Assembly: GCA_030704615.1 (NCBI GenBank) | Contig: CM060731.1 | Location: 83,142,001-83,206,000, forward strand | Origin: Takakia lepidozioides | Taxonomy: Eukaryota; Plantae; Bryophyta | Direction of reading: 5' to 3' | Length of the DNA stretch: 64,000 bases | Shown: positions 1-64,000 of the stretch, one piece after another | Position numbering within the stretch: position 1 is the first letter of the stretch | How the letters are laid out: each line of letters starts with the position of its first letter | Position numbers and translations under genes: made by a program | Notes under the pieces: model-generated | Database searches by the model: none | Told to the model about the DNA's origin: nothing | The model's input: only the letters and a program-made list of their open reading frames with translations

Positions 1-643
1 GACGCACACGCAGAGCAAGACGATGGGAGAGAAGATGCAGCGAAGGAGGAAGAGATTACGTCCTTGATGATAGTCTGTGGGGGAAGGTAGCCCGGGGGGG
101 AAGGTGGAAAGAGGTGAACGAGAAAGATAGATAGGTAGAGAGAGGACAGCATACAGGGTTGGGGAGGGGCGAGAATTGCACAATGCTCATGGCGGATGAG
201 GATGTCCCGGGGATACCCGAGGACTCGCATTCCCATATGCCTGAAACAGGCCTCCATATAGGCCAGTTTGATGACCTGTCCCAAGTGGCAATCGAGGGCA
301 GAGTGTACAAAAGGGGGAACTGGTCAGTGTCCGATGTCATGTATCTCCAGACGTTCAGGCGGGCGGATATGGAGAATTTTCGTATAGGGGGCACGCATCC
401 TCCAGCATCGCAAAGATGGCAGGCAAGCCTATTAAGACGGGATTAATGATTTACACACTCATTTGAGCAAAAAACTGGTGAACTATCTGCTCGAAGAGCT
501 TAGGTTTTGTGTAAGCAATTGTGTGGAACATAAGATGCTATCAAACCAGCAAAGAAAGCCAACGGTTGTAAGGCCCAAAACGCAGACGAATTGACAACAC
601 ATGAAACGTTTTTCACAATTATGTGACATAAAAATGACAAACC

Positions 644-948
644 TTGGGAGGACTGTTGGCTGGACAGGCAATTGAAGAACAATGCTGGAGTGTCGACATC
701 CATCGAAGCGCACAACAATGCCAGGACAAGTGGGAAGCCCTTGCAACAGAGTTCAGAAAGGTTGGCGACTACGAAAAGAGCGCCCATGGTGTGCACCTGT
801 CCTACTGGCAAATGTCAAACGAGGACCGGAAAAAGATGAAGTTGCCAACCAATTTCCCCAAAGAGGTCTTCGCCGCCCTCGATGAATGGTTGGCCAAGGC
901 CAGGCTCATTGCGCTTGCGGCTGGCGGATCACCAGGACCGGATCCAGG
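644..948 (+). pseudogene. Trihelix (Myb/SANT-like, ASR3/SH4-type) transcription factor fragment
   Basis: HRSAQQCQDKWEALATEFRKVGDYEK...SYWQMSNEDRKKMKLPTNFPKEVFAALDEWL matches the plant trihelix pattern (QC.DKW.NL..D.KK...E...SYW.M...ERK...LP..F..EV..A). The upstream part is frameshifted or degenerate. Confidence 0.65.
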
Positions 949-1941
949 TATGGCACATGGCTTCTGCTGGCATGCAATATTTCCTTCTGGTGATAAAGTT
1001 TACTGCCTGGAAGCGTTTTCTTTCAAAGAACATAAAGTCCGATCTCAGCCCTATCTTGGGCCTGCATCCGAGAGACAGACACACTGTGCTTTCCCCACTA
1101 GCGTGACTTCAATGTGGATAAAGACGTAGTAGAGTGGAAAGGCAAAGTAGAAAGACAGATTCCAACGTACCTGAGCGCCAGACGCAACCATCCCACAGTG
1201 CGCCTTCCGTAGTTGCTCCACAAAGCCGCAGAGGCAGTGTGAGAGAGGGTCGGGCTTTTTAAGGGGTTTGCCGGCCACAGGGTTCGCCATAGCCGGTTGC
1301 ATGCAGCAAGCTCATGGGAACACGGAAAGACGCCCTGCATTTTAACCGGGAACAGAGAGCTTTGAGAACGTATAGGGAACTCGATCTTATACCGTAGCCG
1401 CCCGGGACCCGGTATTTAAAATCCCGGGTGCCCATCGATCCCACATGGGACCCGTTGCACGGCGCAGTGCAGCACGGGTTTGGGCTGCCCCCACCTCAGA
1501 ATGATCGACAGGGATGGCGGGCGGTTTGATCGTTGCATGGGCAGGACATCGATCGTCGCTGCGAAGATAGTGTTCCGTGCACGATATTCCATTTTGTTTG
1601 TGGAGGTCCTTGTCGGTGCACTGTGACCTAATCAGGTTCCTTAGTAACCTAGGACTCAGACATTAGGTTGGCGTACGGTGGTTGGAACTTGATAATCGTC
1701 CGATCTGACGGGGAGCGGATCGGGGCCGGTGAAAGGAAGAGATAAGAGATCTGATTATGTACGTTGGGCAAGATGATGGACCATTGGATTTTGGGCGACA
1801 GGCCAGGCCTTCTGTGGTAAAGAGCTGAGGGCGACTTCCTGTGAGAAGGTGGGTGGGGAACGCGCTTTGTCTTGTTCCCACAGTTAGGGTTTGAAGAATC
1901 TGAGGGACCCATCTTGCTGCTTGCAAGATCGAGTGATAGAC

Positions 1942-2379
1942 ATGGTGAAATTGAAGGGGATAGAGTGGCAACATGTAGTGGTGGTGAAGGAACCGGAGAA
2001 ACATGGCATGGCCACGCTTGTCAGGTGCGCTCACTGTGAGAAAGAGTTTCAAGGAAATGCCATGCGGATCAGGGCCCATTTGCTTGGTAATAAGCGCTCA
2101 GCCGGTGTTTCTGGGTGTCCGTCCTGTCCAGAAGATGCAAGAGCGGAGCTGCGAATCAAGGATCAAGAGAAGGCGCTCACAAAGCGGAAGCGGGAGGCAC
2201 GGAGGGCGAGGGCTGTCTCCTCAGCGTCTGACCATAGCTCGGAAAGCCCACAGCACATGGATCTTAAAGTTGCTTTGCGAAAGGGAGAGAAGTCGGCTTT
2301 AGAGCAAGCAATAACGCGCATGTTTTTTGCCAACAGTTTACCTGTCAACGTTATGAACGCTGTTCAGCAAACGGCAGCG
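1942..2379 (+). mobile_element. hAT transposase N-terminal remnant (BED zinc finger)
   Basis: W...VRCAHCEKEFQGNAMRIRAHLLG...VSGCPSC is a BED finger. It is followed by EQAITRMFFANSLPVNV, which resembles plant hAT AIARFFYANGIPFNV. No catalytic core is seen downstream. Confidence 0.7.
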
Positions 2380-2734
2380 GTGAGCCGTCTCTCTCTCTTC
2401 CCCTCTTGCCATCCACCTCTCCTATCTCCCTTGTCAGAAGCGTATGTTTAAGAGTCTCTGATTCTTCCTTTACCTGTCGTAGAGAGACTTTGCCTTGGGC
2501 TCTGAAGTGAGGGGGACACACTTTGGCCATCTCATCGAGAGAGGATAAACCATAGTTAATTGAACCAATTCTCTTTAGAGACTACCAACTCTTGCTGTAG
2601 CTATTTAAAGCGGGATGGACAATGATATGTTTGCCACATGCCAGGGAACATGCTGCCAAGTGCTGCGAGCAGAACACCCACACTTTTGCACGGCTCCTGT
2701 TCTCGAGTGATTTATTCTCTTGAGCACCTTCGGC

Positions 2735-3310
2735 CCTCAGTGTCAGAGCTATTTTGTCGCAACCATGGCCACAGTATTGTTCTGTGGAAGCATCAGAGCT
2801 TTGCACATATGTTTGTTTCGAAAATTGATTTACCTTGAATTTTGGGGTTGTTAGTATGATGTCGCGAGCAGAAACCATCTCAAAGATCTAAGGACATGGG
2901 TTGCCACAGCATTGTTGTGTGGAAGCATCAGAGCTTTGCAAAATATCCTTGTTTCGAAAATTTAACTACCTTGCTTTTGTTGCTTGTTAGATGATGTTGC
3001 TCAAAGTTCATTGTGGCGGGAAACTGTTTTTAGACGATGGCTATGACAGCCACATATCTTGATAGCTTCTTTGAAGGTTTTGGACTTAGAGGGAGAAAAA
3101 GGACGTGGGTTGCTGCAGTACGCAGCAGAGCTTTGCAAATATCTTTGTTTCGGCTTGCTTTTGGGGGTTGTTAGTACGATGTTGCTTACAGTTCTTTGTG
3201 GTGTGAAAACGTGTTTAGAGCATTGCTATGACAGCCACAGATCTCGATAGCTTCTTTGAAGGTTTTGGACTTAGAGGAGAAACAATCTCAAAGATTAAGG
3301 ACATGGGTTT
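2735..3310. repeat. Degenerate local tandem duplications (~150-190 bp units)
   Basis: Blocks such as GTGGAAGCATCAGAGCTTTGCA, GTTTCGAAAAT, ATCTCAAAGAT..AAGGACATGGGTT and GATAGCTTCTTTGAAGGTTTTGGACTTAGAGG each recur two or three times. Confidence 0.75.
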
Positions 3311-3438
3311 CACGGGGAAGACATTTATGTCAAATCTGGATGAGCTTCCAAGCCTGCTTGAGTCCATCAACACACACCACCAGCTCACTCTTGGAGAAGA
3401 ATGGGGTATCAAGGGTGCAGTAAAGAAGTGGCAAAAAG
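3228..3438 (+). CDS. Possible SAM (sterile alpha motif)-like exon
   Basis: DLDSFFEGFGLRGETISKIKDMGFTGKTF...LTLGEEWGIKGAVKKW has SAM-like spacing. The rest of the gene is unresolved. Confidence 0.3.
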
Positions 3439-5399
3439 GTTTTCCTCTGTCCCTTGAACCTTTCAGTCGTGCAGATTTTGGGACCTATACACGTCTTGGT
3501 AGTGGCAGGTGGTATGTTATCTTAAGGGGCTTGGAGGGGTTTCTCAACCCTTCCAAGAGGCCTTACTGTTTGCAATGCACACATTCTGTCTCTCTCCCAT
3601 TTTGACAAGCGAACGAGCAGGTGTCATCTTGGGTGATGCAGATCATCAAGTGATTTTTGCACAACCAGAGGATGAGAAGTGGCCTGACCCCGAGAATGGT
3701 GCGGGAAATGGGTCTTGTAAGGAGCTCTCCTGCATTCGTAAGTTCACACTCTTGAATACTTTTTCCAGCAGCTTTTCCTTCCCTTCTGTGGAAATTTGGC
3801 CTTAATTTGCCCTTTTCTTCCCCGATGGAGTAACTTTCCAGAGCAGGTATTCACTAATCTGTTTATGTTGGATGTAGCACAAAGCTAGTGCCAGTGGCTG
3901 GGCACCCAGACACTGTCTCCAGATGGTGGAGAAAACAAAGACAATGGAGCCTGTTTAAAGGGGATCCAACAATGATGCCTCTCCACTTTGAGCAAAGGCG
4001 TTTCTCTGATGGGAAATCTAGTCCAGCCATTTTTGCGTGAGATATTTTAATCCATGGTACCAAGGTGAACTGTGCTTGCATGGCAGAAGTTCTTGCGGAT
4101 GAAGGAAGCGTGTAGATGCATGGAGATGTTTGGGTTTCAACGCACTAACTGTTGGCATTACTATGATTCAGAAAGAAAAGTGTTTGATTGCAGGCCTGCT
4201 TAAAGTAAATGCATGTCTGCTCACTGAACTCAGGAGCTCCTACTGATGTCAAGACAATAAGGGGTAGGAGAGAAACGGAGTCTAGATAAATTATACCCCA
4301 TGAAAGCTGTGGAAGGTTTGCAATGGAGGTTTAGCTTAGACATGTACCCTTAATCTTGAAAGTACCTGCAGCCCAAGTTTGTACATATTTGTAGCTGTAT
4401 TTGAAATGTTATCCTCCATGGTTAACCTGTAAAGCAAATCAAAGGCTCATATTATTGTTCTGATACTAGTAGAGAGTCCTGTGGATATTATCTATTTGAG
4501 CAGGACAAGGTGTAGTGCCTGGAGCTTTCATGTCTATGGAGTGATGAGTTGTGTCTGCATCATTGTAGAGCATTTGACCTTGAGGCCTGCCTGGTAATGG
4601 GGTTCTCTTAGTGGAATTTGTTGCACTCATTCATCTCTTAGTCTGCTGTTGTGTTTTGTCCTGCAGTTGGCAGTTGGGTTCACCCCTGTCGTCTAGGTTT
4701 GCAACCTATGCCCCATTCTGTGGAAGCAGACTTACTCGCATTTACTAATCTCTTACCTTAAGTGGATGGTTTGTTTCAATTCGTCTGCCTGTATTTGTGT
4801 GTTGCCCGCGTCATGTCAGTTTGCTATCTAGGCCCCCGTTTATGATGAGGTTCTGATATCCATCATTTTGTGCATGTGCCCACAGCAGCTAGTGATATAC
4901 GGACAGTTAGATGATGGTTGTCCCTGGAGTTCCAGATCTATCTGCAGAGCAACTGGGTCAGATGTAGCAAAGCTTGAAATAAGAGTGTACATGAGCATAT
5001 AAATACTACTTGATCTTTTGGTCTTCAATAAGATGCAGTAGATAATGTACTGCACAATTAGGCAATGGAACGGGTGCATGTGTTTGACCTGGGGGATTTT
5101 AGCCACAAGGCATCCACAAGAAGCCCTTGTAAGTGGAGTGATTCCTTGTAGATTGTTCTCTCAATTTTTAAGTCTGTCATTTTAAGGTGCCTTCTGGGTG
5201 CTCTAGCCCGCTTAGGTCGTTTGACCCAAGACACAGGATCTGCATTGTATTAGATTTCCCCTTCTTTCATTTGTAAGTTTCCCTGCTCTGTAAACTGCTG
5301 GAACCTAAATTTCCTTGATATCATTCTGTCTTGCTCTACTGTCGGCCAAACTGGCTATGTGTTGAGTATATCAGTTTCAGCTCGAGGTCATTTCGGAAG

Positions 5400-5694
5400 G
5401 CCACCTCTGCCACAGAAAAGCTTGGAGCATTTGGGCATTCCCCCCTCAAGTCCCCCTCACCTAAGTGTCCTTCAAGTATTGACACTACATTCTTCCTTTA
5501 CATTTCTGATATCGTCAGGCACCAGAGGAGGCATCCACAATGCCAGCATTAAAGACCTGCACAAAAAATTTCATATTCCAATCTCTCCGATCCACAAATG
5601 CTTTCAAGCTATTCACTTCACAGCTCTTCGCTCTCTCACCGCCATTATCACCAATAAAAGAAAACTTGAATCCAATTCCACCACATTACCCTAG
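5400..5694 (+). mobile_element. Probable 3' end of a non-LTR retrotransposon ORF (C-terminal helix region)
   Basis: ISSGTRGGIHNASIKDLHKKFHIP...IHFTALRSLTAIITNKRKLE resembles the C-termini of RLE-bearing LINEs of green algae and bryophytes. A structured putative 3' UTR follows. Confidence 0.35.
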
Positions 5695-5908
5695 GCATCC
5701 GGGGTGCCCCCCTCACCCCTCCTATCACCATTAACCCACCCATGCACACACACCTCTGGTTACTAGGTGCCCAACTGGGCACCAGTTTTATCATAGGGCC
5801 CACCCCCCGCAGGGCAGTAGCCGCAAGGCAAAGTGGCTCTTAGTTACGTCGGCTTCGGCCGGAGTCTGCTGTCTCTCTCTCTTCTGATATTGTCCAACTA
5901 TAAGCCAA

Positions 5909-6070
5909 AAAAAAAGTATGACACCTCCCGAAGGAAGCGTAACTTATGGAGTCACTTCACCCCGAAGCGCTACTGCCTTCCGCTAGGAAGGTGGACACCT
6001 TTGTGACACCAAGGATGGATTGAACCCACAACCACTTCCGAGGTGGTATGTGCCCATTACCGCTGGGCTA
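5909..6070 (-). mobile_element. tRNA-derived SINE with ~14-bp TSD
   Basis: The minus strand has A-box TAGCCCAGCGGTAA and B-box GGTTCAATCC and ends in an oligo-T tract. Flanks are CAACTATAAGCCAA (5895-5908) and CAACTAAAAGCCAA (6071-6084). Confidence 0.75.
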
Positions 6071-8269
6071 CAACTAAAAGCCAAGAGGAACTCTAAAGGG
6101 AGTGTAGTTCTCTATCCTTAAAGCCAAACAGTTGTTATCTGTTCTCAGCTGTTTCCATGCACAAGGATCACACTTTGATGTGTCAGGCATTCTTAGGGAG
6201 TGTCTGCTCTCAATGGGTGCTGCAATCTCAAGTATCTTCGATTCCCGGAGCATCCTGAGACCATCAATCACTACATGACAGAGGAGAGAGGAAGAAGCAA
6301 CACAAGTTAGCCCTGAAAATGGAGAGCTTGGACGCAGCAACACAAACTAGCATTGAGAGCCAAGAGCAATGGAAAGTCAAGTTTAGAGGTGCGTGCTGGA
6401 AGACGTTCAAAAGGCTTGTCCGCTCTATTACAAAGCATACGTTTGCATTCAGGAGTGAGAAGGAGCACCTCCCATTGCTTTAGGGTCTAAGCTGGTAGCC
6501 TTTAAGGGATAACACAGCCCCAAACAAAAGTAACCTGTCGTTTATCTTCATCATTCAGTTTATCTTCATTTCGCAGTCTACTGCTGGCTTGAGATCAGAG
6601 CTAACAGTGCATAAGTAAAAGAAGACACTAGTACACCATTTGAGAGAGGTCTACTTCACAAGCAACGAAGAATAAACTGGCAACCAACCCAGAGGAAAAC
6701 ATATTCCCATCACACCAAGCAGAAAGGTCTTGCTTGATTTGTGCACTTCCCATCAGACAGTTTGTGTCATGATTGCTAGAGCTTATAATATCCATGAGCA
6801 CAGTGACCTCCCTCAACGGAATGAATCCGAGCTCCTTGGTCTGCCTCCTTCAAACCAAATGCGCCGCAGCTTTGCGAGTTTTAGCCCTTGGAACCTCCCT
6901 TCCCCTTTGGCTTCCTCGTTCCAGTGCAGAAACCGGTGACAGTGGTAGCAACAGCTGCTATGTCGCTTGCAATTCCATTTGTAATCTTGCCCCTCGGGGG
7001 TACTTTGAACGACCCATGCTGACTGCCGTTGGAAGATCTTGGCTCCGTCATTGCAAATTATTCACGGGGAACGGAGGACCTAATATCAGAGAGAGAATCG
7101 AGCTGGGCTGAAACTCTCAGTTTTCAAGGAGTACAGCCATCAGAGAAGACATTCAGATGAAATTGAACTATCAACCAAGCAAGCAAGATCCCCTAAGCCC
7201 ATTTGAAACGTCTTCTCTGTGAATAGCCCTACAGACCTCCGAGCGCCAGCAGGAATGGCTCACCCATACACACCAACTGCCCACACGGCAGCTCCCTCAC
7301 AGTACCTCAATGGAAGCGACACTGCCGGAAAGCTCACTTCAAGTCCAAATTCTCAGACATATATATGACCGAGAGAGAGAGAGAGAGAGAACCAAGAGAG
7401 GGATGGGCAGGTGCCAGGAGCAAGGGTCAACCGGCTGCAGTCGGTTCTTTCCCGACGAACACCATCAGAGCGGTCATGAGCTGTCGCCAGTGATACAAGA
7501 ACCTGGGCTACCCTTGAAGATCAACGAGAATCAAGACTAGATCAACGACATCGACTGCAACTGCAACTGGAAGCCATGAAAAGGACTAAAGACTGACTAT
7601 GATCACGTTTGATTCTGTGGCAAAGGATTACATACACGTGGGCCTGGAGCATACGAAAAGCATTGAAAATATGTTCTTATTAGTCTTTGCCATCCGATTA
7701 CTTACTTACGAGCTTTGACGTCAGATTCGGATGCTTTGTGGGGCTTGTTGCAGGCATGCTAAAGCATGCACTGCAACTCCACAACTGACAACTGGACAAC
7801 AGCAAGATTGGAAATATCATGATGGGCCCAAGTACACTCAGCACCAATCTTTTCCCAATCTTTTCAGAAATTTTACTTACAGGTTGCATCCGAGTGGGCC
7901 ATGGCTTCAGTTCTAATGGCAACTCTTGGGCGCTACATATCACAAGGGCTGATTTTTCCTTTGTATGTTAATTAGAGGCACTTACTTTTCATTCCGTAGA
8001 ATTTTGTCTAGATTGTCCTGTGGGATGTCAGCATCAAGCCCTTAGGCCATTCTCTAGTACCTTCTTTCTTGTTGTCTGATCTACTTCAGGCAGTAGGTGA
8101 TGGTTTGATTGGCTTTGTTGTCTTGACATTTCCCTTGCTTTATGGGGTTTTATTTCTCCACTTAACAGGTTCTTGTTAACTGTACGGTCACCTCATTTGG
8201 AGTCTGTTACAGAGATATTTACATAGGGCGCACATTAGAAAAGGCCCCGGAGTTTAATGCGACCCCTTC

Positions 8270-8445
8270 GGTCCTGCCTGCGTGGCACCCCCCGCCACCC
8301 CAGCCGCACCCCCTTCGCCGGCTCATGCGCGGCTCGCGGTCGCTGCGCCCCCTCGCCCCCGCCACCCCACCCCTCCCCCCCCCCCCCCCCCGCGCCCCCC
8401 ATCCCCCTGCCCGCCCACCCCTCCCCCCCCCGCCCCGCCGGCCGT
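8270..8445. repeat. C-rich low-complexity tract (G-quadruplex-prone on minus strand)
   Basis: Dense C runs. The Pro/Gly-rich ORFs here are compositional. Confidence 0.6.
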
Positions 8446-9063
8446 CACCACACCACATGAACTCTGTGGCACATGACACCTGTCACCACAACCCATCATT
8501 GCGCACGGCATTAGCACATGACTCGGATGGATGGGATGTAACATGATCCATGTGCTGCAATCACCCATGATGATGGACGGCTTGACATGACAGGATGTGA
8601 CACATACTCATATATGGCCGTAGGGAGATCGCGATGATCATGCTTTCGTGCTTTTCGCGTCCAGTTCGCACGCACATGGTGGACCTGTCGATTCGAATGC
8701 GGCCCCTCAGCTGTCACTCCCCACGTCGATGCTTGATTGATTTAATTCATGGCAGCCACAGGACAGGTTCTCCAAGCTTCCTGGCGTTTGCATGGCCCGA
8801 AATGTATGATCCCGGCGGAAGCGGTGTTACAAGCACTTCCTTGCACAGTATGCATCGCGGCTGTTATAAACTGTTGACTGAGCTGTGGCGGTGAAGCGAT
8901 TACTCATTCGACTTGAGTATAGGGTTTCTTTTTGGAGAATTTGGAAGTCATTCGTGTGATTTGCAGCTATTTTCTTCCTCTTGCTTGCCATTTCTGTCTG
9001 TTGCAGTCCATTTGCGTGCTTCATGTTTTAGTGTGAGTTCTTGCTTTCACATTCCAACAACAT

Positions 9064-12000
9064 TTGCTCTGCTGGAGGATTCTTCAGGAGGAGGATAGTG
9101 GATTTGGAGTGGGCGCCGATATGGTGAAACAATCCTCCATGCGCGAAGCGCGTCGGACGTACAATGAAACGTACGACTCTGATGAGTGGGAAAATCTCAT
9201 ATGCGAGGCTCACTCAAAGGCAAGGGTTGAGCAGCCCGGTGATGATAATAGGAAGCCATTCAAGTCTATCCACTGTCTTAAGCAATATAAAGATAAGAAG
9301 AAACTTAACACTCACAGGATAAATGGCTGTGATGCTGCTGTGGGAAAGGGTAGGCCTAAACTGAAAATGTACCTTGTTTTTGAAAAGGGGTAGAGGCACA
9401 TCATGGAGGCTGTTCTTAGTAAGCACGGGATGAAGCCTCCTTCCTACAAGTTGATGAAGACGAGGGTAGAACGCGAGGAGACGACGGCAGAAGAGACTAC
9501 ACGAGAACCTAAGCGCAGGAAGCACATGAGTCTTCAGAAGGAGCCGGGAGTGGACCTTGACGATGACGATGACGATGACGATTTCCAGTTGTTGGACGCA
9601 CCTCCTGCGCTGCCACAGCAGACTGTTAGACCTCAGCGCATTCGAAAGGACTCATTGGACGCACCTCTGCCATCACAGGAAAGTCTTCCATCTGAGCGCA
9701 TTGTCAAGTCCACGTTTGTAGGACCTCCTGCCGTGCCGCAGCAAAGTCTTCGACCCAAAGTGCACGTTGGAGTTGCATCTTCAGGTAGACAAGAGGGCAG
9801 ACCTCCAGTGCACATTCTGAAGTCCACACCCCATGCACCGTAAGTAGAGAAGAGGCCAGGGAAGGCTTTGTCAAGGCGTCCTTGCTACTGACCTAGCTTA
9901 GATATTGTTGTGCCTCCCATATCCGCACCTGTTTCATGCCCAGGACTGACCTATCTGATGAAGTTCGACTTGTTGCCCGACGGATTTCCATCTCTGGACG
10001 AGCCTTCTTTTCTCAATCGTCTTGTGGCTCTTATTGGGAAATTTGAGTTCGGGGACCAAATGATGGGCAACGCTTTTGGTCAATGGTGGCTTAAACGACG
10101 GGTAACACACCTTCTTCTTGGCCTACACCTTCATGGTCACAACTTCTTCTTTGATGATGCGTGTCTTTGCATTTTGTTTGCAGTTGCCTTTCAAGTTTAG
10201 GGTTTTTGGTTAGTCTTCCTCTATTACTGACCAGCTCCATGACTCTGCAATGGCGGGGGAGCAGTTTGATGCACCTCCAGAGGAGAAGACAGCTGTGGAA
10301 AATGTGGTGGAGCTATTTGCCATACGTCCTGGAGTAACTCGTGACCATCCCGCTCAGTTGGCGGAATGCCAACTGGTGATGGCACATCACAAGTATGCCA
10401 TGGCATTACTGGATTTCGAAATGAAAGGAGTTGCAGCCCAGTCTGAGTTGGAGGCTCATAGAAGGCAGTTTGTTGACGACAACATGGCAAAATGGGATAG
10501 AGAACAATATGATGAGAAACAGGAGGGAATCTGGGGTCGGTCCCCTCTGTACCAAATTGTTGCAGCAGGTAAGATCCCTGAGTTGCCCCCCGATATGTTC
10601 ACACATTCTGAGGATGAATATGATAGGTTGATGGTCATTCTTGAGGCTGCTCGCCACCACGCTCCACCTCCAAACATTCCGCTTTTCAACAGGGTGTTCT
10701 GTCAGGTTTGGATGTCTCACGTTCACAACATGAAACCTATTTCAATTCCCCGAAACTCCATCTTGTTAACTCTGTGAAATCATCTTCTCAACACAGAAGA
10801 TGGCCAGTGTGCCATTACAAATGTGGGTGAGAATTTCTTGGAGATTGGATACTTCCTATACGGAGGCATGCCCCCATACGAGGAAGCCCGAACCCAGGTG
10901 CGTGAAGGACTTGCAGCCCTTCGGGAAGTGCGGAAAGAGGACTGCGAACACCTTTTTGAAGATCTACATGGTTTGATGCGCGAGGTCCGATGCAGGGCTG
11001 TGTGTGACCTCGCCGTTCTGAATCCTTCCTGAATTGTGTCGACCGCCTCCCCCTGTGGCCTCTTTCACTTCAGAACAAACCCTCTGTGACATAACTGAGT
11101 TCCAAAGTCCACCACCCCTTAATATGTGATGTCCCACTGATGAGGGTGCTATTGTACATGCAGTAAGCACTGTCGGATCTTCCGTGACCCCAGCTAACTC
11201 AGTGCTTAAACATGGGACAGAGCCTCCCACCCCCAATGCGATGGTTCTCGCACTGCCTTCGTCCATGCGACCTTACCACATCTTGTTTGATGGTGCTGAT
11301 ACACCTCACAGTACAGAGGCTACTACACGATTTCCTAGTGATGTACATGGCAGCGTCCGGGCATTGAATAAAAATGCAACCACTGCCACCTTTGCCAAAC
11401 CCAAGCCCATCCATACCATGGTTGCTGCCAAGGCAAAGGATGCGCTGCCCCAACCAGCACTTGCATTGCTGTGCAACAAAACCATGTCCAGGTATCCAGT
11501 GCCATTGTGGTTTTTTTTAATGTTAATGGTCTCTCCTCTCCAAATTGGAAATGGTGTATGTACGACGTTGCACATGCATTGACATATTGGGCTCCTGGAT
11601 GTGCAGGATACATGAAGGCCTCGAAAACGTATTGTGAGTTGCGACGCCTGTGCACCCTTTTTCATGCATGATATGGTATACCTTCCATCCATAGTTTGCA
11701 AGTGGCCTGCATGTGCATAATTATGTGGGCGGATTCTCATAGCAATGAGGTATGTGCCTTTTTTGCAGGCGGGCCAGTGGTGCAGTGGTGGCAAAAACAC
11801 ATGACATATGGTTTTTGAAGGGCTCTCGGGTTTCGTAAGTTCCTCTTAGACTAGAAGATGCAGATGACTTGCTCTCTGCAAGGGGGTGGGTCACTGACCG
11901 TCTATGGACTTTTGGGTGTCAGTTAAAATACTTTCTCTTCCTGAACATGTGTGCAATAAAATCCGTGTTGTAGATAGCTTCACATGGATATGCCTTCGCG

Positions 12001-12119
12001 ATCATTGTGCAAAGCAGGCAAATCAAGTTGACTCTGTGCGGATTTGGATGCAAAGACGGTTCCCCTTCTTCAGGAGTGAGGGTGTTGAAGCCCTTATTGT
12101 GCCAATTTTATGCAAGTGA
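9064..12119 (+). pseudogene. Degenerate multi-exon transposon accessory gene ending in a Ulp1/C48-protease-like fragment
   Basis: Serial ORF pieces (9064-9843, 9910-10200, 10250-10777) are broken by stops. 11904-12119 MDFWV...IRVVDSFTW...VRIW...ALIVPILCK resembles the N-terminal half of the Ulp1 catalytic domain and is truncated before the His. Confidence 0.45.
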
Positions 12120-12123
12120 GTAC

Positions 12124-12790
12124 AGCCCGCGCCACGCCGCAACGTCGGGAAAACGCCCTTTTCGGGCACGCGGGAGGCGCAGAATTTGCGACGCCCGACC
12201 GTCGCCCTGCAGTCGCAAGGGCGTCGCCAAAATGACGTCGCAAAAATGCGACGTATGGGGGTCGCGAGCCCCCGCCCTAACTCCCGCAACTGCCGGACAT
12301 CGGTTTTTCAGGCCGTCCGCGCCGATGGCAGGAGCCTCTTCGCGCGACGTCGCGCCGTCGCGGCCCTCCAGCCGACGGCGTTGGTGGGGGCGCCGGAGCG
12401 GCGTTGCATTTTATTTTTATTTTTTTCTAACCTGCCCGGGAGTCAGCTGGGTGGTACGCCAAGCAACTATTGGGCGTGGCACAAAACAGCAGGAGTCGGT
12501 CTCCGCCACGCCCGGGCGTGGGTTGTTGCGACGCTCCGGCGTCGCTTTTGTTTTAAATTTAATAAATAAAAAAACGTGGCGCAGGCAGGGTGGCGGTCTC
12601 CGCGACGCCTGGGCGTCGCGGCTTGCGACCCCCGGACTAAAAACACGTCGCAGGGGGTGTCGGGCGTTGCCGCCTGCAAATTGGGTTTGCGACGCCCGAC
12701 CGTCGCTGCGTGCGACGCCCGCCCAAAAAACACGTTGCCATTGGCGACGTGCTGCAGTCGCGAGGGCAGCCTGGTGGGGGGGGTTTGGGA
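12124..12790. repeat. Cluster of GCGACG/CGTCGC motifs in both orientations (CACTA-like subterminal repeats)
   Basis: TTTGCGACGCCCGACCGTCGC occurs at ~12185 and ~12687, with many GGGCGTCGC/GCGACGCC copies. No clean CACTA terminus is seen. Confidence 0.5.
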
Positions 12791-13118
12791 GTTCATTTTG
12801 GGGGTGAATTGGGGGTGGTTTTTTGTTTTCTTTTGTATTTGGGGATGGGAGAACTTATTGTTACATGCATGAAGGTGGGAGGTGTGATTCCATAGCCAGT
12901 AAGTTAGACAATGATGGCCGATTCGGCGACGAAATAACATCTCCTGACAGTTTCTCCTGAGGGTGGATCTAGCAGTATTCTCGGTGCAAACAGGAACGTT
13001 CGCACTGACAAGTGCCAGTACTGTTAGTTAAAACGGTCAGACAACCAAGTTGTGCTCATCAAGACTGGCCGCAATTGTGTTGTTTCGGAACAATGCAACC
13101 CATTCAGGTTCCGCATGC

Positions 13119-14700
13119 GGAAATGAGGTTCCGCATTTCCGTCTGGAGTGATACTTTCGATTGCTGCTGGACGGAAATATGGCGCCGCATTTCCGTTTTG
13201 CATCTTGGTCATGCACCAGAGCGACGGAAATGCGGCACCGAGTTTCCGTCCGGGGGAAACCTTTATACTCTCCAGAACGGAAATGCGGTAACGCATTTCC
13301 ATCCAGCAAGCACGGTATGTGAAGGTGGAACGGAAATGCGGTACCGCAATTCCGTTCTGATTGAGAATTATGAACAACGGGAACAGAAATGCGGCACCGC
13401 ATTTCCGTCCGAGTCGCACCTTCCGACATACCAAGACAGAAACACGGCGCCGCATTTGCGTTTTGTATCTGACGCATGGAGTTGAGGGATAGAAATGCTG
13501 CACCGCATTTCCGTCCGGGTGAGACCTTCATACTCTCCAGAACGGAAATGCGATACCGCATTTCCGTTCTGACTGAAAATCCTGAACCATCGGAACTGAA
13601 ATGCGGCACCGCATTTCCGTTTTATATCTGAGGCATGGAGCCGAGTGACGGAGAAGCTAGAGCGCAATTCCGACCGCTTGAGACATTTATACTATCCAGA
13701 ACGGAAATGCGGTACCACATTTCCGTTCTGACTGAAAATCGTGAACCATCGGAACTGAAATGCGGCAGCGCATGTCCATCCGAGTCGCACCTCCCGACAT
13801 TCCAGAACGGAAATGCGGCACCGCATTTCCGCCCGGGTGAGACCTTCATACTCTCCAGATCGGAAATGCGGCACCGCATTTCCATTCTGATTGAAAATCG
13901 TGAAACATCGGAACTGAAATGCGGTACCGCATTTCCGTCGGAGTCGCACCTTCCGACATTCCAAAACAGAAATGCGGCGCCGCATTTCCATTTTGTATGT
14001 GAGGCATGGAGCTGTGGGACGGAAATGCGGCACCGCATTTCCGTTCTGACTGAAAATCGTGAAACATCGGAACTGAAATGCGGTACCGCATTTCCGTTCT
14101 GATTGAGAATTATGAACAACGGGAACGGAAATGCGGCACCGCATTACCGTCCGAGTCGCACCTTCCGACATTCTAGAACGGAAATGCGGCGCCGCATTTC
14201 TGTTTTGTATATGAGGCCTGGAGCTGTGGGACGGAAATGTGGTGCCGCATTTCCATCCATGTGAGACCTTCAAACTTTCCGTCCAGGTGAGACCTTCATA
14301 CTTTCCCGAACGGAAATGTGGCACGGCATTTCCGTTCATCAACTAAGGTATGTGAAGGTGGAACGGAAATGCGGTACCGCATTTCCGTTCAGATTGAGAA
14401 TCATGAACCACGGGAACTGAAATGTTGTGCCGCATTTCCGTCCGAATCGCACCTTTCGACATTCCAGAACGGAAATGCGGCGCCGCATTTCCCTTTTGTA
14501 TCTCAGGCATGGAGCTGTGGGACAGAAATGCGGCACCGTAATTCCGTTCAACAACTAAGGTATGAAAGGTGGAACGGAATGCGGTGCCTCATTTTCTTCC
14601 AACAAGTACGGATGTGTAGCTTCGTGATGGTACTTAACGGAAATGCGGCGCCGCATTTGCATTTTCACTCCAAGTCATCAGACGCTGGGACGGAAATGCC
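13119..14700. repeat. Array 1 of 22-bp palindrome GGAAATGCGG(CA/TA/CG)CCGCATTTCC, ~29 copies, 53-bp period
   Basis: Copies start at 13173, 13226, 13279, 13332 ... 14233 in exact 53-bp steps (one very degenerate unit at 13650), then 14312-14524. The 31-bp spacers are drawn from about five or six recurring types. Confidence 0.95.
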
Positions 14701-16084
14701 TTGAAATGTGAACACGTGGAGCGAATTGCGGCACATGTCTGCATTCTATCTGACTGAAGTGGCATCAGGCGGCGCGGCCTGACCGTTGGATAATGATGTT
14801 TGTTTTTCGGACGGCAGGCGTACCCTGAACGATTCGAATTTCGTAATGACGCAAAGTCCACGAGGAGACACTTTCGTCCAACCCTTTCGAACCCAAGTGG
14901 TGCATCACCGCCGTTTCATCTTCTTTTGTCGTGTCTCCTCAGTCACCCCTCTCGCGCCTTTTCCATCTGCACTCTTTGCTCCTTTTCCCTGTCTCTGTTT
15001 TTCTTATGCTCGAACCTAAGAGAGAGGAGTGCGTGCACCAGAGAAAAGACATCGTCGCAAGCTCCAAAAATTGTACTTCGGACGTAGGCCAATGCCGAAG
15101 GGGAGGAAGCAGATGCGTCTACAAGAGGAGATTGCCATCTCGCAGCATCAGGCCACGCAGGCAACCCAGCCACTAGTGAGAGCTCCGTGCTATTGGGATT
15201 CGGCAGCTGATCGAGCACCGAAACCCGCCTCATTTTTCTTCTGCAATTCTTAGACTGTATGCTAGGAGACTTGAATGCAGAAGATGTTTGCATGCCTAAT
15301 CGGAAAGGTGGACGTGCTGGAATCGGAACCGCAGACAGAGTCCGTGGAGCTAGCTGCAGCACGCACACCCAGCCGATCCACGAGCACAAGTCTTCCTGCC
15401 GGGCCTAGCCCTGTGCGTTTCAAGGACGCGGCTTCCAAGGGCAAGTCTTTGTAGTTCAAAGCCCCAGAGAGCGACTCGCCTTCGAAGGTCATGGAGAATC
15501 GCCAACAGGGGTCTAGCCCTTCTCCAGCAAAGACGAAGAAGAAGCAGCCCGTCCTTCAACTTGTTTCTGAACCGGACCAGGCCGTTTCCCCCCCACCCAG
15601 GCGAATGAAGCAGATTCAATTGCAACAGACACCTTCACCTGCAAGAATGAGGAAGCACAAGGCAATCAGGGGGAGGGTGGAGCAGTCTCCTACAAAACTG
15701 ATTCCACGAGCTGAAGCCCAGTTCCTGCTTGATTTCTAGCCTAGTGATGTTGGGGGCGTCTCTGCTGTAGCGAAGGCAATGGGATCGACCGATTTCGTCG
15801 ATCTGGTACCGGAGGAGGGTGCTGCCTCTCAACGTTCGCAGCAAGACCTGACCACTGTTGAGGAAGATCTTCATAATACTGAAGGCCCGGAGGAGACCTC
15901 TGCGATTGCAGAATTGTCCGCAAAGATTCCACAAAGTGCAGCTCCAGTTGGGGATGCTCCAGCTGCTCAGCCCCTACCGCCACCAGCAGAAATGTCTCCG
16001 GAGGAATTCCAAAGTGCTGCGGATACAATGTTGGAGGAGACACATAGTAGCATTGGCAGAGTTCTGGGCAGCAGGGTATTCTAG

Positions 16085-16523
16085 CGGACTCTTCGAATCC
16101 CACTCTGTCGCATGGTCTCCCTTCCCATCGTCAGGCAGGCACTTCCCGGAGATGTGGATAAGCTCAAGTTCGCATTTCGAGAAGGGTACCGTCTAGGTTC
16201 GCCAGCCTTCTACGTTTCCCTTGAGAATGAGGACGGCGAATCTCGTGGACCCACTGCGGAGGAATTGTCAACATGGGATACCCACTGGCACACTTGCAAC
16301 GACGAATTCGAGGCAACACTGAAGGGTGATCCCGACTTCGGCCATATGTCGGGTAAAATGTTCTTTGTGTGGGACGGGAATCACCGACTTCTCGCCTGGT
16401 GGGAGTACATCAAGCAGAACCATGCCAAGCACATTGGCTGGCATTACATGGTGGAGTGTGTCATCCTCAAGGTGAAGGCGGCAGACTCCTCCTGCTCAAG
16501 AATGCCATGGCGGACCTCAACTC
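16085..16523 (+). CDS. ParB/Sulfiredoxin-like (ParB-N CTPase-fold) domain exon
   Basis: LPIVRQALPGDVDKLKFAFREGY...FFVWDGNHRLLAW carries the ParB-N features 'R...V..L...F...G' and hhhhDGxHRhxA. DGNHR is at 16373-16387. Confidence 0.7.
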
Positions 16524-18694
16524 GTAAGATACTCATACCCTCCCAAGCACGTTCGAAATGCGGTGCCGCATTTCGGTTTCCAATCTGTTTTGTTTCCGTG
16601 CTTTCGTGGACTGAACTGGAGAGTGTGCCTTGCAGGGTCACTGAAAATGCGTACGTGCATACCCACATGGCACATATGTTGTACAGGGTGAGGAAAACTG
16701 GTCTCACTGATCCGCACATGTTTGCGGAAATGCTGGAGCCCGAGCTCATTCGCCGTGGCAAAAACTGACCGGACATGGTATCGTCTCACTATGGATGGAA
16801 TGGTGGAGGTGATATACGAAGTAAGTCGTCCTCCCATTTCCCTCTGCTCATCCTTCCCCAATTTCCGGTAATCTTTCCACATGAATCGAATGTAACGCTT
16901 CTGCATGTTTTTGTTGGCAGTCAAACATCAAGCTGGATTTGGCCCATGCCAAACGCTTCTTCATGGAAAGTGAGGGGCAGGTCAAAACGTTGCAGTCATT
17001 GACTGAGCACTTGAAGGAAGCCGGGGTCAAGTCCAGAACGAAATACAAGTCAAAGCTTGTGAAGCTGGTGGCCATTGCAGATCCGGCACTTGGAAAGGAC
17101 TTCATCCCCGAGATTGCAAAACACTATTCTCGGGCCATGCAGCCGACCATGCAGTTGGAGAAACTGCATCACCTCTCAACGGCATGTGTTGAAGCGAAAG
17201 AGAAGGTGATGTTTCAATGCACTGAAGTTCCTTCCTAGCAATAGCCACTCTTCTTCCTGCTCCTGACATTGGATCGGAAATGGCAGACACGGTGGCTGTC
17301 GATCTGGAATGCATCGGAGAGTATAAGGACAATGTGGTCTTTTCCACTCGAAGTTTCCGACCCTGCAGTGGATGTGTGGCTCAACCGCATGACTTGGTGG
17401 TTCCAGGTAATTCAAGGTACTTCCCCATATTTGCTTTTCTGAAATGAATTCCCTGAACTGCTACGTGACAATGCATGTGGAATCGCAGGTAATGACGAAT
17501 GCGAAGGAGCAAGTCGTAATGCATACAAATTCGTTCGGCTTGTACGTCAAATGGGATGGAACACAGACATTGGAAGACTACGTGACACGTTTCAGATGTG
17601 CGTACAAGGACAACCTCTTCGCCAGGGAGCTGCAGACAGCAAGAAGGAGCGTGGAGTTTACACATCAGGAGGGAGCGGGAAAAGCTGCAATGCGAATTGT
17701 TTACAGGTGAAGCCCAGCTGTCCTTGTATGCGAAGCCTGGTTATGAGGTTTGTCTGGGAAATGCGGCACCGCATTCGCATTTTATGTTTTCGGTTGCACT
17801 CTGCGAGTACGTTGGTCTCAACTTTTGCTCACGCATGCTGACTGCCCTGCAGGTATATGAAATACGTGCTTCTTCAGACAGGGGCCCTGGCTCAAGAGCC
17901 CCCGTTCTTCATGGCTTGGACCGTGGCGGGCCCAAGCTGTGTCTACACACCCGAGATGCAGAAACAATGGCATGCCGCGCATCTGGTTGGATGCCCGTGG
18001 TACCTGGACATGTCTGGCGGAATTGTTGACGAGTCTGAGAAAGATCTGCACGCGAAAGCAAAGAGAAGAGAAAGGAAAGACGTGTCCCTGCTTGGGCCAG
18101 AGTCGGCAAAGGAAGCTGCTGCTCTGGAACAATCCAGAAAGGCAGCTGAGATGGCACAGAAGACGGTGGATGCAGCTGTGCAGGCTCAACAGAAGGGGTC
18201 CAAGAAGCGGACTCGCCAGCAAGGAGCAGCAGTTGTGACACCCAAGAAAACGAAGAAGCAGAAACAGATAGTGCAGGTAGAGGGTGAGGAAGAGGACTCC
18301 GATGGAGACTTTGCAACCAGCCCACCCCCCGAGACGCAGCCGAAATCCCCTGTGCCCACCGTTGTCACGAGAGGGACGAGAACTGGCTCGGCAAAGAAGG
18401 CACTCTTCAACCCCCCGGGGGGCACCCTTTCGAGCCGGTGGAAATGAAGAGGCCGAAAGTGGATCCCGATACAGTAGTCCAGTGTGTGAATGAGAGTTTC
18501 TTGGCGGCTTTGGATGGACGGGCAGCCAAGTTGGCATACATGAAGACCATGGAGGGTCTGAAGGGCAGAGCACTGAAGAAGGCGGCTGCCGAAGAGCCTT
18601 CCGACACCCCTGGGTTTCTGAAGATGGTCTCGTTCTTTGAGAGGGTGTGTGCAGACAAGGTTGCAGGAGGGGCGGAAATGCCACCGAGTGGTCT

Positions 18695-19630
18695 TGCGAT
18701 ATGATCATCTTGGATATTCCGGACGGAGAGCCTGTGGAAGGACTGCAAGCTTTGCCATCTTGGAACAGGTACTCCGAGGACTTTTGGAAGAAAGGATTCG
18801 GGCTCGCCCGCATGGTGTTGGACGACAGAGGCTGTGTGGTTGTCCTGGCGAGCAGAGGCAAAAACACGCAGACAGGAATTGCGAAGTGGACCCGCAAGAG
18901 CGCCGTCCCAATTCTGAAGAAGAAGTGGACGTGCATCAACACATTGGGCCTTTGGTCGGAAGGGAAGAAGGTAATTACGACATTGGCACTCGTCCTTTCA
19001 TTTTCTTAGGAGTTTTGAAATGCGGTGCCGCATTCGATTTCTTGTTCCCCACTGTGTATGCAGACAAAGCAGTTCGATGCATACTGCTTTGTGAAGGAGA
19101 ACTCCACCTTTGCTTTCCGGAAGGAGGGATTGTTGGTTGACCCGAACTGCGACCCCATCGATTACGACGTCCTGTTCAACAACGTTCCCACGGAACTTCT
19201 CCCTCATAGCCTCACTTCAACTGAACCCTTGCGGTATTCACGCACTCGGAGCCTTGCCTTCATTCAGACAATTATGGAGACATGCACTGACGTGGAGGGC
19301 ACAGTGCTCGACCTCATCTGTGGGACAGGTATGCAGAATCTTGTTGTATGCTATTCTGCAAACTCTCGTTATGCTTTCATTCGCAACATCTGAAGGGCCA
19401 TGTCATAATGTGTGGATGGCATTGTAACAGGTGCCTCAATGTGGGCTGGGCGGTTTTCCGACCGGCACCTCTTTGCCTACGAGGAGGACACATCCGTCTG
19501 GGGATCCCATCTGGAAGGGCTGCAACGGAATGTGAAGGCTCCCATTGAAGCCAAAGACTCCTCGGATTTGTCGGAGTCGGAGGAAGAGACAGTGGACATT
19601 GATGCCGAGGAGAACCCGCAATACGAGTGA
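18695..19630 (+). CDS. Beta-class amino-methyltransferase (N6_N4_Mtase-like) domain over three exons
   Basis: Motif IV-like CDMIILDIPDG (18695-18727); ARMVLDDRGCVVV (cf. ARRVLKPGGS). After splicing 19329-19430 the sequence reads RSLAFIQTIMETCTDVEGTVLDLICGTGASMWAGRFSDRHLFAYEED, matching motifs X-I-II. Catalytic motif before SAM-binding motif is beta-class order. Confidence 0.75.
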
Positions 19631-20343
19631 GTGCATTGTAAGTTTGCAAAGCCTTCTGGGTGATTTTTTGTCAAATGCATTTCCAGACTGTGGTCGTCAT
19701 TGGTCTCGTTGGTGATTGTTATGTGCAGGATTCCCGGATCCGGGTCGAAACATGTAGGGCCTACACTTCCTGCCAAGAAGAATGTCCCGTTCTTTGCGAG
19801 GCCCGACTTCATGACGAGCCCGGTGAAGGACTACTCCCTTCCTAGTTATGCAGCTAAACTCGCAAATACAGCGATTAGACGATGTGAGAATCCCAGTAAA
19901 GTAGAGCAGATTTTGGAGAGGGCTAGGGAGGACAGAAGGATAAGGAAAGAGTTGGCAACAGCTGAGACAGGTAGACAGGTGCGAAAGTTCATATGTGATT
20001 CAGCGGATGAGAGCGATGCAGACAGGGAGGACGACGAGCCAACGGAGGTGAGATGGTCGGTTCCGCAAGGTGAAGATGGGATTTTTGAAAGCCTGGCCAA
20101 CGAGCAGTCCGCTGGAGATGAGAAAGGCAATGACGGGGTGGAGGCGGAGCAGGACAGTCAAGGACAATCAAGGACAGGACGACGATAGTGATGATTTTCA
20201 AGATAAATAGAATTTTAATGAACTCTCTGTACATTTAAATTCTATTCCAAAGTATATAAAGGAAATTCTCCCCGTCCTTCATGTCCCCTCTCCCATTTGC
20301 CTCTCAACGACAACATCGTCCAAACCTGGTCCCTCCCAAAATC

Positions 20344-21312
20344 TGAAATGCGGCACCGCATTTCAATGTCTGAACGGAAATGTGGCAACTGCAAAAACCT
20401 CGTTTGGAAATGCGGCACCGCATTTCCAAAACCGGGGCAAGAACAATTTTCCGTTTCATGGTTTGGACATCAGAAACTGTTCGGACAAACGGAAATGCGG
20501 TGCCGCATTTCCGTTTCCGACACGGCAGTTTTGCCGATTGCCAGCTCCTTCCATGGAGGTAAATCGAAATGCCTAGGTCGAACATGGAAATGCGGTGCCG
20601 CATTTACCTTTTGGAGATGGACATTTTTCCAACTGCAGACCCATCGACGTTTTTGGGCTCCCCATACCATGATGCTAGACGGGAATGCGGCACCGCATTT
20701 CATTGTCCAATAAGAAATTTTGATGACGTACATGGAAATGCGGCGCCGCATTTCCAAAACGGACATCATTGTTTGCCCAATTCCAGACCCTTTGACGGAA
20801 ATGCGGCACCGCGTTCCATCGTCCTATAAAAACTTACATTGTCCTATAAAAACTTTCGATTGCCCAACATGAAAATGCGGCGCCGCATTTCCAAAACAGA
20901 CATCGTTGTTTGTCCAATTCCAGACCCATGTGGGCATTCCGTCTTGATGGACGGAAATGCGGCACCGCATTCCATTGTCCAATTCGATATTTTGATGACG
21001 GACATGGAAATGCAGTGCCGCATTTCCAGAACGGACATCATTGTTTGTCCAATTCCAGACCCTTCGACGGAAATGCGGCACCGCATTCCATTGTGCTCTC
21101 CGGAAATGTTGTGCCGCATTTCATTGTCTGGTACGAAATTTCGATGACGGACATGGAAATGCGGTGCCGCATTTCAAGTATGGACATGGACAAGCATTAG
21201 CAACTGGACATGCTTGGACAATTCAAGGTCCAATATGGAAATGCGGCGCCGCATTTCAAATTCGAAGTATGGTAATGCCATGTCAGGAAATGAAATGTTG
21301 TACAGCATTTCC
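20344..21312. repeat. Array 2 of the same 22-bp palindrome, ~15 copies
   Basis: Copies start at 20344, 20406, 20491, 20586, 20681, 20734, 20797, 20871, 20953, 21006, 21069, 21102, 21155, 21237 and 21291. Confidence 0.95.
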
Positions 21313-21665
21313 GTTACGACGACAACGAAGGAAAGGGAGCTGCCAGAAATCGCTGCATGGAGAAAAATGAAATGAAGTGCCGAATTTCCGAGCTTCGGCG
21401 TGTACATGTTTCCTACAACTCATAGATGGATTTTCTTCACCTCAAGACTCTGATATCGCTGACTCTGGTATAGTCATATGGACAGACACATTGTAGAAAT
21501 GAGACCTCAAATTGTAAACAGTGGGCCAATTACGGCAGTTCTTGAACACGATGAAACACAAGCACACAGAAGTGAGGTACGATGGGTTGTTTTATTGATC
21601 GAACAGGGTGTCTCACATTTAGCAACTCCAGACAAATCTAAGCCCTTCCTCCTTCTACATGGGCG

Positions 21666-22244
21666 TCACCAAGTCGACGGAACTTCGATAGCCCTCAAAA
21701 CAAGCTCATTACTGATGTGGCACCTGGAGGTAAACTGCAATGCGGTCGATCTGGTGCCCTTGGTGGAGCTGACGACAATGTCATGCCCATCAATCATACC
21801 ACCATCATACATTGACAAGGTCACTGTGGGCCTCCTGTGCCCGTGTGATTCGTCTTCGCAACTCAGCCGAATGTCTCTATACACTGGAAAAGCGGAGCGA
21901 ACTCCACGAATATAGTTTTCCCCGTTGCCGTCCTCCCTGGTCCACTGGCAGCAGTTCCAGCGCCAAAGTGAGGCCGTGCGTGATCTATCCGGCATCCCAT
22001 TCCACCTTGGTATATCGAGGTCAACAATTTTCAGGACCCAAGGACCGCATTGACCCTCGCCCTCACCTCGCTCAAAGCGGTAATAGCCCTCCAGATACTC
22101 CATTGCGCGCAAAGACTCCCGCTTGATTCCAGAAGCGTCTGTGAAAATAGAGAGCCAGACAATGATGTCTCCTGATTCAGGTTTGAACATAGCATAATCG
22201 TGGCCATGATAAGGGCAGTCAGCAGGATTTCGGCGGCACGGCAT
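21666..22244 (-). CDS. Uncharacterised intronless protein (~192 aa), paralog of 22800-23363
   Basis: Intact ATG-to-stop ORF that aligns end to end with its neighbour: MPC...DCPY.G.DYAM....SGDI..W, EYL.G.Y.FERG, RWNCCQWT, GVRS, DGGMI.G.DIVV, ELVLRA.EVP. Confidence 0.75.
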   Translation of the reverse strand: MPCRRNPADCPYHGHDYAMFKPESGDIIVWLSIFTDASGIKRESLRAMEYLEGYYRFERGEGEGQCGPWVLKIVDLDIPRWNGMPDRSRTASLWRWNCCQWTREDGNGENYIRGVRSAFPVYRDIRLSCEDESHGHRRPTVTLSMYDGGMIDGHDIVVSSTKGTRSTALQFTSRCHISNELVLRAIEVPSTW

Positions 22245-22799
22245 CCTTGAAAAAGAGTAGCGGAGTACGCTCAATGACAGTAGCTCCCGGATGGAGGAGG
22301 CAGCAGCGTGGTGGCTGGAAGAAATTCAAGCAAACGCTGCAATTCCTCACAAACACTCCAGGGCACATTTAAATTTCCCCCCGACAGGAACCTGCACGGA
22401 TGAAGATTGGATGCTCCATGAATGTAGCCGTTTCAGTTTCCTTCCCTGCCATGCAAAGTATGGGCAGTAAGTGCCAGCTGGGCCTATAGCCACTCGAGAC
22501 GACGAAGTCCATCCCTCCTTCGATGTAAATGCGGCGCCAAATTTCCATCCGGGGGATGGACTTCGGTGGCAGATTTCAAACTATACCCCGTGGATGAGAA
22601 AGAGGTATTGGTTCATCCACCGCTGGCGTGATGAACACGTTACACGATGATTGGTGGGTACTTGTGACCCAGATGCTCCATTATTGGAGCCCGCACTGCT
22701 CTTCCGCTTCTCATCATTTCGAAATCTAAGGGCTTTGTTGCTGTCCGCAAGGTCATTGTCACCGGCATCAAAGACGTCCTCAGGTCCTCCTTTGCAAGG

Positions 22800-23363
22800 A
22801 TGCCGTGCTTCCAGAACCGGGACGACTGCCCTTATGGAGGCATCGATTATGCAATGTATTCGGCCACATCGGGAGACATCGTTATCTGGTACACAGATTA
22901 CACAGAAGATACTGGTTCGAATGTGGAAACATTGTCCGCTTTTGAGTATCTCCCAGGCCAGTACGCCTTTGAGCGGGGTGACAATCTTGGTCTGAGGAGT
23001 CCGTGGCTCCTGCGCATCCTTGATTCCGATTTTCCCAGCTACGACGGGCACCCATGCAGAAGAATGCGCACTGCTATGCTGTTGCGGTGGAACTGCTGCC
23101 AGTGGACGTGGGTGGACTCCATCGGAGAGACTTATACTCCTGAAGGAGTGCGCTCATCTTCTCCATTGTATGGGGACATTTGCATTGGTGTGGAGGACGA
23201 AAACGTGAAGCTTTCCATATTCGATGGTGGTATGATTGAAGGGCAGGACATTGTGGTGAACATCAACAGGGGCGGTACAATAGCTGCAATCCAGTTTACC
23301 TGGAGGAGCCCAATGACTCATGAGCTAGTTCTCAGAGCAGTCGAAGTCCCATTGACAACGTGA
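22800..23363 (+). CDS. Uncharacterised intronless protein (187 aa), paralog of 21666-22244
   Basis: Intact ORF in head-to-head arrangement with its paralog and sharing the same motifs. Confidence 0.75.
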   Translation: MPCFQNRDDCPYGGIDYAMYSATSGDIVIWYTDYTEDTGSNVETLSAFEYLPGQYAFERGDNLGLRSPWLLRILDSDFPSYDGHPCRRMRTAMLLRWNCCQWTWVDSIGETYTPEGVRSSSPLYGDICIGVEDENVKLSIFDGGMIEGQDIVVNINRGGTIAAIQFTWRSPMTHELVLRAVEVPLTT

Positions 23364-24802
23364 CTTGTATTCAGAAGGCACAGGGCTAAAGATTTGTTTG
23401 CACAATTAGCACTGTAGATGTGCTTCAAATGCAATTCATGTGGATCAATAAAAACCCCATTGTGCCCTCTTTTTGTTCTATTCTGTATCCATCGTTCCCA
23501 AAATGCATCATTCCTCATTTCGTTTGGGATTGGGAGTGTGGGTGGATTTTGCAAGTGGCTGGTAGGCTGAAATGGGCCCCCATTGTACAGAGCAGTATAC
23601 CATTCGCGAAACATTGCCTTCCAATATGTAATTCTAAAAAACATTGCCGAACCTCCTTCATCGGGAGGTCCTTCTCCCCCTATGACCGTGACACCCTAAA
23701 CCCTATTCCTGCGGACACTCATTTCCGGAAAATAGTCCTGCTCATGTTTTTTTTTACACTTACGACTCTGCTCATGGCTCATGAAATAGCAGCCCCCCGT
23801 GTAAGAGGAAGCTATGCTTGACTGTACCTGTGGAGGCTATTTCAGTTGGACAGTATTATGGCTAATGGCGTTGGTATGTCCACAGAACCCTCGCAGATCA
23901 TTGTGTACTCTGCTCAGTTGCAAGTTCATCTTCTTACGGTCCCTGTTGTGATGATGCAATGTGAGTATTATGGAGAAAATGTGTCATATGGAGCTTGGTT
24001 GCTTGGCCTTCATGTGGAGCGGCAATCGATGAGGTTGATATTTGTTGCAAAACGGAATCCAGTTGTTGCCGCCGGTGAGAATCGGAATTGAGTGCATTTC
24101 ATGAACTGAATGTCTGTGATGTTTGAGAAAGTGAGGTTGCATTTTCGTCCTCTTCTTTCCTTAAGGCTGCCTAGGCTATAGCCTTCGAGCCATCCAATAA
24201 TATTCCGACTCTTGCACTCGGAATAGCTGCTTATGTGACCATATGCCTGAAAGCCCCCAAAAACAGTCAAATATGGGAAGCGGCATATGTTTAGTTTCTT
24301 CAGTTCTCAAAATCAGTAATGTATATCTTCATTTATTTTGAAGGAGGCAGTATACAGTGGAGGTGAACCTCACTCGTTCAAGACGTTTCCTGGTTAAGCG
24401 TCATCATGAAGATTTTGCTTTCGGAATGTTGATGAATGCTTTCCAATCGGTCTGGGCCGGGGGTGGCAGTGTAGCAGGGTTGGCGGTTTCACAACTCTAG
24501 TCATTGGTGACCTAGTAGACCGCATTTGAACTGGCATATGTTCAATCGCAGCTTAAGTTGCAACTGAAAAAACACACTCGCACTTACGTTTGGGCAAAGG
24601 CAGACACGTTTCAGGGCGTTTGTTTTTGGTACCGGTGTTTCCAACTTCCTTTGGGCTGCTTTTCATTACGAACTCAGGTCATGACATACTATTCAGGTAC
24701 GAATGGTTTCGTAAGGATATTCATGTTCATTCTACCTGATACATGGATTCAACACATTGCGCGAGCACATGAACGTCCACAACTAAAACAGGCGGCAAAT
24801 GA

Positions 24803-25944
24803 TCATGTAAACCACCAGCAGTTGCCTCTTACCGGGCCTGCGCCACCAGGTTGTGGATTCAAGTACGTTTGCACTAAGTACAGCTCAATGTAATGAGCTA
24901 CAAACAGACACTGCCATGTGTTGGCCTGTTGTGGAACAGGCGGGCAGAACCACCGCTTGAGGTCAGTCGCATCCTTCCACTGGGGGCTTTCTGGGCTGAT
25001 TCCTCTGACCATGGCCCATAAAGTAGCAAACAATGGCTTGAAAGCATGGTGCTTGTGCAAACGTCTTATGCTATTCAAGTGAAGGTAGCGAGACGGTTAA
25101 AAAATAACCAGACTCCAATGGTCATTGCACAGGGGGGCAACAACAGCAGGTTAGTCCACATGTAGCAATGGAGCACGGCCTTCTTCAAAGGTACGGCAAC
25201 AAGAAGGTAGAAATGCATATGTCGCAAAGGCCCCCCTTTTCCTGTAGTGTTTCTAGAGGAATGAAGGAAAGCCTGAACAAGGAGTCTTCAACTCATACCA
25301 ACTCTGAGAGAAGTAATTGTTTCAACATGCATGTACTATATGTCTGAAGCCGGCTTTCATGTACAAACCCCAAAATAGGGAGGCACAAAGTGAGAGTCTG
25401 GTGCAATGAATTCAACCAGTATCAGGTCTTCAATGAAAACATGAGAGTCTTACAATCTCTAACCATTCAGTCCTGCATAGCTGCAGACCTCATCCTCCAA
25501 AAACCCCTTAGAGGGGTCTACGACTATTATGCCCCTCTTACTTTCTGGGATGAGTTCCAGAAACTCTTGTATCCATCCCTCTCCCATATCTACATGGTAC
25601 CCCCAATCCACAACACCCTCCCCTTTATAGCGGCTGCTTGTGTGGTGCCAGGTCTTCATCACAAGCCTGTCCACGAAACCTAACAGCACATGGCACAAAA
25701 CCACAACTCTTTGCTCCTCTTCATCCATTGTGTAGAAACACTTCAGGTCGCCCATGTGGACTGTCATTGTCCTGACTCCTCCCTGGATTTTGTACACCCA
25801 CACTTTGTCCTGCCTTTCTTCCGTTTGCACCTTTTCAAGAAGGCGCAAGATGACCTCATGGGGAATGTGGGCTGACAATTTTTCAAAACCTGCATAAATC
25901 TTCTGGAGCCTGAAAGCTACACCCGCCCCAAAATCCCATTGCAA
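24803..25944 (-). pseudogene. Ulp1/C48 SUMO-protease-like gene, degenerate
   Basis: Minus strand reads VVAPLCNDHWSLVIF*PSRYLHLNS (catalytic His; Asn at the usual Asp position) then PVPQQANTWQCLFVAHYIE (Gln and catalytic Cys). It contains an in-frame TAA. Confidence 0.7.
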
Positions 25945-27454
25945 CCTTCAACTTGATAGAGTAGTCTCCTCGGAAAATGTCAGTACTATAGTGTGTGGAG
26001 AAGATGATTCCAAAGAGCTATGACAATCTTAGAAGAACACCAGGAAAATAATGTATACATGAGACGACTTGGGTAACCCTAAGATAACAACAGAACTTCC
26101 AGATACTTCCTCTTGAAAGAGATGATGTGAAGAAAAACAACGATGAATCACATGAAACATAGAATGACCCTGTGCTTATATTCAATTTTTGAACCTGCTC
26201 TTCTACAAGGTCTTGATGGGACAAACATGAACTCCCCCCCCAGCAGAAAAAACACCTATGTATATCCCATCGAGGGTTGCACTGTGTAATGGCTGCACCG
26301 TTACACATGGCATTTGCATCCGTTTGTCATCCATCCATTCTGTGTAGTGATCCCCCTGTCGGATTTATCAGCTTCACTTCTTCTTCTCTTATTCAATTGA
26401 GGTTAAGTAAAGTCTTTGTCACTGGAGAATGAACCTAGCTTTGTAAAATGTTGTTATGTACACATACACAATGAATACATCGTTCCTCTTGTGCTCAACA
26501 TTGTACAAGCGCTAATGTGAATGATTGTCACAGTTCGAAGAAAACAACCAACTTGAAGATGCACATAGGTTTTTCAGACTCCAGCTTGTCATGGTCTTGT
26601 GCAATTCATGTGTAACAACATGTCAGATTTACAGTATGACGCTACCATTCAAACACGATATCAGTAACCCATACAGAATGAATTTGCAACATTGTACATG
26701 GCCCAATGTGAATGCAAGTGGCAGTATGAACATGAACCCTAAAATGCCAGATGCATTGAGGTTTTGTGACCATAACCTGTTGTAGTCTTACTCAATTCAC
26801 ATCTGTAGTCTCTTATTTTGTATGTGAGAGGGAGTGGCGAAGACTTCGACAATCTTAGTCTCCATGGGGTTGGGTTGGCTTCTGTGTCATGGAATAGAAT
26901 GTCCATGCCAGGTTACAATTTACATATTTTACCAGCAGCAGGACCTGCTGTGAAATTGAAGCATAAGAAATCACCATTGAGAACATAACTGTGAGAACCA
27001 TGGGTCAGAAAATGGCACAGCCCCTGGATATAATCGTGTGACACTGTGACCTCATGTCTGGAGGCATAAGTCTGGAGGCATAAGTCCAGAATTTTGTGAA
27101 AGAAAGACTCCAATGAAGGTAGATACGGGAACAACTGTTTTCTCCAATGCCCCATTTGGATCGCCGATGTGCATCCCATGGATCGATGAAGTCTGTAACG
27201 TCCGCACGGTTACACATGAAGTTTCATCCATTCTTCTGTCAGATGTCTTTTCATCCGCCAACCATCACCCGACACTATCATCCTCAATCCTCATGTTCTG
27301 TCGCTGTTCATCCCATCGACGGATGAAATATGTGTGCATGCACGGTTACACATGATTGTCCATCCATTATTTTCTCAGTTGCCTTTTCATCCGCAGATCA
27401 TCATCCGTCTGTCTCCTCCTCAAACCTCATGTTGTTTTGGCGCGTAAGGAGGTT

Positions 27455-27720
27455 TACTATTTCATGAGCAGAAACCATGAGCCATGAGCCATGAGCTGCA
27501 TGAGCCGCATGAGCGGTGAGCCGAAGTCTAAGACACGCGGATTTCATGAGCGGACTCCTCCAAATTTGGAAATGCGGCAGATTAAACAAGTATTAAAATA
27601 ATAGTTTTATATTTGACCTTGCCGTTTTTGGAAGTTACAGATCCTGTAATGCGGCGAAGATATGTCGTCAGTAACAACTCCGCTCATGGTTTTTTAGATC
27701 CGCTCATGGAAATGAGTGAC
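27455..27720. repeat. CATGAGC/GCTCATG motif cluster
   Basis: CATGAGCCATGAGCCATGAGCTGCATGAGCCGCATGAGC plus inverted copies. A related inverted cluster is at 23735-23790. Confidence 0.6.
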
Positions 27721-28278
27721 CGTGCAACAAGAAATCCAGTATACCACGGCAAAAGGACGTCGCATACTGGCCTGTATAGAGTATTCCGCGGTTTTACATG
27801 CCTTAACATTGGAATGAAGCTGACCCTTTTACCGCGATTGAACCAATAGAGTCTGCACAATTCTGTCATCTTCTAGTATTCGGCGGGAAAGGTTTGCTAC
27901 TCAACTAGGAAATGCGGTGCCGCATTAGGGTTCGCACGTGCAAAATTTCTGGGCAGTTTGGTGTTGGTGAATGCCGCATCTACCAGTACCTACGACGTTA
28001 CTTGGAAATGCGGCGCCGCATTTCCTTGCCGGGGGTCGAATGAGGAAAGCAAAGTTTGGGAGAGCAGAAAAACAGGAACCCTCCAACACACAAAAATACA
28101 TGCACGTGGAAACACGAGTGAATGACATAGTATTATCTTAGTTCGAGAAAAACAGGTTACTGGTAGGCAAGACATAAGTCGGACCTTTCTGTGGCCAGAG
28201 TCAGAGCTACTTGCAGCAGTACAGTTCTACTATCCGAAAAGGATGGGCGTACCATAGTGTTGGGACCGCAAGCCAAGG

Positions 28279-29010
28279 TCACTGGTCCCCTGGATCCATA
28301 TTCAGAAGAGTGTGTACCTCTTGGGGGCTCAACCCTGGTGCATGTATGAAGTGATGAGTTGTGGAATTACACCGGAGTCTCTTTAGGTACACGTAGTACA
28401 GATGCTTGCAAGGGCAGTATGATGCCCCCTTGTTCGCCATGATCTGGAAGTCGGTGCAATTGCAGGAGGGTAATTCTGAAATGGTGATGGTGTACACCTC
28501 ATTGCGAACAGCTGAGGCCATCTGATACACACGCCCGAAGCCTGGCGGGGGCACTTCTATCGAGCTCTAGATTGTACAGTTCATCCAAAGTGCATTCCCC
28601 ATCCTTGTCTCGTTCACTTTTGAGGGAGGTCGCCGCCTCTTCGGTTTCCCCCAACGGTGTGTAGGATGCTTAGAGCTGTCGGGTCCCATTGTTCTTGCTC
28701 TCATAGGGGTCGGTGGTGGAGGCTGTGGAAGTGGAAATGGTTGTCTAGGGACGTCAGTGCACTGCACCATCCGAAATCCTGCGGCGGTAAGGGCGTCGGC
28801 CTCAACCTGACTCAGATCGCAGCCTGGTTCCACCGGCCACACCAAGGGAGCCTCTGGCATTGTTTGTATGCCGTACTTGGGCTTTCCATACACGCAAGTC
28901 ATAATGTCGTGCCTGCAGAACCAGAACTGGGTGGTTGTCGCCTCCGCAAACTTTGCATGGACAAATCTTCCTGTAAAAGTAGGAGCACGGACAGCACCAT
29001 TTGGATTCCT
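28279..29010 (-). mobile_element. 3' part of Mutator-like transposase with C-terminal SWIM zinc finger
   Basis: YTITISELPSCNCTDF...CPCKHLYYVY is a SWIM finger. Removing the retroelement and one TSD restores the frame MIRR|NPNGAVRAPTF with the 40677-43542 part. Confidence 0.8.
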
Positions 29011-29095
29011 TGTCGTGCGCATACATATCGCACACAACTACATCGTTGTCCAAACCACACCACACATATATGCACAATAAAGTAGTCTGCCACAA
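29011..29095 (-). repeat. Terminal segment B of copy A (PPT AGGGGGGCGA at 29096-29105)
   Basis: Near-identical to 61301-61391 and 61744-61829. Confidence 0.9.
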
Positions 29096-29353
29096 TCGCC
29101 CCCCTAGCTGGTGGATAGGTCCCTCTAACTCCAGATAGCTACAAGATATAATAGCCACAGCCGTACTAAGTCCTCTATCACTGTCCCTATTGTACTCAAC
29201 TCTATCAACCAAGAGGCCGGGTACAAGAGTAGCCCCATCGTTAGTCGCCGTCTTGCAATCTGTGAACTTGAGCCAGGACCTCGTGTGTTCAAGGTCTCCT
29301 AGTAGCTGGGCCTTGCGTTTCTTGTTAGCCTTCCATAGTTGTATCCACTCCCA

Positions 29354-32300
29354 CTATCCAATGCAATGTGGACATAACCAATCCCCATCCAGAACCATCT
29401 CAAGAGGTGGAGTCAAGCATCCCATATGCCAACCTCTAGAGCATCGATCACACACCAGCATGGTGGCTGCCCCTTTAGCAGACCCACACAACATGCACCT
29501 CAAACTTGCAGATACCACTGTCAGGTTTGGGTCAATCCTGCCATCGACATTCGGAAGGTGACATGGCGCACAATTACGCACATGGTCCTTCCAAGTTATG
29601 CCATCCCGACCCTCCAAGACCAAGACGCCTGAGGGCAAGACCTCTCGAACCCTCAAAATAACACGTCCTGCAGTCACATCCACGGTCGTAGGAGCAGTCT
29701 GCTGTAGATAGACATAGTCACCAGGGTTGAATCTCCGAACCCCAGGACGATAGCCCCCACCACGTATGGTAGCATACCTCAATGTATCACGGTGTTGTGC
29801 AATGGCAAGGTTCTCGAAAGCCATGGGCATGACTTTCTTGAACAACTCTGCACGCTGCTCACATGCACGTGCCCACACGTCCGGATCGTCAAGATTAAGA
29901 ACTGTAGCAGCTTCTCTGCGAATGGATGTAGGCAAATCCGACTCTCGGCCAAAGAGAAGAAAGTATGGTGAGAAGGAGGCAAGTGATGCTTGCTTACTGA
30001 ACCTGTAGCCCATGGCTAACCAGGGTAACTGAAGGTCCCAATCTCCTAGGTGTCCCTTCTGCAAGCCATACTTGCGCAAACCCCTCTTTACTGTCTGAAC
30101 AACTCTCTCTGCCAAGCCATCGGCCTCAGGATGATCCCGAGAAGTGGTGCGGTGGTCTATCAAGGCCTTGTCACACAAAGCCTGAAACTCCCCCAAGAAC
30201 TCTCTCCCTTGGTCCGTGAGTACCTCAGCTGGAGCACCGAATCGGCTAAGCACACAATCCAAAAATGCATACGCAGCCCCCTCACTAGCCTTATCAGGCA
30301 ATGGAACCAACTCAATCCACTTGGAGAAGTGCTCCACCATCACCAACACGTACTTGTTGTGGCGCATGGTCAGTGGCAACGGCCCTGCGAAGTCAAGACT
30401 CCACCTGTAGCCCAATCCCATGATCGGAAGAGGGTGCAATTGTGGAGTAGGGGCGTTGAATGAAGCACGCACCTTGTCACACACCATGCACCTAGCCACA
30501 AATTGTTGCACCTCTGTGTGCATACCCCGCCACCAATACTGCCCCTGCTATAGACTATGAGTGCGTCGCACCCCAAAATGCCCCAACTCCTCATGGGCAT
30601 GCCGCAGTAACCGTGCCCGCTGTGTTGGGTGAGGCACAATCCTCACTCGACCATCCTCCCACACTCGGAGCAGATGTGTCCCCTCCCACTTGAACCTCTT
30701 GGCTCGTTGTAGGATCCGATCCCTCTCCTTGGCAGTCACAGTGGCTGCCGTGTCTCCAGTGCGAAGATAGTCCAAGACAGCTGAATCCTCATATATATCT
30801 TTGGCGCCACCTTGCTCATTGCTGGCCTCAGGGTCCTCAGACACTTGATCTACAATCATCCCTATTGCAGGTCCAACCTGGCCTTCCGCTGCCAAGATAC
30901 ACAGAAATGCAGATGCATGCCATCCGGGCACCATCTCCTCGTCCGTCTCACCATGCCACCGAGCTCCAGTGTCATCCTGCTGGCTCGTGCATGGATTGCG
31001 ACTCAACCCATCTGCATTGCCATTGACCAAACCCGGTCGATGCACCACCTGAAAGTCATACTCTTGAAGGATGAGTGCCCACCGTGTTCCCCGTAAGCTT
31101 GTCTGACTCCATCAACCACTTGAGTGGTTGGTGATTCGTGCTAAGGGTGAAGAGATTGCCGTATAGATAGCACCTGAAGTGTGCCACGGCCCACACTGCA
31201 GCTAAGCATTCTCCCTCATATGAGCTATACTTAGACTCTGCAACGTTGTTCGAGCGGCTAGCATAAGCCACTACAAACTTTCTTCCCTCATCATCCACCT
31301 GTGTGAGCACCGCTCCAAACCCCAGCATGCTCCAATCCGTATGCAGCTGAAAAGGACGCCCCCTGATAGGTCGTCTCAAGATGGGCGCCGAGGTCAACCT
31401 CGCCTTGAGCTCTTGAAAAGCTTGTTCTTGCTCATCTTCCCACTGCCACTCCTGGTCCACCTTGGTCAGCTTGGTTAGAGCCTTTGCAATGGCACTAAAT
31501 CCCTTAACAAACCGTCTATAATAGTTTGCTAACCCCATGAAAGCTCGAACTCGGCTCACATCCGTGGGGCGTGGAATCTGTGCAATGGACTCTACCTTAG
31601 TCTGCTGTACCCCCAATCCTCCAGGATATATCATGTGACCCAGATACTCAATCTGGTTGTGGAAAAACTTGCACTTTCCCGGATGTAACTTCAATCCGTG
31701 CGCCCTCAAGCGCTCAAATACCCCCTGAAGGTGTCTCTCATGCTCCTCCACCGTAGCACTAAAGATGATGATGTCATCTATGTAGCACCGAGCAAACTCC
31801 ACCCCTGCTAGAATCCTGTCCATGACTCTTTGAAACTTTGCAAGAGTGTTTTTAAGCCCAAATGGTAAGAACCGCCACTGGTATAGGCAATCCTTCCCGT
31901 GCTCATTGATCCCCCAGAACGCCGTCTTTTGCTTATCCGCCTCTTTGATCGGCAACAGGTGATATCCGGATCGTAAATCCAACGTGCTAAAGACCTTGGC
32001 ATGCCCAATGGCATCAAAGATCTCCTCTGGTGTCGGCATGGCATACCTATCGGACTTGGTCTGACGATTTACAGGCCGGTAATCACCGCACATACGTCTC
32101 TCCGTCCAATTGCCATAGATATCCTTCTTGGCTGACATCACTGTGGCTGAAGCATACTCTCCCCCAGATAGCTCCACCAAACCAGCCTCCCAAAGGTCCT
32201 AAGTTCTCATCTGAATCAAGGACCTCTCCATGTCACTGTATCTATAGGGTCTCCGAAAGATTGGCGTGTCAGTAGCCAATTCAATGCGAATATCTTGACC

Positions 32301-32495
32301 CTTCAGTGCTCCTAAGTCCTTCAAACTGAAGGCAGAGCAATTCCTGTAAGCCCTCAGGAACCGCCGTATACGTCGTCTCTCTCCTTCGGTGACAATGGGT
32401 CCAACATCAGGCTCCCAGTTGTCCTCCCGTGACTGCAACCTTAAGTCCAGTGGGCTTAGAGGTAGAGGACGCGTCCCGTGGTTGCTATGCCGCAA
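29354..32495 (-). pseudogene. pol: RT, RNase H, integrase, C-terminal PHD finger (copy A)
   Basis: YIDDIIIFS; LHTDWS/SSYEGECLA; HEELGH...CMVC; SLDFAG/TDQGREF/GLAER; C4HC3 PHD CMLC...CDRC...WHMGC...WLCPHC. A few stops and frameshifts are present. Confidence 0.93.
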
Positions 32496-35400
32496 CCTCT
32501 TGAGCAGTACTCTCTGCCTGCTCAGTCAATGACAAGGCCTCATCCTGCCCCATCATCTCATCCTTGAGGACCTCATCAACCCGAGAAGAATCCCCAACCT
32601 CATCCATCACAGCTGCCTTGGCTGCCAACTCCCTCTGAACCTCGAGCACCTCCCACGTGTGCCATGGATGTCTACACCCCGTGGTCCTCACCGGCTCGCC
32701 CCCACTTGCTGCCTGTACCGTCTCGGTAGGCAGAGAGATCGTCAAGGGAAGTGCACTTCGCACTCTACGTTGTTCAGCCATAGCCAAGCTGATAATCCAG
32801 GTCAAGCAATTGAGATCCATTGCTTGCCCCAACACCTGACGACGTGATGCCTCTGAAAGAGAAGGCACCGCCGTGGTCCCAGTGGAAAACCCCATAGCCC
32901 GCTCTCGCTCGTCGGCATTAGGCTCCAATAACTGCTGCAACTGAGCATCCCACAGGAGGCCAGGTCCACCATCCCGAAAAGCATGGGATCCTGGGAAGCT
33001 GAGCAGTGTAGGTAATGCTGCTCGTGGTTGACCCACCCTATTGACCACTGCCAAAGGCGAATGGTCATCGTGTCTCACACGTTGAGACTGCCTCCCTGTG
33101 TCTAAAATGTTGTCCACTGTGAGGTGTGTTGGCCGCTGCACGCTTGAGCAGTGCGGGTGGCATCAAGTTAGTCCACCATAACCGTGGACGATGAGCCCGT
33201 GACCCCACTGCAGCTGCATCGAGCAACACTGCTGACCCAAGCCACGACCGGACTTGATGCACACTGGCCATCACCCGGGCCCGAGAATCACCCATCAGTG
33301 GCACATTCTCCAAGATGTATGTTGGAGATACAGCTTGATGAAGCTGCAAGTGACGCAAAATCCGCACCATCTCCCAAAACAGACCCGTCCTCGAGTCTCG
33401 CAATCCATTGCTATGCCCGGCTGATGAATGCCCTTGGCAGGGCCAACCTGCCACTACCAGATCAATGGAGCCAACCTGCCCCAAATCATGCGCCCCCAGC
33501 AATGAAATGTCTGCTGGCAAGGCTTGTTGGTATCCACAAACTGCAGACACTGGCAACAAATCAGGGTACTGCTGTACCAACTAAGCAACATGACGCAGTG
33601 AGACGCGTCGTGCAGTCTCATCCCTCTCCACATACAGGTAACGTCGAACTCATACACCTGCCTGCAGCACTGCAGCCAATCCAGTGCTGATCCCGCCAAA
33701 CAAGTCCAGAAGGCATATGCCTTCATCCGGGCACTGCCACACAAGAGGTGTGGTGTCCAATGGCGACAACTGAAGTGGTCCTGGTGCAATCACCGCACTC
33801 TCCTCTTCTTCTGACGGTACGAAGGCCTCTACCCAGGCTTGTTGCACCCGTCCATCAGCAGCCTGCTGCAAATCCTTGCTCGTTCCCCACAATGGAGTGT
33901 GAGCAACCATGGCAGACAACTCCGTCGTACCATGCATGTCATCCTGCTCTGTTGGAGGTGGCACATCCTCTGCATGGGCATTGCCCTCCAGCAACTCCCC
34001 AGGCCAACTAACTACAACTATGAAGGTGGCTAGTGTTGGCATCTTGCCCCGTTGGGCAGCCGCAATACCCCCAATGAATGTCACAGGGAGCTGTGCATGA
34101 CGACCATCCCTTGATTGCCATCCAGGCCTGTAGGATGCTGACTCCTCCCAAAAGTCCAGGGTGAAGCCCATGGGGTATAACACTGCCCCACCAACAAGGA
34201 CATCGTAAGAGACCGCGTCTGTCACAATGGCCTTGGCTCGCATCACTGAGCCATCTCTAGGATGATCCGGCTGCAGTCTAATGCCCAACTGATGCCGTGT
34301 CATGCGCCGAGCCTGCTCTGATCCTCCCAGAGATGTCTGTATCTGGAAAGGACAAGGCTCCATATCCGCCTCCATGAGGCCCAAACCTGCAATAGCAGCT
34401 CTGCCCAACATCAGTGGCTGAGCTCCCGAGTCCAACAAGACCCGAAGTGGCCGGTACTTCTTGCCTGCCAGTCCACTCAATGAGAAAATGCCATCCTGGT
34501 TGTCTAACAAGACAACTCCAGGTGTCACCATGGCGCGCTCAAAGGCTGGCCTAGCTGGCAGCTCCGTCAACCTGGCAGCTGCAGCTTGCCATGGCGCAGC
34601 CGTGGCAGTCTTGACCCTCAAATCCGAGGATCCCTCTGCACTACACCTTCCACTAACTCCGCAGAAGATGAAGTGACCTCCCCACTCTCACAGAGTGTTG
34701 CTGCTAGTCTGAACACTGCAGCTGGTCTTACCCCCGGCGTCGCAATCATGGTTGCCGAGAACAGTGGGGCTTGACACACAGAGGTGGCTGCCCCCAATAA
34801 CACACCGGCTGCACTAGCCTTGGCAGCAGTTGTCAGTGTTGCACGTGTAGCTCTCCCCAATGGCATAGTAACCTCCGCCTCGGTAACAGTTGGGCGAGAA
34901 CTAGGTGCCATGGATGGCGTCGACACAGTCTCCGCCAATGTGAATGACTGAGGAAGCCTCGCCTGACGGCTTGCCTCCCCACGTTGTGGATCCAATTCCA
35001 CCTCTGCACCTCGTGGCTCAGGAACTCGTGCTGCTCCTCGAGTCACGGCTGCAGCAGACTCCACCTGCACTAGTGGTAGTGCTGCTCCGCACATGAATCC
35101 CATGCCTCCCATATCTCCTCCCTCAGGAGCAGGAGGTGGACCATCCCACCTGGGAGCCGGTACCACCTGAGCTGTAGCCATGGCAGCGAGCCTCTGCTCT
35201 AGCTGCTGAAGCCGGTTGGCCATGCCTTGGTCAACACCCTGACCTCCGCGTCCTTGGCCATGTTGAGCTTGCCCTTGGCCTGCACCTCGTGCCCGGCCAC
35301 CTCGTCCTCTCTGGGCTGGTCCACCTCGCCCCCGGCCACCATTGTTCCCTTGGAACTGGCCTGGGCGCAACTCAGGATGCAAGTCATAACACTGGGCATC

Positions 35401-36661
35401 TCCATGCCCATACTTGCCACAATGCCCACACTGCAACTGTGCAGCTGTGCTTGTGCCGGCCTTTTGCCACTCTCTGGGCAATCTCTCTTGACATGGGGTC
35501 CTCCACATGTCCAACATATCACCCCTGGTTGTTGTTGGCTTGCAAAAGATGCTACTGGCCTCTGCACCCGAGGTCGCCTGTAAACTCCATGAAATTTGGG
35601 TTGGGAAACCTTGGCCCCCTGACCACGCTGTTGGGCAGTCCCTTGTGCCTGTGGGCTGGCAGCTGCGCCTCGTGCAGGCATGTCTTTGCCAAATCCAATG
35701 GTAACAACTCGCTCCTCCACCATGTTGAGCTCAATCCGCTCAGCCAGCAGAAACACATCTGCTAATGTGGGTTGGGCTGCTTGTAACAGGGTTGCATCTC
35801 GCACCCTTCTCCTGAGCTCCTTGTCCAAAATTCCATACCAGAACTGGATTGCCTGAGCTTCAGTAACCCCTTGGGTCACACTTATCAAGCGCCTCATACG
35901 AGTGTAGGCCTCTCGCAAGCTCTCAATGGGTTTGCGCTGGAAGTCTTGCAAATTTCGCAGCTTCTCTGTCCGTATACCTTGGTAGTTCCTCCGCAACTCC
36001 TGGAAGAACTCCACCACCGGGTTGAATCTAGGCACATGTGTTGTAGTCGTGGCAGGAGGAGTAGTAGCACCTTTTGAACTGGTACCACCTGAGAAGTACC
36101 GGCACTACTTGTTCCACTACTAGTGCTAGCAGTGGGAGATATTGGTACTGATGCAGCTACTGGTCGCGTCGTGCCTCGAGTAATGGAGACGTAGTCAGGT
36201 GACCAATACGTCCTCCACTCCTCAATCTCTGCTTCATGTCCTCGCCTGAACTCGTGGTAATCGTCCATAGGCGGGCCTTCCAAATGCTGGAACAGTCCCT
36301 TCCACGCCATGAATGGGGTGAATAGCTGTGGATTGCGCATCTGCTGCAAATCACACCAGCTGTCGAACTCCTGGATAAAGTCATCCAACTTGATTGTGCC
36401 CACAGCTCCAGAGTACCTACGAGGCCCCTTGGTAGCTCCATACATCTTCTCCATGTCGTCCCACAACAATGGCGAATGAAACTGCACACCTGTTGATGAA
36501 GCCTCTGAGTTTGTGTCTGACTCTGCACTAGTTGAGGGTGGAGGTGAAGGTGGTCTGAAACGAACACCTCGTCTGGTGAACCCACTCTCACTGTTACTGC
36601 CTGTAGCCGTACTCCCCTCAGAACCCCTAGGTAACTCCGTGATGACACTCACAATGTACAC
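32485..36661 (-). pseudogene. gag-protease-C5 DNA methyltransferase ORF (copy A), frameshifted
   Basis: Gag core, CWTCGGPHVKRDC and CGHCGKYGHGDAQC knuckles, VLLDSGAQ protease. MTase motifs: LDLFGGISTG, AGWPCQ, ENV, RAHRPRLWWTN, LGQAMD. Confidence 0.9.
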
Positions 36662-37190
36662 CTCCCCTACGTGACACTATAAGGCTCTATTACTGATTCT
36701 AATAGTGACACGGGTGGGCACCTGTTGCAGTTTAAGGGTCATATCCCAGTGGCTCAGGGCACCTGCACCTACATCCACCGCAAGAACTCATATGGTTGGC
36801 TGGTCATCAACCCAGTCTCACCATAGAAGAAACACTGGTGGTCTTGCTGGTCATCACTCCAGCCTCACCACCGACAGCATACTCTAGGATTGACCGGTGA
36901 TCAAATCCGGCCTAATCCCTATGAAAGCAAGTGCCCACACAAAACCAACATGGTGCACAGTCAAGCATGCAGGTGTTGGGGGGGATCCAAACACAAGAAA
37001 TCAAAACATCAACACCCCAACACCAAAATCCATCTGCAATGCTGATCTTGCAGAATATCCCAGCCCAAAACCCCGGACTGACTGGCCTCCACCAAGAGAG
37101 GCTTTGGCAACTACAAGTACAAAGTAATGAAAATAGTAAAGAGAGGGAGGGGAAGAATAGAAGCCCGACCAAGCAAGATCTAATCCTGAT

Positions 37191-37940
37191 CTATGCTATC
37201 AACTGCCAGACTTCTCTCAAAGTGCCTCGCTCTGCATGATGGTAAGGTGTAGGCGGTACATCTATGTCCAGAAACCTGCCACTAACCTTGTCCCAAGCTA
37301 CAGTAGCTCGCTCTAACCAACCCTCCTCCTCTTTCTGCCTGGTAGAGACAAAGCAATACTCCCCTATCTCCCGCTCACTGAACACTAAAGAAAACAAAGG
37401 TAGGGTCTGATAATCTCTCAACTCGAAAGCTTTGAGACGGTTGTGGGTGTTCTCATTGCGGATGACTGCATCTCCTTCAAGCAAAACAAACTTGTCATTG
37501 CTAATGAACCCCCGCTCATGATTGCCTTGTGCAGAGCGTGTCCGGCTGCAACCATGTCTGATTGCACAAACTTGTGTAGCTCTTGCTCCTCTGCTCCAGT
37601 ATACCACGGCCTTGTGGCTGAACACCTTGGTACCCGGGGCTGTCTTTGGCTGTGTTCCAAGCCTAGCTTTTACCCACTTTGGTATTTCACCTACAGCTGC
37701 AGAACTGCTGGCTCCAACAGAGTTCTGACTGTCCAAAGCGATATTGAGACCCTCAACGCCAACTACAACAGTTTGTTGTCCACTGCTAATGTCTGACTCC
37801 CAGTATGCAATCAACTCGTCCAACTGTTCTCCACTCAAATCAGTCTGAGTTCCTTGGGAAACATAAATCTTGTCCCCTTGTGTGCACAGGCTAAGAGACG
37901 AGACCTGCCCTTCAATTACGTCCTCGTTTTCCCCAGCCAT
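37191..37940 (-). CDS. Extra upstream ORF of retroelement (249 aa, unknown function), copy A
   Basis: Intact, same length and near-identical to 52442-53191. Confidence 0.75.
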   Translation of the reverse strand: MAGENEDVIEGQVSSLSLCTQGDKIYVSQGTQTDLSGEQLDELIAYWESDISSGQQTVVVGVEGLNIALDSQNSVGASSSAAVGEIPKWVKARLGTQPKTAPGTKVFSHKAVVYWSRGARATQVCAIRHGCSRTRSAQGNHERGFISNDKFVLLEGDAVIRNENTHNRLKAFELRDYQTLPLFSLVFSEREIGEYCFVSTRQKEEEGWLERATVAWDKVSGRFLDIDVPPTPYHHAERGTLREVWQLIA

Positions 37941-40350
37941 ACAAGGAGGACATCCACAGATTTGTCTCTCATATAGACCAGAACAGGTTCTAAAAACAGA
38001 ATTGTGGATCTTTCACGGCACACTCACACTCTAAAAATTCCATAGATTTTTAGCAGAGTCCCAAAAACAAAAACCCTAAACCCTAAACAAAAACCAGGTC
38101 TAGATAGGTAGATATTCCCTTTCTATAGCTATCCCCTCAAAAACTGAGTCAAACGGAGCTCATTTGACAAAGATGTGAACAATTTGGCTTTAAATCATTT
38201 AAATTAGATCAAAAGGGCCCTTTTTTTTTTTTTTTTAAAGGTTTTCGAATTTAAAAATTTAAAGTTACACCCAAAATATCTGGTAATTGGTTCCCGGTCC
38301 CCTAAGTTCTATATGGTTTCCTAGGTTCCCTGGCCACGTGCCCTATAATTCCTAGGATTTCAGTTGTGTTTACAAATGCACCCCCCACAGCTCTTGGTTA
38401 CCAGTGACCTGCTCTCCTCCAGTCGAGATCCGTAGCTATGCCGAGCCTTAATCCTTTGCACCAATATTCCCAACAAAAACAGGAGCACTTACAATGCAAC
38501 CCCGGAAAGCACCAGAGCTAACTAGCTTTGATCAAGAACGCTTACAGCCCTTCATGCGTGCTGATTTTTCAAGGTGGCAACAACAAATCTGCTATCACTG
38601 ATTGTGTAAGCCTTTACATGGAGTTGGCACAGGCTGCCCCCAAGTTCAGGATTGTAAACATAGACCGAGCAGGTCGTGTAGTGAGCTGGGCCCCTTCAGC
38701 TCATATCTCGCTCATACACCAAGTGTCACCTGGTGAGTCCACAGTCTCCCACTCTCATGCTCTCCTGCAACAAACACAACCTTGAGGTTCAATCCTCCAA
38801 AACCTGAGGATCGCCAGCCTGGGAGGTTGACACTGTCAGAAAGCGCCCCTCCCTTCCAGCAAATGGCCTAAGATGTGGTGACCTCGTCAATCCTTCCCTA
38901 GACTGCTCTTGCTTGGCCTTTCTCACAGCTGCCTGCACCTCTCAATCTGTGTGCCCATCCCCCTTCATAATGAGTATGACACACCCATCATCGTGCACAA
39001 CCTTTCATGCAAATGAGAGGGCATATACAATGTCCTTTGGGGTCCTCTAGTTCCAGTCTGGCACCTCATGGCCCATTCCAATTTCCAGGACATGAACACC
39101 ATGCAGAATGTCCGCTATGAGGGCGTTTGCGTAGGGTCCCAAGGGGGATTTTGCGCCAGCTTTGTATGGAATGAGGGCCAATGGTGTCACAGACTTCAGC
39201 CACACGTCAATAATCTCCTGCGAAACCCGCCAGGTGCTGGAACTTGATCTATCATGACCTTGTAATCTTCATACAAGCAAGTGACCCATGTCTTCCGAGG
39301 TTGTTCTTCTCCCAACGGCCGTGCAGCAAAATGGTTTGCCAAACAAATTCCGCTTGCTCCCTGAAAGGTTCAGACCCGCCAACTGCAAAGATATAAGTCG
39401 CCCTGCACCCGAATCTCTCTCCCCGTCGGTGGAGGCCTCCTGCATAGACTCGTCAGCTGTGGGCGTTCGACTACCAGGGCTGCCTGATATACTGGCTTTC
39501 AAAGCCTTCTTGCCCCCCTTTCAGGTTCGTTGCGGTTTGTTAGCCTCCCTCAGCAGCTGTTCAGCTTCATCTGCTCCTCTGGCGGCGGCTGCAGCGGACA
39601 CATTAGCTTGAACAAGGTGCCTGTGTGCCTGTGTTTCCTTGTCATGTAGACTCTTGGCTGTTGATGCGCTTGAGAACTCGTTGTGTTCCTCCATTTCTTC
39701 CAAGTGTTGGTACGATGTCGGGTTTGCAATCAAGCCACCAGGGGCAGTTTGGATTGGAAAACTGGCTGAATGACTTTAGTTGTTTCATGTTGAACGCTGT
39801 CACCTCCGTGAGCTCACTCACCCAAGTCAGCATCATGTTGGGTGTGGAGAGGATCAGCTTTATCTCCTGTCGTAAGTACTAAAGCACATTCGCTTTGCAG
39901 GTTGCAACGCGCCCTGCTGCTCGCTTAGCTCCACACTCCTGCGCATTTTCTCCTTTTCTCCGGCAGGTGCAGCAGCAGCACCTCCACCAGAGGAAGCCAC
40001 CACAACCAGGGATGACGCCACCCCAAACTGTTTGCACTTCGTGATCCAGCCACTGCCAGCCACTCCCGACTGTTTTGGGTCCGAATCCAAAATCTTACAC
40101 GAGTCTCGTCTCCCTCCGTCCAAGTGAAAGAGAGTAGGGAATTGCGGGGCCAACTATCAAAGTCTTCAACCTCCCCACCTCTTGGTTTTCAAACTCACGA
40201 GCAGAGACGACAACTAGATCTACGCGCACAGCCCATGGCAACAGGAAGGCCAGATGGACTCCTGCCCCAAGATATATATTATAATAGTGCTAAAACAAAC
40301 ATTGTATCTAGCTTAGCACTAGAAAACTAGATAGCCTCATCTCTCTCGAG

Positions 40351-40672
40351 TGATAAGAAAGCTAAAGGACACACTGTTCGCACAAGAAACATGAAATCCC
40401 TCAACATCACTCTTTCAGATAATAGTCGAGCCAGGGGCACCCCAAGCTATGGGGACTCCACCCCACAACAACCTATCCTCCCATCATAAGTACACTCAGT
40501 TCTAAACGATGAAGGAGCTCGGTCACGCAGGCTCAACTCGAGAGAGATGACGCTGTTCAGGTGTCAAACTAAACTTGACACCTGACTTAACACTTGGCTT
40601 AAATCCAAGTGTTAAATACAAATAACTAGCTTTATTCTAGTTAGTTTCACACTGTGCTTGTTTAACTTGACA
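40351..40672 (-). repeat. Terminal segment A of copy A (self-complementary PBS at 40336-40350)
   Basis: Homologous to 49989-50345 and 61394-61743. Reads TGTCAAG...TTATCA on the minus strand. Confidence 0.9.
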
Positions 40673-40676
40673 TCCT

Positions 40677-43542
40677 CCTTATCATCTCTAAACAACGTTG
40701 CCGTGTATCCACTCGAATTGCGGAACACCTGCCTCGAAACGACGGCTTTGTGCGAGCAATTCTCCACTGTGACACAGACACAGTCGTCTCCACAATGGCT
40801 TGGCCATACTGCATAATAGCGGGCGGAATCTGGGGCAAGCGAGCGGTGGGAATTTCTCGCACGGAATCCCCGCTTGAAGGCGATGGCGATCTGGAATTTC
40901 TTGGGCTTCCACTGCTGGAAGACACATTGTGTGGCAACATGACGGGCCCTCGAGGTGCTGTCCGAATGTTCCTATCGGATCTCCAGGAATCCTCTTCACA
41001 CCCAGGTTCCTCTTCAATCCTCCGCCTCACAGGGCGAGTACGTACGTCCCCCTCTAGGTGCTCACCTCTGTGGTGCAGAGGCGTCCCTTTGATCTTCTCT
41101 CGCAATGTTGTCGTCCATTTCAGTGGATTCTTCGACCTCGAAGTTGTTCGTACCAACAATTCCTCCCTGTCTGGCCCAAAGCCCCATTGTTTCCCGCTCA
41201 GGAACTTGAGTACATGGCTTGCTGCATGGTTGCTTTGTCGATGTCCTCCGTTGTGGCCGTCACTACGTCCACCAGATGTGCGGCAGAACACGCTCGCCAG
41301 GAGGAGTGCACTGATTCTGCCATATTCGTGTTCGGCATGTCTGTGTCGGAATCCAAGCACCGCTCCTACAAGGATACAAACAATGGTGAGGAACCAATGG
41401 AAAGGTCCGTAATAGAAAGACAATTGCACGAAAATGACAGCATCATACCTCCCGCATGTACTGTCCGAACTGTCGATACCGGAAATGCCACCACCCCAAC
41501 CAGCTGTGCAAGGCTCCCAGATTGGTTGTCTTCACTGCACCTGACGTGTTCCACCAAGCCTTGATGATAGCAAACTTAACCTCCACATCATCAAATGTGG
41601 GTGCATCCTTCCACGCCGTACAAAGGACACGGTGTTCAGCTTGGAATGAGCTAGCAACAAATTTGGTAGTGTAGTGAGATAGACTCTGCATCCAATGGAA
41701 TCCACAGGATCTCTCTTTCCCCTCCATTGGAACATTGGGGTCCTCACCGTACACACGCCGCACCGCTGCCCAGTTGGCCTGAGCGTTGTCTGCCATGAAT
41801 CCCCTGAAATTGGGCTCTGGCAATCCCGCCCTTGCCATCTGCTCGTTTATGCCCTCCCACAGATGCATCTCCAACTATGTGTCCTCCCCTTTCATCTCGC
41901 AGATTGCAATCGTCATGAGCCTCTTGGAGTGATAGTCATAAACATGCGCACCCATAGTCACCCACTGATGGTTTGTAATTCGCTTGAAGTGATCAAACAT
42001 CACCCAAGCATTCGACAAGTTTCCAGTTGTCATGCGAGTGACCAAGTCGACTCCACTCCCAGGCCCACACGTCGACATTTTAAAAATGTAACAACGATCG
42101 GATTCGCTGCCTTGCCCTGGAAACCTGCTACCTTGGATGTAGTCATATCCAGTCATTCGTTTCACCTCCAGGATTGAGTGCATGTCCGACCCCCGGCCGA
42201 ACTCCTGCTTGCAAGATACGATGTGATTCCGCACATTCGGACTACAAACGTGCGAGACGGACTCCAACAGGTCAAGCATCTCCTCTTCGTTCAAGGGCAC
42301 TCGGTCTGAACCATCTTCAAACATGATTTTGCCAAGAGCAATCTTGTGGGCTGCCTTCAGCTGAATCTGCTTTGGTCTGGCTCCGGGGCTCAATTTCACC
42401 TCCTCTTTTATGATGTCGTGTGCTTCTTGCACAACCTCACGCATGTTGCCTCTCGCCAAGGGGTGGCAGTGGACCCCAACATGTATGCAAGCTCTAGTCA
42501 AGTCCAGGAGCAAATGGATAACGTAATATTGCTTGGCTCTGCACATGGACATGCACGTCGGTGGTTCTTTGCAATGTGCGCACTTGAAAGTACCCGCAGG
42601 AGTTTGGCTGGAGACAATGAATGGATGATACGTTGTGCCAGTCCAATCCGTCTCGTTTCTCCGCCCTTCTTTGGAGAGAAAGTGGAAGCAGGCAGGATTG
42701 AGGCACCTCAGCTTCCCCGCACAGAGGACGTATCGTACACGAACACCATCAGCAATTTTCGTGCTACTGGTCTTCGTTACACACCAGGGGTGTCCATCAT
42801 GCTTTCGATCCATGTCTGTTAACATCCCTGAGGCTTTGTTTGAGGAAGTAACAGGTGGAAACTCGAAGATGACATTGCCATCGACTTCGGGAGGCAGATA
42901 CGTTACCTTCCTGACTGGAAATTTGGCATAGTCGAGAGCAGCCAGCTCGGAGCGAGAACCATCAAGGTGATGTTGCCGTAGGAACTGCACAATGGACCGG
43001 GTTGGAGTTATGCTCGAGGGTACATGCGTAGCACCTGCAGAGACGTCCATCTCGGATTTGAACGACCGTGTGGAGGACATGGGGACCTCAATGCACTCAT
43101 CTTCATCGTCGGAAATGTCGAATACGTCCACACGAGAAGCTATGGAGGGTCTTGACGGTTCAGGTCGGGAATGATTATCGTTGCATACCTCTCTATTGGC
43201 AGTGGCCGCCTGTCGGTTTCCGGACTCCTTTGTGGATGGTGTGGGCAGCGACTGATTCGGAAAGGGAATGGGCATTCCCACAGCTCGGTATAGGATGGTG
43301 TCTGATGGGGGTACGTGCCATTTGATTCCGCAACCTCTGTCGTTACCTAGCATGACAATGGTCTCGTCAACCTGTCCAGGAACATCCTTTCTTTCTTCTT
43401 CCAAATAAATTGTGCCCGGTTTGAGCTTGAATTTGGAACAAAGGTAAGTTTCAGTCACTCTGCAAAGTCCTCCCTTGTTTGGGATCCAGGCTCTCCCAAG
43501 TTGCAGAGGACAGCAAACTATAGCGTAGGAATTCGGAGCCAT
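40677..43542 (-). mobile_element. 5' part of Mutator-like DDE transposase with GCM/WRKY-like Zn DNA-binding domain
   Basis: DGHPW...CAGKLRCLNPAC...CAHC...C...HVGVHCHP is GCM-like. Catalytic motifs: WVMFDH (D), FMADNAQA (D), CGFHW (CxxH) and, after intron 41366-41448, PNTNMAESVHSSW (E). One in-frame TAG at ~41875. Confidence 0.8.
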
Positions 43543-43821
43543 CGAAGACCGCACGAAGTTGGCAAGTGTGAGGTTCAGTATAGCGACAGACCAAGGCTCA
43601 CAGGCACCTAGCGGAGTCCATGGACGATTGGAAGTCGCACATTGAAGTGGAAAGTATTGTTGTTAGCAGGTACACAATTGAGCAAGCATGAATCGAGGGT
43701 GAGGACGGTGCGACACATGAATAAGATGGAAGATGGAAATATGGAAATATGTTTACAAGAAATGAGCTGAAAAGCTCACAAGGGTTCAGTAGACTGACCC
43801 TGGGACCTACATGGACTAGGA

Positions 43822-45689
43822 CTAGTCATCCTCATCCTCATCCTCAGTGGAGGACTCAGAGCTATCCGATGAGCCTGATGACTCCGCGCCCTTTGCCAGA
43901 GCACATAAATGAGGCGGCGTTCCCCTAAGTCCCACAGAGCTCTCATCCAATCCCTGGGCATGACCCTCGACCTCATCCATACTAGTGCCTTGTAGTGCAC
44001 TCATCCCCTCTGTGTTGGCCATGTTCTTCATGAGGGATTGCCAACCATGCTCCTTGGCGTAGTTGTACTCTACCGGAGATGGTTTCCTCTTAAACGCGCG
44101 TTGCTACACATGCCACAAATTAAAGTCAGTTCTTCACGATGATGGAGCCAGAAATAAGACATAACAAAATCCATAGGGAAGTACGACTTACAAATTGCAA
44201 GATAAAACCCTTGGATCCGCCGGCGCCCCACTTGTGTGTGGATTCGTGCTTGTCAAGGCGGACTGTTGTTGCTTCGCGTGCCCGGTCAAATTTGGCCTTG
44301 TTTGCGGCATCAGTCTCTCCCGCAATGAGTCCCACGATACCTATGCCCCCCCTCCCCCCCCCACAACAATTACCAACCTGTGTAATTCCATAAGGTGGTT
44401 TGGGTATGGCCCCCTTTTCCATTGCCCTCCGAATGATCTGTCTGGCACGGTACCTCCTGTCCTTCAAGTTTCGCCCCACCATCTCCATCACCCTTGTGTC
44501 ACTCCAATTGCCCGGAAACTGGTGGTCTAACTCACGGGTATACGCCCGCTTCGTGGCAAAGTGCTGATCAGCCCACTCAATGTGCAAAGGGAACCACCTC
44601 AATGCGAGTTTGAAGGCTGGCTTCTTCATAGCCTCCCATAACGCACCGCAGGGGTCACCATGGCGATTCACCTCCACCGGTGGCACCACGATCTTTGTCA
44701 ACTCCACGTCCTATATCGCCAAGGCCATCCCACCCTCTCCCTTCTTTGTAGCGTCCTTCCCCTGCTCCTTTGTTACCCCACTGCCCTCCCCCGCATGCAC
44801 ACTCACCCCTTCCTCTCCATGGGACTTATTTTTCTTCTTCTTCTTTTCCTTCCCCTTCCCCGCTACTTCCTCTCTCTCCTTCTCCCTCTCCCTTCTCTCT
44901 CTCTCCTCGGTCGCCCTTCATTGATGGTAAAAGGGATCTCGGGAGATCGAGACCTCTTCTTCTTACCATTGGTGTTCGGGTCCTTCATGAACACCACGTG
45001 CTCTCCCTCATTGGCAACCCCACTGGACTGCACCAATGAGGCCAGCCATGTTGCTGCCTCCTGAAGACAAATAACCCCTCCAAATTCAAAAAAAGAAACA
45101 AACAACAAAGAAAATCATGCATGCAAAGGAAAGGATAAATCATGGAACAAGGTGCAATAATTGTACCTTTGTAAGCTTGTCCGACTCGCCCTTGGTGTCA
45201 CCCGATGTGGGAGGAGTCCCCGTTTCCGGATGTGCCCACTCTATCCCCTCCCGGAGCGCCACTGGAAGTAGATGATGTGGAGCATAGCCGGCGGCGGCGC
45301 CCCGTAGTCCAGGCCCTTCTTTGCTGACTGCTCAGGCTCAGGGGGCGATGTCGCTGATCGGCTAGGCTGCTCCAAAACGGCCCATACCTCCTCCTCTCCC
45401 CCCCCCCCCCCCCCCCCCCCCCCAAATGCGTATCAGGGTAGAAGCCCTCACCCGGCTTGACTTCTTTGAGGCGCTTTGCTATCTTGGCCACTTCATTGGC
45501 CCTCCTCGTCTCCTCCTCCCTCATCGACAACAATGGGCTGGCAATGGAGGCTTTCAAAGACCCTTGAACCTGACGTTGGGCCTTGGCAAGTGCAGCCTTT
45601 GCTGCGGAGGAAGGGGTCGCTATGGGGGTGACATCCAAAAGGTGCCCATATTGGGCCCCCGAACGGGTGATGTGCTTGCCAAGGTACAT
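43822..45689 (-). pseudogene. Degenerate transposon accessory gene, Ptta/En-Spm (Transposase_24)-like
   Basis: VEVNRHGDPCGALW...W....K...L...F...RNLKDRRYR...HKWGAGG resembles plant TNPA-type accessory proteins. It is fragmented and contains introns. Confidence 0.4.
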
Positions 45690-46049
45690 TTCACCCGTCT
45701 TGGTGGGGCAACAAAGATAAAAGAAAAAGGTGGGGGGGGGGGGGGGGGGGGGAGTGACTAAGCACCACGGGCTCAGTCACTCCCCCCCCCCCCCCCGCCC
45801 ATTTTTTTTTTTTTTGTTTCCTGATCTCTCCCTCTCTGTCCCTCTGTCCCTCTCCCTCTCTCTCTCTCCCTCCCTCTTTTTTTTGTTGTTCACAAAAGTA
45901 AACAAACCACAAGGGAGAGAGGGTGCAGAAAAAGTTAAAAGATTGTACTCATAAGACGTTGTTTGCCGTAGCCTTGTGGCCATTGACCCCGCGCCCAGTT
46001 TGAGCGGAAACAAAAGGGACATAACTTGCCTTTGTCAGGGGCTGACGTT

Positions 46050-46640
46050 GGTAGTAAGACTTACCTTCATATATAGAATTAATCTGGGTTTTCCAGATAT
46101 CCTCTAGAAATCCCTTCACACAAGCATCAAACTGCTGTGTGTGATTTGCCCAATAACTAGGCCTCAGGAGGGCCTAGGCTTTTGGCTCAGCCTTGAGACT
46201 TTCAAAGTTGGTAAACAGAGGTACAGGCACAATTCCCTTGATAGATTTGAAGAGAGCATCTCTTTGGTGAGAGAACCCCGGACAGTGTATCAGAAAATGA
46301 GTACTGTCTTCAGATTGCCCACACAACGGGCAATTGCACTCTCCCTTTCCTCTCTACTTCTGTTTGCTGTTCAAAGGTAGGCTTCCTACCCTGAGTTTAA
46401 ATTTCAGTCTAGTGCCAAGAGTGGGTAGACCCTTGAGGTCATCCAAGATGTCCTCCCCCATGTCACTGACTGGAAACAAGTTCAGGGAAGTTTTCTGCCT
46501 AACTTCATTGTCATCAGACAATCTCATGGCAACAGACATGGGTTTGGACACTACAGCCTCTAAGTCAGATTTATCAACCCATATTGCAGATCCGTACTCC
46601 AAGGCAGGTCTAATAATGCGACAAAGCATGGTTGTCTTGA
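46050..46640 (-). mobile_element. Non-LTR retrotransposon 3' fragment (RT C-terminus + CCHC finger), copy 1
   Basis: IIRPALEYGSAIW; RLKFKLRVGSLPL; CPLCGQSEDSTHFLIHCP. Confidence 0.75.
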
Positions 46641-48309
46641 CCTCAGAGTTGACCCCTCTGCAGAAAAAGTTAAAAAGAGAGAGGGAAGATATTCATGTCA
46701 TGTCAAGACATGGACAAGACCCATAAGGGTCATTGTCAATTAAAGACATAAACAGCCCTGGATAGGGCACTATCTCACATTTCCAGTCTTGTCAAATCAT
46801 CCCAAAAGACACCACCCAATCATCCAAGACAAAACAGGGTGGGAGGGCGGGGTTTGTTCTTGTGTGGGACAAGATAAGATATTGTTGTCCCTGTGCATGC
46901 TGCAAGGCCTCTTGGTTCAGCCTGTACATATACCAGCAGCTTACCAATTCAGCCATTAATTATGGCAGGTCATGCATCAGCCAAGGCATAAGGACCAGCC
47001 TGCATTTTGTCAGAATCTCAGTATCCCACCAAGCAGTCCAACTTGATCCAGATGAAGTAGATTCCATATCATTTGTATTCACCCCGAGACATGTGATCAT
47101 GCAAGGTATCAAGGGAATGTGAATGCAGCCTGTCAGATTGCAGGTTCAAGACTTGTACCAACAAACAGCATGAACAGCCGAGATCTAGCCTCTTTTGTAT
47201 AAAAAAACAGATGGCAGGTCATAGGCCTGATGTCATGACAGATCCAAAACAGTAGGTAGGATTCCATTGTAGCTTACCATCCTCATCCTTTAGGAGTTCC
47301 ATGCTAAGACATGCAAAGAACACCTTACTACGATCCAGTACACATCAGAAGTAGGCCTGACAAGGAGCAGGGCAGTACCCTACCAGGCTGCCGCCTTAAA
47401 CTTCAAGGCCATCAGATCCATAGTTACCCAAAACCACCAAAAACATACCACCAAAAACCAGATCCTCTTTGGCCAAAATAACTTACAACCTAGCTTAGTA
47501 ATCCACAGGTTGTGCTGTCAAAGATTAAAAGGTAGGGTATGGTTTGTATGCGAGCCTCAGGAAACAAGCCCTTCAGGCCGAGCTGCGCATCGGCGGCAAA
47601 ACGACAAAGGCCAGAACGCAGGCTGGAGCATATCAAGTCAAGGGCAGTTGGGTTGAAATCGGGGCTGCAGCCAGCAGCCACCTCACAGCGCGCACAACCC
47701 TAGGTCTCCTCAGCCCATATCCCAATCTGCATGCTCAAGAAATTTCAAAGTAGGTGAGGATCCTCACCTGGTCCCATCACAAGCCCCCACAAAAACCAAC
47801 AGGTTAGTGAGGTCATTGTGGAACCCCAGGTGAATCACAGACCCTCACACTTGTCATCGATGTCAACTAAGAAACTCAAAAGCAAGAGAAAAAGATAAGA
47901 ACATGAGAATCCCTAAACTCCAAAGGCACCTTAAGCGATTGGGGAAGAGGGTTATGCGCCATCACCACCCGCAGCAAGCCGCCTCCACAAAGCACATAAG
48001 CAATGAAGCAAAGCAGGCACAATCGCAAGGCACTAGAAAGGAGGGAGAGAACTTCTCATCATAAGCATCCTTGCTAAGCACAGAAAAAACCAGAGGAGGG
48101 AAGATGCCACTGCTTTCATAGCGGTGTTTCCCGCTGCAAGAGAGACAAGGCGCCGCCTTCGCGCCCCCCCAGGCGCTCGTCCAGCAGGGTACGACACCAC
48201 AAACGGGGCAGCCACCGAAGTACGCCCGCCATAACACTCTCCTCGCGAGCTCAGAAGCACATCGCGTGCTTCTGACAGCGGGAGAGACGACATAGGGTTG
48301 TCCCCCGAT

Positions 48310-48610
48310 TACTCATCCGTGGATGAAAAACAGTAGGACGAATCCATATACCCTGACGGATTTCATCCGTAGCAAGGTTAAAAATAGGTTTTGGGGTAGG
48401 GGTTAGGGTTTCCACCGTAATTAATCATAATTAGGGGTTAATAAAGATCAATTCCAGGTCATAATCACATCATCCATAGACAGATCACTTGTGTCAGGAT
48501 GAAAATGTAGGGAATATCATCCGTGGCAGCGCCTTACCTCCATCTAGGTAGTTCTATCATTCCTTACCAGACCATCCCGTATGGATGAAAAAGCCTCATA
48601 GAGGATGAGA
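48310..48610. repeat. CATCC...GGATGAAAA short palindrome cluster
   Basis: CATCCGTGGATGAAAA, CATCCCGTATGGATGAAAAA and related motifs. The sister cluster is at 62250-62505. Confidence 0.55.
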
Positions 48611-48739
48611 AAACAAAAAATCCACACTGATAGCAAACTGCCAATTCCCAGTACAGAGGGAGACAGAGGGAGAGAGGGGGCAACAATGAAAAAAAATGGG
48701 TTTGGGGGGGGGGAGGTCAGATGGTGGGATCAGCTGCAG

Positions 48740-49988
48740 CATATGTCCAACACCAGATATCCTAAGTTAATCAACTCCATATCTTGGAAACAGGACCGCC
48801 CACCGACCTGTCAAACAGGCTAAGTCTTGGCAGAAGACAGTAGAAAAGATTCTCAAGGACCTGGACCTGGAACCGCAAGTCTTCACCCTGCTGGATAAAT
48901 CTGACTTAGAGGCTGTAGTGTCCAAAGCCATGCCTGTTGCCATGAGATTGTCTGATGAAAATGAAGTTAGGCAAAAAACTTCCCTGAATTTGTTTCCAGT
49001 CAGTGACATGGGGGAGGACATCTTGGATGACCTCAAGGGTCTACCCACTCTCGGCAGTAGACTGAAATTTAAACTCAGGGCGGGAAGCCTACCTTTGAAC
49101 AACAAACAGAAGCAGAGAGGAAAGGGAGAGTGCAATTGCCCGTTGTGTGGGCAATCTGAAGACAATACTCATTTTCTGATACACTGTCCGGGGTTCTCTC
49201 ACCAAAGAGACGCTCTCTTCAAATCTATCAAGGGAATTGTGCATGTACCTCTGTTTACTAACTTTGAAAAAGTCGAGGCTGAGCCAAAAGCCCAGCCCCT
49301 TCTGAGGCCTAGTTTTTGGGCAACTCACACACAGAAGATTGATGCTTGTGTGAAGGGATTTGTAGAGGATATCTGGAAAACCCGGATTAATTCTATATGT
49401 AAAGGTAAGTCTTACTACCAACATCAGCCCCTGACAGAAGTAGGATCTGTCCCTTTTGTTTCCCCAAGAGAGGGGGCAACAAAGAAAAATAGAGAATGTG
49501 GGGGGGGGGAGTGACTGAGCATGCAACATATGTCCAACACCATATATCTTAAGTTAATCGACTCTATATCTTGGAAACATGACCGCCCACCGACCTGTCA
49601 AACAGGCTAAGTCCTAGTAGAAGACAGTAGAAGAGATTCTCAAGGACCTGGACCTGGAACCGCAAGTCTTCACCCTGCTGGATAAATCTGACTTAGAGGT
49701 TGTAGTGTCCAACCATGTCTATGGGCAACCTGAAGACATTATTCATTTTATGATACATTGTCCGGGGTTCTTTCACCAAAGAGACGCTCTCTTCAAATCT
49801 ATCAAGGGAATTGTGCATGTACCTCTGTTTACTAACTTTGAAAAAGTCGAGGCTGAGCCAAAAGCCCAACCCCTTCTGAGGCCTAGTTTTTGGGCAACTC
49901 ACACACAACAGATTGATGCTTGTGTGAAGGGATTTGTAGAGGATATATGGAAAACCCGGATTAATTCTATATGTGAAGGTAAGTCTTA
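48740..49988 (+). mobile_element. Two tandem non-LTR retrotransposon 3' fragments (copies 2 and 3); the second is internally deleted and is the target of retroelement copy B
   Basis: ORF 48918-49514 contains CPLCGQSEDNTHFLIHCP. 49520-49988 repeats it. The empty site GGTAAGTCTTACTACCA at 49404-49420 matches the flanks of copy B. Confidence 0.8.
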
Positions 49989-50345
49989 TGTCAAGTTAAA
50001 TAAGCACAGTGTGAAAACAGCTAGAATAAAACTAGTTATTTGTATTTAACACTTGGATTTAGGTCAAGTGTTAAATCAGGTGTCAAGTTTAGTTTGACAC
50101 CTGGTCTGTCTTATCTTCACGAGAGCGGCAGTCGCGCGGCTCATCTCTCTCGAGTTGAGCCTGCGCGACCGAGCTCCTGCATTGTTGAGGACTGAGTGTG
50201 CTTATGATGGGAGTGTAGGTTGTTGTGGGGTGGAGTCCCCATAGCTTGGGGTGCCCCTGGCTCGACTTCTATTTTAAAGAGTGATCTTGAGGGATTGCAT
50301 ATTTCTTGTGTTGAGAGTGTGTGTCCTTTACAAGTTTGTTTATCA
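49989..50345 (+). repeat. Terminal segment A1 of copy B
   Basis: Direct repeat of 61394-61743. Confidence 0.92.
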
Positions 50346-50361
50346 CTCGAGAGAGATGAGC
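50346..50361 (+). promoter_or_regulatory. Putative self-priming primer-binding site
   Basis: ACTCGAGAGAGATGAGC (50345-50361) is the exact reverse complement of 50139-50155 inside A1. There is no TGG tRNA-type PBS. Confidence 0.7.
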
Positions 50362-52441
50362 TCTTACCTGTGAGTGCAAGGTAGGAGTTGAGGGTTAGCA
50401 CTTGTATGATTACCTGTGTGAGAGTAGTGCTTAGTTTAAGAAGCTTTAAAATATATATATATATATATATATGCAGGTTTCGATCAGCGTTGGTTCTGGC
50501 ATAAGGCCGCCGGGCAGGACGGAGCTACACTGCATGGAAGCAGCCTTCGTTTTGGTCAGTGAGGAGATATCATGGTGGAGCAGCAGGATGATGCGCAAAT
50601 GTAAGGAAAACTGTGTCTGTTGGTAGCTGCTGACAACCGCAACTCTGTCCCTGGACTTCTTCTCCGGAGGTGGAAGCCTGTGTGCAGCGTGCATGCAAGA
50701 GTGTGGTTGTGACAGGGGAACAAGCGCTTGCGGTTGCATTACTACTGCAAGTTGGGCACTCGGTGCGTCGCTATAACTGCAATTGTACAGGAGCACTGTG
50801 AGAGGCAGATTGTTCTGCAGCCTTGCTATACCTGGTCAGTCCAATGGTGACACATCCATACCTTGTTAAAGCAATATGGACAGTTGTCGATGAGGACGGC
50901 TCTATGAAGGACACTGCGAGCTAAGAAGGGCTCGGGTACAAAAGCACACACTGGAGCGTTTAAGCAAGTTAGGGCGGGAAAAAGAAAAACAGGCCCAAAT
51001 AGCCAAGCACATGAAGTAGTGAATGTTGATGGAAGAAACCTGTGACACTCCCATTTTGCTGGAGGAGATCGTTGATTAATTGATGTCCCCGGAGCTTCAG
51101 GTGCAGGCCCTACAATCGCTGGCTAACAAGACTGATTTACAAGCAAAACCTGCAGGGCAATCTGCCGAGAGCCTCATCTGCTTCTCGGAGGGGTTTCCGT
51201 AAATGCCCAGCTTGTGCCCTGCCTGGGCAATAGGGGGAATCCCGCCTTCAGAACTTGGCTTTGGTGTACCAGAGAACTCTGCAACCTTTGGCGTTCCTTC
51301 TTTCCCAGGCCCTTGTGCCGACCTTCTCCAATGTGTCCTTGTCTCTCTCACCATCTGCTGCCTCGGAAAGCTCGCAGTGGAGACCTGCTTGCGGGCTGTT
51401 TTCTGGATTTAGAGTGGGTTTGAAGTATAGAAAAGAACTTGGAGATTACAGTGGGCAGGTCGCAGCCGGTGCGTCCTTGACGTGGAAGGCCACAACGGAG
51501 AGGAATGTGGTAGCCAGGGCTGCTGGAGATGCCCCAGAGTCAGAGGTCGAGATTGTTCCTGAGGTCACCATCCCAGCCATAGTTTCCCTCAAGTCAAAAG
51601 CATAATTGTTAAAGAAGAAGGCTAAACGATTGGAGCTTCGAAGGAAGAGGCTGGTGCGCAAGCGCAAGTTAAGGAAGAAAGGCCAATGGCCTCCTTCCAA
51701 AATGGCCAAAATCAAGAATGTATAGGGCCTCAGGAGGGTTCAAGGATAAGAAGAAAAGAAAGTTATCACGTCTGCGGGAGGTCCAACAGGTCCAAGGAGC
51801 ACACGTACAACACCACAGTAGAACCACAGACATCAAAAAAAAAAGCAGCTCAATTCTCAAACTTCACACACAACAGGTGTCGCAATCAACGGCCAAGCTC
51901 TTGTATGCTCTGCTCTGCTCCTGTTGTGCTGAATGTTGGTGAAGTGAAGCTGTGGTTCCGATGTGGCAGATGTGTTGTGCAAGTCCAGCAACCATCCACG
52001 AATCGTTCGATTGCAGGCCGCCTGTCCATAAGCCATGAGGGTGTTGCGCAGTGCATCTCTTGATCTGCTCTTGAAATCGCCCCTACCTGGACGAACTACC
52101 TGGACGTGTTGGGAACTCGTAGGTGACTTGGGAGCAGTTATAATGACAAAAGCGTTTTGGTGTTAAAAAAAAAAAAAACAAAGCCTTTTTGATCTAATTT
52201 AAATGTTTAAAGAGCCTGGTTGGTCATATCTTTGTCAAATGAGCTCCGTTTGACTCAGTTTTTGAGGGGATAGCTGCAGAAAGGGGAAATCTACCTATCT
52301 AGACCTGGTTTCTGTTTTTGGGACTCTGCTAAAAATCTATGGAATTTTTAGAGTGTGAGTGTGCCATGAAAGATCCACAATCCTGTCTCTAGAACCTGTG
52401 CTGGTCTATATTAGAGACAAATCTGTGGATGTACTCCTTGT

Positions 52442-53191
52442 ATGGCTGGGGGAAATGAGGACGTCGTTGAAGGGCAGGTCTCTTCTCTTAGCCTGTGTAC
52501 CAAAGGGGACAAGATTTATGTTTCCCAAGGAACTCAGACTGATTTGAGTGGAGAACAGTTGGACGAGTTGATTGCATATTGGGAGTCAGGCATTAGCAGT
52601 AGACAACAGACTGCTGTAGTTGGCATTGAGGGCCTCAATATCGCCTTGGACAGTCAGAACTCTGTTGGAGCCAGCAGTTCTGCAGCTGTAGGTGAAATAC
52701 CAAAGTGGGTGGAAGCTAGGCTTGGAACACAGCCAAAGACAGCCCCGGGGACCAAGGTGTTCAGCCACAAGGCCGTGGTGTACTGGAGCAGAGGAGCAGG
52801 AGCTACACAAGTTTGTGCAATCAGACATGGTTGCAGCCGGATACGCTCTGCACAGGGCAACCACGAGCGGGGGTTCATCAGCAATGACATGTTTGTTGTG
52901 CGTGAAGGAGATGCAGTCATTCGCAATGAGGACACCCGCAACCGTCTCAAAGCTTTCGAGTTGAGAGACTATCAGACCCTACCTTTGTTTTCTTTAGTGT
53001 TCAGTGAGCGGGAGATAGGGGAGTATTGCTTTGTCTCTACCTGGCAGAAAGAGGAGGAGGGTTGGTTAGAGCGAGCTACTGTAGCTTGGGACAAGGTTAG
53101 TGGCAGGTTTCTGGACATAGATATACCTCCTACACCTTACCATCATGCAGAGCGAGGCACTTTGAGAGAAGTCTGGAAGTTGATAGCATAG
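52442..53191 (+). CDS. Extra upstream ORF of retroelement (249 aa, unknown function), copy B
   Basis: Intact and conserved with copy A. Confidence 0.75.
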   Translation: MAGGNEDVVEGQVSSLSLCTKGDKIYVSQGTQTDLSGEQLDELIAYWESGISSRQQTAVVGIEGLNIALDSQNSVGASSSAAVGEIPKWVEARLGTQPKTAPGTKVFSHKAVVYWSRGAGATQVCAIRHGCSRIRSAQGNHERGFISNDMFVVREGDAVIRNEDTRNRLKAFELRDYQTLPLFSLVFSEREIGEYCFVSTWQKEEEGWLERATVAWDKVSGRFLDIDIPPTPYHHAERGTLREVWKLIA

Positions 53192-53709
53192 ATCAGGGTT
53201 AGATCTTGCTTGGGCGGGCTTCTATTCTTCCCCTCCATCTCTGTACTATTTTCATTACCTTGTACTTGTAGTTGCCAAAGCCTCTCTTGGTGGAGGCCAG
53301 TCAGTCCGGGGTTTTGGGCTGGGATATTCTGCAGGATCAGCGTTGCTGCTGGATTTTGGTGTGGGGTGTTGATGTTTTGATTTCTTGTGTTTGGATCCCC
53401 CCCAACACCTGCATGCTTGACTGTGCGCCATGTTGGTTTTGTGTGGGCGCTTGCTTTCATAGGGATTAGGCCGGATTTGATCACCGGTCAATCCTAGAGT
53501 ATGCTGTCGGTGGTGAGGCTGGAGTGATGACCAGCAAGACCACCAGTGTTTCTTCTATGGTGAGGCTGGGTTGATGACCAGCCAACCATAGGAGTTCTTG
53601 CGGTGGATGCAGGTGCAGGTGCCCTGAGCCATTGGGATATGACCCTTAGACTGCAACAGGTGCCCACCCGTGTCACTATTAGATTAGTACTAGAGCCTTA
53701 TAGTGTCAC

Positions 53710-56700
53710 GTGGAGGAGGTGCACATTGTGAGTGTCATTACGGAGTTACCCAAGGGTTTTGAGGGGAGTACGGCTACAAGCAGTGACAGTGAGAGTGGGT
53801 TCACAAGACGAGGTATTCGGTTCAGACCACCTTCACCGCCACCTTCAACTATTGTAGCGTCAGACACAGACTCGGAGGCTTCATCAACAGGTGTGCACTT
53901 TCATTCGCCATTGTTGTGGGACGACATGGAGGAGATGTATGGAGCTACCAAGGGGCCTCGTAGGTACTCTGGAGCTGTGGGCACAATCGAGTTGGATGAC
54001 TTTATCCAGGAGTTCGACAGCTGGTGTGATTTGCAGCAGATGCGCAATCCACAGCTATTCACCCCATTCATGGCGTGGAAGGGACTGTTCCAGCATTTGG
54101 AAGGCCCGCCTATGGACGATTACCACGAGTTCAGGCGAGGACATGAAGCAGAGATTGAGGAGTGGAGGATGTATTGGTCACCTGACTACGTCTCCATTAC
54201 TCGAGGCACGACGCGACCAGTAGCTGCATCAGTACCAATAGCTCCCACTGCCAGCACTAGTAGTGGAGCAAGTAGTGCTGGTACTTCTGAAGGTGGTACC
54301 AGTTCAAAAAGTGCTTCTCCTGCCACGACTACAACACATTGCCAAGATTCAACCCGGTGGTGGAGTTCTTCCAGGAGTTGCGGAGGAACTACCAAGGTGT
54401 ACGGACAGAGAAGCTGCGAAGTTTGCAAGACTTCCAGCGCAAACCCAGTGAGAGCCTGCGAGAGGCGTACACTCGTATGAGGCGCTTGATAAGTGTGACC
54501 CAAGGGGTTACTGAAGCTCAGGCAATCCAGTTTTGGTATGGAATTCTGGACAAGGAGCTCAAGAGAAGGGTGCGAGATGCAACCCTGTTACAAGCAGCCC
54601 AACCCACATTAGCAGATGTGTTTCTGCTGGCTGAGCGGATTGAGCTCAACATGGTGGAGGAGCGAGTTGTTACAATTGGATTTGGTAAGGACATGCCTGT
54701 ACGGGGCACAGCTGTCAGCCCACAAGCACAAGGGACTGCCCAACAGCGTGGTCAGGGGGGCAAGGTTGCCCAGCCCAAGTTCCATGGAGCTTACAGGGGA
54801 CCTCAGGTGCAGAGGCCCGTGGCATCTTTTGCAGGCCAACAGCAACCAGGGGTGATATGTTGGACATGTGGAGGACCCCATGTCAAGAGAGATTGCCCAG
54901 AGAGTGGCAGAAGGCCGGCACAAGCACAGCCTGCACAGTTGCAGTGTGGGCATTGTGGCAAGTATGGGCATGGAGATGCCCAGTGTTATGACTTGCATCC
55001 TGAGTTGCGCCCAGGCCAGTTCCAAGGGAACAATGGTGGCCGGGGGCGAGGTGGACCAGCCCAAAGAGGACGAGGTGGTCGGGCACGAGGTGCAGGCCAA
55101 GGGCAACCTCCACATGGCCAAGGACGCGGAGGTCAGGGTGTTGACCAAGGCATGGCCAATCGGCTTCAGCAGCTAGAGCAGAGGCTCGCTGCCATGGCTA
55201 TAGCTCAGGCGGTACCGGCTCCCAGGCGGGATGGTCCACCTCCTGCTCCTGAGGGAGGAGATATGGGAGGCATGGGATTCATGTGCGGAGCAGCACTACC
55301 ACTAGAGCAGGTGGAGTCTGCTGCAGCCGTGACTCGAGGAGCAGCACGAGTTCCTGAGCCACGAGGTGCAGAGGTGGAGTTGGATCCACAACGTGGGGAG
55401 GCAAGCCGTCAGGCGAGGCTGCCTCAGTCATTCACCTTGGCGGAGACAGTGTCAACGCCATCCATGGCACCTAGTTCTCGCCCGACTGTTACCGAGGCGG
55501 AGGTTACTATGCCATTGGGGAGAGCTACACGTGCAGCACTGACACCTGCTACCAAGGCTAGTGCAGCCGGTGTGTTATTGGGGGCAGCCACCTCTGTGTG
55601 TCAAGCCCCCTGTTCTCGGCGAACCATGATTGCGACGCCGGGAGTGAGACCAGCTGCAGTGTTCAGACTAGCAGCAACACTCTGCGAGAGTGGAGAGGTC
55701 ACTTCATCTTCTGCGGAGTTAGTGGAAGGTGTAGTGGCAGAGGGATCCTCGGATTTGAGGGTCAAGACTGCCACGGCAGCGCCCTGGCAAGCTGCAGCTG
55801 CCAGATTGACGGAGCTGCCAGCTAGGCCAGCCTTTGAGCGCGCCATGGTGACACCTGGAGTTGTCTTGTTAGACAACCAGGGAGGCATTTTCACTTTGAG
55901 TGGACCGGCAGGCAAGAAGTACCGGCCACTGCGGGTCTTGTTGGACTCAGGAGCTCAGCCACTGATGTTGGGCAGAGCTGCTATTGCAGGTTTGGGCCTC
56001 ATGGAGGCGGATATGGAGCCTTGTCCTTTCCAGATACAGACATCTCTGGGAGGATCAGAGCAGGCTCGCGGCATGACACGGCATCAGTTGGCTATTAGAC
56101 TGCAGCCGGATCATCCTGTAGATGGCTCAGTGATGCGAGCCAAGGCCATTGTGACAGACGCGGTCTCTTACGATGTCCTCGTTGGTGGGGCAGTGTTATA
56201 CCCCATGGGCTTCACCCTGGATTTCTGGGAGGAGTCAGCATCCTACAGGCCTGGATGGCAGTCAGGGGATGGTCGCCGTGCACAGCTCCCTGTGACATTC
56301 ATTGGGGGTATTGCAGCTGCTCAGCGGGGCAAGATGCCAACACTAGCCGCCTTCACAGCTGCAGTCAGCTGGCCTGGAGAGTTGCTGGAAGGCAATGCCC
56401 ATGCAGAGGATGTGCCACCTCCAGCAGAGCAGGATGACATGCATGGTACGGCGGAGTTGCCTGCCATGGTTGCTCACACTCCGTTGTGGGGTACGAGCAA
56501 GGATTTGCAGCACGCTGCTGATGGACGGGTGCAACAAGCTTGGGTAGAAGCTTTTGTACCGTCAGGAGAGGAGGAGAGTGCGGTGATTGTACCAGGGCCA
56601 CCTCAGTTGTCGCCATTGGACACCACACCTCTTGTGTGGCAGCGACCGGATGAAGGCATATGCCTTCTGGACTTATTTGGCGGGATCAGCACTGGATTGG

Positions 56701-57904
56701 CTGCAGTGCTGCAGGCAGGTGTACGAGTTCGACGTTACCTGTATGTGGAGAGGGATGAGACTGCACGACGCGTCTCACTGCGCCATGTTGCTCAGATGGT
56801 GCAGCAGCACCCTGAGTTGTTGCCGGTGTCTGCAGTTCGTGGATATCAACAAGCCTTGCCAGCAGACATTGCGTTGCTGGGGGCGCAGGATTTGGAGCGG
56901 TTGGCTCCATTGATCTGGTAGTGGCAGGTTGGCCCTGCCAAGGGCATTCATCAGCCGGGCATGGCAATGGATTGCGAGACTCGAGGACGGGTCTGTTTTG
57001 GGAGATGGTGCGGATTTTGCGCCACTTGCAGCTTCATCAAGCTGTATCTCCGGCATACATCTTGGAGAATGTGCCACTGATGGGTGATTCTCGGGCCAGG
57101 GTGATGGCCAGTGTGCATCAAGTCCGGTCGTGGCTTGGGTCAGCAGTATTGCTGGATGCAGCTGCAGTGGGGTCACGGGCTCATCGTCCACGACTATGGT
57201 GGACTAACTTGATGCCACCCGCACTGCTCAAGCGTGCATTTGATGGGGTGCAGCGGCCAGCACACCTCACCGTGGATGGCATTTTGGACACAGGAAGGCA
57301 GTCTCAACGTGTGAGACACGATGACCGTTCGCCTTTGGCAGTGGTCAACAGGGTGGGTCAACCACGAGCAGCATTACCTACACTGCTCAGCTTCCCAGGA
57401 TCCCATGCTTTTCGGGATGGTGGACCTGGCCTCCTGTGGGATGCTCAGTTGCAGCAGTTAGTGGAGCCTAATGCCGACGAGCGAGAGCGGGCTATGGGGT
57501 TTTCCACTGGGACCACGGCGGTGCCTTCTCTTTCTGAGGCATCACGTCGTCAGGTGTTGGGGCAAGCAATGGATCTCAATTGCTTGACCTGGATTGTCAG
57601 CTTGGCTATGGCTGAGCAACGTAGAGTGCGGAGTGCACTTCCCTTGATGGTCTCTCTGCCTACCGAGACGGTACAGGCAGCGAGTGGGGGCGAGCCGGTG
57701 AGGACCACGAGGTGTAGACATCCATGGCACATGTGGGAGGTGCTCGAGGTTCAGAGGGAGTTGGCAGCGAAGGCAGCTGTGATGGATGAGGTTGGGGATT
57801 CTTCTCGGGATGAGGAGGTTCTCAATGATGAGATGATGGGGCAGGATGAGGCCTTGTCATTGACTGAGCAGGAAGGGGGTACTGCTCAAGAGGTTGCAGC
57901 ATAG
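53710..57904 (+). CDS. gag-protease-DNMT3-like C5 methyltransferase polyprotein (copy B; two small frameshifts)
   Basis: ORFs 53710-54480, 54339-56921 and 56921-57904. MTase domain ~56655-57610 carries motifs I, IV (PCQ), VI (ENV), VIII (RxR), IX (ERAMGF) and X (LGQAM). Confidence 0.9.
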
Positions 57905-60900
57905 CAACCACGGGACGCGTCCTCTACCTCTAAGCCCACTGGACTTAAGGTTGCAGTTACGGAGGACAATTGGGAGCCTGATTTGGACCCATTGTCACCG
58001 GAGGAGAGAGACGACGTATACGGCGGTTCCTGAGGGCTTACAGGAATTGCTTTGCCTTCAGTTTGAAGGACTTGGGAGCACTGAAGGGTCAAGAGATCCG
58101 TATTGAGTTGGCCACTGACACGCCAATCTTTCGGAGACCCTATAGATACAGTGACATGGAGAGGTCTTTGATTCAGATGAGGACTCAAGATCTCTGGGAG
58201 GCAGGTTTGGTGGAGCTCTCTGGTGGAGAGTATGCTTCAGCCACAGTGATGCCAGCTAAGAAGGATGTCTATGGCAATTGGACGGAGAGACGTATGTGCG
58301 GTGATTACCGGCCTGTAAATCGTCAGACCAAGTCCGATAGGTATGCCATGCCAACACCAGAGGAGATCTTTGATGCCATTGGGCATTCCAAGGTCTTTAG
58401 CACGTTGGATTTACGATCCGGATATCACCAGTTGCCGATCAAGGAGGCGGATAAGCAAAAGACGGCATTCTGGGGGATCAATGAGCACGGGAAGGATTGC
58501 CTATACCAGTGGCGGTTCTTACCATTTGGGCTTAAAAACGCTCCCGCTGAGTTTCAAAGAGTCATGGACAGGATTCTAGCAGGGGTGGAGTTTGCTCGGT
58601 GCTACATAGATGACATCATCATCTTTAGTGCTACGGTGGAGGAGCATGAGAGACACCTTCAGGGGGTATTTGAGCGCTTGAGGACGCACGGATTGAAGTT
58701 ACATCCGGGCAAGTGCAAGTTTTTCCACAACCAGATTGAGTATCTGGGGTCACATGATATATCCTGGAGGATTGGGGGTACAGCAGACTAAGGTAGAGTC
58801 CATTGCACAGGTTCCACGCCCCACGGATGTGAGCCGAGTTCGAGCTTTCATGGGGTTAGCAAACTATTACAGACGGTTTGTTAAGGGATTTAGTGCCATT
58901 GCAAAGGCTCTAACCAAGCTGACCAAGGTGGACCAGGAGAGTGGCAGTGGGAAGATGAGCAAGAACAAGCTTTTCAAGAGCTCAAGGCGAGGTTGACCTC
59001 GGCGCCCATCTTGAGACGACCTATCAGGGGGCGTCCTTTTCAGCTGCATACAGATTGGAGCATGCTGGGGCTTGGAGCGGTGCTCACACAGGTGGATGAT
59101 GAGGGAAGAGAGTTCGTAGTGGCTTATGCTAGCCGCTCGAACAATGCTGCAGAGTCTAAGTATAGCTCATATGAGGGAGAATGCTTAGCTGCAGTGTGGG
59201 CCGTGGCACACTTCAGGTGCTATTATACGGCAATCTCTTCACCCTTGTCACGGATCACCAACCACTCAAGTGGTTGATGGAGTCAGACAAGCTTACGGGG
59301 AAGCTTGCACGGTGGGCACTCATCCTTCAAGAGTATGACTTTCAGGTGGTGCATCGACCGGGTTTGGTCAATCGAAATGCAGATGGGTTGAGTCGCAATC
59401 CATGCACGAGCCAGCAGGATGACACTGGAGCTCGGTGGCATGGTGAGACGGACGAGGAGATGGTGCCCGGATGGCATGCATCTGCATTTCTGTGTATCTT
59501 GGCAGCGGAAGGCCAGGTTGGACCTACAACAGGGATGACTGTAGATCAAGTGTCTGAGGACCCTGAGGCCAGCAATGAGCAGGGTGGCGCCAAAGATATA
59601 CATGAGGATTCAGTTGTGTTGGACTACCTCCGCAGTGGAGACACGGCAGCCACTATGACTGCCAAGGAGAGGGATCGGATCCTACAACGAGCCAAGAGGT
59701 TCAGGTGGGAGGGGACACACCTGCTCCGAGTGTGGGAGGATGGTCGAGTGAGGATTGTGCCTCACCCAACACAGCGGGCACGGTTAGTGCGGCATGCCCA
59801 TGAGGAGTTGGGGCATTTTGGGGTGCGACGCACTCATAGTCTACTGCAGGGGCAGTATTGGTGGCGTGGTATGCACACAGAGGTACAATATTTGTGGCTA
59901 GGTGCATGGTGTGTGACAGGGTGCGTGCTTCATTCAACGCCCCTACTCCACAATTGCACCCTCTTCCGATCATGGGATTGGGCTACAGGTGGAGTCTTGA
60001 CTTCGCAGGGCCGTTGCCACTGACCATGCGCCACAACAAGTACGTGTTGGTGATGGTGGAGCACTTCTCCAAGTGGATTGAATTGGTTCCATTGCCTGAT
60101 AAGGCTAGTGAGGGAGCTGCGTATGCATTCCTGGATTGTGTGCTTAGCCGATTCGGTGCTCCAGCTGAGGTACTCACGGACCAAGGGAGAGAGTTCTTGG
60201 GGGAGTTTCAGGCTTTGTGTGACAAGGCCTTGATAGACCACCGCACCACTTCTCGGGATCATCCTGAAGCCGATGGCTTGGCAGAGAGAGTTGTTCAGAC
60301 AGTAAAGAGGGGTTTGCGCAAGTATGGCTTGCAGAAGGGACACCTAGGAGATTGGGACCTTCAGTTACCCTGGTTAGCCATGGGCTACAGGTTCAGCAAG
60401 CAAGCATCACTTGCCTCCTTCTCACCATACTTTCTTCTCTTTGGCCGAGAGCCGGATTTGCCTACATCCATTCGCAGAGAAGCTGCTACAGTTCTTAACC
60501 TTGACGATCCGGACGTGTGGGCACGTGCATGTGAGCAGCGTGCAGAGTTGTTCAAGAGAGTCATGCCTATGGCTTTCGAGAACCTTGCCATTGCACAACA
60601 CCGTGATACGTTGAGGTATGCTACCATACGTGGTGGGGGCTATCGTCCTGGGGTTCGGAGATTCAACCCTGGTGACTATGTCTATCTGCAGCAGACTGCT
60701 CCTACGACCCTGGATGTGACTGCAGGACGTGTTATTTGAGGGTTCGAGAGGTCTTGCCCTCAGGCGTCTTGGTCTTGGAGGGTCGGGATGGCAATTGGAA
60801 GGACCATGTGCGTAATTGTGCGCCATGTCACCTTCCGAATGTCGATGGCAGGATTGACCCAAACCTGGCAGTGGTATCTGCAGGTTTGAGGTGCATGTTG

Positions 60901-61037
60901 TGTGGGTCTGCTAAAGGGGCAGCCACCATGCTGGTGTGTGTGATCGGTGCTCTAGAGGTTGGCATATGGGATGCTTGACTCCACCTCTTGAGATGGTTCC
61001 GGATGGGGATTGGTTATGTCCACATTGCATTGGATAG
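57905..61037 (+). CDS. pol: RT, RNase H, DDE integrase, PHD finger (copy B; several small frameshifts)
   Basis: Same motifs as copy A. The indels fall at different positions in the two copies, so a consensus is open. Confidence 0.9.
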
Positions 61038-61290
61038 TGGGGAGTGGATACAACCATGGGAGGCTAACAAGAAACGCAAGGCCCAGCTACTAGGAGACCT
61101 TGAACACACGAGTCCTGGCTCAAGTTCACAGATTGCAAGACGGCGACTAACGATGGGGCTACTCTTGTACCCGGCCTCTTGGTTGATAGAGTTTGAGTAC
61201 GATAGGGACAGTGATAGAGGACTTAGTACGGCTGTGGCTATTACTTACATCTTGTAGCTATCTGGAGGTAGGGGGACCTATCCACCAGCT

Positions 61291-61300
61291 AGGGGGGCGA
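61291..61300 (+). promoter_or_regulatory. Polypurine tract
   Basis: AGGGGGGCGA immediately precedes segment B in both copies. Confidence 0.75.
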
Positions 61301-61829
61301 TTGTGCAGACTACTTTATTGTGCATATATGTGTGGTGTGGTTTGGACAGCGATGTAGTTGTAGTTGTGTAGCGATATGTATGCGCACGACAGCTGTCAAG
61401 TTAAATAAGCACAGTGTGAAAAAGCTAGAATAAAACTAGTTATTTGTATTTAACACTTGGATTTAGGTCAAGTGTTAAATCAGGTGTCAAGTTTAGTTTG
61501 ACACCTGGTTGTCTTATCTTCACGAGAGCGGCAGTCGCGCGGCTCATCTCTCTCGAGTTGAGCCTGCGCGACCGAGCTCCTGCATTGTTGAGATCTGAGT
61601 GTGCTTATGATGGGAGTGTAGGTTGTTGTGGGGTGGAGTCCCCATAGCTTGGGGTGCCCCTGGCTCGACTTCTATTTTAAAGAGTGATCTTGCGGGATTT
61701 CATATTCTTGTGTGAGAGTGTGTCCTTTACTAGTTTGTTATCATTGTGCTAGACTACTTTATTGTGCATATATGTGTGGTGTGGTTTGGACAGCGATGTA
61801 GTTGTGTAGCGATATGTATGCGCACGACA
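61301..61829 (+). repeat. 3' terminal structure B1 (61301-61391) - GC - A2 (61394-61743) - B2 (61744-61829)
   Basis: Read directly from the sequence. The B1/A2 junction is the palindrome GACAGCTGTC (61388-61397). The A2/B2 junction is TTATCA|TTGTG. Confidence 0.92.
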
Positions 61830-62249
61830 CTTACTACCAAACGTTTAGCCCCTCTGCACTGGCTGACAGAGGTAGGATCTTGTCCCTTTGTTCCCCAAGA
61901 GAGGGGGCACAAAGAAAAACAGAGGAATAGGGGGGGTGAGTGCTACGCAAGCAGCCCAGCTGCTCAGTCAACCCCCCCCCCACCCCCCACCCCCCAACAC
62001 CTTCTTTTCTTTCTTTGTTGCCCCCTTTGATGTACTACCTATCTATACCTCTCTCTCCCTCTGGACACGGGCTTATGGAATTGTTGTCCAGACCTTCCAT
62101 CCTGAGGAAAAAGGCAAAAAAACAAGTGCAAAAATTGGGTTTGCAGGGAATTTTGGATAATTTTTATCCCAAATTTTTATTTTTTATTTTTTAGTGAAAT
62201 ATTTCTTCACTAAAAAACTTATGAGTTGAAAAACTCCCGTCAGTTTCTA

Positions 62250-62505
62250 CTTTTTCCATCCAACCTGGATGAAAAAAGGACTTCATCTGACAGGTCCTAA
62301 ACACAATTTTATAAAATAAAAATAAAATAAAAATAAAATAAAAAACCCGTGTTTTTCATCTAACCTAGATGAAATACGGACTACATCCATTGAAGTGCAA
62401 GACAAGATGAAAGCACAATGTCTTTCATCTTCCACGAATGAAAAACGGAGTACGTCCGTCGGGCGGACAACTGACGAATGTTTTTCATCCTGAGAAGGAT
62501 GAATG
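62250..62505. repeat. TTTTCATCC...GGATGAAAA short palindrome cluster
   Basis: TTTTTCCATCCAACCTGGATGAAAAAA, TTTCATCTAACCTAGATGAAA, TTCATCCTGAGAAGGATGAA. Confidence 0.55.
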
Positions 62506-64000
62506 CGGGCCAGACAGGGGAAAAACCCTTCGCATCCCTAATGTCTTTCTTTTTGCGCTGCGAAGCGCGCGCGCGATGGGCGCTTGTGAGGAGCGATGGT
62601 GCTCGTGCTGACAGATACCTTGAGCTGCCAATCCTTGAGTGTTTATGGCTCTTGTGAGCGACGCTTCGGCGGGCTCTTTAAGGTGATGGCGATGGCTTAG
62701 TGATGAGGGAAGATTCCCTGTCTCAGTTGTCTGTTTTTTTGCTGCCAAAGGGACCGCGGCAGTGATGGCGGAGGCACCACCTGCATGCATAGGATGTTTC
62801 CCTAGGAGCCCTCCTCTAGATCTTTGATGAATGGCGGCACAAAGGAGTTCTCTCCCTCCTTTATAAACCCTACCTTTTGAAACCAAGCTCTTTTCTTCTT
62901 GTGCTTGGCAAGACCTTGCTTTGGTTAAGGTAGTAGTGTTGTGGTGCTGGCGGAGTCCTCCCTGCACGGTTAGGCTTGTGGAGAGATGGCGACTCTCCCC
63001 CAAATAGTAAAAAATGTTCTTTTTCTGTTGGTTTTGCTTCTTTGCTTGCTTTGGCATTCTCTGCACTTAGATTGAAGTGTATTTGACCTCGATAGCAAGT
63101 GTGGAAGCCTGCTACTCACCTGTGCATCCTCACTAACTCACAATGCGTTGTGGTTGTTTTGGGACGGGCACAGGTAAGGGCTTCCACTTAATATTTTGAT
63201 GTCTAGGTGCTGCTGGATGCCAAGTGGGATTACAGAGCAGGGGAAGGAATCGTTTGCCAAGGACTCATCCTAAAATGTTGAAAAACTAAACTACTCTATG
63301 GTTTTTCTTGATCCTACCTCTTTCCTTCCTTGATTTTTGAAGAACAAGTGTAATGCTTTCTACGATGGGCTAGATCGGCCCAGCCAGCGGAAAACTTCTG
63401 TTATGATGTGACAGCCGGGTTTATGATGGCTTGTGTGAGAGACACACATCTGTTTTCCAGGCCCTAGGTTGCTTTGCTTACCTTATGGTAGTTGGAAACA
63501 AATTGAGAGGCTGCAAGGAACTGTTTGCTGCGGCTACTCGGGTACCTCTGTTGGTAAAAGGCCCCTGTTATGTTCCAACCCAGATGGCTTTGTTAGCTAG
63601 ATGCTTAGGCCACGGTATGGTGAAGTTTTTGCCTGTGGCTATTCGGCTGACACTGAAATATGACAGTAATATAAATGATAACTGGTTTTTGAGGCAGCCA
63701 GGGTGGTCAAGTGGAAATACCCCCTGGACATGGTGTAATGACATGGTCAAATGTGGAATGATGTGAAGGGTGTACTGACAGTATCATATACTGTCACATG
63801 ATGTGTATGCAGTCCTTTATATTTACCTTGTTGTGTCATGAGCTTTGATATTTAGCTGTAGCAAGAAATAAAGGTATAGGTGTGTTCTGGAAAACTTACC
63901 AGACATATCCACATCCCCTATGGGGGCAAGCTGTACTGCACACCAGTCTAAAACAAATACTGGCAAAGCAAGGTATTGAAACCTGTGATATCCAAGTGTT

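Follow-up and report, generated by a model that had tools for sequence, protein, structure and literature searches.

The window, by which we mean the whole 64,000-nucleotide stretch of Takakia lepidozioides DNA that was analysed, contains a ~15.5-kb element that is likely, although not proven, to be a Mutator-like DNA transposon. In its canonical form (27449-29006, then 40673-43661, then 12862-23797; 15,483 bp in total) the element reads from left end through a transposase gene (minus strand), a tandem array of palindromes (array 1), a ParB-methylase fusion gene (plus strand), a second array (array 2) and two small genes, X and Y, to the right end. Its parts are placed in the window as follows.

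12862-23797, no strand: part of the host transposon, with array 1, the ParB-methylase gene, array 2, the two small genes and the right terminus; marked by a depth step and loose contig ends
15092-20188, plus strand: fusion gene, spliced and decayed, with a ParB/Srx-like domain, a helical middle and a beta-class amino-methyltransferase-like domain; start codon and introns are predicted
16094-16523, plus strand: ParB/Srx-fold exon with a conserved DGNHR motif
18692-19626, plus strand: methyltransferase-like exons, with motif IV LDIPDG (non-canonical) and motif I VLDLICGTG
21669-22274, minus strand: gene X, a small gene (~190 aa), 51% identical to gene Y
22800-23363, plus strand: gene Y, a small gene (~190 aa)
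23740-23797, no strand: right terminus, with GCTCATG subterminal repeats and a 21-bp terminal inverted repeat (23777-23797); target duplication at 23798-23805
27449-27708, no strand: left terminus, where a 21-bp terminal inverted repeat (27449-27469) is accompanied by nine repeats of GCTCATG type; target duplication at 27441-27448
28279-29006, minus strand: transposase, 3' part; it includes a SWIM-type zinc finger whose match (E 0.017) falls below the Pfam cut-off
29007-40672, minus strand: nested LTR-retrotransposon material, an 11.7-kb insertion in the transposase of the window copy only
40673-43661, minus strand: transposase, 5' and catalytic part (ORF 43554-41443, interrupted by a single in-frame stop at 41875)

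The canonical order was adopted because the DNA preceding 12862 at the 5' junction of array 1 is, in loose contig ends of runs X5 and X6, window 43639-43661 plus six bases, and because the joint 29006 to 40673 is present in all four runs, so that the transposase is continuous outside the window copy. The window copy itself is circularly permuted and decayed. Reinsertion of a rearranged circle, segmental duplication and an assembly artefact are possible sources of this arrangement. The permutation (12862-43661) surrounds a 3.65-kb low-copy segment (23798-27448), and short microhomology is found at the 43661/12862 break. The segment that received the insertion also carries a 136-bp imperfect tandem repeat with internal palindromes (27165-27433 and 26255-26309).

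The terminal inverted repeats are 21-22 bp long and 82% identical, and fall inside the 14-500 bp range described for MULEs (PMC6446971). The 8-bp target duplication, with seven of its eight bases identical, lies in the 8-11-bp range of MULEs, and one X1 contig represents an empty site (joint 27443 to 23801). Twelve of the 14 GCTCATG copies within the element are located within ~260 bp of its ends. Contigs of four public runs were also placed on 8300-28200, which yields summed contig depth and not copy number. By this measure, run X1 rises from 1,290-2,233 over 8300-11619 to 238,000-519,000 over 12948-20251, array bins included, and run X5 rises from 4-10 on the left flank to 167-402 over the same interval, such that the element is 40-200 times deeper than its flank. 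Depth returns to flank level at 24236-26891 and then rises again. This step indicates that the element is highly repeated and that the array is a regular component of it. Run X8, labelled as RNA but possibly containing DNA, shows no splice joint in the parts of the element that it covers.

Neither the Pfam MULE families nor NCBIfam matched the transposase, and a PDB sequence search with it returned nothing significant. Inspection by eye reveals a D..D..CxxH pattern, which we take to be MULE-like, and GCM/WRKY-like zinc-binding motifs. Its named Atlas neighbours are all ZSWIM-RNaseH/MULE/FLYWCH/GCM proteins, but at scores under 0.9. Genes X and Y form a divergent paralogous pair that matches no family in Pfam, NCBIfam or PADLOC, and the accessory ORFs in general match no Pfam family. 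A candidate viral relative of gene Y (L009) was rejected as a short seed inside an unrelated 888-aa protein, and weak Pfam matches to Levi_coat, CDtoxinA and TMEM215 (E of at least 0.011) were attributed to chance.

Several other mobile elements share the window. Two gypsy retrotransposon copies, at 52163-61391 (plus strand) and 29011-38238 (minus strand), are 95% identical; in the plus-strand copy a C5 DNA methylase (E 2e-10) is placed between gag and RT, and in the minus-strand copy a PHD finger follows the integrase. Gypsy-Dnmt3 elements are known from the charophyte Klebsormidium in an account (PMC5890265) whose relevant part does not mention a PHD finger. To the left of the Mutator-like element, the GC-rich interval 12120-12810 has repeated GCGACGCCC/GGGCGTCGC motifs in both orientations and looks like the end of another, lower-copy element with genes at ~9100-11900. 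Harbinger- and hAT-type debris is represented by a Myb/SANT-like fragment (644-1129, E 3e-6) and a BED-finger-like ORF (1891-2451). A very deep short repeat at 45940-46720, with many loose ends at 45938-45944 and 46575 and related copies at 48894-49988, is probably a SINE or MITE family.

Palindromes were located with the 24-bp copy at 13808-13831 as the reference, allowing up to 7 mismatches of 24. They are distributed in the element as follows.

13118-14661, no strand: array 1, 29 copies of a 20-24-bp palindrome with half-site GAAATGCGG, centre YR and period 53 bp
13172-14255, no strand: exact run of array 1, 21 consecutive palindromes at exactly 53 bp
14250-14306, plus strand: 26-bp tandem duplication, the source of the single 79-bp step in array 1
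16553-16576, no strand: single palindrome within predicted GT-AG intron 16524-16635
17756-17779, no strand: single palindrome within predicted GT-AG intron 17707-17852
19015-19038, no strand: single palindrome within predicted GT-AG intron 18971-19063
20343-21390, no strand: array 2, 16 palindromes spaced by 33-95 bp; most spacings are close to whole helical turns (53, 62/63, 74, 85, 95)
22524-22547, no strand: single palindrome between genes X and Y
27907-28026, no strand: two palindromes (27907, 28003) at a spacing of 96 bp, in the interval from the left terminus to the 3' end of the transposase

In the canonical element, array 1 separates two divergent genes, those for the transposase and the ParB-methylase, whose 5' ends face it. 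The 21 consecutive units at exactly 53 bp reported in the original prediction were recovered as copies starting at 13172+53n up to 14232, or 20 exact intervals. Its extent of 13173-14545 captures this genuine core run but falls short of the full array, which begins with one further copy at 13118 (54 bp before the regular run) and, beyond the 79-bp step, resumes the 53-bp period for five copies from 14311 to 14523 and ends in decayed copies at 14574 and 14638. The same prediction was confined to array 1; array 2, the palindromes in introns, the ParB-methylase gene and the host transposon are all absent from it.

Spacers were compared among 25 of the 26 regular units; unit 14232 was left out because its spacer is interrupted. 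They belong to four recurring families (9, 7, 6 and 3 units). Between families, the 20-bp palindrome core is 85% identical (225 pairs), whereas the spacer interior is 30% identical, with shuffled sequences giving 24 +/- 0.6%. The description of a conserved palindrome with dissimilar spacers is thus accurate between families but not within them, where spacer interiors are 76% identical (75 pairs). The spacers at 13331 and 14073 even agree at 29 of 29 positions. Three of the four spacers previously quoted as examples match letter for letter, but the third is one base off unit 14126, and two of the four share one family. Spacers that align with one another as well as the palindromes do had been named as the mark of an ordinary diverged minisatellite; at 30% against 85% between families, they do not align that well. 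Higher-order tandem periods occur at 159 and 212 bp, the former being strongest. Array 1 probably grew by tandem duplication of such 3-4-unit blocks, which accounts for the shuffled order of its spacer families. A coding role for the ORFs that cross the array was rejected because they belong to no family and 53 is not a multiple of 3.

All 51 palindromes detected in the 64-kb window are inside the host transposon. Likewise, all 64 exact 9-bp half-sites fall inside the reconstructed element and none in the other ~48.5 kb of the window, and the array is therefore not a product of chance. The 22 palindromes outside array 1 comprise 16 in array 2, three intronic and three intergenic copies; the palindrome is confined to the non-coding parts of the element, and its arms and spacing are constant. 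Searches of viral contigs gave no match, and three single, unclustered matches in bacterial genomes are taken as chance.

Arm positions 3-11 are 89-98% invariant over 102 arms. The arm CpG is intact in 86 of these arms, whereas the central CpG persists in only 11 of the 51 palindromes. The 14 distinct spacings below 120 bp have a mean cosine of 0.55 at a period of 10.5 bp (p 0.0006 versus uniform draws; p 0.012 for 10 hand-merged spacings), p values that are generous because the spacings share ancestry. Seven periods were tried, and no signal appeared at 10.0 or 11.0. With diverged spacers free of indels over 21 units and whole-turn phasing in both arrays, the proposal that selection acts on the site and its spacing, and not on spacer sequence, is supported. 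Retention of arm CpGs, loss of the central CpG and phased spacing in the two arrays likewise agree with the earlier suggestion of phased dimer-binding sites.

The fusion gene has suffered frame-changing indels relative to other copies. A search of 1.84 billion representatives with its ParB exon (16094-16523) yielded 474 relatives at E <= 0.001; nine of the ten that were looked up are named and come from the liverwort Riccia sorocarpa and two ferns of the genus Adiantum, and no viral relative was found. On the sequence alone, the host would be placed among the streptophytes, probably the seed-free land plants. DGNHR is 74-98% conserved in 86 sequences, and the Atlas neighbours of the exon are DUF3723/ParB_N proteins. 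A structural model of the exon (pLDDT 90.8) searched with VIA has Myxococcus ParB as its top match (Z 7.5; 77 residues at rmsd 2.2), and all 29 rows at Z >= 4.4 are of the ParB/Srx family. Foldseek also returns only the ParB/Srx superfamily, at E >= 0.12. With Z under 8, this modelled resemblance suggests a match at the level of shared fold.

Identification of the methylase domain draws on relatives. The full-length Riccia relative P0156, which matches both ends of the window gene, has a C-terminal N6_N4_Mtase match (E 5e-5) and resembles phage DNA methylases (E 9e-7). P0154, P0156 and P0157 carry PF01555-type methylase matches at E 1e-5 to 5e-5, under Pfam's cut-off, and the methylase profile of the relatives finds the window gene when searched back (E 6e-9). 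Foldseek places the P0157 methylase model, which is poor (pLDDT 50.6), with the beta-class enzymes M1.HpyAVI/CcrM (E 1e-4). The last methylase exon alone found no homologs, and PDB sequence searches with the ParB and methylase profiles gave nothing significant. Motif IV reads D-[LIMFV]-P-[T/S/D/E/I]-G across relatives (DIPD in the window, DIPE in L001), and among those in which the motif was found, one fern copy only has the usual aromatic residue. Because motif IV lacks this residue, catalytic activity, as judged from sequence, is doubtful. No DNA-binding domain was located in the fusion protein, whose middle region has no Pfam match.

Five related loci (L001-L005) were retrieved from metagenome contigs; L003 and L004 are one locus, and L005 is of the same family. 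L001 encodes the same spliced fusion, colinear with the window gene exon by exon, and its introns contain no such palindrome. Upstream of the gene, L002 has seven palindromes with core TTCGGYRCCGA (spacings 127, 127, 128, 470, 75 and 75), and L003/L004 has six, which are longer and at their centre fit a decayed CGGCGCCG (L003 spacings 111, 161, 198, 124 and 179, which are out of phase). Thus, gene and palindrome cluster are paired in both independent loci with upstream sequence (L002 and the L003/L004/L005 family), and the palindromes of both share an 8-bp core compatible with CGGCGCCG while their arms are family-specific. L003 also includes a SWIM-like transposase fragment (730-1242, identified by eye, with no Pfam match) 9 kb upstream of its ParB relative, and a second array of a ~59/61-bp imperfect palindromic repeat (5900-7280).

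Confinement to one element, constancy of arms and spacing, and recurrence at related loci indicate that the palindrome is very probably a putative protein site maintained by selection. We favour, with less assurance, the view that the protein is the element's own ParB-methylase, and that the phased arrays are probably loaded by its dimers in a VANDAL/VANC-like manner. The fusion protein would bind as a dimer, one subunit contacting each arm and the central two bases being ignored. Whole-turn spacing would place dimers on one face of the DNA and could permit cooperative loading beside two divergent promoters. By analogy with bacterial ParB on parS, the protein might then form a clamp, gated by a nucleotide, and spread along the element. 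The element could be marked with N4-methylcytosine or N6-methyladenine or, should the methylase be inactive as an enzyme, bound protein might simply occlude host 5mC silencing; either way the family would stay active, much as VANDAL does through VANC. Binding, clamping, catalysis and anti-silencing are successive steps of falling probability, and as a complete chain they are a tentative proposal, with odds below even. Slightly more doubtful is its extension to seed-free land plants at large, in which a widespread Mutator family would operate its own parS/ParB-like clamp on helically phased arrays, spread a bacterial-type N4-cytosine or N6-adenine mark or a protective coat over its own family only, and co-evolve arms and protein family by family around the shared 8-bp core. 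Against phased binding stand the absence of phase in L003 and of intronic palindromes in L001. If true, the proposal would add a second anti-silencing mechanism, unrelated to that of VANC, and a eukaryotic ParB clamp on DNA with possible use as a programmable epigenetic tool.

Alternatively, the transposase might bind the palindrome for activation or synapsis, or the products of genes X and Y might do so, leaving the ParB-methylase gene as a passenger. Transposases can be sequence-specific activators of their own copies, as described in 10.64898/2026.08.24.746577; this one has the zinc-binding motifs and GCM/FLYWCH neighbours noted above, and two palindromes are near the left end of the element. 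However, the termini carry a different repeat (GCTCATG), and palindromes concentrate within and on both sides of the ParB gene. Analogous clusters occur at related ParB loci, and the red-algal ParB-like gene is described as adjoining arrays across transposon families (10.1101/2025.02.11.637652), leaving transposase or X/Y binding unlikely. A host transcription factor or chromatin protein could instead use the array as a bidirectional enhancer or for nucleosome positioning (3 x 53 = 159 bp). This would agree with the location of array 1 between divergent genes, its CpG o/e of 1.32 compared with 0.5-0.7 in the surroundings, and the dominance of the 159-bp period. We judge it quite improbable, since a 20-bp site with arms that differ between related elements better fits an element-encoded, co-evolving binder, and no copy resides outside the element within the window.

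Neutral evolution as a higher-order minisatellite, or as tiny palindromic inserts homogenised by recent duplication and hairpin-driven gene conversion, draws on the 159- and 212-bp periods, the recurrence of spacer families and the capacity of palindromes to self-correct. These processes leave it hard to explain why spacer families near random identity have identical length, why the same core is kept in unrelated flanks (introns, array 2) and why spacings follow whole turns. Nor would self-correction preserve arm CpGs when the arms diverge from family to family, and we regard neutrality as improbable, slightly less so than host-factor binding. A CRISPR-like array, or a multi-hairpin RNA cut into 53-nt units, both of which had been suggested, is the least credible explanation and very improbable. 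The repeat-spacer geometry is suggestive, and folding of array 1 RNA is predicted to be strong (z -10.6), but such folding is trivial for palindromes, which pair mostly with one another and not as unit hairpins. Moreover, no Rfam family matches the array, spacers recur in four families, no cas gene is found, the context is eukaryotic, and single intronic copies cannot be 53-nt units.

Binding by the element's own ParB-methylase, the reading that we prefer, can be compared with several known systems. The palindrome and constant spacer length recall CRISPR arrays, but recurrent spacers, a eukaryote with spliced genes and LTR elements, and the lack of cas genes (none among 39 ORFs, 17 exons/proteins and 8 proteins in PADLOC) set the locus apart, and the CRISPR-like framing was not upheld. 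Nor is the analogy with plasmid iterons apt, as the array is a cis-element of a DNA transposon. Bacterial ParB-parS, as well as Noc and KorB, offers a palindromic site suited to a dimer. The locus shares with ParB-parS such a site and the fold of the N-terminal domain, yet differs in that no ParA ATPase is present among the element's scanned ORFs, no HTH was located, the setting is a eukaryotic transposon and the methylase is fused. Like MpDN4MT1 of Marchantia, the window domain represents a beta-class bacterial-type amino-methyltransferase in a seed-free plant. However, the Marchantia enzyme is described as a product of host genes whose motif is the canonical TSPPY and whose 4mC activity is proven (10.1101/2021.02.12.428880), whereas the window domain is transposon-borne and ParB-fused, with a non-canonical motif.

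Self-binding and epigenetic self-modification are stated to have been shown for no transposon family other than VANDAL (10.1101/2025.02.11.637652). Its VANC sites, experimentally proven, are described as 8-9-bp non-palindromic motifs in tandem repeats, introns and intergenic DNA (PMC5735166). The window element agrees with that account in being Mutator-like and in having a family-specific motif in the same three settings, with motifs that differ between related families. It departs in its palindrome, its clear terminal inverted repeats and its large ParB/methylase accessory gene, which is set apart from VANC by description.

A similar fusion protein is that of Ectocarpus Sola1-1_Ec32, a giant DNA transposon described as encoding a ~1,100-aa ParB-like and 4mC/6mA methyltransferase fusion on the strand opposite its transposase (PMC12477816, which cites Iyer 2011 for green algae). 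The likeness, by description and not by sequence, extends to the fusion and its orientation; Sola1-1_Ec32 belongs to the Sola superfamily and a brown alga, and the available description mentions no target array. Literature searches found no description of such a system in liverworts, mosses or ferns within their scope, which left most subscription papers and Repbase outside; the Bostrychia supplements may bear on this point.

In red-algal Plavaka and Mutator elements, Petroll et al. (10.1101/2025.02.11.637652) report accessory genes of ParB-like and methylase type that lie beside arrays of inverted repeats. By description, the window element resembles the carriers of these accessory genes, PAG2 and PAG3, in being a giant DNA transposon with a ParB-like accessory gene, inverted-repeat tandem arrays next to it and a PF01555 methylase, for which those authors make the same proposal of self-binding and self-modification, there as a prediction only. 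In PAG2/PAG3, as described, two separate genes are involved, one joining ParB to a 2OG oxygenase and the other joining the methylase to SET, whereas here a Mutator-like element of a green plant has both in one ParB-methylase gene. Section 8 of the red-algal description mentions neither phasing nor intronic sites nor a shared core. The accessory class itself has already been predicted, and the window element represents a Mutator variant of the land-plant lineage whose candidate site is sharply defined. This locus supplies that site together with its tolerated variation, a spacing rule, family-specific variants in relatives and a lineage with transformable models, which makes the prediction of ParB/methylase accessory function directly testable.

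Follow-up and report, generated by a model that had tools for sequence, protein, structure and literature searches.

The question raised by this locus of the moss Takakia lepidozioides is why the palindromic sites of an irregularly spaced array should keep helical phase, and which factor would read them. From the spacing of one array, an earlier note on this DNA had argued that its sites are kept on one face of the helix, pointing to cooperative protein binding on duplex DNA rather than to an RNA role. Here, the whole stretch of 64 kb (the window) was analysed. The phasing is real and exceeds chance at moderate strength, and the sites sit in the non-coding parts of one Mutator-like transposon (MULE) of ~15.5 kb. 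This host, with a ParB-fold/methyltransferase gene between the arrays, was missed by the earlier note.

Palindromic sites and their host transposon

Scanning of the 64-kb window with the 18-bp core (up to three mismatches) yielded 50 palindromes, and a weight-matrix scan returned the identical 50; three core matches with four mismatches at 6857-10819 were discarded as noise. Array 1 comprises 28 of the palindromes (13121-14641) and array 2 comprises 16 (20346-21370), with six located elsewhere (Table 1). By both scans, all 50 sites were found within the bounds of the element and none in the remaining ~48 kb. The two arrays, with 44 of the 50 sites, flank the ParB-methylase gene and three more sites lie in its introns (47/50 flanking or intronic), while modelled exons contain none. 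Array 1 is positioned upstream of this gene and, in the joined form of the element, upstream of the transposase gene also, whereas array 2 is bordered by the 3' end of the ParB-methylase gene on one side and that of the paralogue X1 on the other. A 159-bp higher-order period was observed in array 1, and duplication of units is also visible in a 136-bp higher-order repeat.

Two other identities of the arrays were ruled out. A coding repeat is incompatible with periods that are not multiples of 3, and the reading frames of array 1 gave just two weak Pfam matches, both below the cut-off. Sub-terminal foldback TIRs were rejected since the true element ends are located elsewhere; the arrays are internal, not terminal, because the TIRs and the TSD that mark the termini map to other positions.

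Table 1. Features of the transposon and its palindromic sites (window coordinates)
Feature	Position	Strand	Details
Permutation break	12862..12862		in other copies preceded by sequence near 43639-43662 (loose ends, two runs)
Array 1, 28 palindromes	13121..14658		mostly 53 bp (5 turns); six spacer groups, sequences unlike
ParB-methylase gene, decayed (stops, frameshifts), intron-containing	15092..20185	+	exon model by eye
ParB-fold exon, DGNHR	16085-16523	+	homologue alignment
Intronic palindrome	16556..16573		intron GT at 16524, AG near 16635; homologue P0037 aligns across
Intronic palindrome	17759..17776		intron 17707 to ~17852
Beta-class amino-methyltransferase-like exons	18692-19627	+	DIPDG before DLICGTG
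Intronic palindrome	19018..19035		intron 18971-19063
Array 2, 16 palindromes	20346..21387		core AAATGCGG-NN-CCGCATTT; irregular 33-95 bp spacers
X1, ~200 aa	21669-22325	minus	reading frame
X2, ~200 aa	22668-23360	plus	reading frame
Right TIR, 21 bp, imperfect	23777..23797	-	CATGAGC subterminal motifs; two runs' contigs end at 23797
Lower-depth flanking DNA between 8-bp TSD copies	23798..27448		CGTGTAAG 23798-23805, CGCGTAAG 27441-27448
Left TIR, starts GAG	27449..27469	+	CATGAGC repeats then to 27708
Distal palindrome pair, 96 bp apart	27910..28023		degenerate site at 27964, giving 54+42 bp
Six palindromes outside arrays	16556, 17759, 19018, 22527, 27910, 28006		motif scan
Transposase 3' part with SWIM finger	28282..28998	-	Pfam SWIM and L003 alignment
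MULE-like transposase 5'/middle part, WRKY-GCM1-fold DNA-binding domain	40677..43554	-	structure model, alignment

The copy in the window is decayed, circularly permuted and split by insertions. Over 12862-23797, and again from ~27450 onwards, contig depth, which is not to be equated with copy number, exceeded that of the flanks ~20- to 200-fold. The MULE features of G-starting TIRs and an 8-11-bp TSD are present in the form of imperfect 21-bp TIRs and an 8-bp duplication; the latter has one CpG-type mismatch and marks a single insertion, in a permuted copy, and a contig joint from 27443 to 23801 represents the empty site. The motif CATGAGC clusters at the two element ends (12 of 22 matches in the window). 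The element was permuted along with 3.65 kb of flanking DNA (23798-27448), and TATTGTT occurs at both outer edges (12862 and 43662); the permutation may stem from the re-integration of a circle, from rearrangement in tandem or from the assembly.

The transposase spans ~43554 to 28282 on the minus strand and is split by ~11.7 kb of nested insertions, with an intact relative (L003) being colinear with it across the 11.7-kb gap. The structure model of its N-terminal domain was matched best by GCM (1odh; probability 0.99, Z 6.2, rmsd 4.3, 130 aligned), with Z of 5.4-6.1 against WRKY domains. The SWIM finger reached a Pfam E of 0.017, below the cut-off, and aligns to L003, and the MFDH, FMAD and N-x-AE-x-VH motifs are conserved in the transposase alignments, the DDE triad being a putative assignment. 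No match to the Pfam MULE family was obtained for the transposase frames. The combination of a WRKY-GCM1 domain and a SWIM finger is described as a MULE transposase architecture (PMC1702500). A locus search with the transposase alignment found none in viral contigs and one in genome contigs. Behind the related transposase of L003, at 3814-3908, lie six TGATACC-like direct repeats spaced 33, 11, 11, 22 and 11 bp, which possibly follow the phase rule seen here but with a motif of their own, or else form a minisatellite of 11 bp.

X1 and X2 are divergent genes, 52% identical, in the high-depth element beyond array 2, with one palindrome (22527) between them; their products were predicted by eye to be β-rich. 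Scans of both against Pfam, PHROGs and NCBIfam revealed no family, and the best Atlas score, for X2 only, was 0.80. The CpG observed/expected ratio of the element's genes (0.71-0.74 vs 0.48-0.61 in neighbours) is only a hint at a sequence-specific loss of 5mC.

Other parts of the window hold further mobile DNA and gene fragments. Two inverted Gypsy copies, 95% identical (29011-38238, minus strand; 52163-61391, plus strand), contain a C5 cytosine methyltransferase frame, and the first also has a PHD finger after the integrase; retrotransposon-borne methylases are known from streptophyte algae. A fragmented gene without Pfam match (9037-12116), the last piece of which we take by eye to resemble an Ulp1/C48 protease, is followed by a GC-rich, palindrome-rich stretch (~12120-12850). 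Myb/SANT (Harbinger-like), BED-finger-like and LFY SAM-domain fragments are present at 644-3605.

Helical phase and spacer turnover

The start-to-start distances of the first 15 sites of array 2 are 62, 85, 95, 95, 53, 63, 74, 82, 53, 63, 33, 53, 82 and 54 bp (n=14), exactly as listed in the earlier note. As it had claimed, each of the 14 is no more than 2 bp away from a multiple of 10.5, the chance level being 44% of the integers 30-110. That list stopped before a degenerate 16th site at 21370 (three mismatches), which follows 77 bp on and is 3.5 bp off phase, 14 of the 15 gaps of array 2 thus being in phase. The distance of 96 bp given for the distal pair was also found to be correct.

A cosine test at 10.5 bp against uniform lengths was performed, with a scan correction over periods 7-16. 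The 14 distances gave C=0.81 (p=5e-6). With one entry per distinct spacer and the omitted 77 included (n=12), C was 0.66 (p=5e-4; 0.017 scan-corrected), and for the strictest set, one per spacer family (n=8), it was 0.63 (p=0.006; 0.16 after the period scan). An enlarged set of 24 was composed of 18 window spacers and six new ones from other copies, including the ambiguous off-phase distances 113 and 144; 20 of the 24 are within 2 bp of n×10.5 and four are off phase (p=2e-5; 1.4e-3 scan-corrected), with a best period of 10.49 (bootstrap 10.37-10.65). Counting each length once (n=18) gave p=1e-3, or 0.04 after scan correction. Compared across periods, C was 0.58 at 10.5, 0.55 at 10.4, 0.20 at 10.2, 0.10 at 11 and negative at 10.0. 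The earlier note had proposed a circular test that corrects for duplicated units; after the period scan, the phase was significant in the enlarged set and not in the strictest one.

The spacers of other copies were taken from the best-supported joints listed, with joints inside sites or outside arrays excluded. Among the joints listed, nine with readable letters gave gaps of 63, 63, 52, 32, 53, 53, 53, 33 and 113 bp, a loose end gave 33 bp, and three joints with unknown filler gave 53, 63 and 144 bp. Two compositional origins of the spacers were ruled out: 11-bp half-sites, by the fit of only 0.10 at 11 bp, and a 10-bp sub-repeat, by the masked spacers, in which no 10-11-bp or 21-bp sub-period was found.

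The sequence of the spacers changes while their length remains in phase. Between homologous spacers, the change in length amounts to roughly two or three turns (53 to 74 and 63 to 82 bp; in two less secure pairs, 63 to 95 and 53 to 33 bp), and the six unlike spacer groups of array 1 all measure 53-54 bp. One 79-bp gap of array 1 is exactly out of phase; it originated by a 26-bp tandem duplication and corresponds to 53 bp in other copies, among the joints listed. In agreement with the earlier statement that the spacers of the two arrays differ, these are essentially unrelated (z>5 in 2 of 810 pairs compared). All five degenerate half-sites located within or next to the arrays and the distal pair keep the phase, and both exonic half-site matches within 130 bp of a full site are off by 5 bp. 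Within the sites, 85 of 100 arm CpGs are retained, and the dyad centre is CG in 11 of 50 sites and represents a CpG decay series (CG 11, CA 18, TG 12, TA 8, TT 1). The A-run and the T-run inside one site are 15 bp apart and out of phase.

The placement of the sites on the same face of duplex DNA is thus supported by the 10.5-bp period (C=0.58 vs 0.20 and 0.10), by spacer turnover in phase and by the retained arm CpGs. The sites are dyad-symmetric, with conserved arms around a free centre, and are spaced in whole turns, as would be required by a dimeric protein arrayed on one face of the duplex. The phasing is accounted for as well by an ordered bending or wrapping of the kind suggested for F sopC as by cooperativity.

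The ParB-fold/methyltransferase gene

For the gene between the arrays, homologue alignments support the ParB exons and the first methyltransferase exon of the model. By sequence comparison and structure prediction, the encoded protein family was shown to combine a predicted ParB fold with similarity to N6/N4-methylases. At E up to 0.001, the search with the DGNHR exon returned 1025 relatives, of which the named ones are unannotated or mis-annotated; named homologues of the family derive from the liverwort Riccia and the fern Adiantum. For the model of homologue P0177, ParB, Noc or KorB occupy the first 11 VIA rows, and residues 146-308 matched ParB with a best Z of 8.6 (rmsd 2.5, 100 residues). 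Extended ParB/Noc/KorB alignments into the helical region after the nucleotide-binding domain, where a ParB-type HTH would be expected, had an rmsd of 9-10, with mixed pLDDT. The Atlas provided a lead to PF02195, on 11% of one cluster, for the family of the ParB-fold exon, and the exon in the window itself had no Pfam match. PDB sequence searches with the ParB and transposase alignments gave no matches, a locus search with the ParB alignment found none in viral or genome contigs, and no ParA or other ATPase family was detected among the element's reading frames scanned.

The C-terminal fusion is retained in homologues. Three of the five Riccia homologues scanned match Pfam N6_N4_Mtase (E 9e-6 to 5e-5), at scores of 23.7-26.2, just below the cut-off of 26.7. 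A profile of six homologue pieces recovered the window exon 18641-19006 (E 3e-12) and did not find the motif-I exon (19058-19330), for which all seven weak phage matches are DNA methylases (E 0.4-2). Sequence searching with the first methylase exon returned chance matches alone, and a word search with the second returned no homologue. Motif IV precedes the SAM-binding motif I, the order of PF01555, both in the window and in homologue P0196 (DLPTG then DFAGGWG; Pfam E 5e-5). The canonical (D/N/S)PP(Y/F) motif was not found; D-x-P is kept in DIPDG (window) and in DLPTG, DMPSG and DVPFG (homologues), and one of these four variants (DVPFG) has an aromatic residue. The methylase part of the model had a pLDDT <50 and no fold match. 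As the motif is non-canonical and the Pfam scores fall just under the cut-off, the methylase may be inactive. The Riccia proteins P0194, P0196 and P0197 are labelled 'trimethylguanosine synthase' by their source, yet match Pfam N6_N4_Mtase.

Related systems and candidate binders

A parallel in site architecture is found in F sopC, where 43-bp repeats equal four turns and place SopB dimers on one face, and where the accessible text nowhere contains 'cooperativ' (PMC3177203). As in this ParABS system of type Ia, tandem palindromes adjoin a ParB-family gene in the element, their spacing is in whole turns (43 bp in sopC; 53, 63, 33 bp and others here), the central dinucleotide is variable and degenerate sites occur at array edges (PMC3177203). 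Unlike sopC, the sites described here lie in a eukaryotic, integrated transposon with introns, array 2 is irregularly spaced and a methylase is fused; ParA was not found among the scanned frames, and a partition role is not expected.

Among transposons, red-algal giant Plavaka elements have a ParB gene (PAG3) beside tandem arrays of inverted repeats; these and Chondrus Mutator elements carry accessory genes PAG1-3, for which, in the text available, self-binding and modification are proposed (10.1101/2025.02.11.637652). This kind of system is, therefore, already in print. The likeness, which rests on the description of domains and arrays, extends to the giant size of the DNA transposon (17-19 kb in Plavaka, ~15.5 kb in Takakia) and to its ParB-domain gene, inverted-repeat arrays and N6-adenine methylase-type gene. 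In contrast to Plavaka, where a 2OG oxygenase is described as the fusion partner of ParB and a separate gene joins the methylase to SET, ParB fold and amino-methylase similarity are here combined in one gene. The host here is a GCM-fold MULE, homologues are in liverwort and ferns, and sites are intronic too, while helical phasing is not reported in the main-text section on the Plavaka arrays (10.1101/2025.02.11.637652).

The Arabidopsis VANDAL elements are likewise large MULEs with short or degenerate TIRs, in which the target motif of VANC is amplified, as the palindromes are here, by tandem repeats in introns and intergenic regions (PMC5735166, PMC10398659), VANC binding being reported in introns, intergenic and terminal regions (PMC5735166). 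VANC motifs differ from the present sites in being 8-9 bp long and non-palindromic, and the main text of the VANC papers, in the parts available, contains neither 'helical' nor 'periodic' (PMC5735166, PMC10398659). No Pfam match to the VANC family was obtained among the element's scanned frames. In Shigella VirB, a member of the ParB family has been diverted from partition to the relief of silencing on a mobile element, but it is described as bacterial and CTP-dependent, acts against H-NS and is without a methylase (PMC10653881). Foldback MULEs such as Muta1 also harbour repeats that bind an element-encoded protein in multiple copies, as is predicted here; however, the Muta1 repeats are reported to be in the TIRs and to bind the transposase (PMC5499845), whereas the phased arrays are 2.4-10 kb internal and a different motif is found at the ends. 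The chlorophyte-type Dam methylases described as fused to ParB-HTH represent a different methylase group (PMC4738411), and ParB is not mentioned in the accessible text of a Marchantia 4mC preprint (10.1101/2021.02.12.428880).

By analogy, the element would in its working be a sopC/VANC hybrid, and is a member of neither ParABS (no ParA found) nor VANDAL (no VANC match). In a literature search covering papers available without subscription, neither a green-plant MULE with a ParB-methylase nor a transposon with phased internal arrays came up, and the same holds for the ParB-methylase fusion, the GCM-MULE host, the green-plant lineage, the phase rule and the intronic sites. A scan for the palindrome pattern found none in viral contigs and two matches in metagenomes, neither of which is this element: one is a chance match in bacterial DNA, and the other (L002) is an unrelated AT-rich contig with three unlike palindromes. 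At 371-486, L002 has the same core palindrome once and two longer CCGCA-type inverted repeats near CACTA-like ends; the resemblance is probably convergent.

We give an even chance to the reading that the ParB-methylase fusion is the binder, acting at parS/sopC-like sites in a self-marking or anti-silencing role. A dimer would bind each 18-22-bp dyad, and whole-turn spacing would bring neighbouring dimers onto one helix face in an ordered, bent or wrapped array, with phase-breaking length changes being purged and spacer sequence being free to drift. The fusion protein, possibly a nucleotide-gated sliding clamp, may then spread outward from the arrays and methylate the element (6mA or 4mC) or simply coat it, which could shield its divergent promoters from host 5mC silencing, as VANC does on VANDAL. 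The fuller scenario is tentative and somewhat doubtful: a captured bacterial ParB sliding clamp would load at the phased arrays and slide along the 15-kb element, the fused methylase would write a 6mA/4mC self mark against host 5mC silencing, and the family would extend across liverworts, ferns and other seed-free plants.

It is unlikely that the WRKY-GCM1-fold transposase binds the palindromes instead, for self-regulation or synapsis, although its top structural match is GCM, ATGCGG is common to the half-site and the GCM consensus ATGCGGGT (six of eight bases; PMC2172107), array 1 lies upstream of its gene in the joined form, MULE transposases are reported to activate their own copies (10.64898/2026.08.24.746577) and the distant relative L003 has direct repeats behind its transposase. 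The termini, the usual place for transposase sites, carry CATGAGC instead, the L003 motif is unlike ATGCGG, DNA-contacting residues are described as poorly conserved across the WRKY-GCM1 fold (PMC1702500), and the transposase's own intron has no palindromes whereas the ParB-gene introns hold three. The phase could also be a by-product of unequal crossing-over from 53/63-bp founder units, 20-bp slips having kept the register without selection. Units are visibly duplicated (the 136-bp repeat and the spacer families), one +21 change amounts to a simple tandem duplication of 20 bp, and the strict set of eight is weak after the period scan. Such an origin is nonetheless distinctly unlikely, given that unique spacers (62, 85, 95, 82, 54 and 96) and new spacers in other copies (63, 52, 32 and 33) are in phase too, masked spacers show no 10-11- or 21-bp sub-period, six unlike spacer groups of array 1 share 53-54 bp, the out-of-phase 79 becomes 53 in other copies, and lone sites persist in three introns.

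The X1/X2 pair, as a VANC-like accessory factor, or else a recruited host transcription factor, is very unlikely to be the binder: array 2 abuts X1, one site lies between the divergent genes and the paralogues could bind the dyad as a heterodimer, but the pair gave no DNA-binding family or fold lead and only 1 of the 50 sites lies between them. Nucleosomal DNA has a period of ~10.2 bp, at which the fit drops to 0.20, and at 10.0 it is negative; a rotational-positioning signal that exposes the sites is highly improbable, despite the near-equal fit at 10.4 bp (0.55 vs 0.58) and the 159-bp period of array 1, as the A-run and T-run within a site are out of phase and a sequence-specific binder would be required anyway. 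The earlier preference for duplex DNA over an RNA role is upheld, and the repeats acting as RNA or single-stranded DNA hairpins (a small-RNA source or a cruciform) is scarcely credible: the strong folding of the strand (z -15) is expected of any palindrome run, pairing between copies is independent of spacing modulo 10.5, a hairpin loop would need more than the two bases of the centre and no Rfam family matches.

With the ParB-methylase fusion as the favoured binder, the findings lead to a self-targeting transposon system in a variant not described before, in which a protein likely docks at arrays and thereby chemically marks or protects the transposon's own DNA. For VANC, it is stated to be an open question by what means a single transposon protein can recognise and de-silence an element over its entire length (PMC5735166), and the red-algal idea of ParB plus arrays is a conjecture without a defined site. 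With an exact 18-22-bp dyad, a phase rule that can be measured and a candidate binder whose fold is well understood, load-and-spread anti-silencing becomes open to direct testing. If true, this would place a CTP-clamp-type protein at work in the plant nucleus and might explain how seed-free plants could come by methylation other than 5mC.

Follow-up and report, generated by a model that had tools for sequence, protein, structure and literature searches.

A Ty3/gypsy element of Takakia lepidozioides with genomic ends inside its LTR, probably set by cleavage at an internal palindrome

The element described here most likely owes its unusual ends to a DDE integrase that would cut a conserved palindrome inside the LTR in place of the ends of the cDNA, a reading to which we give a probability of about 0.7. 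Its form without terminal redundancy, A...B, would then be a likely primary integration product, and is a predicted dead end because the 3' R is missing. The steps of this mechanism are all read from integrated copies. Two such copies, A and B, lie in the window, the whole 64,000-nucleotide stretch that was analysed; their features are listed in Table 1.

Table 1. Coordinates of the two element copies, their parts and the interrupted host gene in the window
Feature	Position	Strand	Remarks
Copy A, whole element, A...B form	29011..40672	-	11,662 bp; self-BLAST and junction print-outs
Target site duplication TCCT, left copy	29007..29010	+	
Target site duplication TCCT, right copy	40673..40676	+	
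Segment A	40351..40672	-	322 bp; begins TGTCA at the genomic 5' end, finishes TTATCA
Stretch inside A complementary to post-A site	40536..40554	-	inferred transcript start and self-primer
Predicted self-priming primer-binding site	40333..40350	-	directly 3' of A
5' region unique to copy A	38238..40332	-	ends at A-tract
Open frame, 273 aa, no known family	37191..38012	-	common to copies A and B
Gag region, split over several frames	34618..36676	-	Retrotrans_gag E 0.003
Protease region	33650..34687	-	LLDSGA motif; Pfam match only in relative L147
C5 cytosine methyltransferase domain, in pieces	32485..33700	-	Pfam DNA_methylase in copies A and B
Reverse transcriptase and RNase H	31056..32198	-	Ty3 is the closest solved structure
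Integrase and C-terminal PHD finger	29354..31111	-	H2C2 finger, D,D(35)E core
Polypurine tract (PPT)	29096..29105	-	junction print-outs
Segment B	about 29011..29095	-	directly 3' of G-rich PPT; finishes ACGACA at the genomic 3' end
Host MULE-like transposase gene, part before insertion	40677..43662	-	
Host MULE-like gene, part after insertion	28303..29010	-	with SWIM-like finger
Copy B, A...BAB form	49989..61829	+	duplication CTTA
Copy B A1	49989-50345	+	
Copy B PPT	61291-61300	+	
Copy B B1	61301-61391	+	
Copy B GC spacer	61392-61393	+	
Copy B A2	61394-61743	+	
Copy B B2	61744-61829	+	
Intact internal palindrome ACGACA-GC-TGTCAA	61386..61399	+	inferred integrase attachment site

Self-BLAST and junction print-outs place the 5' end of copy A at TGTCAAGTTAAA (position 40672), the first base of segment A, and its 3' end at GCGCACGACA (position 29011), the last base of segment B. 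Segment A would comprise the distal U3, R and U5, and segment B the first part of U3. The preliminary description had claimed that copy A lacks terminal redundancy, has a perfect target site duplication and shares its termini with copy B, and these results bear it out: segment A alone stands at the 5' end, the PPT and B alone at the 3' end, and TCCT on both sides (a single 4-bp match has a chance of about 1/256). A sensitive search of the window detected no additional A or B at the termini of copy A, and LTR finders would overlook A...B copies because they have no terminal repeats. Segment A is only about 83% identical between the two copies (with gaps), and the 2.1 kb that follow it in copy A are unrelated to the corresponding 1.8 kb in copy B.

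Copy A splits a host MULE-like gene. When the element and one TCCT are taken out, a stop-free frame runs through the junction (285 aa before it, 147 aa after), and the homologues P0218, P0231, P0240 and P0241 are collinear on both sides with contiguous residue numbers, so the earlier statement that excision restores the reading frame holds. Further stops and frameshifts occur elsewhere in the host gene. The MULE label is weak: the SWIM match, in a host-gene homologue, has an E of 0.032, no Pfam call stands behind the label, and the assignment leans also on motifs that we take to be typical of MULEs. Word-index searches with the C-terminal piece of the host gene gave no match; the homologues were recovered by a full HMMER search.

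Copy B, with the layout A1...PPT-B1-GC-A2-B2, has an empty paralogous site near 49410 in the window that carries just one CTTA. A conserved PPT and self-priming site identify B+GC+A as the true LTR; the genomic ends fall inside it, at ACGACA^GC^TGTCA. The GC spacer is lost at integration, being absent from both genomic ends. In copy A, the post-A site is complementary to positions 40536-40554 at 18 of 19 nt, counting the last base of A. The window family, family 22, family 49 and L147/L001 differ in the letters of the site but all retain the complementarity, whose observed length of 17 nt compares with 12 nt or fewer in 1996 of 2000 random windows. We infer that the site serves as primer.

Copy A is a Ty3/gypsy element. 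Its domain order is gag-PR-DNMT-RT-RH-IN-PHD, which contains the gag-PR-RT-RH-IN order of that group; the best PDB matches of the RT are to Ty3 (E 1e-63 to 1e-65), and the protease is recognised by motif in the window and by Pfam in L147. A DDE integrase, TG...CA ends and a duplication within the 4-6 bp range also agree, and neither copy has two complete direct LTRs with a PBS after the first and a PPT before the second. The methyltransferase is probably Dnmt3-like, as judged from the best PDB matches of relative L147 (DNMT3A/3B, E 2e-6). The 273-aa frame had no match in Pfam or Atlas, and no match to a tyrosine recombinase was obtained in the 16 + 34 frames scanned. Among named proteins the nearest comes from Coleochaete scutata (74%); identity to the window integrase is 49-50% for volvocine proteins, and no Klebsormidium nitens sequence was among the matches of sequence searches with the element.

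Relatives were collected from metagenome contigs as 38 distinct 3' ends, taken from the best 80 of 574 matches; the loci were fetched by pol, so that solo AB units fall outside the count, and the set excludes L085-L146 (about 30% RT identity). Sixteen of the 38 end in PPT-B followed directly by flank and 13 in BAB. Two more (L065, L079) end in BA, and these could be ordinary LTR ends; the other seven are unclassifiable, among them L018, which matches L019 at 99.4% identity as far as B and may be the same locus disrupted later. All 12 of the 5' ends begin at A. An exact 4-bp duplication flanks 7 of the 9 complete copies when the window copies are included (5 of 7 complete relatives), one of the remaining two having a single mismatch and the other, L058, an 8-bp near-duplication with 3 transitions and no 4-bp duplication. 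The duplicated sequences are many and different. L005/L006, which have AACG in common and are only 97.5% identical, were left out of the tally of complete copies.

Conservation of the internal palindrome extends to LTRs of unrelated sequence. Of 25 printed junctions with a 2-nt spacer, 14 have GC and 10 have transition variants of it, although the search motif that picked out 7 of the 25 already assumes this spacer length; L149 carries the junction as well. U3 begins differently in each family (TTGTG, ATACATG, TTGAGGG), and the exact B pattern had no match in the metagenome contigs. Two further families are built like the window element and share its breakpoints, and the palindrome occurs in at least 7 more loci, which strongly upholds the earlier view that the split ends are no one-off rearrangement but belong to the family. 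The A-B joint is imprecise, with primer-side or PPT-side remnants in L007, L053, L062, L075 and L148. Related copies such as L068 and L069 may share this joint, which may be inherited between them. The circular contig L147 was rejected as evidence for real circles, since collapsed repeats also assemble as circles.

Under the internal-cut reading, RNA of a BAB copy would start in A1, prime itself and be reverse-transcribed normally into linear BA...BA. A staggered cut at CA^GCTG on both strands would leave each of the two ends with CA-3' and a 2-nt 5' overhang, as processed ends usually have. If the left site alone were used, and joining of the free U5 and U3 ends either preceded or followed strand transfer, the product would be A...BAB, which keeps R at both ends and would be able to transpose again; A...B, without the 3' R, would result from a 1-LTR circle or from cutting at both sites. 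The preference for the left site might, speculatively, reflect its becoming double-stranded before plus-strand synthesis completes the right LTR. PMC1180852 describes in vitro cleavage of a palindromic junction by foamy virus integrase, which cuts both strands after CA.

The preliminary description derived A...B either from a 1-LTR circle or from recombination between B1 and B2. Each route keeps its place, and the list needed one addition, a linear cDNA cut at both internal sites. In copy A the sequence would be the same whether A...B was inserted as such or was produced later by B1xB2 recombination. It is nevertheless unlikely, in our estimate, that every insertion begins as A...BAB at the internal site and that A...B arises only later, by B1/B2 recombination or single-strand annealing. 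Such events would yield exactly the observed sequence, duplication included, between direct repeats only about 440 bp apart, and no young A...B insertion has been caught in the act; yet about half of the ends are A...B (16 versus 13), though B is just 85-176 bp, and the longer A1/A2 pair, spanning 10 kb, should by the same process have removed most full-length copies. Nor are A...B copies older than BAB copies (mean terminal branch 0.042 versus 0.049, p 0.56), in what is a weak test on 18 copies from which the misaligned L075 was left out. Trees of the 1.5 kb upstream of B are star-like. The B-only copies L046, L071 and L076 cluster with local support of 0.80 (3/3, within chance), a grouping that speaks against a strict dead-end model, which predicts none.

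Collapse of a BAB end in the assembly, or a one-off rearrangement, is a very improbable source of the copy A 3' end. That junction of PPT, B and flank is known from assembly sequence alone, but other assemblies contain 16 independent ends of the same kind, including 5 that belong to complete copies, and BAB copies were assembled intact beside them. In the window's own organism, moreover, a single-copy-depth short-read Logan contig (runs X1 and X2; depths are summed and do not give a copy number) runs from the PPT through the last base of B into unlike sequence. Recombination of a circle into the genome at the B-A junction by a tyrosine recombinase, acting in cis or trans, would account for the A1...B1A2B2 arrangement, the defining repeat structure of PAT and Ngaro (PMC4157794). 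We regard it as hardly credible for an element that has an integrase motif and no recombinase found, 4-bp duplications of many sequences, TG...CA ends and the GC spacer absent from both of them. A preformed 2-LTR circle cut at random at either internal site deserves least weight. The A-B joint does resemble a ligated U5-U3 junction, and such circles can serve as integrase substrates in retroviruses, as the relevant passages of PMC4372172 indicate. Random choice, however, predicts ABA...B as often as A...BAB, and this mirror form was found in none of the 5 complete B-ended relatives and at none of the 12 5' ends (binomial p 2e-4 at an expected share of 13/16, 0.03 at one half). The symmetric model is insufficient for BAB because its mirror image is never seen; a circle with biased site choice is possible and is counted within the favoured internal-cut reading.

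The BAB layout on a Gypsy-Dnmt3 element is already published, in one figure legend. For KnitGypsy-Dnmt3 of Klebsormidium nitens, the Fig. 4c legend of de Mendoza et al. 2018 likens the repeats to a DIRS element (A-coding-B-A-B, Fig. 1e; PMC5890265). That element too combines Gypsy domains with a Dnmt3-related methyltransferase in its polyprotein; the window element has such a domain inside its Gypsy polyprotein, and copy B and 13 relatives have the A-coding-B-A-B repeats, of which copy A is the A...B variant. The likeness is one of description, the portions of that text on the element giving no target site duplication, internal cut site, A...B form, priming mode or mechanism (PMC5890265). Our literature search did not find the A...B form, the internal site or the mechanism.

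Among Metaviridae, the window element resembles the self-priming Ty3/gypsy elements of the Tf1/Sushi/Tcn1 type in PR-RT-RH-IN order, PPT, D,D(35)E core, TG...CA ends, 4-bp duplication and predicted self-priming from a site complementary to the 5' LTR (PMC6317226). Unlike them it has a DNMT, and after the integrase a PHD finger in place of the chromodomain; unlike canonical Ty3/gypsy elements it has no complete LTR at either end, and its genomic ends are not those defined by PBS and PPT. Phygy and Selgy were considered and rejected: as characterised in the parts of PMC6317226 that deal with them, they need a tRNA-Trp or tRNA-Ala PBS and no extra polyprotein domain, and the window element differs from them in both respects. 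Troyka was rejected for its CG...CG ends, 3-bp duplication and restriction to animals (PMC12440569), against TG...CA ends and 4-bp duplications here.

The split direct repeats A1...B1A2B2 of PAT, TOC, Kangaroo and Ngaro (PMC4157794) recur in copy B, but those with PAT/Ngaro organisation have a tyrosine recombinase and neither DDE integrase nor protease, whereas the window element has both of the latter, variable 4-bp duplications, a PPT and a self-priming site, and no recombinase was found. Cleavage of LTR-LTR junctions in foamy virus and HIV-1 is likewise a staggered cut after CA in a palindrome that yields processed ends; there, in the sections of PMC1180852 and PMC4372172 on this reaction, the palindrome is the ligated U5-U3 joint and the provirus is canonical, whereas in the window element the site is templated inside U3 and the provirus permuted. 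Gypsy-7a_cRei and REM1 of Chlamydomonas also join Gypsy with a PHD finger, and a figure legend in PMC9940879 marks LTR subparts, the left LTR lacking the last 8 bp of the right one. That these 8 bp might be a tiny B is a lead only.

DDE enzymes also act on two abutted ends with a short spacer in the circle junctions of the IS3 family. The spacer of IS3 derives from flanking DNA and varies, whereas the window element is a retroelement with a fixed GC spacer.

As a rule, the integrase of retroviruses and LTR retrotransposons works on the ends that reverse transcription leaves, and circles are mostly by-products; whether circles or internal palindromes are real integrase substrates is a long-standing question. 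The genome sequence suggests a lineage in which an internal palindrome is the sole route of integration, and this palindrome is kept in families with otherwise unrelated LTRs. With somewhat less confidence than in the internal cut itself, we favour the view that an old PHD-bearing Ty3/gypsy clade of green plants and algae shifted the site at which its integrase attaches, away from the cDNA ends and into U3, where a conserved palindrome now serves. All proviruses would then be permuted, A...BAB would be the sole fertile form, made by end joining, and about half of the insertions would be sterile A...B copies unseen by LTR finders. The DIRS-like repeats of a Gypsy element, reported in 2018 with no mechanism offered, would be explained by the model, which also predicts that full-length copies without terminal repeats form a large class that structure-based annotation would miss. 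If true, it would describe an LTR retrotransposon with internal cleavage as its normal integration route, would offer a model for how the split repeats of PAT and Ngaro work, and would make the 14-bp palindrome a defined substrate, open to testing.

Copies A and B, two oppositely oriented copies of one Ty3/gypsy element, are 95.3% identical across 9.27 kb in a self-comparison of the window, and both carry frameshifts and stops. As the preliminary description held, copy A has segment A only at its 5' end and the polypurine tract (PPT) plus segment B only at its 3' end, shares its terminal bases with copy B and is flanked by a target site duplication; a search of the window found no second segment A or B inside it. 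An empty paralogous site for copy B, with a single CTTA, is also present in the window. Copy A is mosaic-like: about 2 kb after segment A is unrelated between the copies, and 95% identity begins at a common A-tract and increases toward the 3' end, likely through a template switch between subfamilies.

Coordinates of features in the window and, where an L number is given, in relative loci
Feature	Position	Strand	Remark
Copy A	40672 to 29011	minus	segment A (322 bp) first, PPT + segment B (85 bp) last; TCCT on both sides
Copy B	49989-61829		first and last bases identical to copy A's; 3' end PPT-B1-GC-A2-B2; CTTA on both sides
Mosaic-like part of copy A vs copy B	38218-40672 vs 49989-52175		segment A ~83% identical (gapped)
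Two neighbouring inverted repeats, first 116 bp of segment A	40557-40617; 50044-50103		kept in both subfamilies; upstream of inferred transcript start
Open frame upstream of gag	37191-38012; 52415-53191	-; +	258-273 aa, intact in both copies; no match in Pfam or Atlas
Fragments of another repeat around copy B target	45700-49990; 61830-62030		duplicated and inverted
Fragment pairs near copy B target	46006-46575 vs 49463-48894; 49148-49414 vs 49722-49988
Open frame	48771-49514		LINE-like by impression only; no Pfam match
Degenerate tandem and inverted repeat arrays	13118-14594; 20565-21192
L058, complete A...B	4125; 13189		apparent 8-bp duplication with 3 transitions instead of 4 bp
L065; L079	4553-4840; 3695-3985		BA-flank ends, one or two additional letters after A
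L045	3246-3878		PPT-B-GC-A, then primer site and inverted piece of A

Pfam domains of the element comprise gag (weak), a C5 methyltransferase, RT, RNase H, an integrase with the D,D(35)E motif and a PHD finger. Among solved structures, Ty3 is closest to the RT and DNMT3A/B to the methyltransferase of a relative, L147. A domain scan found no tyrosine recombinase in 16 frames, nor in 34 further frames of both copies and L147. Integrase and PHD relatives are numerous, the nearest named being in Coleochaete scutata (74%), with volvocine algae at about 50%.

With the element and one TCCT removed, the frame of the gene split by copy A is open for 285 aa before the junction and 147 aa after it, and four homologous proteins (P0218, P0231, P0240 and P0241) have contiguous residue numbers over the copy A gap, so the restored frame claimed earlier stands. 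The downstream piece as query returned 54 proteins, 16 of which match both sides when the threshold is relaxed, chance matches among them. For the MULE label there is a weak SWIM match in a homologue, and motifs that we take to be MULE-like; the gene has further lesions besides the insertion.

The A...B and A...BAB forms were counted in relatives retrieved with 23 aligned pol proteins: the best 80 of 574 metagenome matches, together with 66 viral and 7 genome contigs. Two families held 46 B-bearing loci, reduced to 38 distinct 3' ends by merging eight same-locus pairs (L026/L040 via a common flank); assigned by eye, these comprise 16 PPT-B ends abutting flank, 13 BAB ends, two BA-flank ends and seven unclassifiable. 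All ten 5' ends begin at A (L063 scored apart), and B was absent upstream of A in the nine tested. Five complete relatives are A...B (L020, L029, L032, L054, L058) and two A...BAB (L022, L049); the 4-bp duplication is exact in five of these seven, has one mismatch in L049 and is lacking in L058. The same junction occurs in further families (L001, L002, L008, L013, L015, L147, L148, L149), with BAB in L148 and, also beyond the two families, a PPT-B end in L004. The split ends are thus no one-off, as first proposed. L045 would be a tandem copy or else a whole LTR that has been rearranged. The eukaryotic retrotransposon contigs L147, L148 and L149-L152 were deposited among prokaryote genome assemblies, whose bins are likely contaminated.

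For the organism of the window itself, 7,470 contigs from run X1 were matched to the copy B 3' end. Among them a contig of 559 nt, with single-copy depth in X1 and X2 (runs of one sample), reads from the PPT through the last base of B into unlike sequence. Another X1 contig, at about 5x single-copy depth, joins 61824 to 61305, so that a B truncated at a CA within it runs into the beginning of B; our model does not explain this joint. In a contig joining 61181 to 61394, segment A is preceded by internal element sequence plus 8 further nt, as might result if one copy had inserted into a second at the same 5' breakpoint.

Because segment B directly follows the PPT, it would be the start of U3. 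The 15-17 nt just after A are complementary to A positions 151-167 (copy B); random windows gave a complement of at most 12 in 1996 of 2000 draws, the four larger values probably being the homologous sites themselves. Two other families, as well as L147 and L001, have such a complement in changed letters; in L020, L032, L006 and L054, which are decayed, it is weak. This predicted layout matches that described for the self-priming elements Tf1/Sushi and Tcn1, with a complementary site after the LTR (PMC6317226). Together these features indicate that the LTR defined by reverse transcription is B+GC+A, with the genomic ends inside it.

The two joints differ in character. All 25 B-A junctions examined are near-palindromes around a spacer of 2 nt (GC 14, AC 4, GT 4, AT 2, TC 1), seven of which were found by a motif with preset spacer length; the U3 starts behind the PPT show no conservation between families. 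In family 49 the A-B joint shows 0-8 nt of variation, the letters involved matching the primer side; in L007 it contains 20 inserted nt with a PPT remnant at their end, and in L148 it is truncated. Such features are hallmarks of linear cDNA end joining, as known from circle junctions. We give a probability of roughly 0.85 to the internal palindrome as attachment site. A staggered cut, CA^GCTG, would give CA-3' ends with 2-nt 5' overhangs, equivalent to normal processed ends; foamy virus integrase cuts a palindromic junction this way in vitro (PMC1180852).

Cutting at the left site only, with U5 and U3 joined, would yield A...BAB; failure of that joining would leave BA-flank ends, although the two found could also be ordinary LTR ends. 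The A...B form would come from a 1-LTR circle, as already suggested, or from a double cut, which we add. A 2-LTR circle cut at either site by chance is disfavoured, since it should also give ABA...B, a form that did not turn up (p 2e-4 for the expected share, 0.03 for a share of one half). Copy A may instead be a later B1xB2 recombination product, a route also kept from the preliminary description, but A...B copies are as frequent and as young as BAB copies. In BAB copies A1/A2 and B1/B2 divergences are similar (7.7/6.2% and 7.7/7.4%), the repeats diverging in step in LTR fashion. On balance A...B is probably for the most part a primary product; without a 3' R it is expected to be sterile in cis, although the tree of relatives does group three B-only copies together.

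Related layouts have been reported. KnitGypsy-Dnmt3 combines DIRS-type repeats with Gypsy domains according to a figure legend (de Mendoza et al. 2018, PMC5890265), and split repeats are described for PAT/Ngaro (PMC4157794, PMC7192593). The active Gypsy-7a_cRei of Chlamydomonas has a PHD finger and noted LTR subparts (PMC9940879); its left LTR lacks the final 8 bp found in the right one (Fig. 6A legend), and it may have the same layout with a very short B. Full-text searches, which did not extend to subscription papers, Repbase reports, figures, bioRxiv supplements or Craig's thesis, found nothing published on A...B copies, on the internal site or on the mechanism. Elements of this kind have barely been described before, and A...B is a variant of them: a finding that is real, general and mechanistically unusual.

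Follow-up and report, generated by a model that had tools for sequence, protein, structure and literature searches.

The element at positions 49989–61829 of our Takakia window (the whole 64-kb stretch of DNA analyzed) appears to be a Ty3/Gypsy-type element that inserted via a GACA-GC-TGTC palindrome in the middle of its LTR, likely nicked after CA on both strands by a DDE integrase, a reading to which we assign a probability of roughly 65%. The use of internal attachment sites is strongly supported at the sequence level, since the 3′ ends of related copies stop at the CA of the palindrome, 4-bp duplications flank the permuted unit, and the palindrome is kept at integrase identities of ~50%. 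The inserted ends probably lie at the palindrome because the integrase cuts there after the cDNA ends have been joined, and not at the cDNA ends themselves. We infer a joined-end (circular) intermediate and, more specifically, a covalent circle whose palindrome would be cleaved by the element's own integrase.

Structure and coding content of the window copies

The element reads A-PBS-internal-PPT-B-gc-A-B with a CTTA duplication on each side and, apart from the strandless palindrome, its features lie on the plus strand. A1 (49989–50345), the right part of the reverse-transcription LTR, starts with TGTC, the left attachment end, and is followed by the PBS (50346–50361) and a 5′ untranslated region (50362–52162). 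At the other side of the coding region, the PPT (61291–61300, a position matching that in relatives) precedes B1 (61301–61391), the left part of the reverse-transcription LTR, which ends in GACA, and then A2 (61394–61743) and B2 (61744–61829), whose final GACA is the right attachment end. Repeat alignments agree with this split layout, already recognized in the original prediction: A1 and A2 share 96% identity, and B1 and B2 differ by indels only, with no substitution in 85 aligned bases. In the palindrome (GACAGCTGTC, 61388–61397), which has no other exact copy within the window, two attachment ends face each other head to head across a 2-base spacer; the termini of the element are TGTC... 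and ...GACA, and the central GC is absent from both. The A2|B2 joint (61738–61748) reads TTATCA|TTGTG, the PBS-defined end (pre-PBS) being fused to the PPT-defined end (post-PPT). CTTA flanks the element at 49985–49988 and 61830–61833; since it occurs once in each of two paralogous empty sites inside the window, and public contigs continue from 49988 into empty-site sequence (three of four runs), this 4-bp duplication is real.

The PBS is self-priming, with a 17-nt reverse-complement match to 50139–50155, the likely 5′ end of the transcript and self-primer. This arrangement is also found in relatives and in a second window copy, located on the minus strand (29011–40672), which has the layout A-PBS-internal-PPT-B with an AGGA duplication on both sides and shares 95% identity with copy 1 across 9270 bases. 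The original prediction had overlooked both the self-priming PBS and this A...B copy, read from 40672 to 29011. The 5′ untranslated region is private to copy 1, without counterpart in copy 2, and has low depth in public contigs.

The gene order is gag-protease-RT-RNase H-integrase, with a methyltransferase between protease and RT. A frame-broken region (53704–56921) contains gag (a weak Pfam match and zinc knuckles), an aspartic protease (LLDSG), and the start of the methyltransferase, whose C5 cytosine methyltransferase domain lies inside pol (56816–57904; PF00145, E 1.2e-12, with motifs). The reverse transcriptase and RNase H (57982–59340) are also frame-broken, as is, in copy 1, the region encoding an integrase with zinc finger and rve core and, after it, a PHD finger (59760–61030; PHD E 5.9e-10), which forms a single open frame in copy 2 (29354–30547). 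The best solved match of the copy 2 reverse transcriptase is that of Ty3 (E 2.4e-65; the next kind at E 1.6e-39), and the integrase matches Ty3 integrase (E 1.9e-14). The copy 2 integrase carries the triad D52, D112, and E147, with 34 residues between the second D and E, and no tyrosine recombinase family was detected in 88 + 84 frames (minimum length 60 aa), both in keeping with the DDE enzyme originally proposed. No chromodomain was found after the integrase. Judging from these matches, the enzymes are of Ty3/Gypsy type (DDE integrase, PHD finger, and C5 methyltransferase).

A 258-aa open frame (52415–53191, plus strand), 93% identical between the window copies, has one homologue found and no match in an Atlas search, and its single-sequence structure model is unusable (pLDDT 32). 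We rejected it as the enzyme generally responsible for circle opening, as it is missing from all 80 related loci.

Ends, layouts and joints among relatives

The claim that the ends map to the mid-LTR palindrome holds across the clade: 34 of the 35 distinct 3′ ends among relatives stop at the CA of B in the internal palindrome (final tetranucleotides GACA 24, AACA 9, TACA 1, and AATA 1). The internal spacer measures two bases in 17 of 17 cases (GC 7, AC 6, AT 2, GT 2). Exact GACAGCTGTC is present 110–175 bases past the PPT in four loci with integrase identities of 49–53%, and a fifth carries the symmetric variant GGCA-GC-TGCC; neither the A nor the B repeats align across five families at E 0.01. 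Symmetry beyond the 10-base core is modest, with 9 of 500 shuffles attaining the covariation score and other measures not significant. Among viral contigs, we detected no relatives by protein or palindrome pattern.

A 4-bp target-site duplication, as anticipated, accompanies all nine complete elements, exact in five and with one mismatch in four (32 of 36 bases match; in a cross-pairing control, ≥3 matches occurred in 3 of 72 pairings), and duplication lengths of 2, 3, 5, 6, and 7 are all at background. Two of the predicted layouts, A...BAB and A...B, are represented by 17 BAB and 18 B 3′ ends, the 17 distinct BAB ends being spread over four families with diverged repeat copies. The third, ABA...B, did not appear: every left end is the PBS-side A, and none of the 12 distinct 5′ ends has B upstream, which also agrees with the expectation of almost no BA...BA copies. 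Six loci (L009, L038, L052, L056, L058, and L061), where PPT-B-A continues into the 5′ region or as far as the end of the contig, entered the palindrome counts only, not the layouts.

Ten of the 17 A|B joints are precise and seven have bases added or lost, including four with 1–2 extra bases and those of L039, L062, and L023, which show bases lost from both sides and a ~20-base insertion. B1 and B2 are closer within one element than between elements (distances of 0.075 vs 0.088 and 0.086 vs 0.118), and B2 copies form no group apart from B1; the nearest neighbor of B2 is its own B1 in 4/9 beta and 0/6 alpha elements, a weak test. At L047/L049, the 3′ terminus is the PBS-defined end of A, fused to internal sequence of the same element in reverse, so this end of A is sometimes used or joined. 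A self-priming PBS of 11–17 nt occurs in 7 of 11 5′ ends; three others have 8 nt or none, and one is degenerate.

Insertion mechanism and alternatives

We propose that an A...BAB copy would be transcribed from within A and its transcript self-primed, reverse transcription giving a B-gc-A-internal-B-gc-A product whose two ends would be joined imprecisely into a molecule resembling a 2-LTR circle. For copy 1, the transcript is predicted to begin near 50139 and to terminate within A2. The integrase would then open the palindrome of the PBS-side repeat, leaving 2-base 5′ overhangs and CA ends recessed in the usual way, and strand transfer with a 4-base stagger followed by repair would yield A...BAB. 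A precedent is HIV-1 integrase, described as cutting both strands of an internal palindrome after CA in a DDE-dependent manner (PMC1905944). Copies of the A...B type may derive from a right-hand nick at the other B or from a 1-LTR circular intermediate and, without the 3′ R region, would be dead ends as templates. We see even chances for the broader proposal of an ancient Gypsy clade, extending from chlorophyte algae to bryophytes, in which joined-end DNA is the obligatory substrate, the attachment sites have moved to the encoded GACA-GC-TGTC, and opening has a built-in bias to the single site from which a replicative copy results.

The circularized cDNA of the original prediction stands insofar as the imprecise A|B joints are like those of end-joined circles. 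A possible but rather unlikely alternative has internal attachment sites used without a ligated circle: reverse transcriptase, on reaching the right end of the linear molecule, would jump to its left end and extend one strand through B before the integrase cuts the internal sites, and A...B copies would come from nicking of linear DNA in each repeat, with flaps trimmed. Joints with 1–2 added bases fit such jumping, which would also prefer one layout, matching the lack of ABA...B. Tf1 reportedly retains its self-primer on the cDNA, and a primer kept in the same way could block one-strand ligation. By contrast, the L039, L062, and L023 joints resemble host end joining.

What did not hold is a circle opened equally at either palindrome: this symmetric 2-LTR-circle model is rejected (2ΔlnL 9.05, P 0.0026, with only 3–4 informative copies). 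To rescue it, ABA...B copies would have to collapse later to A...B via A-A recombination (alternatively, every copy would begin as A...BAB, with A-B subsequently lost from half of them). The A repeat exceeds B in length, closer repeats recombine readily, and the 17 BAB to 18 B ends equal the predicted 1:1 ratio, but near-total ABA collapse would be required while BAB survives, B-only copies are not significantly older than BAB ones (P 0.14; 17 vs 15 copies), and solo AB is absent from the 80 loci and the window, making this version improbable. Copying of the Ngaro/PAT kind, with an RNA carrying the whole A...BAB, an inherited joint, and an integrase acting on ordinary linear TGTC/GACA ends, would fit the layout, which is the same as that described for Ngaro (PMC8547959), and the mostly precise joints. 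It is nonetheless very improbable, as the PBS and PPT lie at the opposite ends of A and B from those needed, joints differ between members of one family, B2 copies form no cluster distinct from B1, and A2B2 is missing from half of the copies. Explanations by an assembly artefact, by a BA...BA element of the ordinary kind that was later rearranged, or by a tyrosine recombinase acting in trans are largely refuted by the distinct BAB ends from four families with diverged repeats, the duplications flanking the permuted unit itself, the confirmed empty sites, and the lack of a recombinase in the frames searched, even though the copy 1 A2|B2 joint is unbridged by public contigs, the last 50 bases of A are barely covered, and repeats can be collapsed in metagenome assemblies (at six loci, B-A runs into the 5′ region or contig end).

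LTR circles are usually regarded as dead ends or as a reserve, and cutting after end joining as a side path for such elements. Under insertion through the internal palindrome, genomic copies would record a route whose cut site is distinct from the ends of the cDNA, and a natural system becomes available in which to test the old question of whether circles can be true integration precursors. An integrase of DDE type able to open one defined 10-base site and insert the molecule may also be of interest as a tool. Because matching terminal repeats beside the duplication are lacking, structure-based finders (e.g., that of REXdb, PMC6317226) are likely to miss or mis-cut Takakia-type elements. These elements are abundant here.

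Comparison with known systems

The layout itself has already been described in a Gypsy element: the text of de Mendoza et al. 2018 gives KnitGypsy-Dnmt3 of Klebsormidium nitens the repeat structure of a DIRS element, A-coding-B-A-B (PMC5890265). By that published description, it shares with the Takakia element Gypsy domains, a cytosine methyltransferase in pol, and DIRS-like repeats; the ends, duplication, palindrome, A...B class, and mechanism are not given in the text (PMC5890265). Our sequence searches named no Klebsormidium hit. Our literature search, with subscription papers, Repbase, theses, figures, and bioRxiv supplements outside its scope, returned no account of a palindrome-insertion mechanism.

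With canonical self-priming Ty3/Gypsy elements (Tf1/sushi/Tcn1 type), as far as their description in PMC6317226 goes, the Takakia element shares the domain order, Ty3-like RT and integrase, PPT, self-priming PBS, 4-bp duplication, and CA ends. In contrast with them, its inserted ends differ from the reverse-transcription ends, its two ends are not identical repeats, and it has a PHD finger replacing the chromodomain, plus a methyltransferase (PMC6317226). A PBS after the 5′ repeat, a PPT before the 3′ repeat, and a short target-site duplication are all present; since identical full LTRs at the PBS- and PPT-defined ends are missing, we file it as a Gypsy-type variant and not as a canonical member. 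Our integrase tree covers relatives only.

Ngaro/PAT elements are not known to make a target-site duplication. The Takakia-type elements resemble them, as described in PMC8547959, in the A1...B1A2B2 layout, found in copy 1 and 16 other BAB ends, and in a likely joined-end intermediate, but differ in having a DDE integrase, no tyrosine recombinase, and a target-site duplication, and in that half of the copies, including window copy 2, are A...B. The Takakia-type elements also show a DDE element converging on the Ngaro layout.

HIV-1 and foamy virus integrases acting on 2-LTR circle junctions are similar in that, according to the published accounts, both strands of an internal palindrome are nicked after CA by a DDE enzyme; in these viruses the palindrome is formed where the two cDNA ends have been joined, and the process is a side route restoring a normal provirus (PMC1905944, PMC1180852, PMC4372172). 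The Takakia-type palindrome, in contrast, is a separate, encoded mid-LTR site, apparently serves the main route, and leads to a permuted insert. In the IS3 and IS30 families of bacterial DNA transposons, a DDE enzyme opens two abutted ends and the short spacer between them is lost, the junction being made by the transposase itself, whereas the Takakia-type junction is encoded in a repeat copied through RNA.

Layout, ends and proteins of the split-repeat element

The Gypsy element at 49989-61829 (+; copy 1) is flanked at each end by CTTA and carries its terminal repeats in two parts, A and B. A1 (49989-50345) and A2 (61394-61743) match at 96%, B1 (61301-61391) has its match at B2 (61744-61829) and, since a polypurine tract (PPT) lies 5' of B1 and a primer-binding site (PBS) 3' of A1, the reverse-transcribed repeat is B-gc-A. 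The termini, TGTC and GACA, are the halves of GACA-GC-TGTC (61388-61397) with the central GC missing, and at the A2-B2 joint, which the public contigs do not span, the pre-PBS end is joined to the post-PPT end. These repeat coordinates bear out the split layout, palindromic ends and joint of the original prediction. Its 4-bp duplication is also real, as two paralogues of the insertion site in the window have a single CTTA and contigs in three of four public runs reach the empty site from 49988. The 17-base complementarity between the PBS and 50139-50155 indicates that copy 1 probably primes itself.

The site hosting copy 1 is a short multi-copy repeat (46006-46575, 48671-49988, 61830-61942) that weakly matches zf-RVT (E 0.04) and resembles a LINE 3' end. 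A separate 1875-base contig departs from copy 1 exactly at 61391. In contigs of one public run (X3) a shortened B or A is followed directly by the start of B as set by the PPT, at 61386 and 61566; these are more imprecise joints in Takakia lepidozioides.

Pfam domains comprise gag and protease (both weak), C5 methyltransferase, reverse transcriptase, RNase H, integrase zinc finger, rve core and a PHD finger, in frames that are broken in copy 1 and copy 2 (see below) alike. The top matches among solved structures are the Ty3 reverse transcriptase and integrase. The D, D and E residues are found in the copy 2 integrase and no tyrosine recombinase occurs among the 88 + 84 frames of at least 60 aa from the two copies, in agreement with the DDE enzyme originally proposed. 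Named protein relatives come from liverworts, Sphagnum, Coleochaete, and chlorophytes. For the methyltransferase region (56816-57904) the nearest ones are annotated proteins of Marchantia polymorpha, Calypogeia fissa and Sphagnum fallax (P0162-P0192), so Gypsy elements with a methyltransferase are present in land plants and some are included in gene annotations.

A second copy and other features of the window

Copy 2 (40672-29011, -), organized as A-PBS-internal-PPT-B, is flanked on each side by AGGA. Compared with copy 1 it has an unrelated 2-kb 5' region and an A of just 82% identity, the remainder being 95% identical; 5' modules thus appear to be swapped among subfamilies. An orphan 258-aa frame 5' of gag (52415-53191), open in both copies, has a single distant homologue (P0217). 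Copy 2 disrupts a long reading frame that is in phase across one AGGA (28282-29010 and 40674-43662, -). This frame has no Pfam match; its downstream CxCxD...CKH motif is suggestive of a MULE/SWIM-type transposase. Elsewhere, a Myb/SANT-like domain (638-1126, +; PF13837, E 3e-6) may represent the partner gene in a Harbinger-type transposon, and arrays of a 53-base unit (13100-14700 and 20300-21300; higher-order 106/159), with dispersed copies, are based on the near-palindrome GGAAATGCGGCACCGCATTTCC.

Termini and palindrome among relatives

The feature is real and clade-wide. Among 538 confirmed metagenome loci the best 80 were taken, of which 45 could be scored together with the two window copies, yielding 35 distinct 3' ends; early contig ends, interrupted or degenerate 3' regions, lack of a family reference, or B-A continuing into the 5' region led to exclusion of the remaining 35. 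The A...BAB and A...B layouts expected originally both occur (17 BAB ends, 18 with B alone), 34 of the 35 ends terminate in CA at the palindrome position, and the internal spacer is two bases in every scored case. All 12 distinct 5' ends (nine clean, three degenerate) start with A, without B upstream in any of them; a conventional full 5' repeat, anticipated in almost no copies, is thus absent from this set. In nine distinct complete elements the four flanking bases agree at 32 of 36 positions (five exact, four with one mismatch), against three of 72 control cross-pairings with at least three matches, and lengths other than four are at background. Two more BAB ends of the gamma family, outside the count of 35, lie in the flanks of other loci (L014:13660-14150; L068:1050-1590, -).

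The A and B repeats do not align between five families, in which the palindrome is nonetheless retained. Exact GACA-GC-TGTC lies 110-175 bases 3' of the PPT in loci L038, L052, L056 and L058, and L061 has GGCA-GC-TGCC. The deepest split of the integrase tree (37 rows, rooted only at the midpoint) divides these five, and L056 clusters with Chromochloris, Volvox and Pleodorina proteins (98/88). Outside the 10-base palindrome, symmetry is partial. The palindrome's centre, CAGCTG, contains two symmetric CHG sites, and variants in old copies (AC, GT and AT spacers; GATA and TATC arms) are as expected for methylated CHG decay; that host methylation blocks re-cutting of inserted palindromes is speculation.

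Route of integration

Given the positions of PBS and PPT, a linear copy would begin with B and finish with A. Insertion did not occur by these ends, which means that the integrase has to act at internal sites, a conclusion that we consider strongly supported. The CA ends, lost 2-base spacer and 4-base duplication correspond to standard DDE chemistry. The A...BAB layout would further require joining of the copy's right end to its left end. Judged from these sequences, the most likely route, with a probability of roughly 0.65, leads through a circular intermediate with joined ends that the integrase opens. Of 17 A-B joints, classed by eye and with small offsets hinging on the placement of A's end, ten are precise, four have 1-2 extra bases, two have deletions and one has a ~20-base insertion; they look as if made anew each time. 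Within each of six elements the A1/A2 and B1/B2 divergences agree and B2 sequences form no group apart from B1, the pattern predicted for repeats that all started out identical when the element inserted. Nearest-neighbour pairing of B copies is weak. One observation against the simple circle is the pair L047 (3510-4700) and L049, in which the 3' end is at the PBS-defined end of A, fused to an inverted stretch of the element's methyltransferase region; it resembles a product of inversion-type autointegration or of end joining.

A 2-LTR circle would contain two palindromes, and a cut at the other one would yield ABA...B. This layout, also predicted originally, was never seen among relatives and window copies; equal use of both palindromes is rejected (P 0.0026, or 0.0015 including L050), on few informative elements and on the premise that copies are independent and assembly is unbiased. 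The layouts agree with a left end that is always the same and a right end that may be either B. One candidate explanation is that 1-LTR intermediates occur alongside 2-LTR circles whose opening is biased, and a template jump on one strand is another. ABA collapse after insertion is a third; B-only copies are not clearly older than BAB copies (P 0.14) and solo AB was not found in the 80 loci and the window.

The proposed opening of a joined-end circle has counterparts in known systems. IS3-type elements form transposition circles. Tf1, by contrast, is reported to retain its self-primer on the cDNA, which could block ligation of one strand and would suit the template jump. HIV-1 integrase nicks after CA on both strands of an internal palindrome, requiring the catalytic glutamate (PMC1905944), and reopening is possible for the circles of foamy virus and HIV (PMC1180852, PMC4372172). 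Gypsy-7a_cRei is an active PHD-bearing element (bioRxiv 2022.06.16.496473); further related literature includes PMC6338049, PMC6317226, PMC8557442, PMC8547959, PMC7197481 and bioRxiv 2026.05.21.726589. Literature searches that did not extend to subscription journals, Repbase, theses or bioRxiv supplements yielded no description of the palindrome, of the A...B class or of how these elements integrate. The layout is published and the mechanism apparently not: the original statement that no Gypsy element with this mechanism had been described does not extend to the layout, since de Mendoza et al. (2018) describe KnitGypsy-Dnmt3 as carrying Gypsy domains between repeats arranged as in a DIRS element, an A...BAB-type layout. 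KnitGypsy-Dnmt3 thus resembles copy 1 in combining DIRS-type repeats with Gypsy domains.

Follow-up and report, generated by a model that had tools for sequence, protein, structure and literature searches.

C5 cytosine methyltransferases (DNMTs) ordinarily serve to silence retrotransposons, yet some of these elements encode one themselves; the reason has been an open question since 2018, in part because the hosts known so far are not genetically tractable. In KnitGypsy-Dnmt3 of Klebsormidium nitens, Gypsy domains are combined with DIRS-type repeats, according to the legend of Fig. 4c in de Mendoza 2018 (PMC5890265). That paper reports that the K. nitens Gypsy enzyme produced no methylation in yeast, a result its authors call inconclusive, and that the SymbioDIRS-Dnmt3 enzyme carried out de novo CG methylation in yeast; methylation of cDNA is already a published hypothesis there. 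According to one review (PMC6338049), land plants such as tracheophytes have no transposons that bear a methylase; our literature search found such elements described in an alga and no report from land plants.

The DNA analyzed here, a 64,000-nucleotide stretch of the Takakia lepidozioides genome (hereafter the window), contains two copies of a Ty3/Gypsy LTR retrotransposon (Table 1), identified by its gag-PR-RT-RH-IN order, DDE integrase, TG...CA ends and short target duplication. Copies A and B are 95.3% identical across 9.27 kb; their gag and protease matches to Pfam are weak and fall below the cut-off. The integrase ends in a PHD finger (Pfam PF00628, E = 5.9e-10 in copy A), and the PHD finger of a relative is nearest to those of CHD4, PHF21A, KDM5 and ATXR5, a kind that mostly reads unmethylated H3K4. 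A DIRS/Ngaro tyrosine-recombinase element is ruled out by the rve integrase and the 4-bp target duplications, which are present in all three elements with both ends read; a Pfam scan of 22 ORFs gave zero matches to a tyrosine recombinase. Split repeats in the order A1-B1-A2-B2 occur in copy B and L045, and partially in L001 and L043. The preliminary description had rightly regarded the concept of a DNMT-carrying element as known from charophytes, and had suggested that its pairing with split LTRs may be new; the Fig. 4c legend of PMC5890265 already contains that combination. No housekeeping genes are recognizable by eye among the ORFs outside the window's elements.

Table 1. Features of the two element copies, in window positions.
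Feature	Copy	Position	Strand	Remarks
Whole Ty3/Gypsy element	B	49989-61829	+	split direct repeats A1-internal-B1-A2-B2, TG...CA ends
Target duplication, 4 bp, CTTA	B	49985-49988 and 61830-61833		
Repeat A1	B	49989-50345	+	A2 = 61394-61743, identity 96.6%
3' repeats	B	61300-61829	+	B1 61300-61391, then A2, B2 61743-61829
Palindromic B1/A2 junction	B	61388-61397		GACAGCTGTC
Gag (zinc knuckle) and aspartic protease, part of ORF1	B	53704-56300	+	frameshifted
Protease motif	B	55938-55955	+	
DNMT3-like C5 cytosine methyltransferase	B	56625-57616	+	unpermuted motif order
LDLFGGISTG	B	56667-56696	+	
DLVVAGWPCQ	B	56912-56941	+	
ENV	B	57065-57073	+	
AHRPRLWWTNL	B	57179-57211	+	
ERERAMGF	B	57479-57502	+	
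RRQVLGQAMD	B	57545-57574	+	
In-frame TAG ending ORF1, then CAA CCA (CARYYA)	B	57902-57910	+	
Predicted long-range stem 3' of stop	B	57915-58017	+	suggestive
RT, RNase H, integrase (H2C2 + rve), ORF2	B	57982-60739	+	frameshifts
RT YIDD motif	B	58603-58614	+	
PHD finger, integrase C-terminus	B	60892-61030	+	frameshifted
Whole element	A	29011-40672	-	A1-internal-B only; 4-bp target duplication AGGA
DNMT domain	A	32770-33735	-	two stops and 14-nt deletion
Same six DNMT motifs	A	33709 down to 32815	-	
Same TAG CAACCA	A	32487-32479	-	

In both copies, the DNMT domain sits between the protease motif and RT, and the six motifs that the preliminary description had listed there all lie where it had put them. 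The C5 methyltransferase motifs I (FxG), IV (PC), VI (ENV), VIII (RxR), IX and X are present, and Pfam PF00145 is matched above cut-off in each copy (E = 1.2e-12 and 3e-14). The domain lies outside the RT-frame ORF, with an in-frame TAG between the two (B 57902-57904, A 32487-32485). Judged from the nucleotide sequence, neither copy encodes an intact enzyme, both being dead in the DNMT domain: copy A is interrupted by stop codons at 33652 and 33583 and has lost 14 nt near 33141, and in copy B a gap of one base, at ~56899, separates motifs I-III from IV. This gap is not found in other host copies, where contigs have an extra base; it would thus be a private lesion or an assembly error, either way no family trait. 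The breaks in both DNMT domains, like the conserved stop with its read-through motif, had been overlooked earlier.

Which methyltransferase family did the element capture? Among solved structures, DNMT3A matches best by sequence. The fold was modeled on L004, an open-frame relative with 68% identity to the C-terminal part of the window DNMT, and not on a broken window copy. The model (pLDDT 95.6) has DNMT3A/B/C as its best match (Foldseek E = 1.8e-19; Z 29.7, rmsd 2.5, 277 aligned); the first 34 rows of the structure comparison are all DNMT3, followed by a bacterial CpG MTase (Z 25.5) and HhaI (Z 24.1). Profile scores are 87 bits for DNMT3A, 42-49 for DRM2-type enzymes and 37 for HhaI, with four phage MTases at 57-70 bits, only ~20 below DNMT3A; an ESM Atlas search returned generic C5-MTase clusters only. 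Circularly permuted DRM was rejected because the motifs run linearly, with I ahead of IV-X; the DRM2 profile match is split into two stretches and scores lower. Predicted fold and profile together place the unpermuted retro-DNMT closest to DNMT3, bearing out the first assignment. No PWWP, ADD or DUF3444 targeting module was found in the domain.

The DNMT family is under purifying selection. Between copies A and B, DNMT dN/dS is 0.26 over 323 codons (Fisher p = 6e-5), next to 0.31 for gag and 0.29 for PR; it is 0.13 and 0.11 for the open-frame pairs L032/L033 and L032/L034, and 0.09-0.26 between lineages. Neutral evolution among copies, the outcome that the preliminary description had named as refuting a functional enzyme, is approached in close pairs of decayed moss-like copies (0.4-2.9, mostly indistinguishable from neutral). 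The catalytic Cys, reported intact at first, is kept in 213 of 215 full-length domains, and the ENV Glu and the motif I Gly in all 215. Open-frame family members are very probably catalytically active. That the domain has lost methylation and persists for DNA binding, for a structural role or as a passenger is a reading we consider highly improbable: it would accommodate the lack of activity from the K. nitens domain in yeast (inconclusive per its authors; PMC5890265), the two broken window copies and the fact that most Gypsy elements do without a DNMT, but it is at odds with near-invariant catalytic residues in domains only 35-50% identical to one another, with the dN/dS values between lineages and with a complete, confidently predicted fold.

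ORF1 encodes gag-PR-DNMT, and RT-RNaseH-integrase-PHD lies past its stop. The stop and the hexamer after it fit UAG-CAR-YYA, the tobamovirus read-through consensus (PMC3542737); among 394 stop triplets in element B, one precedes CARYYA, the ORF1 stop itself. Positions 57902-57910 have zero variants at a frequency of at least 2% among host contigs (749, 752, 5 and 2 contigs from four runs, representing no more than three samples), in contrast to 57898, 57899 and 57912, which vary. A contig across the stop comes from one run guessed to be RNA; it says nothing on transcription. At the homologous site, a stop followed by CARYYN is present in 35 of the 38 loci covering the DNMT-RT linker, many of which are near-identical and thus represent about five independent lineages. 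Strict CARYYA is found at six of the 38, the last base differing in 29. An in-frame UAG with CAR-YYA after it occurs in window copies A and B, L004, L032, L033, L034, L039 and L051. L032 reads in one frame as 1369 aa, TAG CAG TTA and 1047 aa, and L034 has TAG CAA TCA, then 1047 aa. The second codon thus varies among Pro, Leu and Ser, yet YYA is kept, which points to a signal at the RNA level; in unbroken loci the linker is a multiple of three, preserving the frame across the stop. From these patterns, ribosomes very probably read through the ORF1 stop, and the conserved stop with its motif assigns the enzyme to the Gag part.

Could pol be made in another way? With the same layout, pol might come from an RNA in which the stop is spliced out, from an internal start codon or by re-initiation, the CARYY context being a relic. 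In the commonest family (27/38 loci), CAACCC is followed directly by ATG, making re-initiation possible there, and 9 of these 27 have TAA; L062 has TAG GGG TGC at the site, and for Candida Tca2 a yeast reporter showed no read-through of a similar-looking gag stop (PMC2194720). We nevertheless judge this improbable, given that no ATG directly follows the motif in the window family, L004/L039, L032, L034 or L051, that the frame is held across the stop and that the CAR-YYA pattern stays while the encoded residues change. Folding predictions give a hint of an RNA stem 3' of the stop: single folds have z from -0.6 to -3.0 in six sequences, and the post-stop segment ranks 1, 3, 1, 1 and 7 among 5-29 segments in five elements; RNAalifold on 15 sequences found no consensus pair 3' of the stop, the registers differing.

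The presence of such an element in this host, proposed as new at the outset, stands, and the range is wider than had been guessed: named relatives occur in liverworts, Sphagnum, Closterium and Scenedesmus, and the window DNMT is 73-75% identical to Calypogeia and Marchantia genes. Two domain orders exist: in type I, DNMT is on the Gag-PR side; in type II (91/150 representatives), it lies between RNase H and integrase. K. nitens GAQ93235.1 (P0366; 44% identity over 236 aa, order gag-PR-DNMT) and the window DNMT form one clade with support 0.996 in a midpoint-rooted tree of DNMT domains without an outgroup; in a further comparison, likewise without an outgroup, RT and DNMT sequences gave the same main groups. 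Since some relatives have DNMT beside integrase or lack the stop (P0089, P0294, P0034), Gag-level dosage is not required clade-wide.

What would the element gain? In the model that we favor, with confidence slightly above even, the first frame, gag-PR-DNMT, ends at a probable read-through stop, and the enzyme would be produced in large amounts along with the protease, RT-RNaseH-integrase-PHD arising by read-through of TAG CAA CCA. DNMT would be freed by the element's own protease, packaged into the particle and, before integration, methylate the fresh cDNA; new copies would arrive methylated, resembling host heterochromatin, with the PHD finger predicted to steer integration. That cDNA is the substrate is itself only somewhat more probable than its negation. 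The element (o/e 0.51) is CpG-depleted to the same degree as non-element neighbor DNA (0.53, at 40.7-49.9 kb), and hence shows no self-methylation footprint; C-to-T rates between copies A and B (CG 0.039, CHG 0.041, CHH 0.020) are, in the equality of CG and CHG, in line with ordinary host methylation. Alternatively, an active DNMT could act on chromatin, entering the nucleus on its own or together with the integration complex, methylating the insertion site, other copies or host genes, and damping transposition or host defense; such functions are listed by de Mendoza 2018 (PMC5890265). The type II DNMT adjoins integrase, the integrase PHD finger recalls the ADD domain of cellular DNMT3, and bulk production fits a trans job, but we think this role unlikely: a type I DNMT belongs to the Gag-PR product and is joined to PHD-integrase only in read-through products, and the retro-DNMT has no PWWP, ADD or DUF3444 to target it.

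Methylation of packaged cDNA could extend beyond one host. Tentatively, and with somewhat more doubt than belief, we envisage a split-repeat Gypsy clade that spans the green plants, its hundreds of families ranging from chlorophytes through to liverworts and peat mosses, and in which a single captured DNMT3-like enzyme has persisted from a time before land plants arose. The clade would have moved the enzyme between two polyprotein positions and, in the streptophyte branch, acquired a plant-virus-type read-through switch, DNMT-loaded particles and pre-methylated cDNA. If this is true, self-methylation of retrotransposon cDNA becomes directly testable in Marchantia. The relatives in Marchantia polymorpha, a model plant for which methylation mutants exist, make the wider question accessible. 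The bryophyte records narrow the statement on land plants in PMC6338049, and several liverwort and Sphagnum gene models called DNA methyltransferase are fragments of this transposon. The conserved stop is a first clue to dosage, suggesting protease and DNMT at Gag level and RT and integrase by read-through.

How does the locus compare with known systems? It shares with KnitGypsy-Dnmt3 (PMC5890265) Gypsy domains, split repeats, an intronless unpermuted DNMT3-like domain and purifying selection, and differs in that the paper groups DNMT with RT and RNase H in one Pol ORF, whereas here a stop and CARYYA intervene. GAQ93235.1, whose record names no element, is likely a member of the published K. 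nitens element; this "partial" entry and unnamed relatives end ~12 aa past DNMT, so the stop may be shared with K. nitens. SymbioDIRS-Dnmt3 and SymbioLINE-Dnmt (PMC5890265) likewise place a C5 methyltransferase on a retrotransposon, but belong to other retroelement classes and are independent captures, in contrast to the DDE integrase and 4-bp duplications here. Human DNMT3A/B and moss PpDNMT3b (PMC6453930) share the fold, the catalytic motifs and, unlike DRM, the unpermuted order; identity is only 20-26%, the retro-DNMT is without the PWWP, ADD and DUF3444 modules, and its target-recognition region is unalignable with theirs by sequence, so a CG preference is not to be assumed. REM1 of Chlamydomonas (Perez-Alegre 2005, as cited in PMC8557442 and PMC6673714) is another green-lineage LTR retrotransposon, reported to have a PHD finger. 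With tobamoviruses the element shares an in-frame UAG and the CARYYA hexamer (PMC3542737), and with MuLV, SIRE1 and Tca2 a stop between the structural ORF and the enzymes (PMC2194720, with SIRE1 as cited there). A gag-PR-DNMT layout with a read-through-type stop was not found in print by our literature search. To judge from that search, what is new relative to published elements is the wider host range, in two domain orders, and a DNMT that ends ORF1 before a CARYYA stop: unlike in MuLV, SIRE1 and Tca2, where the stop follows gag, here it follows protease and DNMT, which would put both at Gag level.

Copies A and B, in inverted orientation and 95.3% identical over 9.27 kb, belong to a DDE-integrase Gypsy element with DIRS-like repeats. 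The domain order is gag-PR-DNMT, then RT-RNase H-integrase-PHD; these domains, the TG...CA ends and the 4-bp duplications (also flanking copy A and the related locus L045) identify the element as such and not as one of the tyrosine-recombinase type. Copy A has only A1, the internal region and B of the split direct repeats, yet its 4-bp duplication is clean. Where B1 meets A2, the right end, two bases and the left end form a perfect palindrome, which can be likened, by analogy with retroviruses, to a circle junction that might be open to symmetric integrase cutting.

Coordinates of features in the window and in related loci (L) and proteins (P)
Feature	Position	Strand	Remarks
Copy B	49989-61829	+	A1-internal-B1-A2-B2, TG...CA ends, 4-bp duplication
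B1/A2 junction GACAGCTGTC	window 61388-61397; L001:12345; L034:8235; L045:10347		
B1/A2 junction GACAATTGTC	L043:7715		
PHD finger, integrase C-terminus	window 60892-61030; L032:8032-8187		
Array of ~53-bp units	window 13170-14700 and 20487-21190		palindromic core; dispersed copies close by
595-aa Cys/His-rich ORF	window 41443-43662	-	no Pfam match
Duplicated and inverted fragments	window 46006-49988		weak zf-RVT match, E 0.042
Sister-branch members	L062:848-860; P0340, P0346, P0355, P0365, P0366, P0382-P0386		

The 5' internal regions of the two copies (A, 38238-40336; B, 50360-52163) have no mutual match; that of copy B terminates in an A-run near 52165-52180, and copy A has 20 additional bases at ~38076-38095 (-), including two plant-telomere-like TTTAGGG units. 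Copy B is inserted within one of the duplicated fragments, which are probably LINE ends. The frame after the Cys/His-rich ORF has a D..D..CxxH pattern, presumably that of Mutator-like transposases.

Is the methyltransferase what the preliminary description took it to be? All six motifs that it listed are present in both copies (56655-57610 in copy B; ~32780-33725 in copy A); the domain matches Pfam DNA_methylase above cut-off and, by sequence comparison, has DNMT3A as its best match among solved structures. A structure model of L004, an open-frame relative (pLDDT 95.6; alignment of 109 sequences), ranks DNMT3A/B/C before bacterial enzymes (E 1.8e-19; Z 29.7 vs. 25.5 and 24.1), and the family profile scores 87 bits for DNMT3A, 57-70 for four phage enzymes, 42-49 for DRM2-type enzymes and 37 for HhaI. 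Because fold matches and profile scores favor DNMT3, "DNMT3-like", as proposed, seems a fair label. Neither window copy encodes a whole enzyme: copy A carries two stops and a 14-nt deletion in the domain, and copy B a one-base gap at ~56899, which is no family trait because contigs of other copies have the extra base. The family is abundant in its host; on 1.8 kb, one run placed 22,434 contigs, a count of contigs rather than copies. DNMT dN/dS is 0.26 between copies A and B (21 synonymous and 16 non-synonymous changes; p 6e-5) and 0.11-0.13 among open-frame relatives; the neutral evolution that had been named as the argument against the enzyme is not observed. Closely related pairs among the decayed moss-like copies give near-neutral values (0.4-2.9), which is what decay following insertion would produce. 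Of the 28 frequent domain variants listed, in a listing that covers 40 of 102 variants, 17 are synonymous. A non-catalytic role, for which the lack of activity of the K. nitens Gypsy-Dnmt3 domain in yeast (text of PMC5890265) could speak, is highly improbable: of 215 full-length domains, 213 have the catalytic Cys and every one has the ENV Glu.

Both window copies carry TAG CAA CCA 95 codons 3' of the DNMT domain; these nine bases have no variant at ≥2% in four runs, and adjacent bases vary. The tobamovirus read-through consensus is UAG-CAR-YYA, as quoted in PMC3542737 and PMC2194720; of the 394 stop triplets that element B contains, only one precedes CARYYA. The DNMT-RT linker is covered in 38 of 80 metagenome loci, many of them near-identical copies from ~5 independent lineages: 35 have a stop plus CARYYN at the homologous site (strict CARYYA in 6), and L030 and L038 keep TAG with the following C altered. 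Two open-frame relatives read TAG CAG TTA (L032, between a 1369-aa ORF1 and a same-frame 1047-aa ORF2) and TAG CAA TCA (L034), and most database gag-PR-DNMT proteins terminate within ~200 aa past motif X. L062 (848-860) has another context, TAG GGG TGC, which resembles type III (UAG-G) read-through, then a 1194-aa in-frame RT-RH-IN-PHD ORF. Modeling gives only a hint of an RNA stem downstream of the stop. The commonest family (27 of 38 loci) has CAACCC with ATG next, which counts against one single mechanism; that pol is made by another route is improbable.

With read-through, ORF1 would be the main product and therefore protease and DNMT would be produced at the Gag level and packaged together, with RT, RNase H and integrase coming from occasional read-through. 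The putative substrate is new double-stranded cDNA, a hypothesis put forward in the text of PMC5890265; insertions would thus carry a host-heterochromatin-like mark on arrival. No self-methylation footprint was seen in the window copies, and the target-recognition region, which would indicate the methylation context, failed to align with DNMT3A. Action of the enzyme on chromatin in the nucleus is possible, if unlikely; the integrase PHD finger occurs in all three domain orders, and its nearest solved PHDs are those of CHD4, PHF12, PHF21A, KDM5 and ATXR5.

Named relatives are bryophyte (Calypogeia, Marchantia polymorpha, M. paleacea, Riccia, three Sphagnum species) and algal (Closterium, Klebsormidium nitens, Scenedesmus); identity of 73-75% to liverwort genes points to a bryophyte-like land plant as the host. 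A profile search returned 510 clusters at 50% identity (E ≤1e-30): among the best 150, DNMT lies between RNase H and integrase in 91, 7 terminate after PR-DNMT, 3 continue into RT and 49 are fragments, and the sole named member of the second order, RT-RH-DNMT-IN-PHD (e.g., L055, L058, P0264), is the chlorophyte Scenedesmus sp. PABB004. In the DNMT tree (189 of 232 domains kept at 80% identity thinning; FastTree, midpoint root), PR-DNMT forms fall into a single clade (0.996), the K. nitens protein among them; the window DNMT groups with liverwort and Sphagnum genes (1.0). A sister branch, including the Klebsormidium protein, terminates ~10 aa past DNMT. The main groups of the RT-RH and DNMT trees agree (51 of 91 elements; no outgroup), which fits a single DNMT capture and a later relocation of the domain in either direction.

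How much of this is new? The text of PMC5890265 surveys Physcomitrella, Selaginella and five angiosperms, with no liverwort or Sphagnum; land plants such as tracheophytes lack transposons that carry a methylase, according to a passage in PMC6338049; and "methyltransferase" and "PHD" appear nowhere in the main text of a plant LTR survey (PMC6317226). Literature outside subscription journals, theses and Repbase, judged for the most part by titles and opening lines of abstracts and otherwise by selected passages, yielded no account of such elements in land plants and no read-through site reported for them; at this depth, it gave no printed record of the land-plant range, the two domain orders or the conserved stop of read-through type. 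Of the novelty that the preliminary description thought possible, the range stands and the split repeats do not; that the concept was known, as it also said, is borne out by the K. nitens Gypsy-Dnmt3 with DIRS-type repeats and Ka/Ks <0.2 (De Mendoza 2018; PMC5890265), a comparison that rests on the text, as the domain order may be given in figures or supplement. The window element is real and a relative of this KnitGypsy-Dnmt3, with which it shares two features already known, DNMT capture and split repeats.
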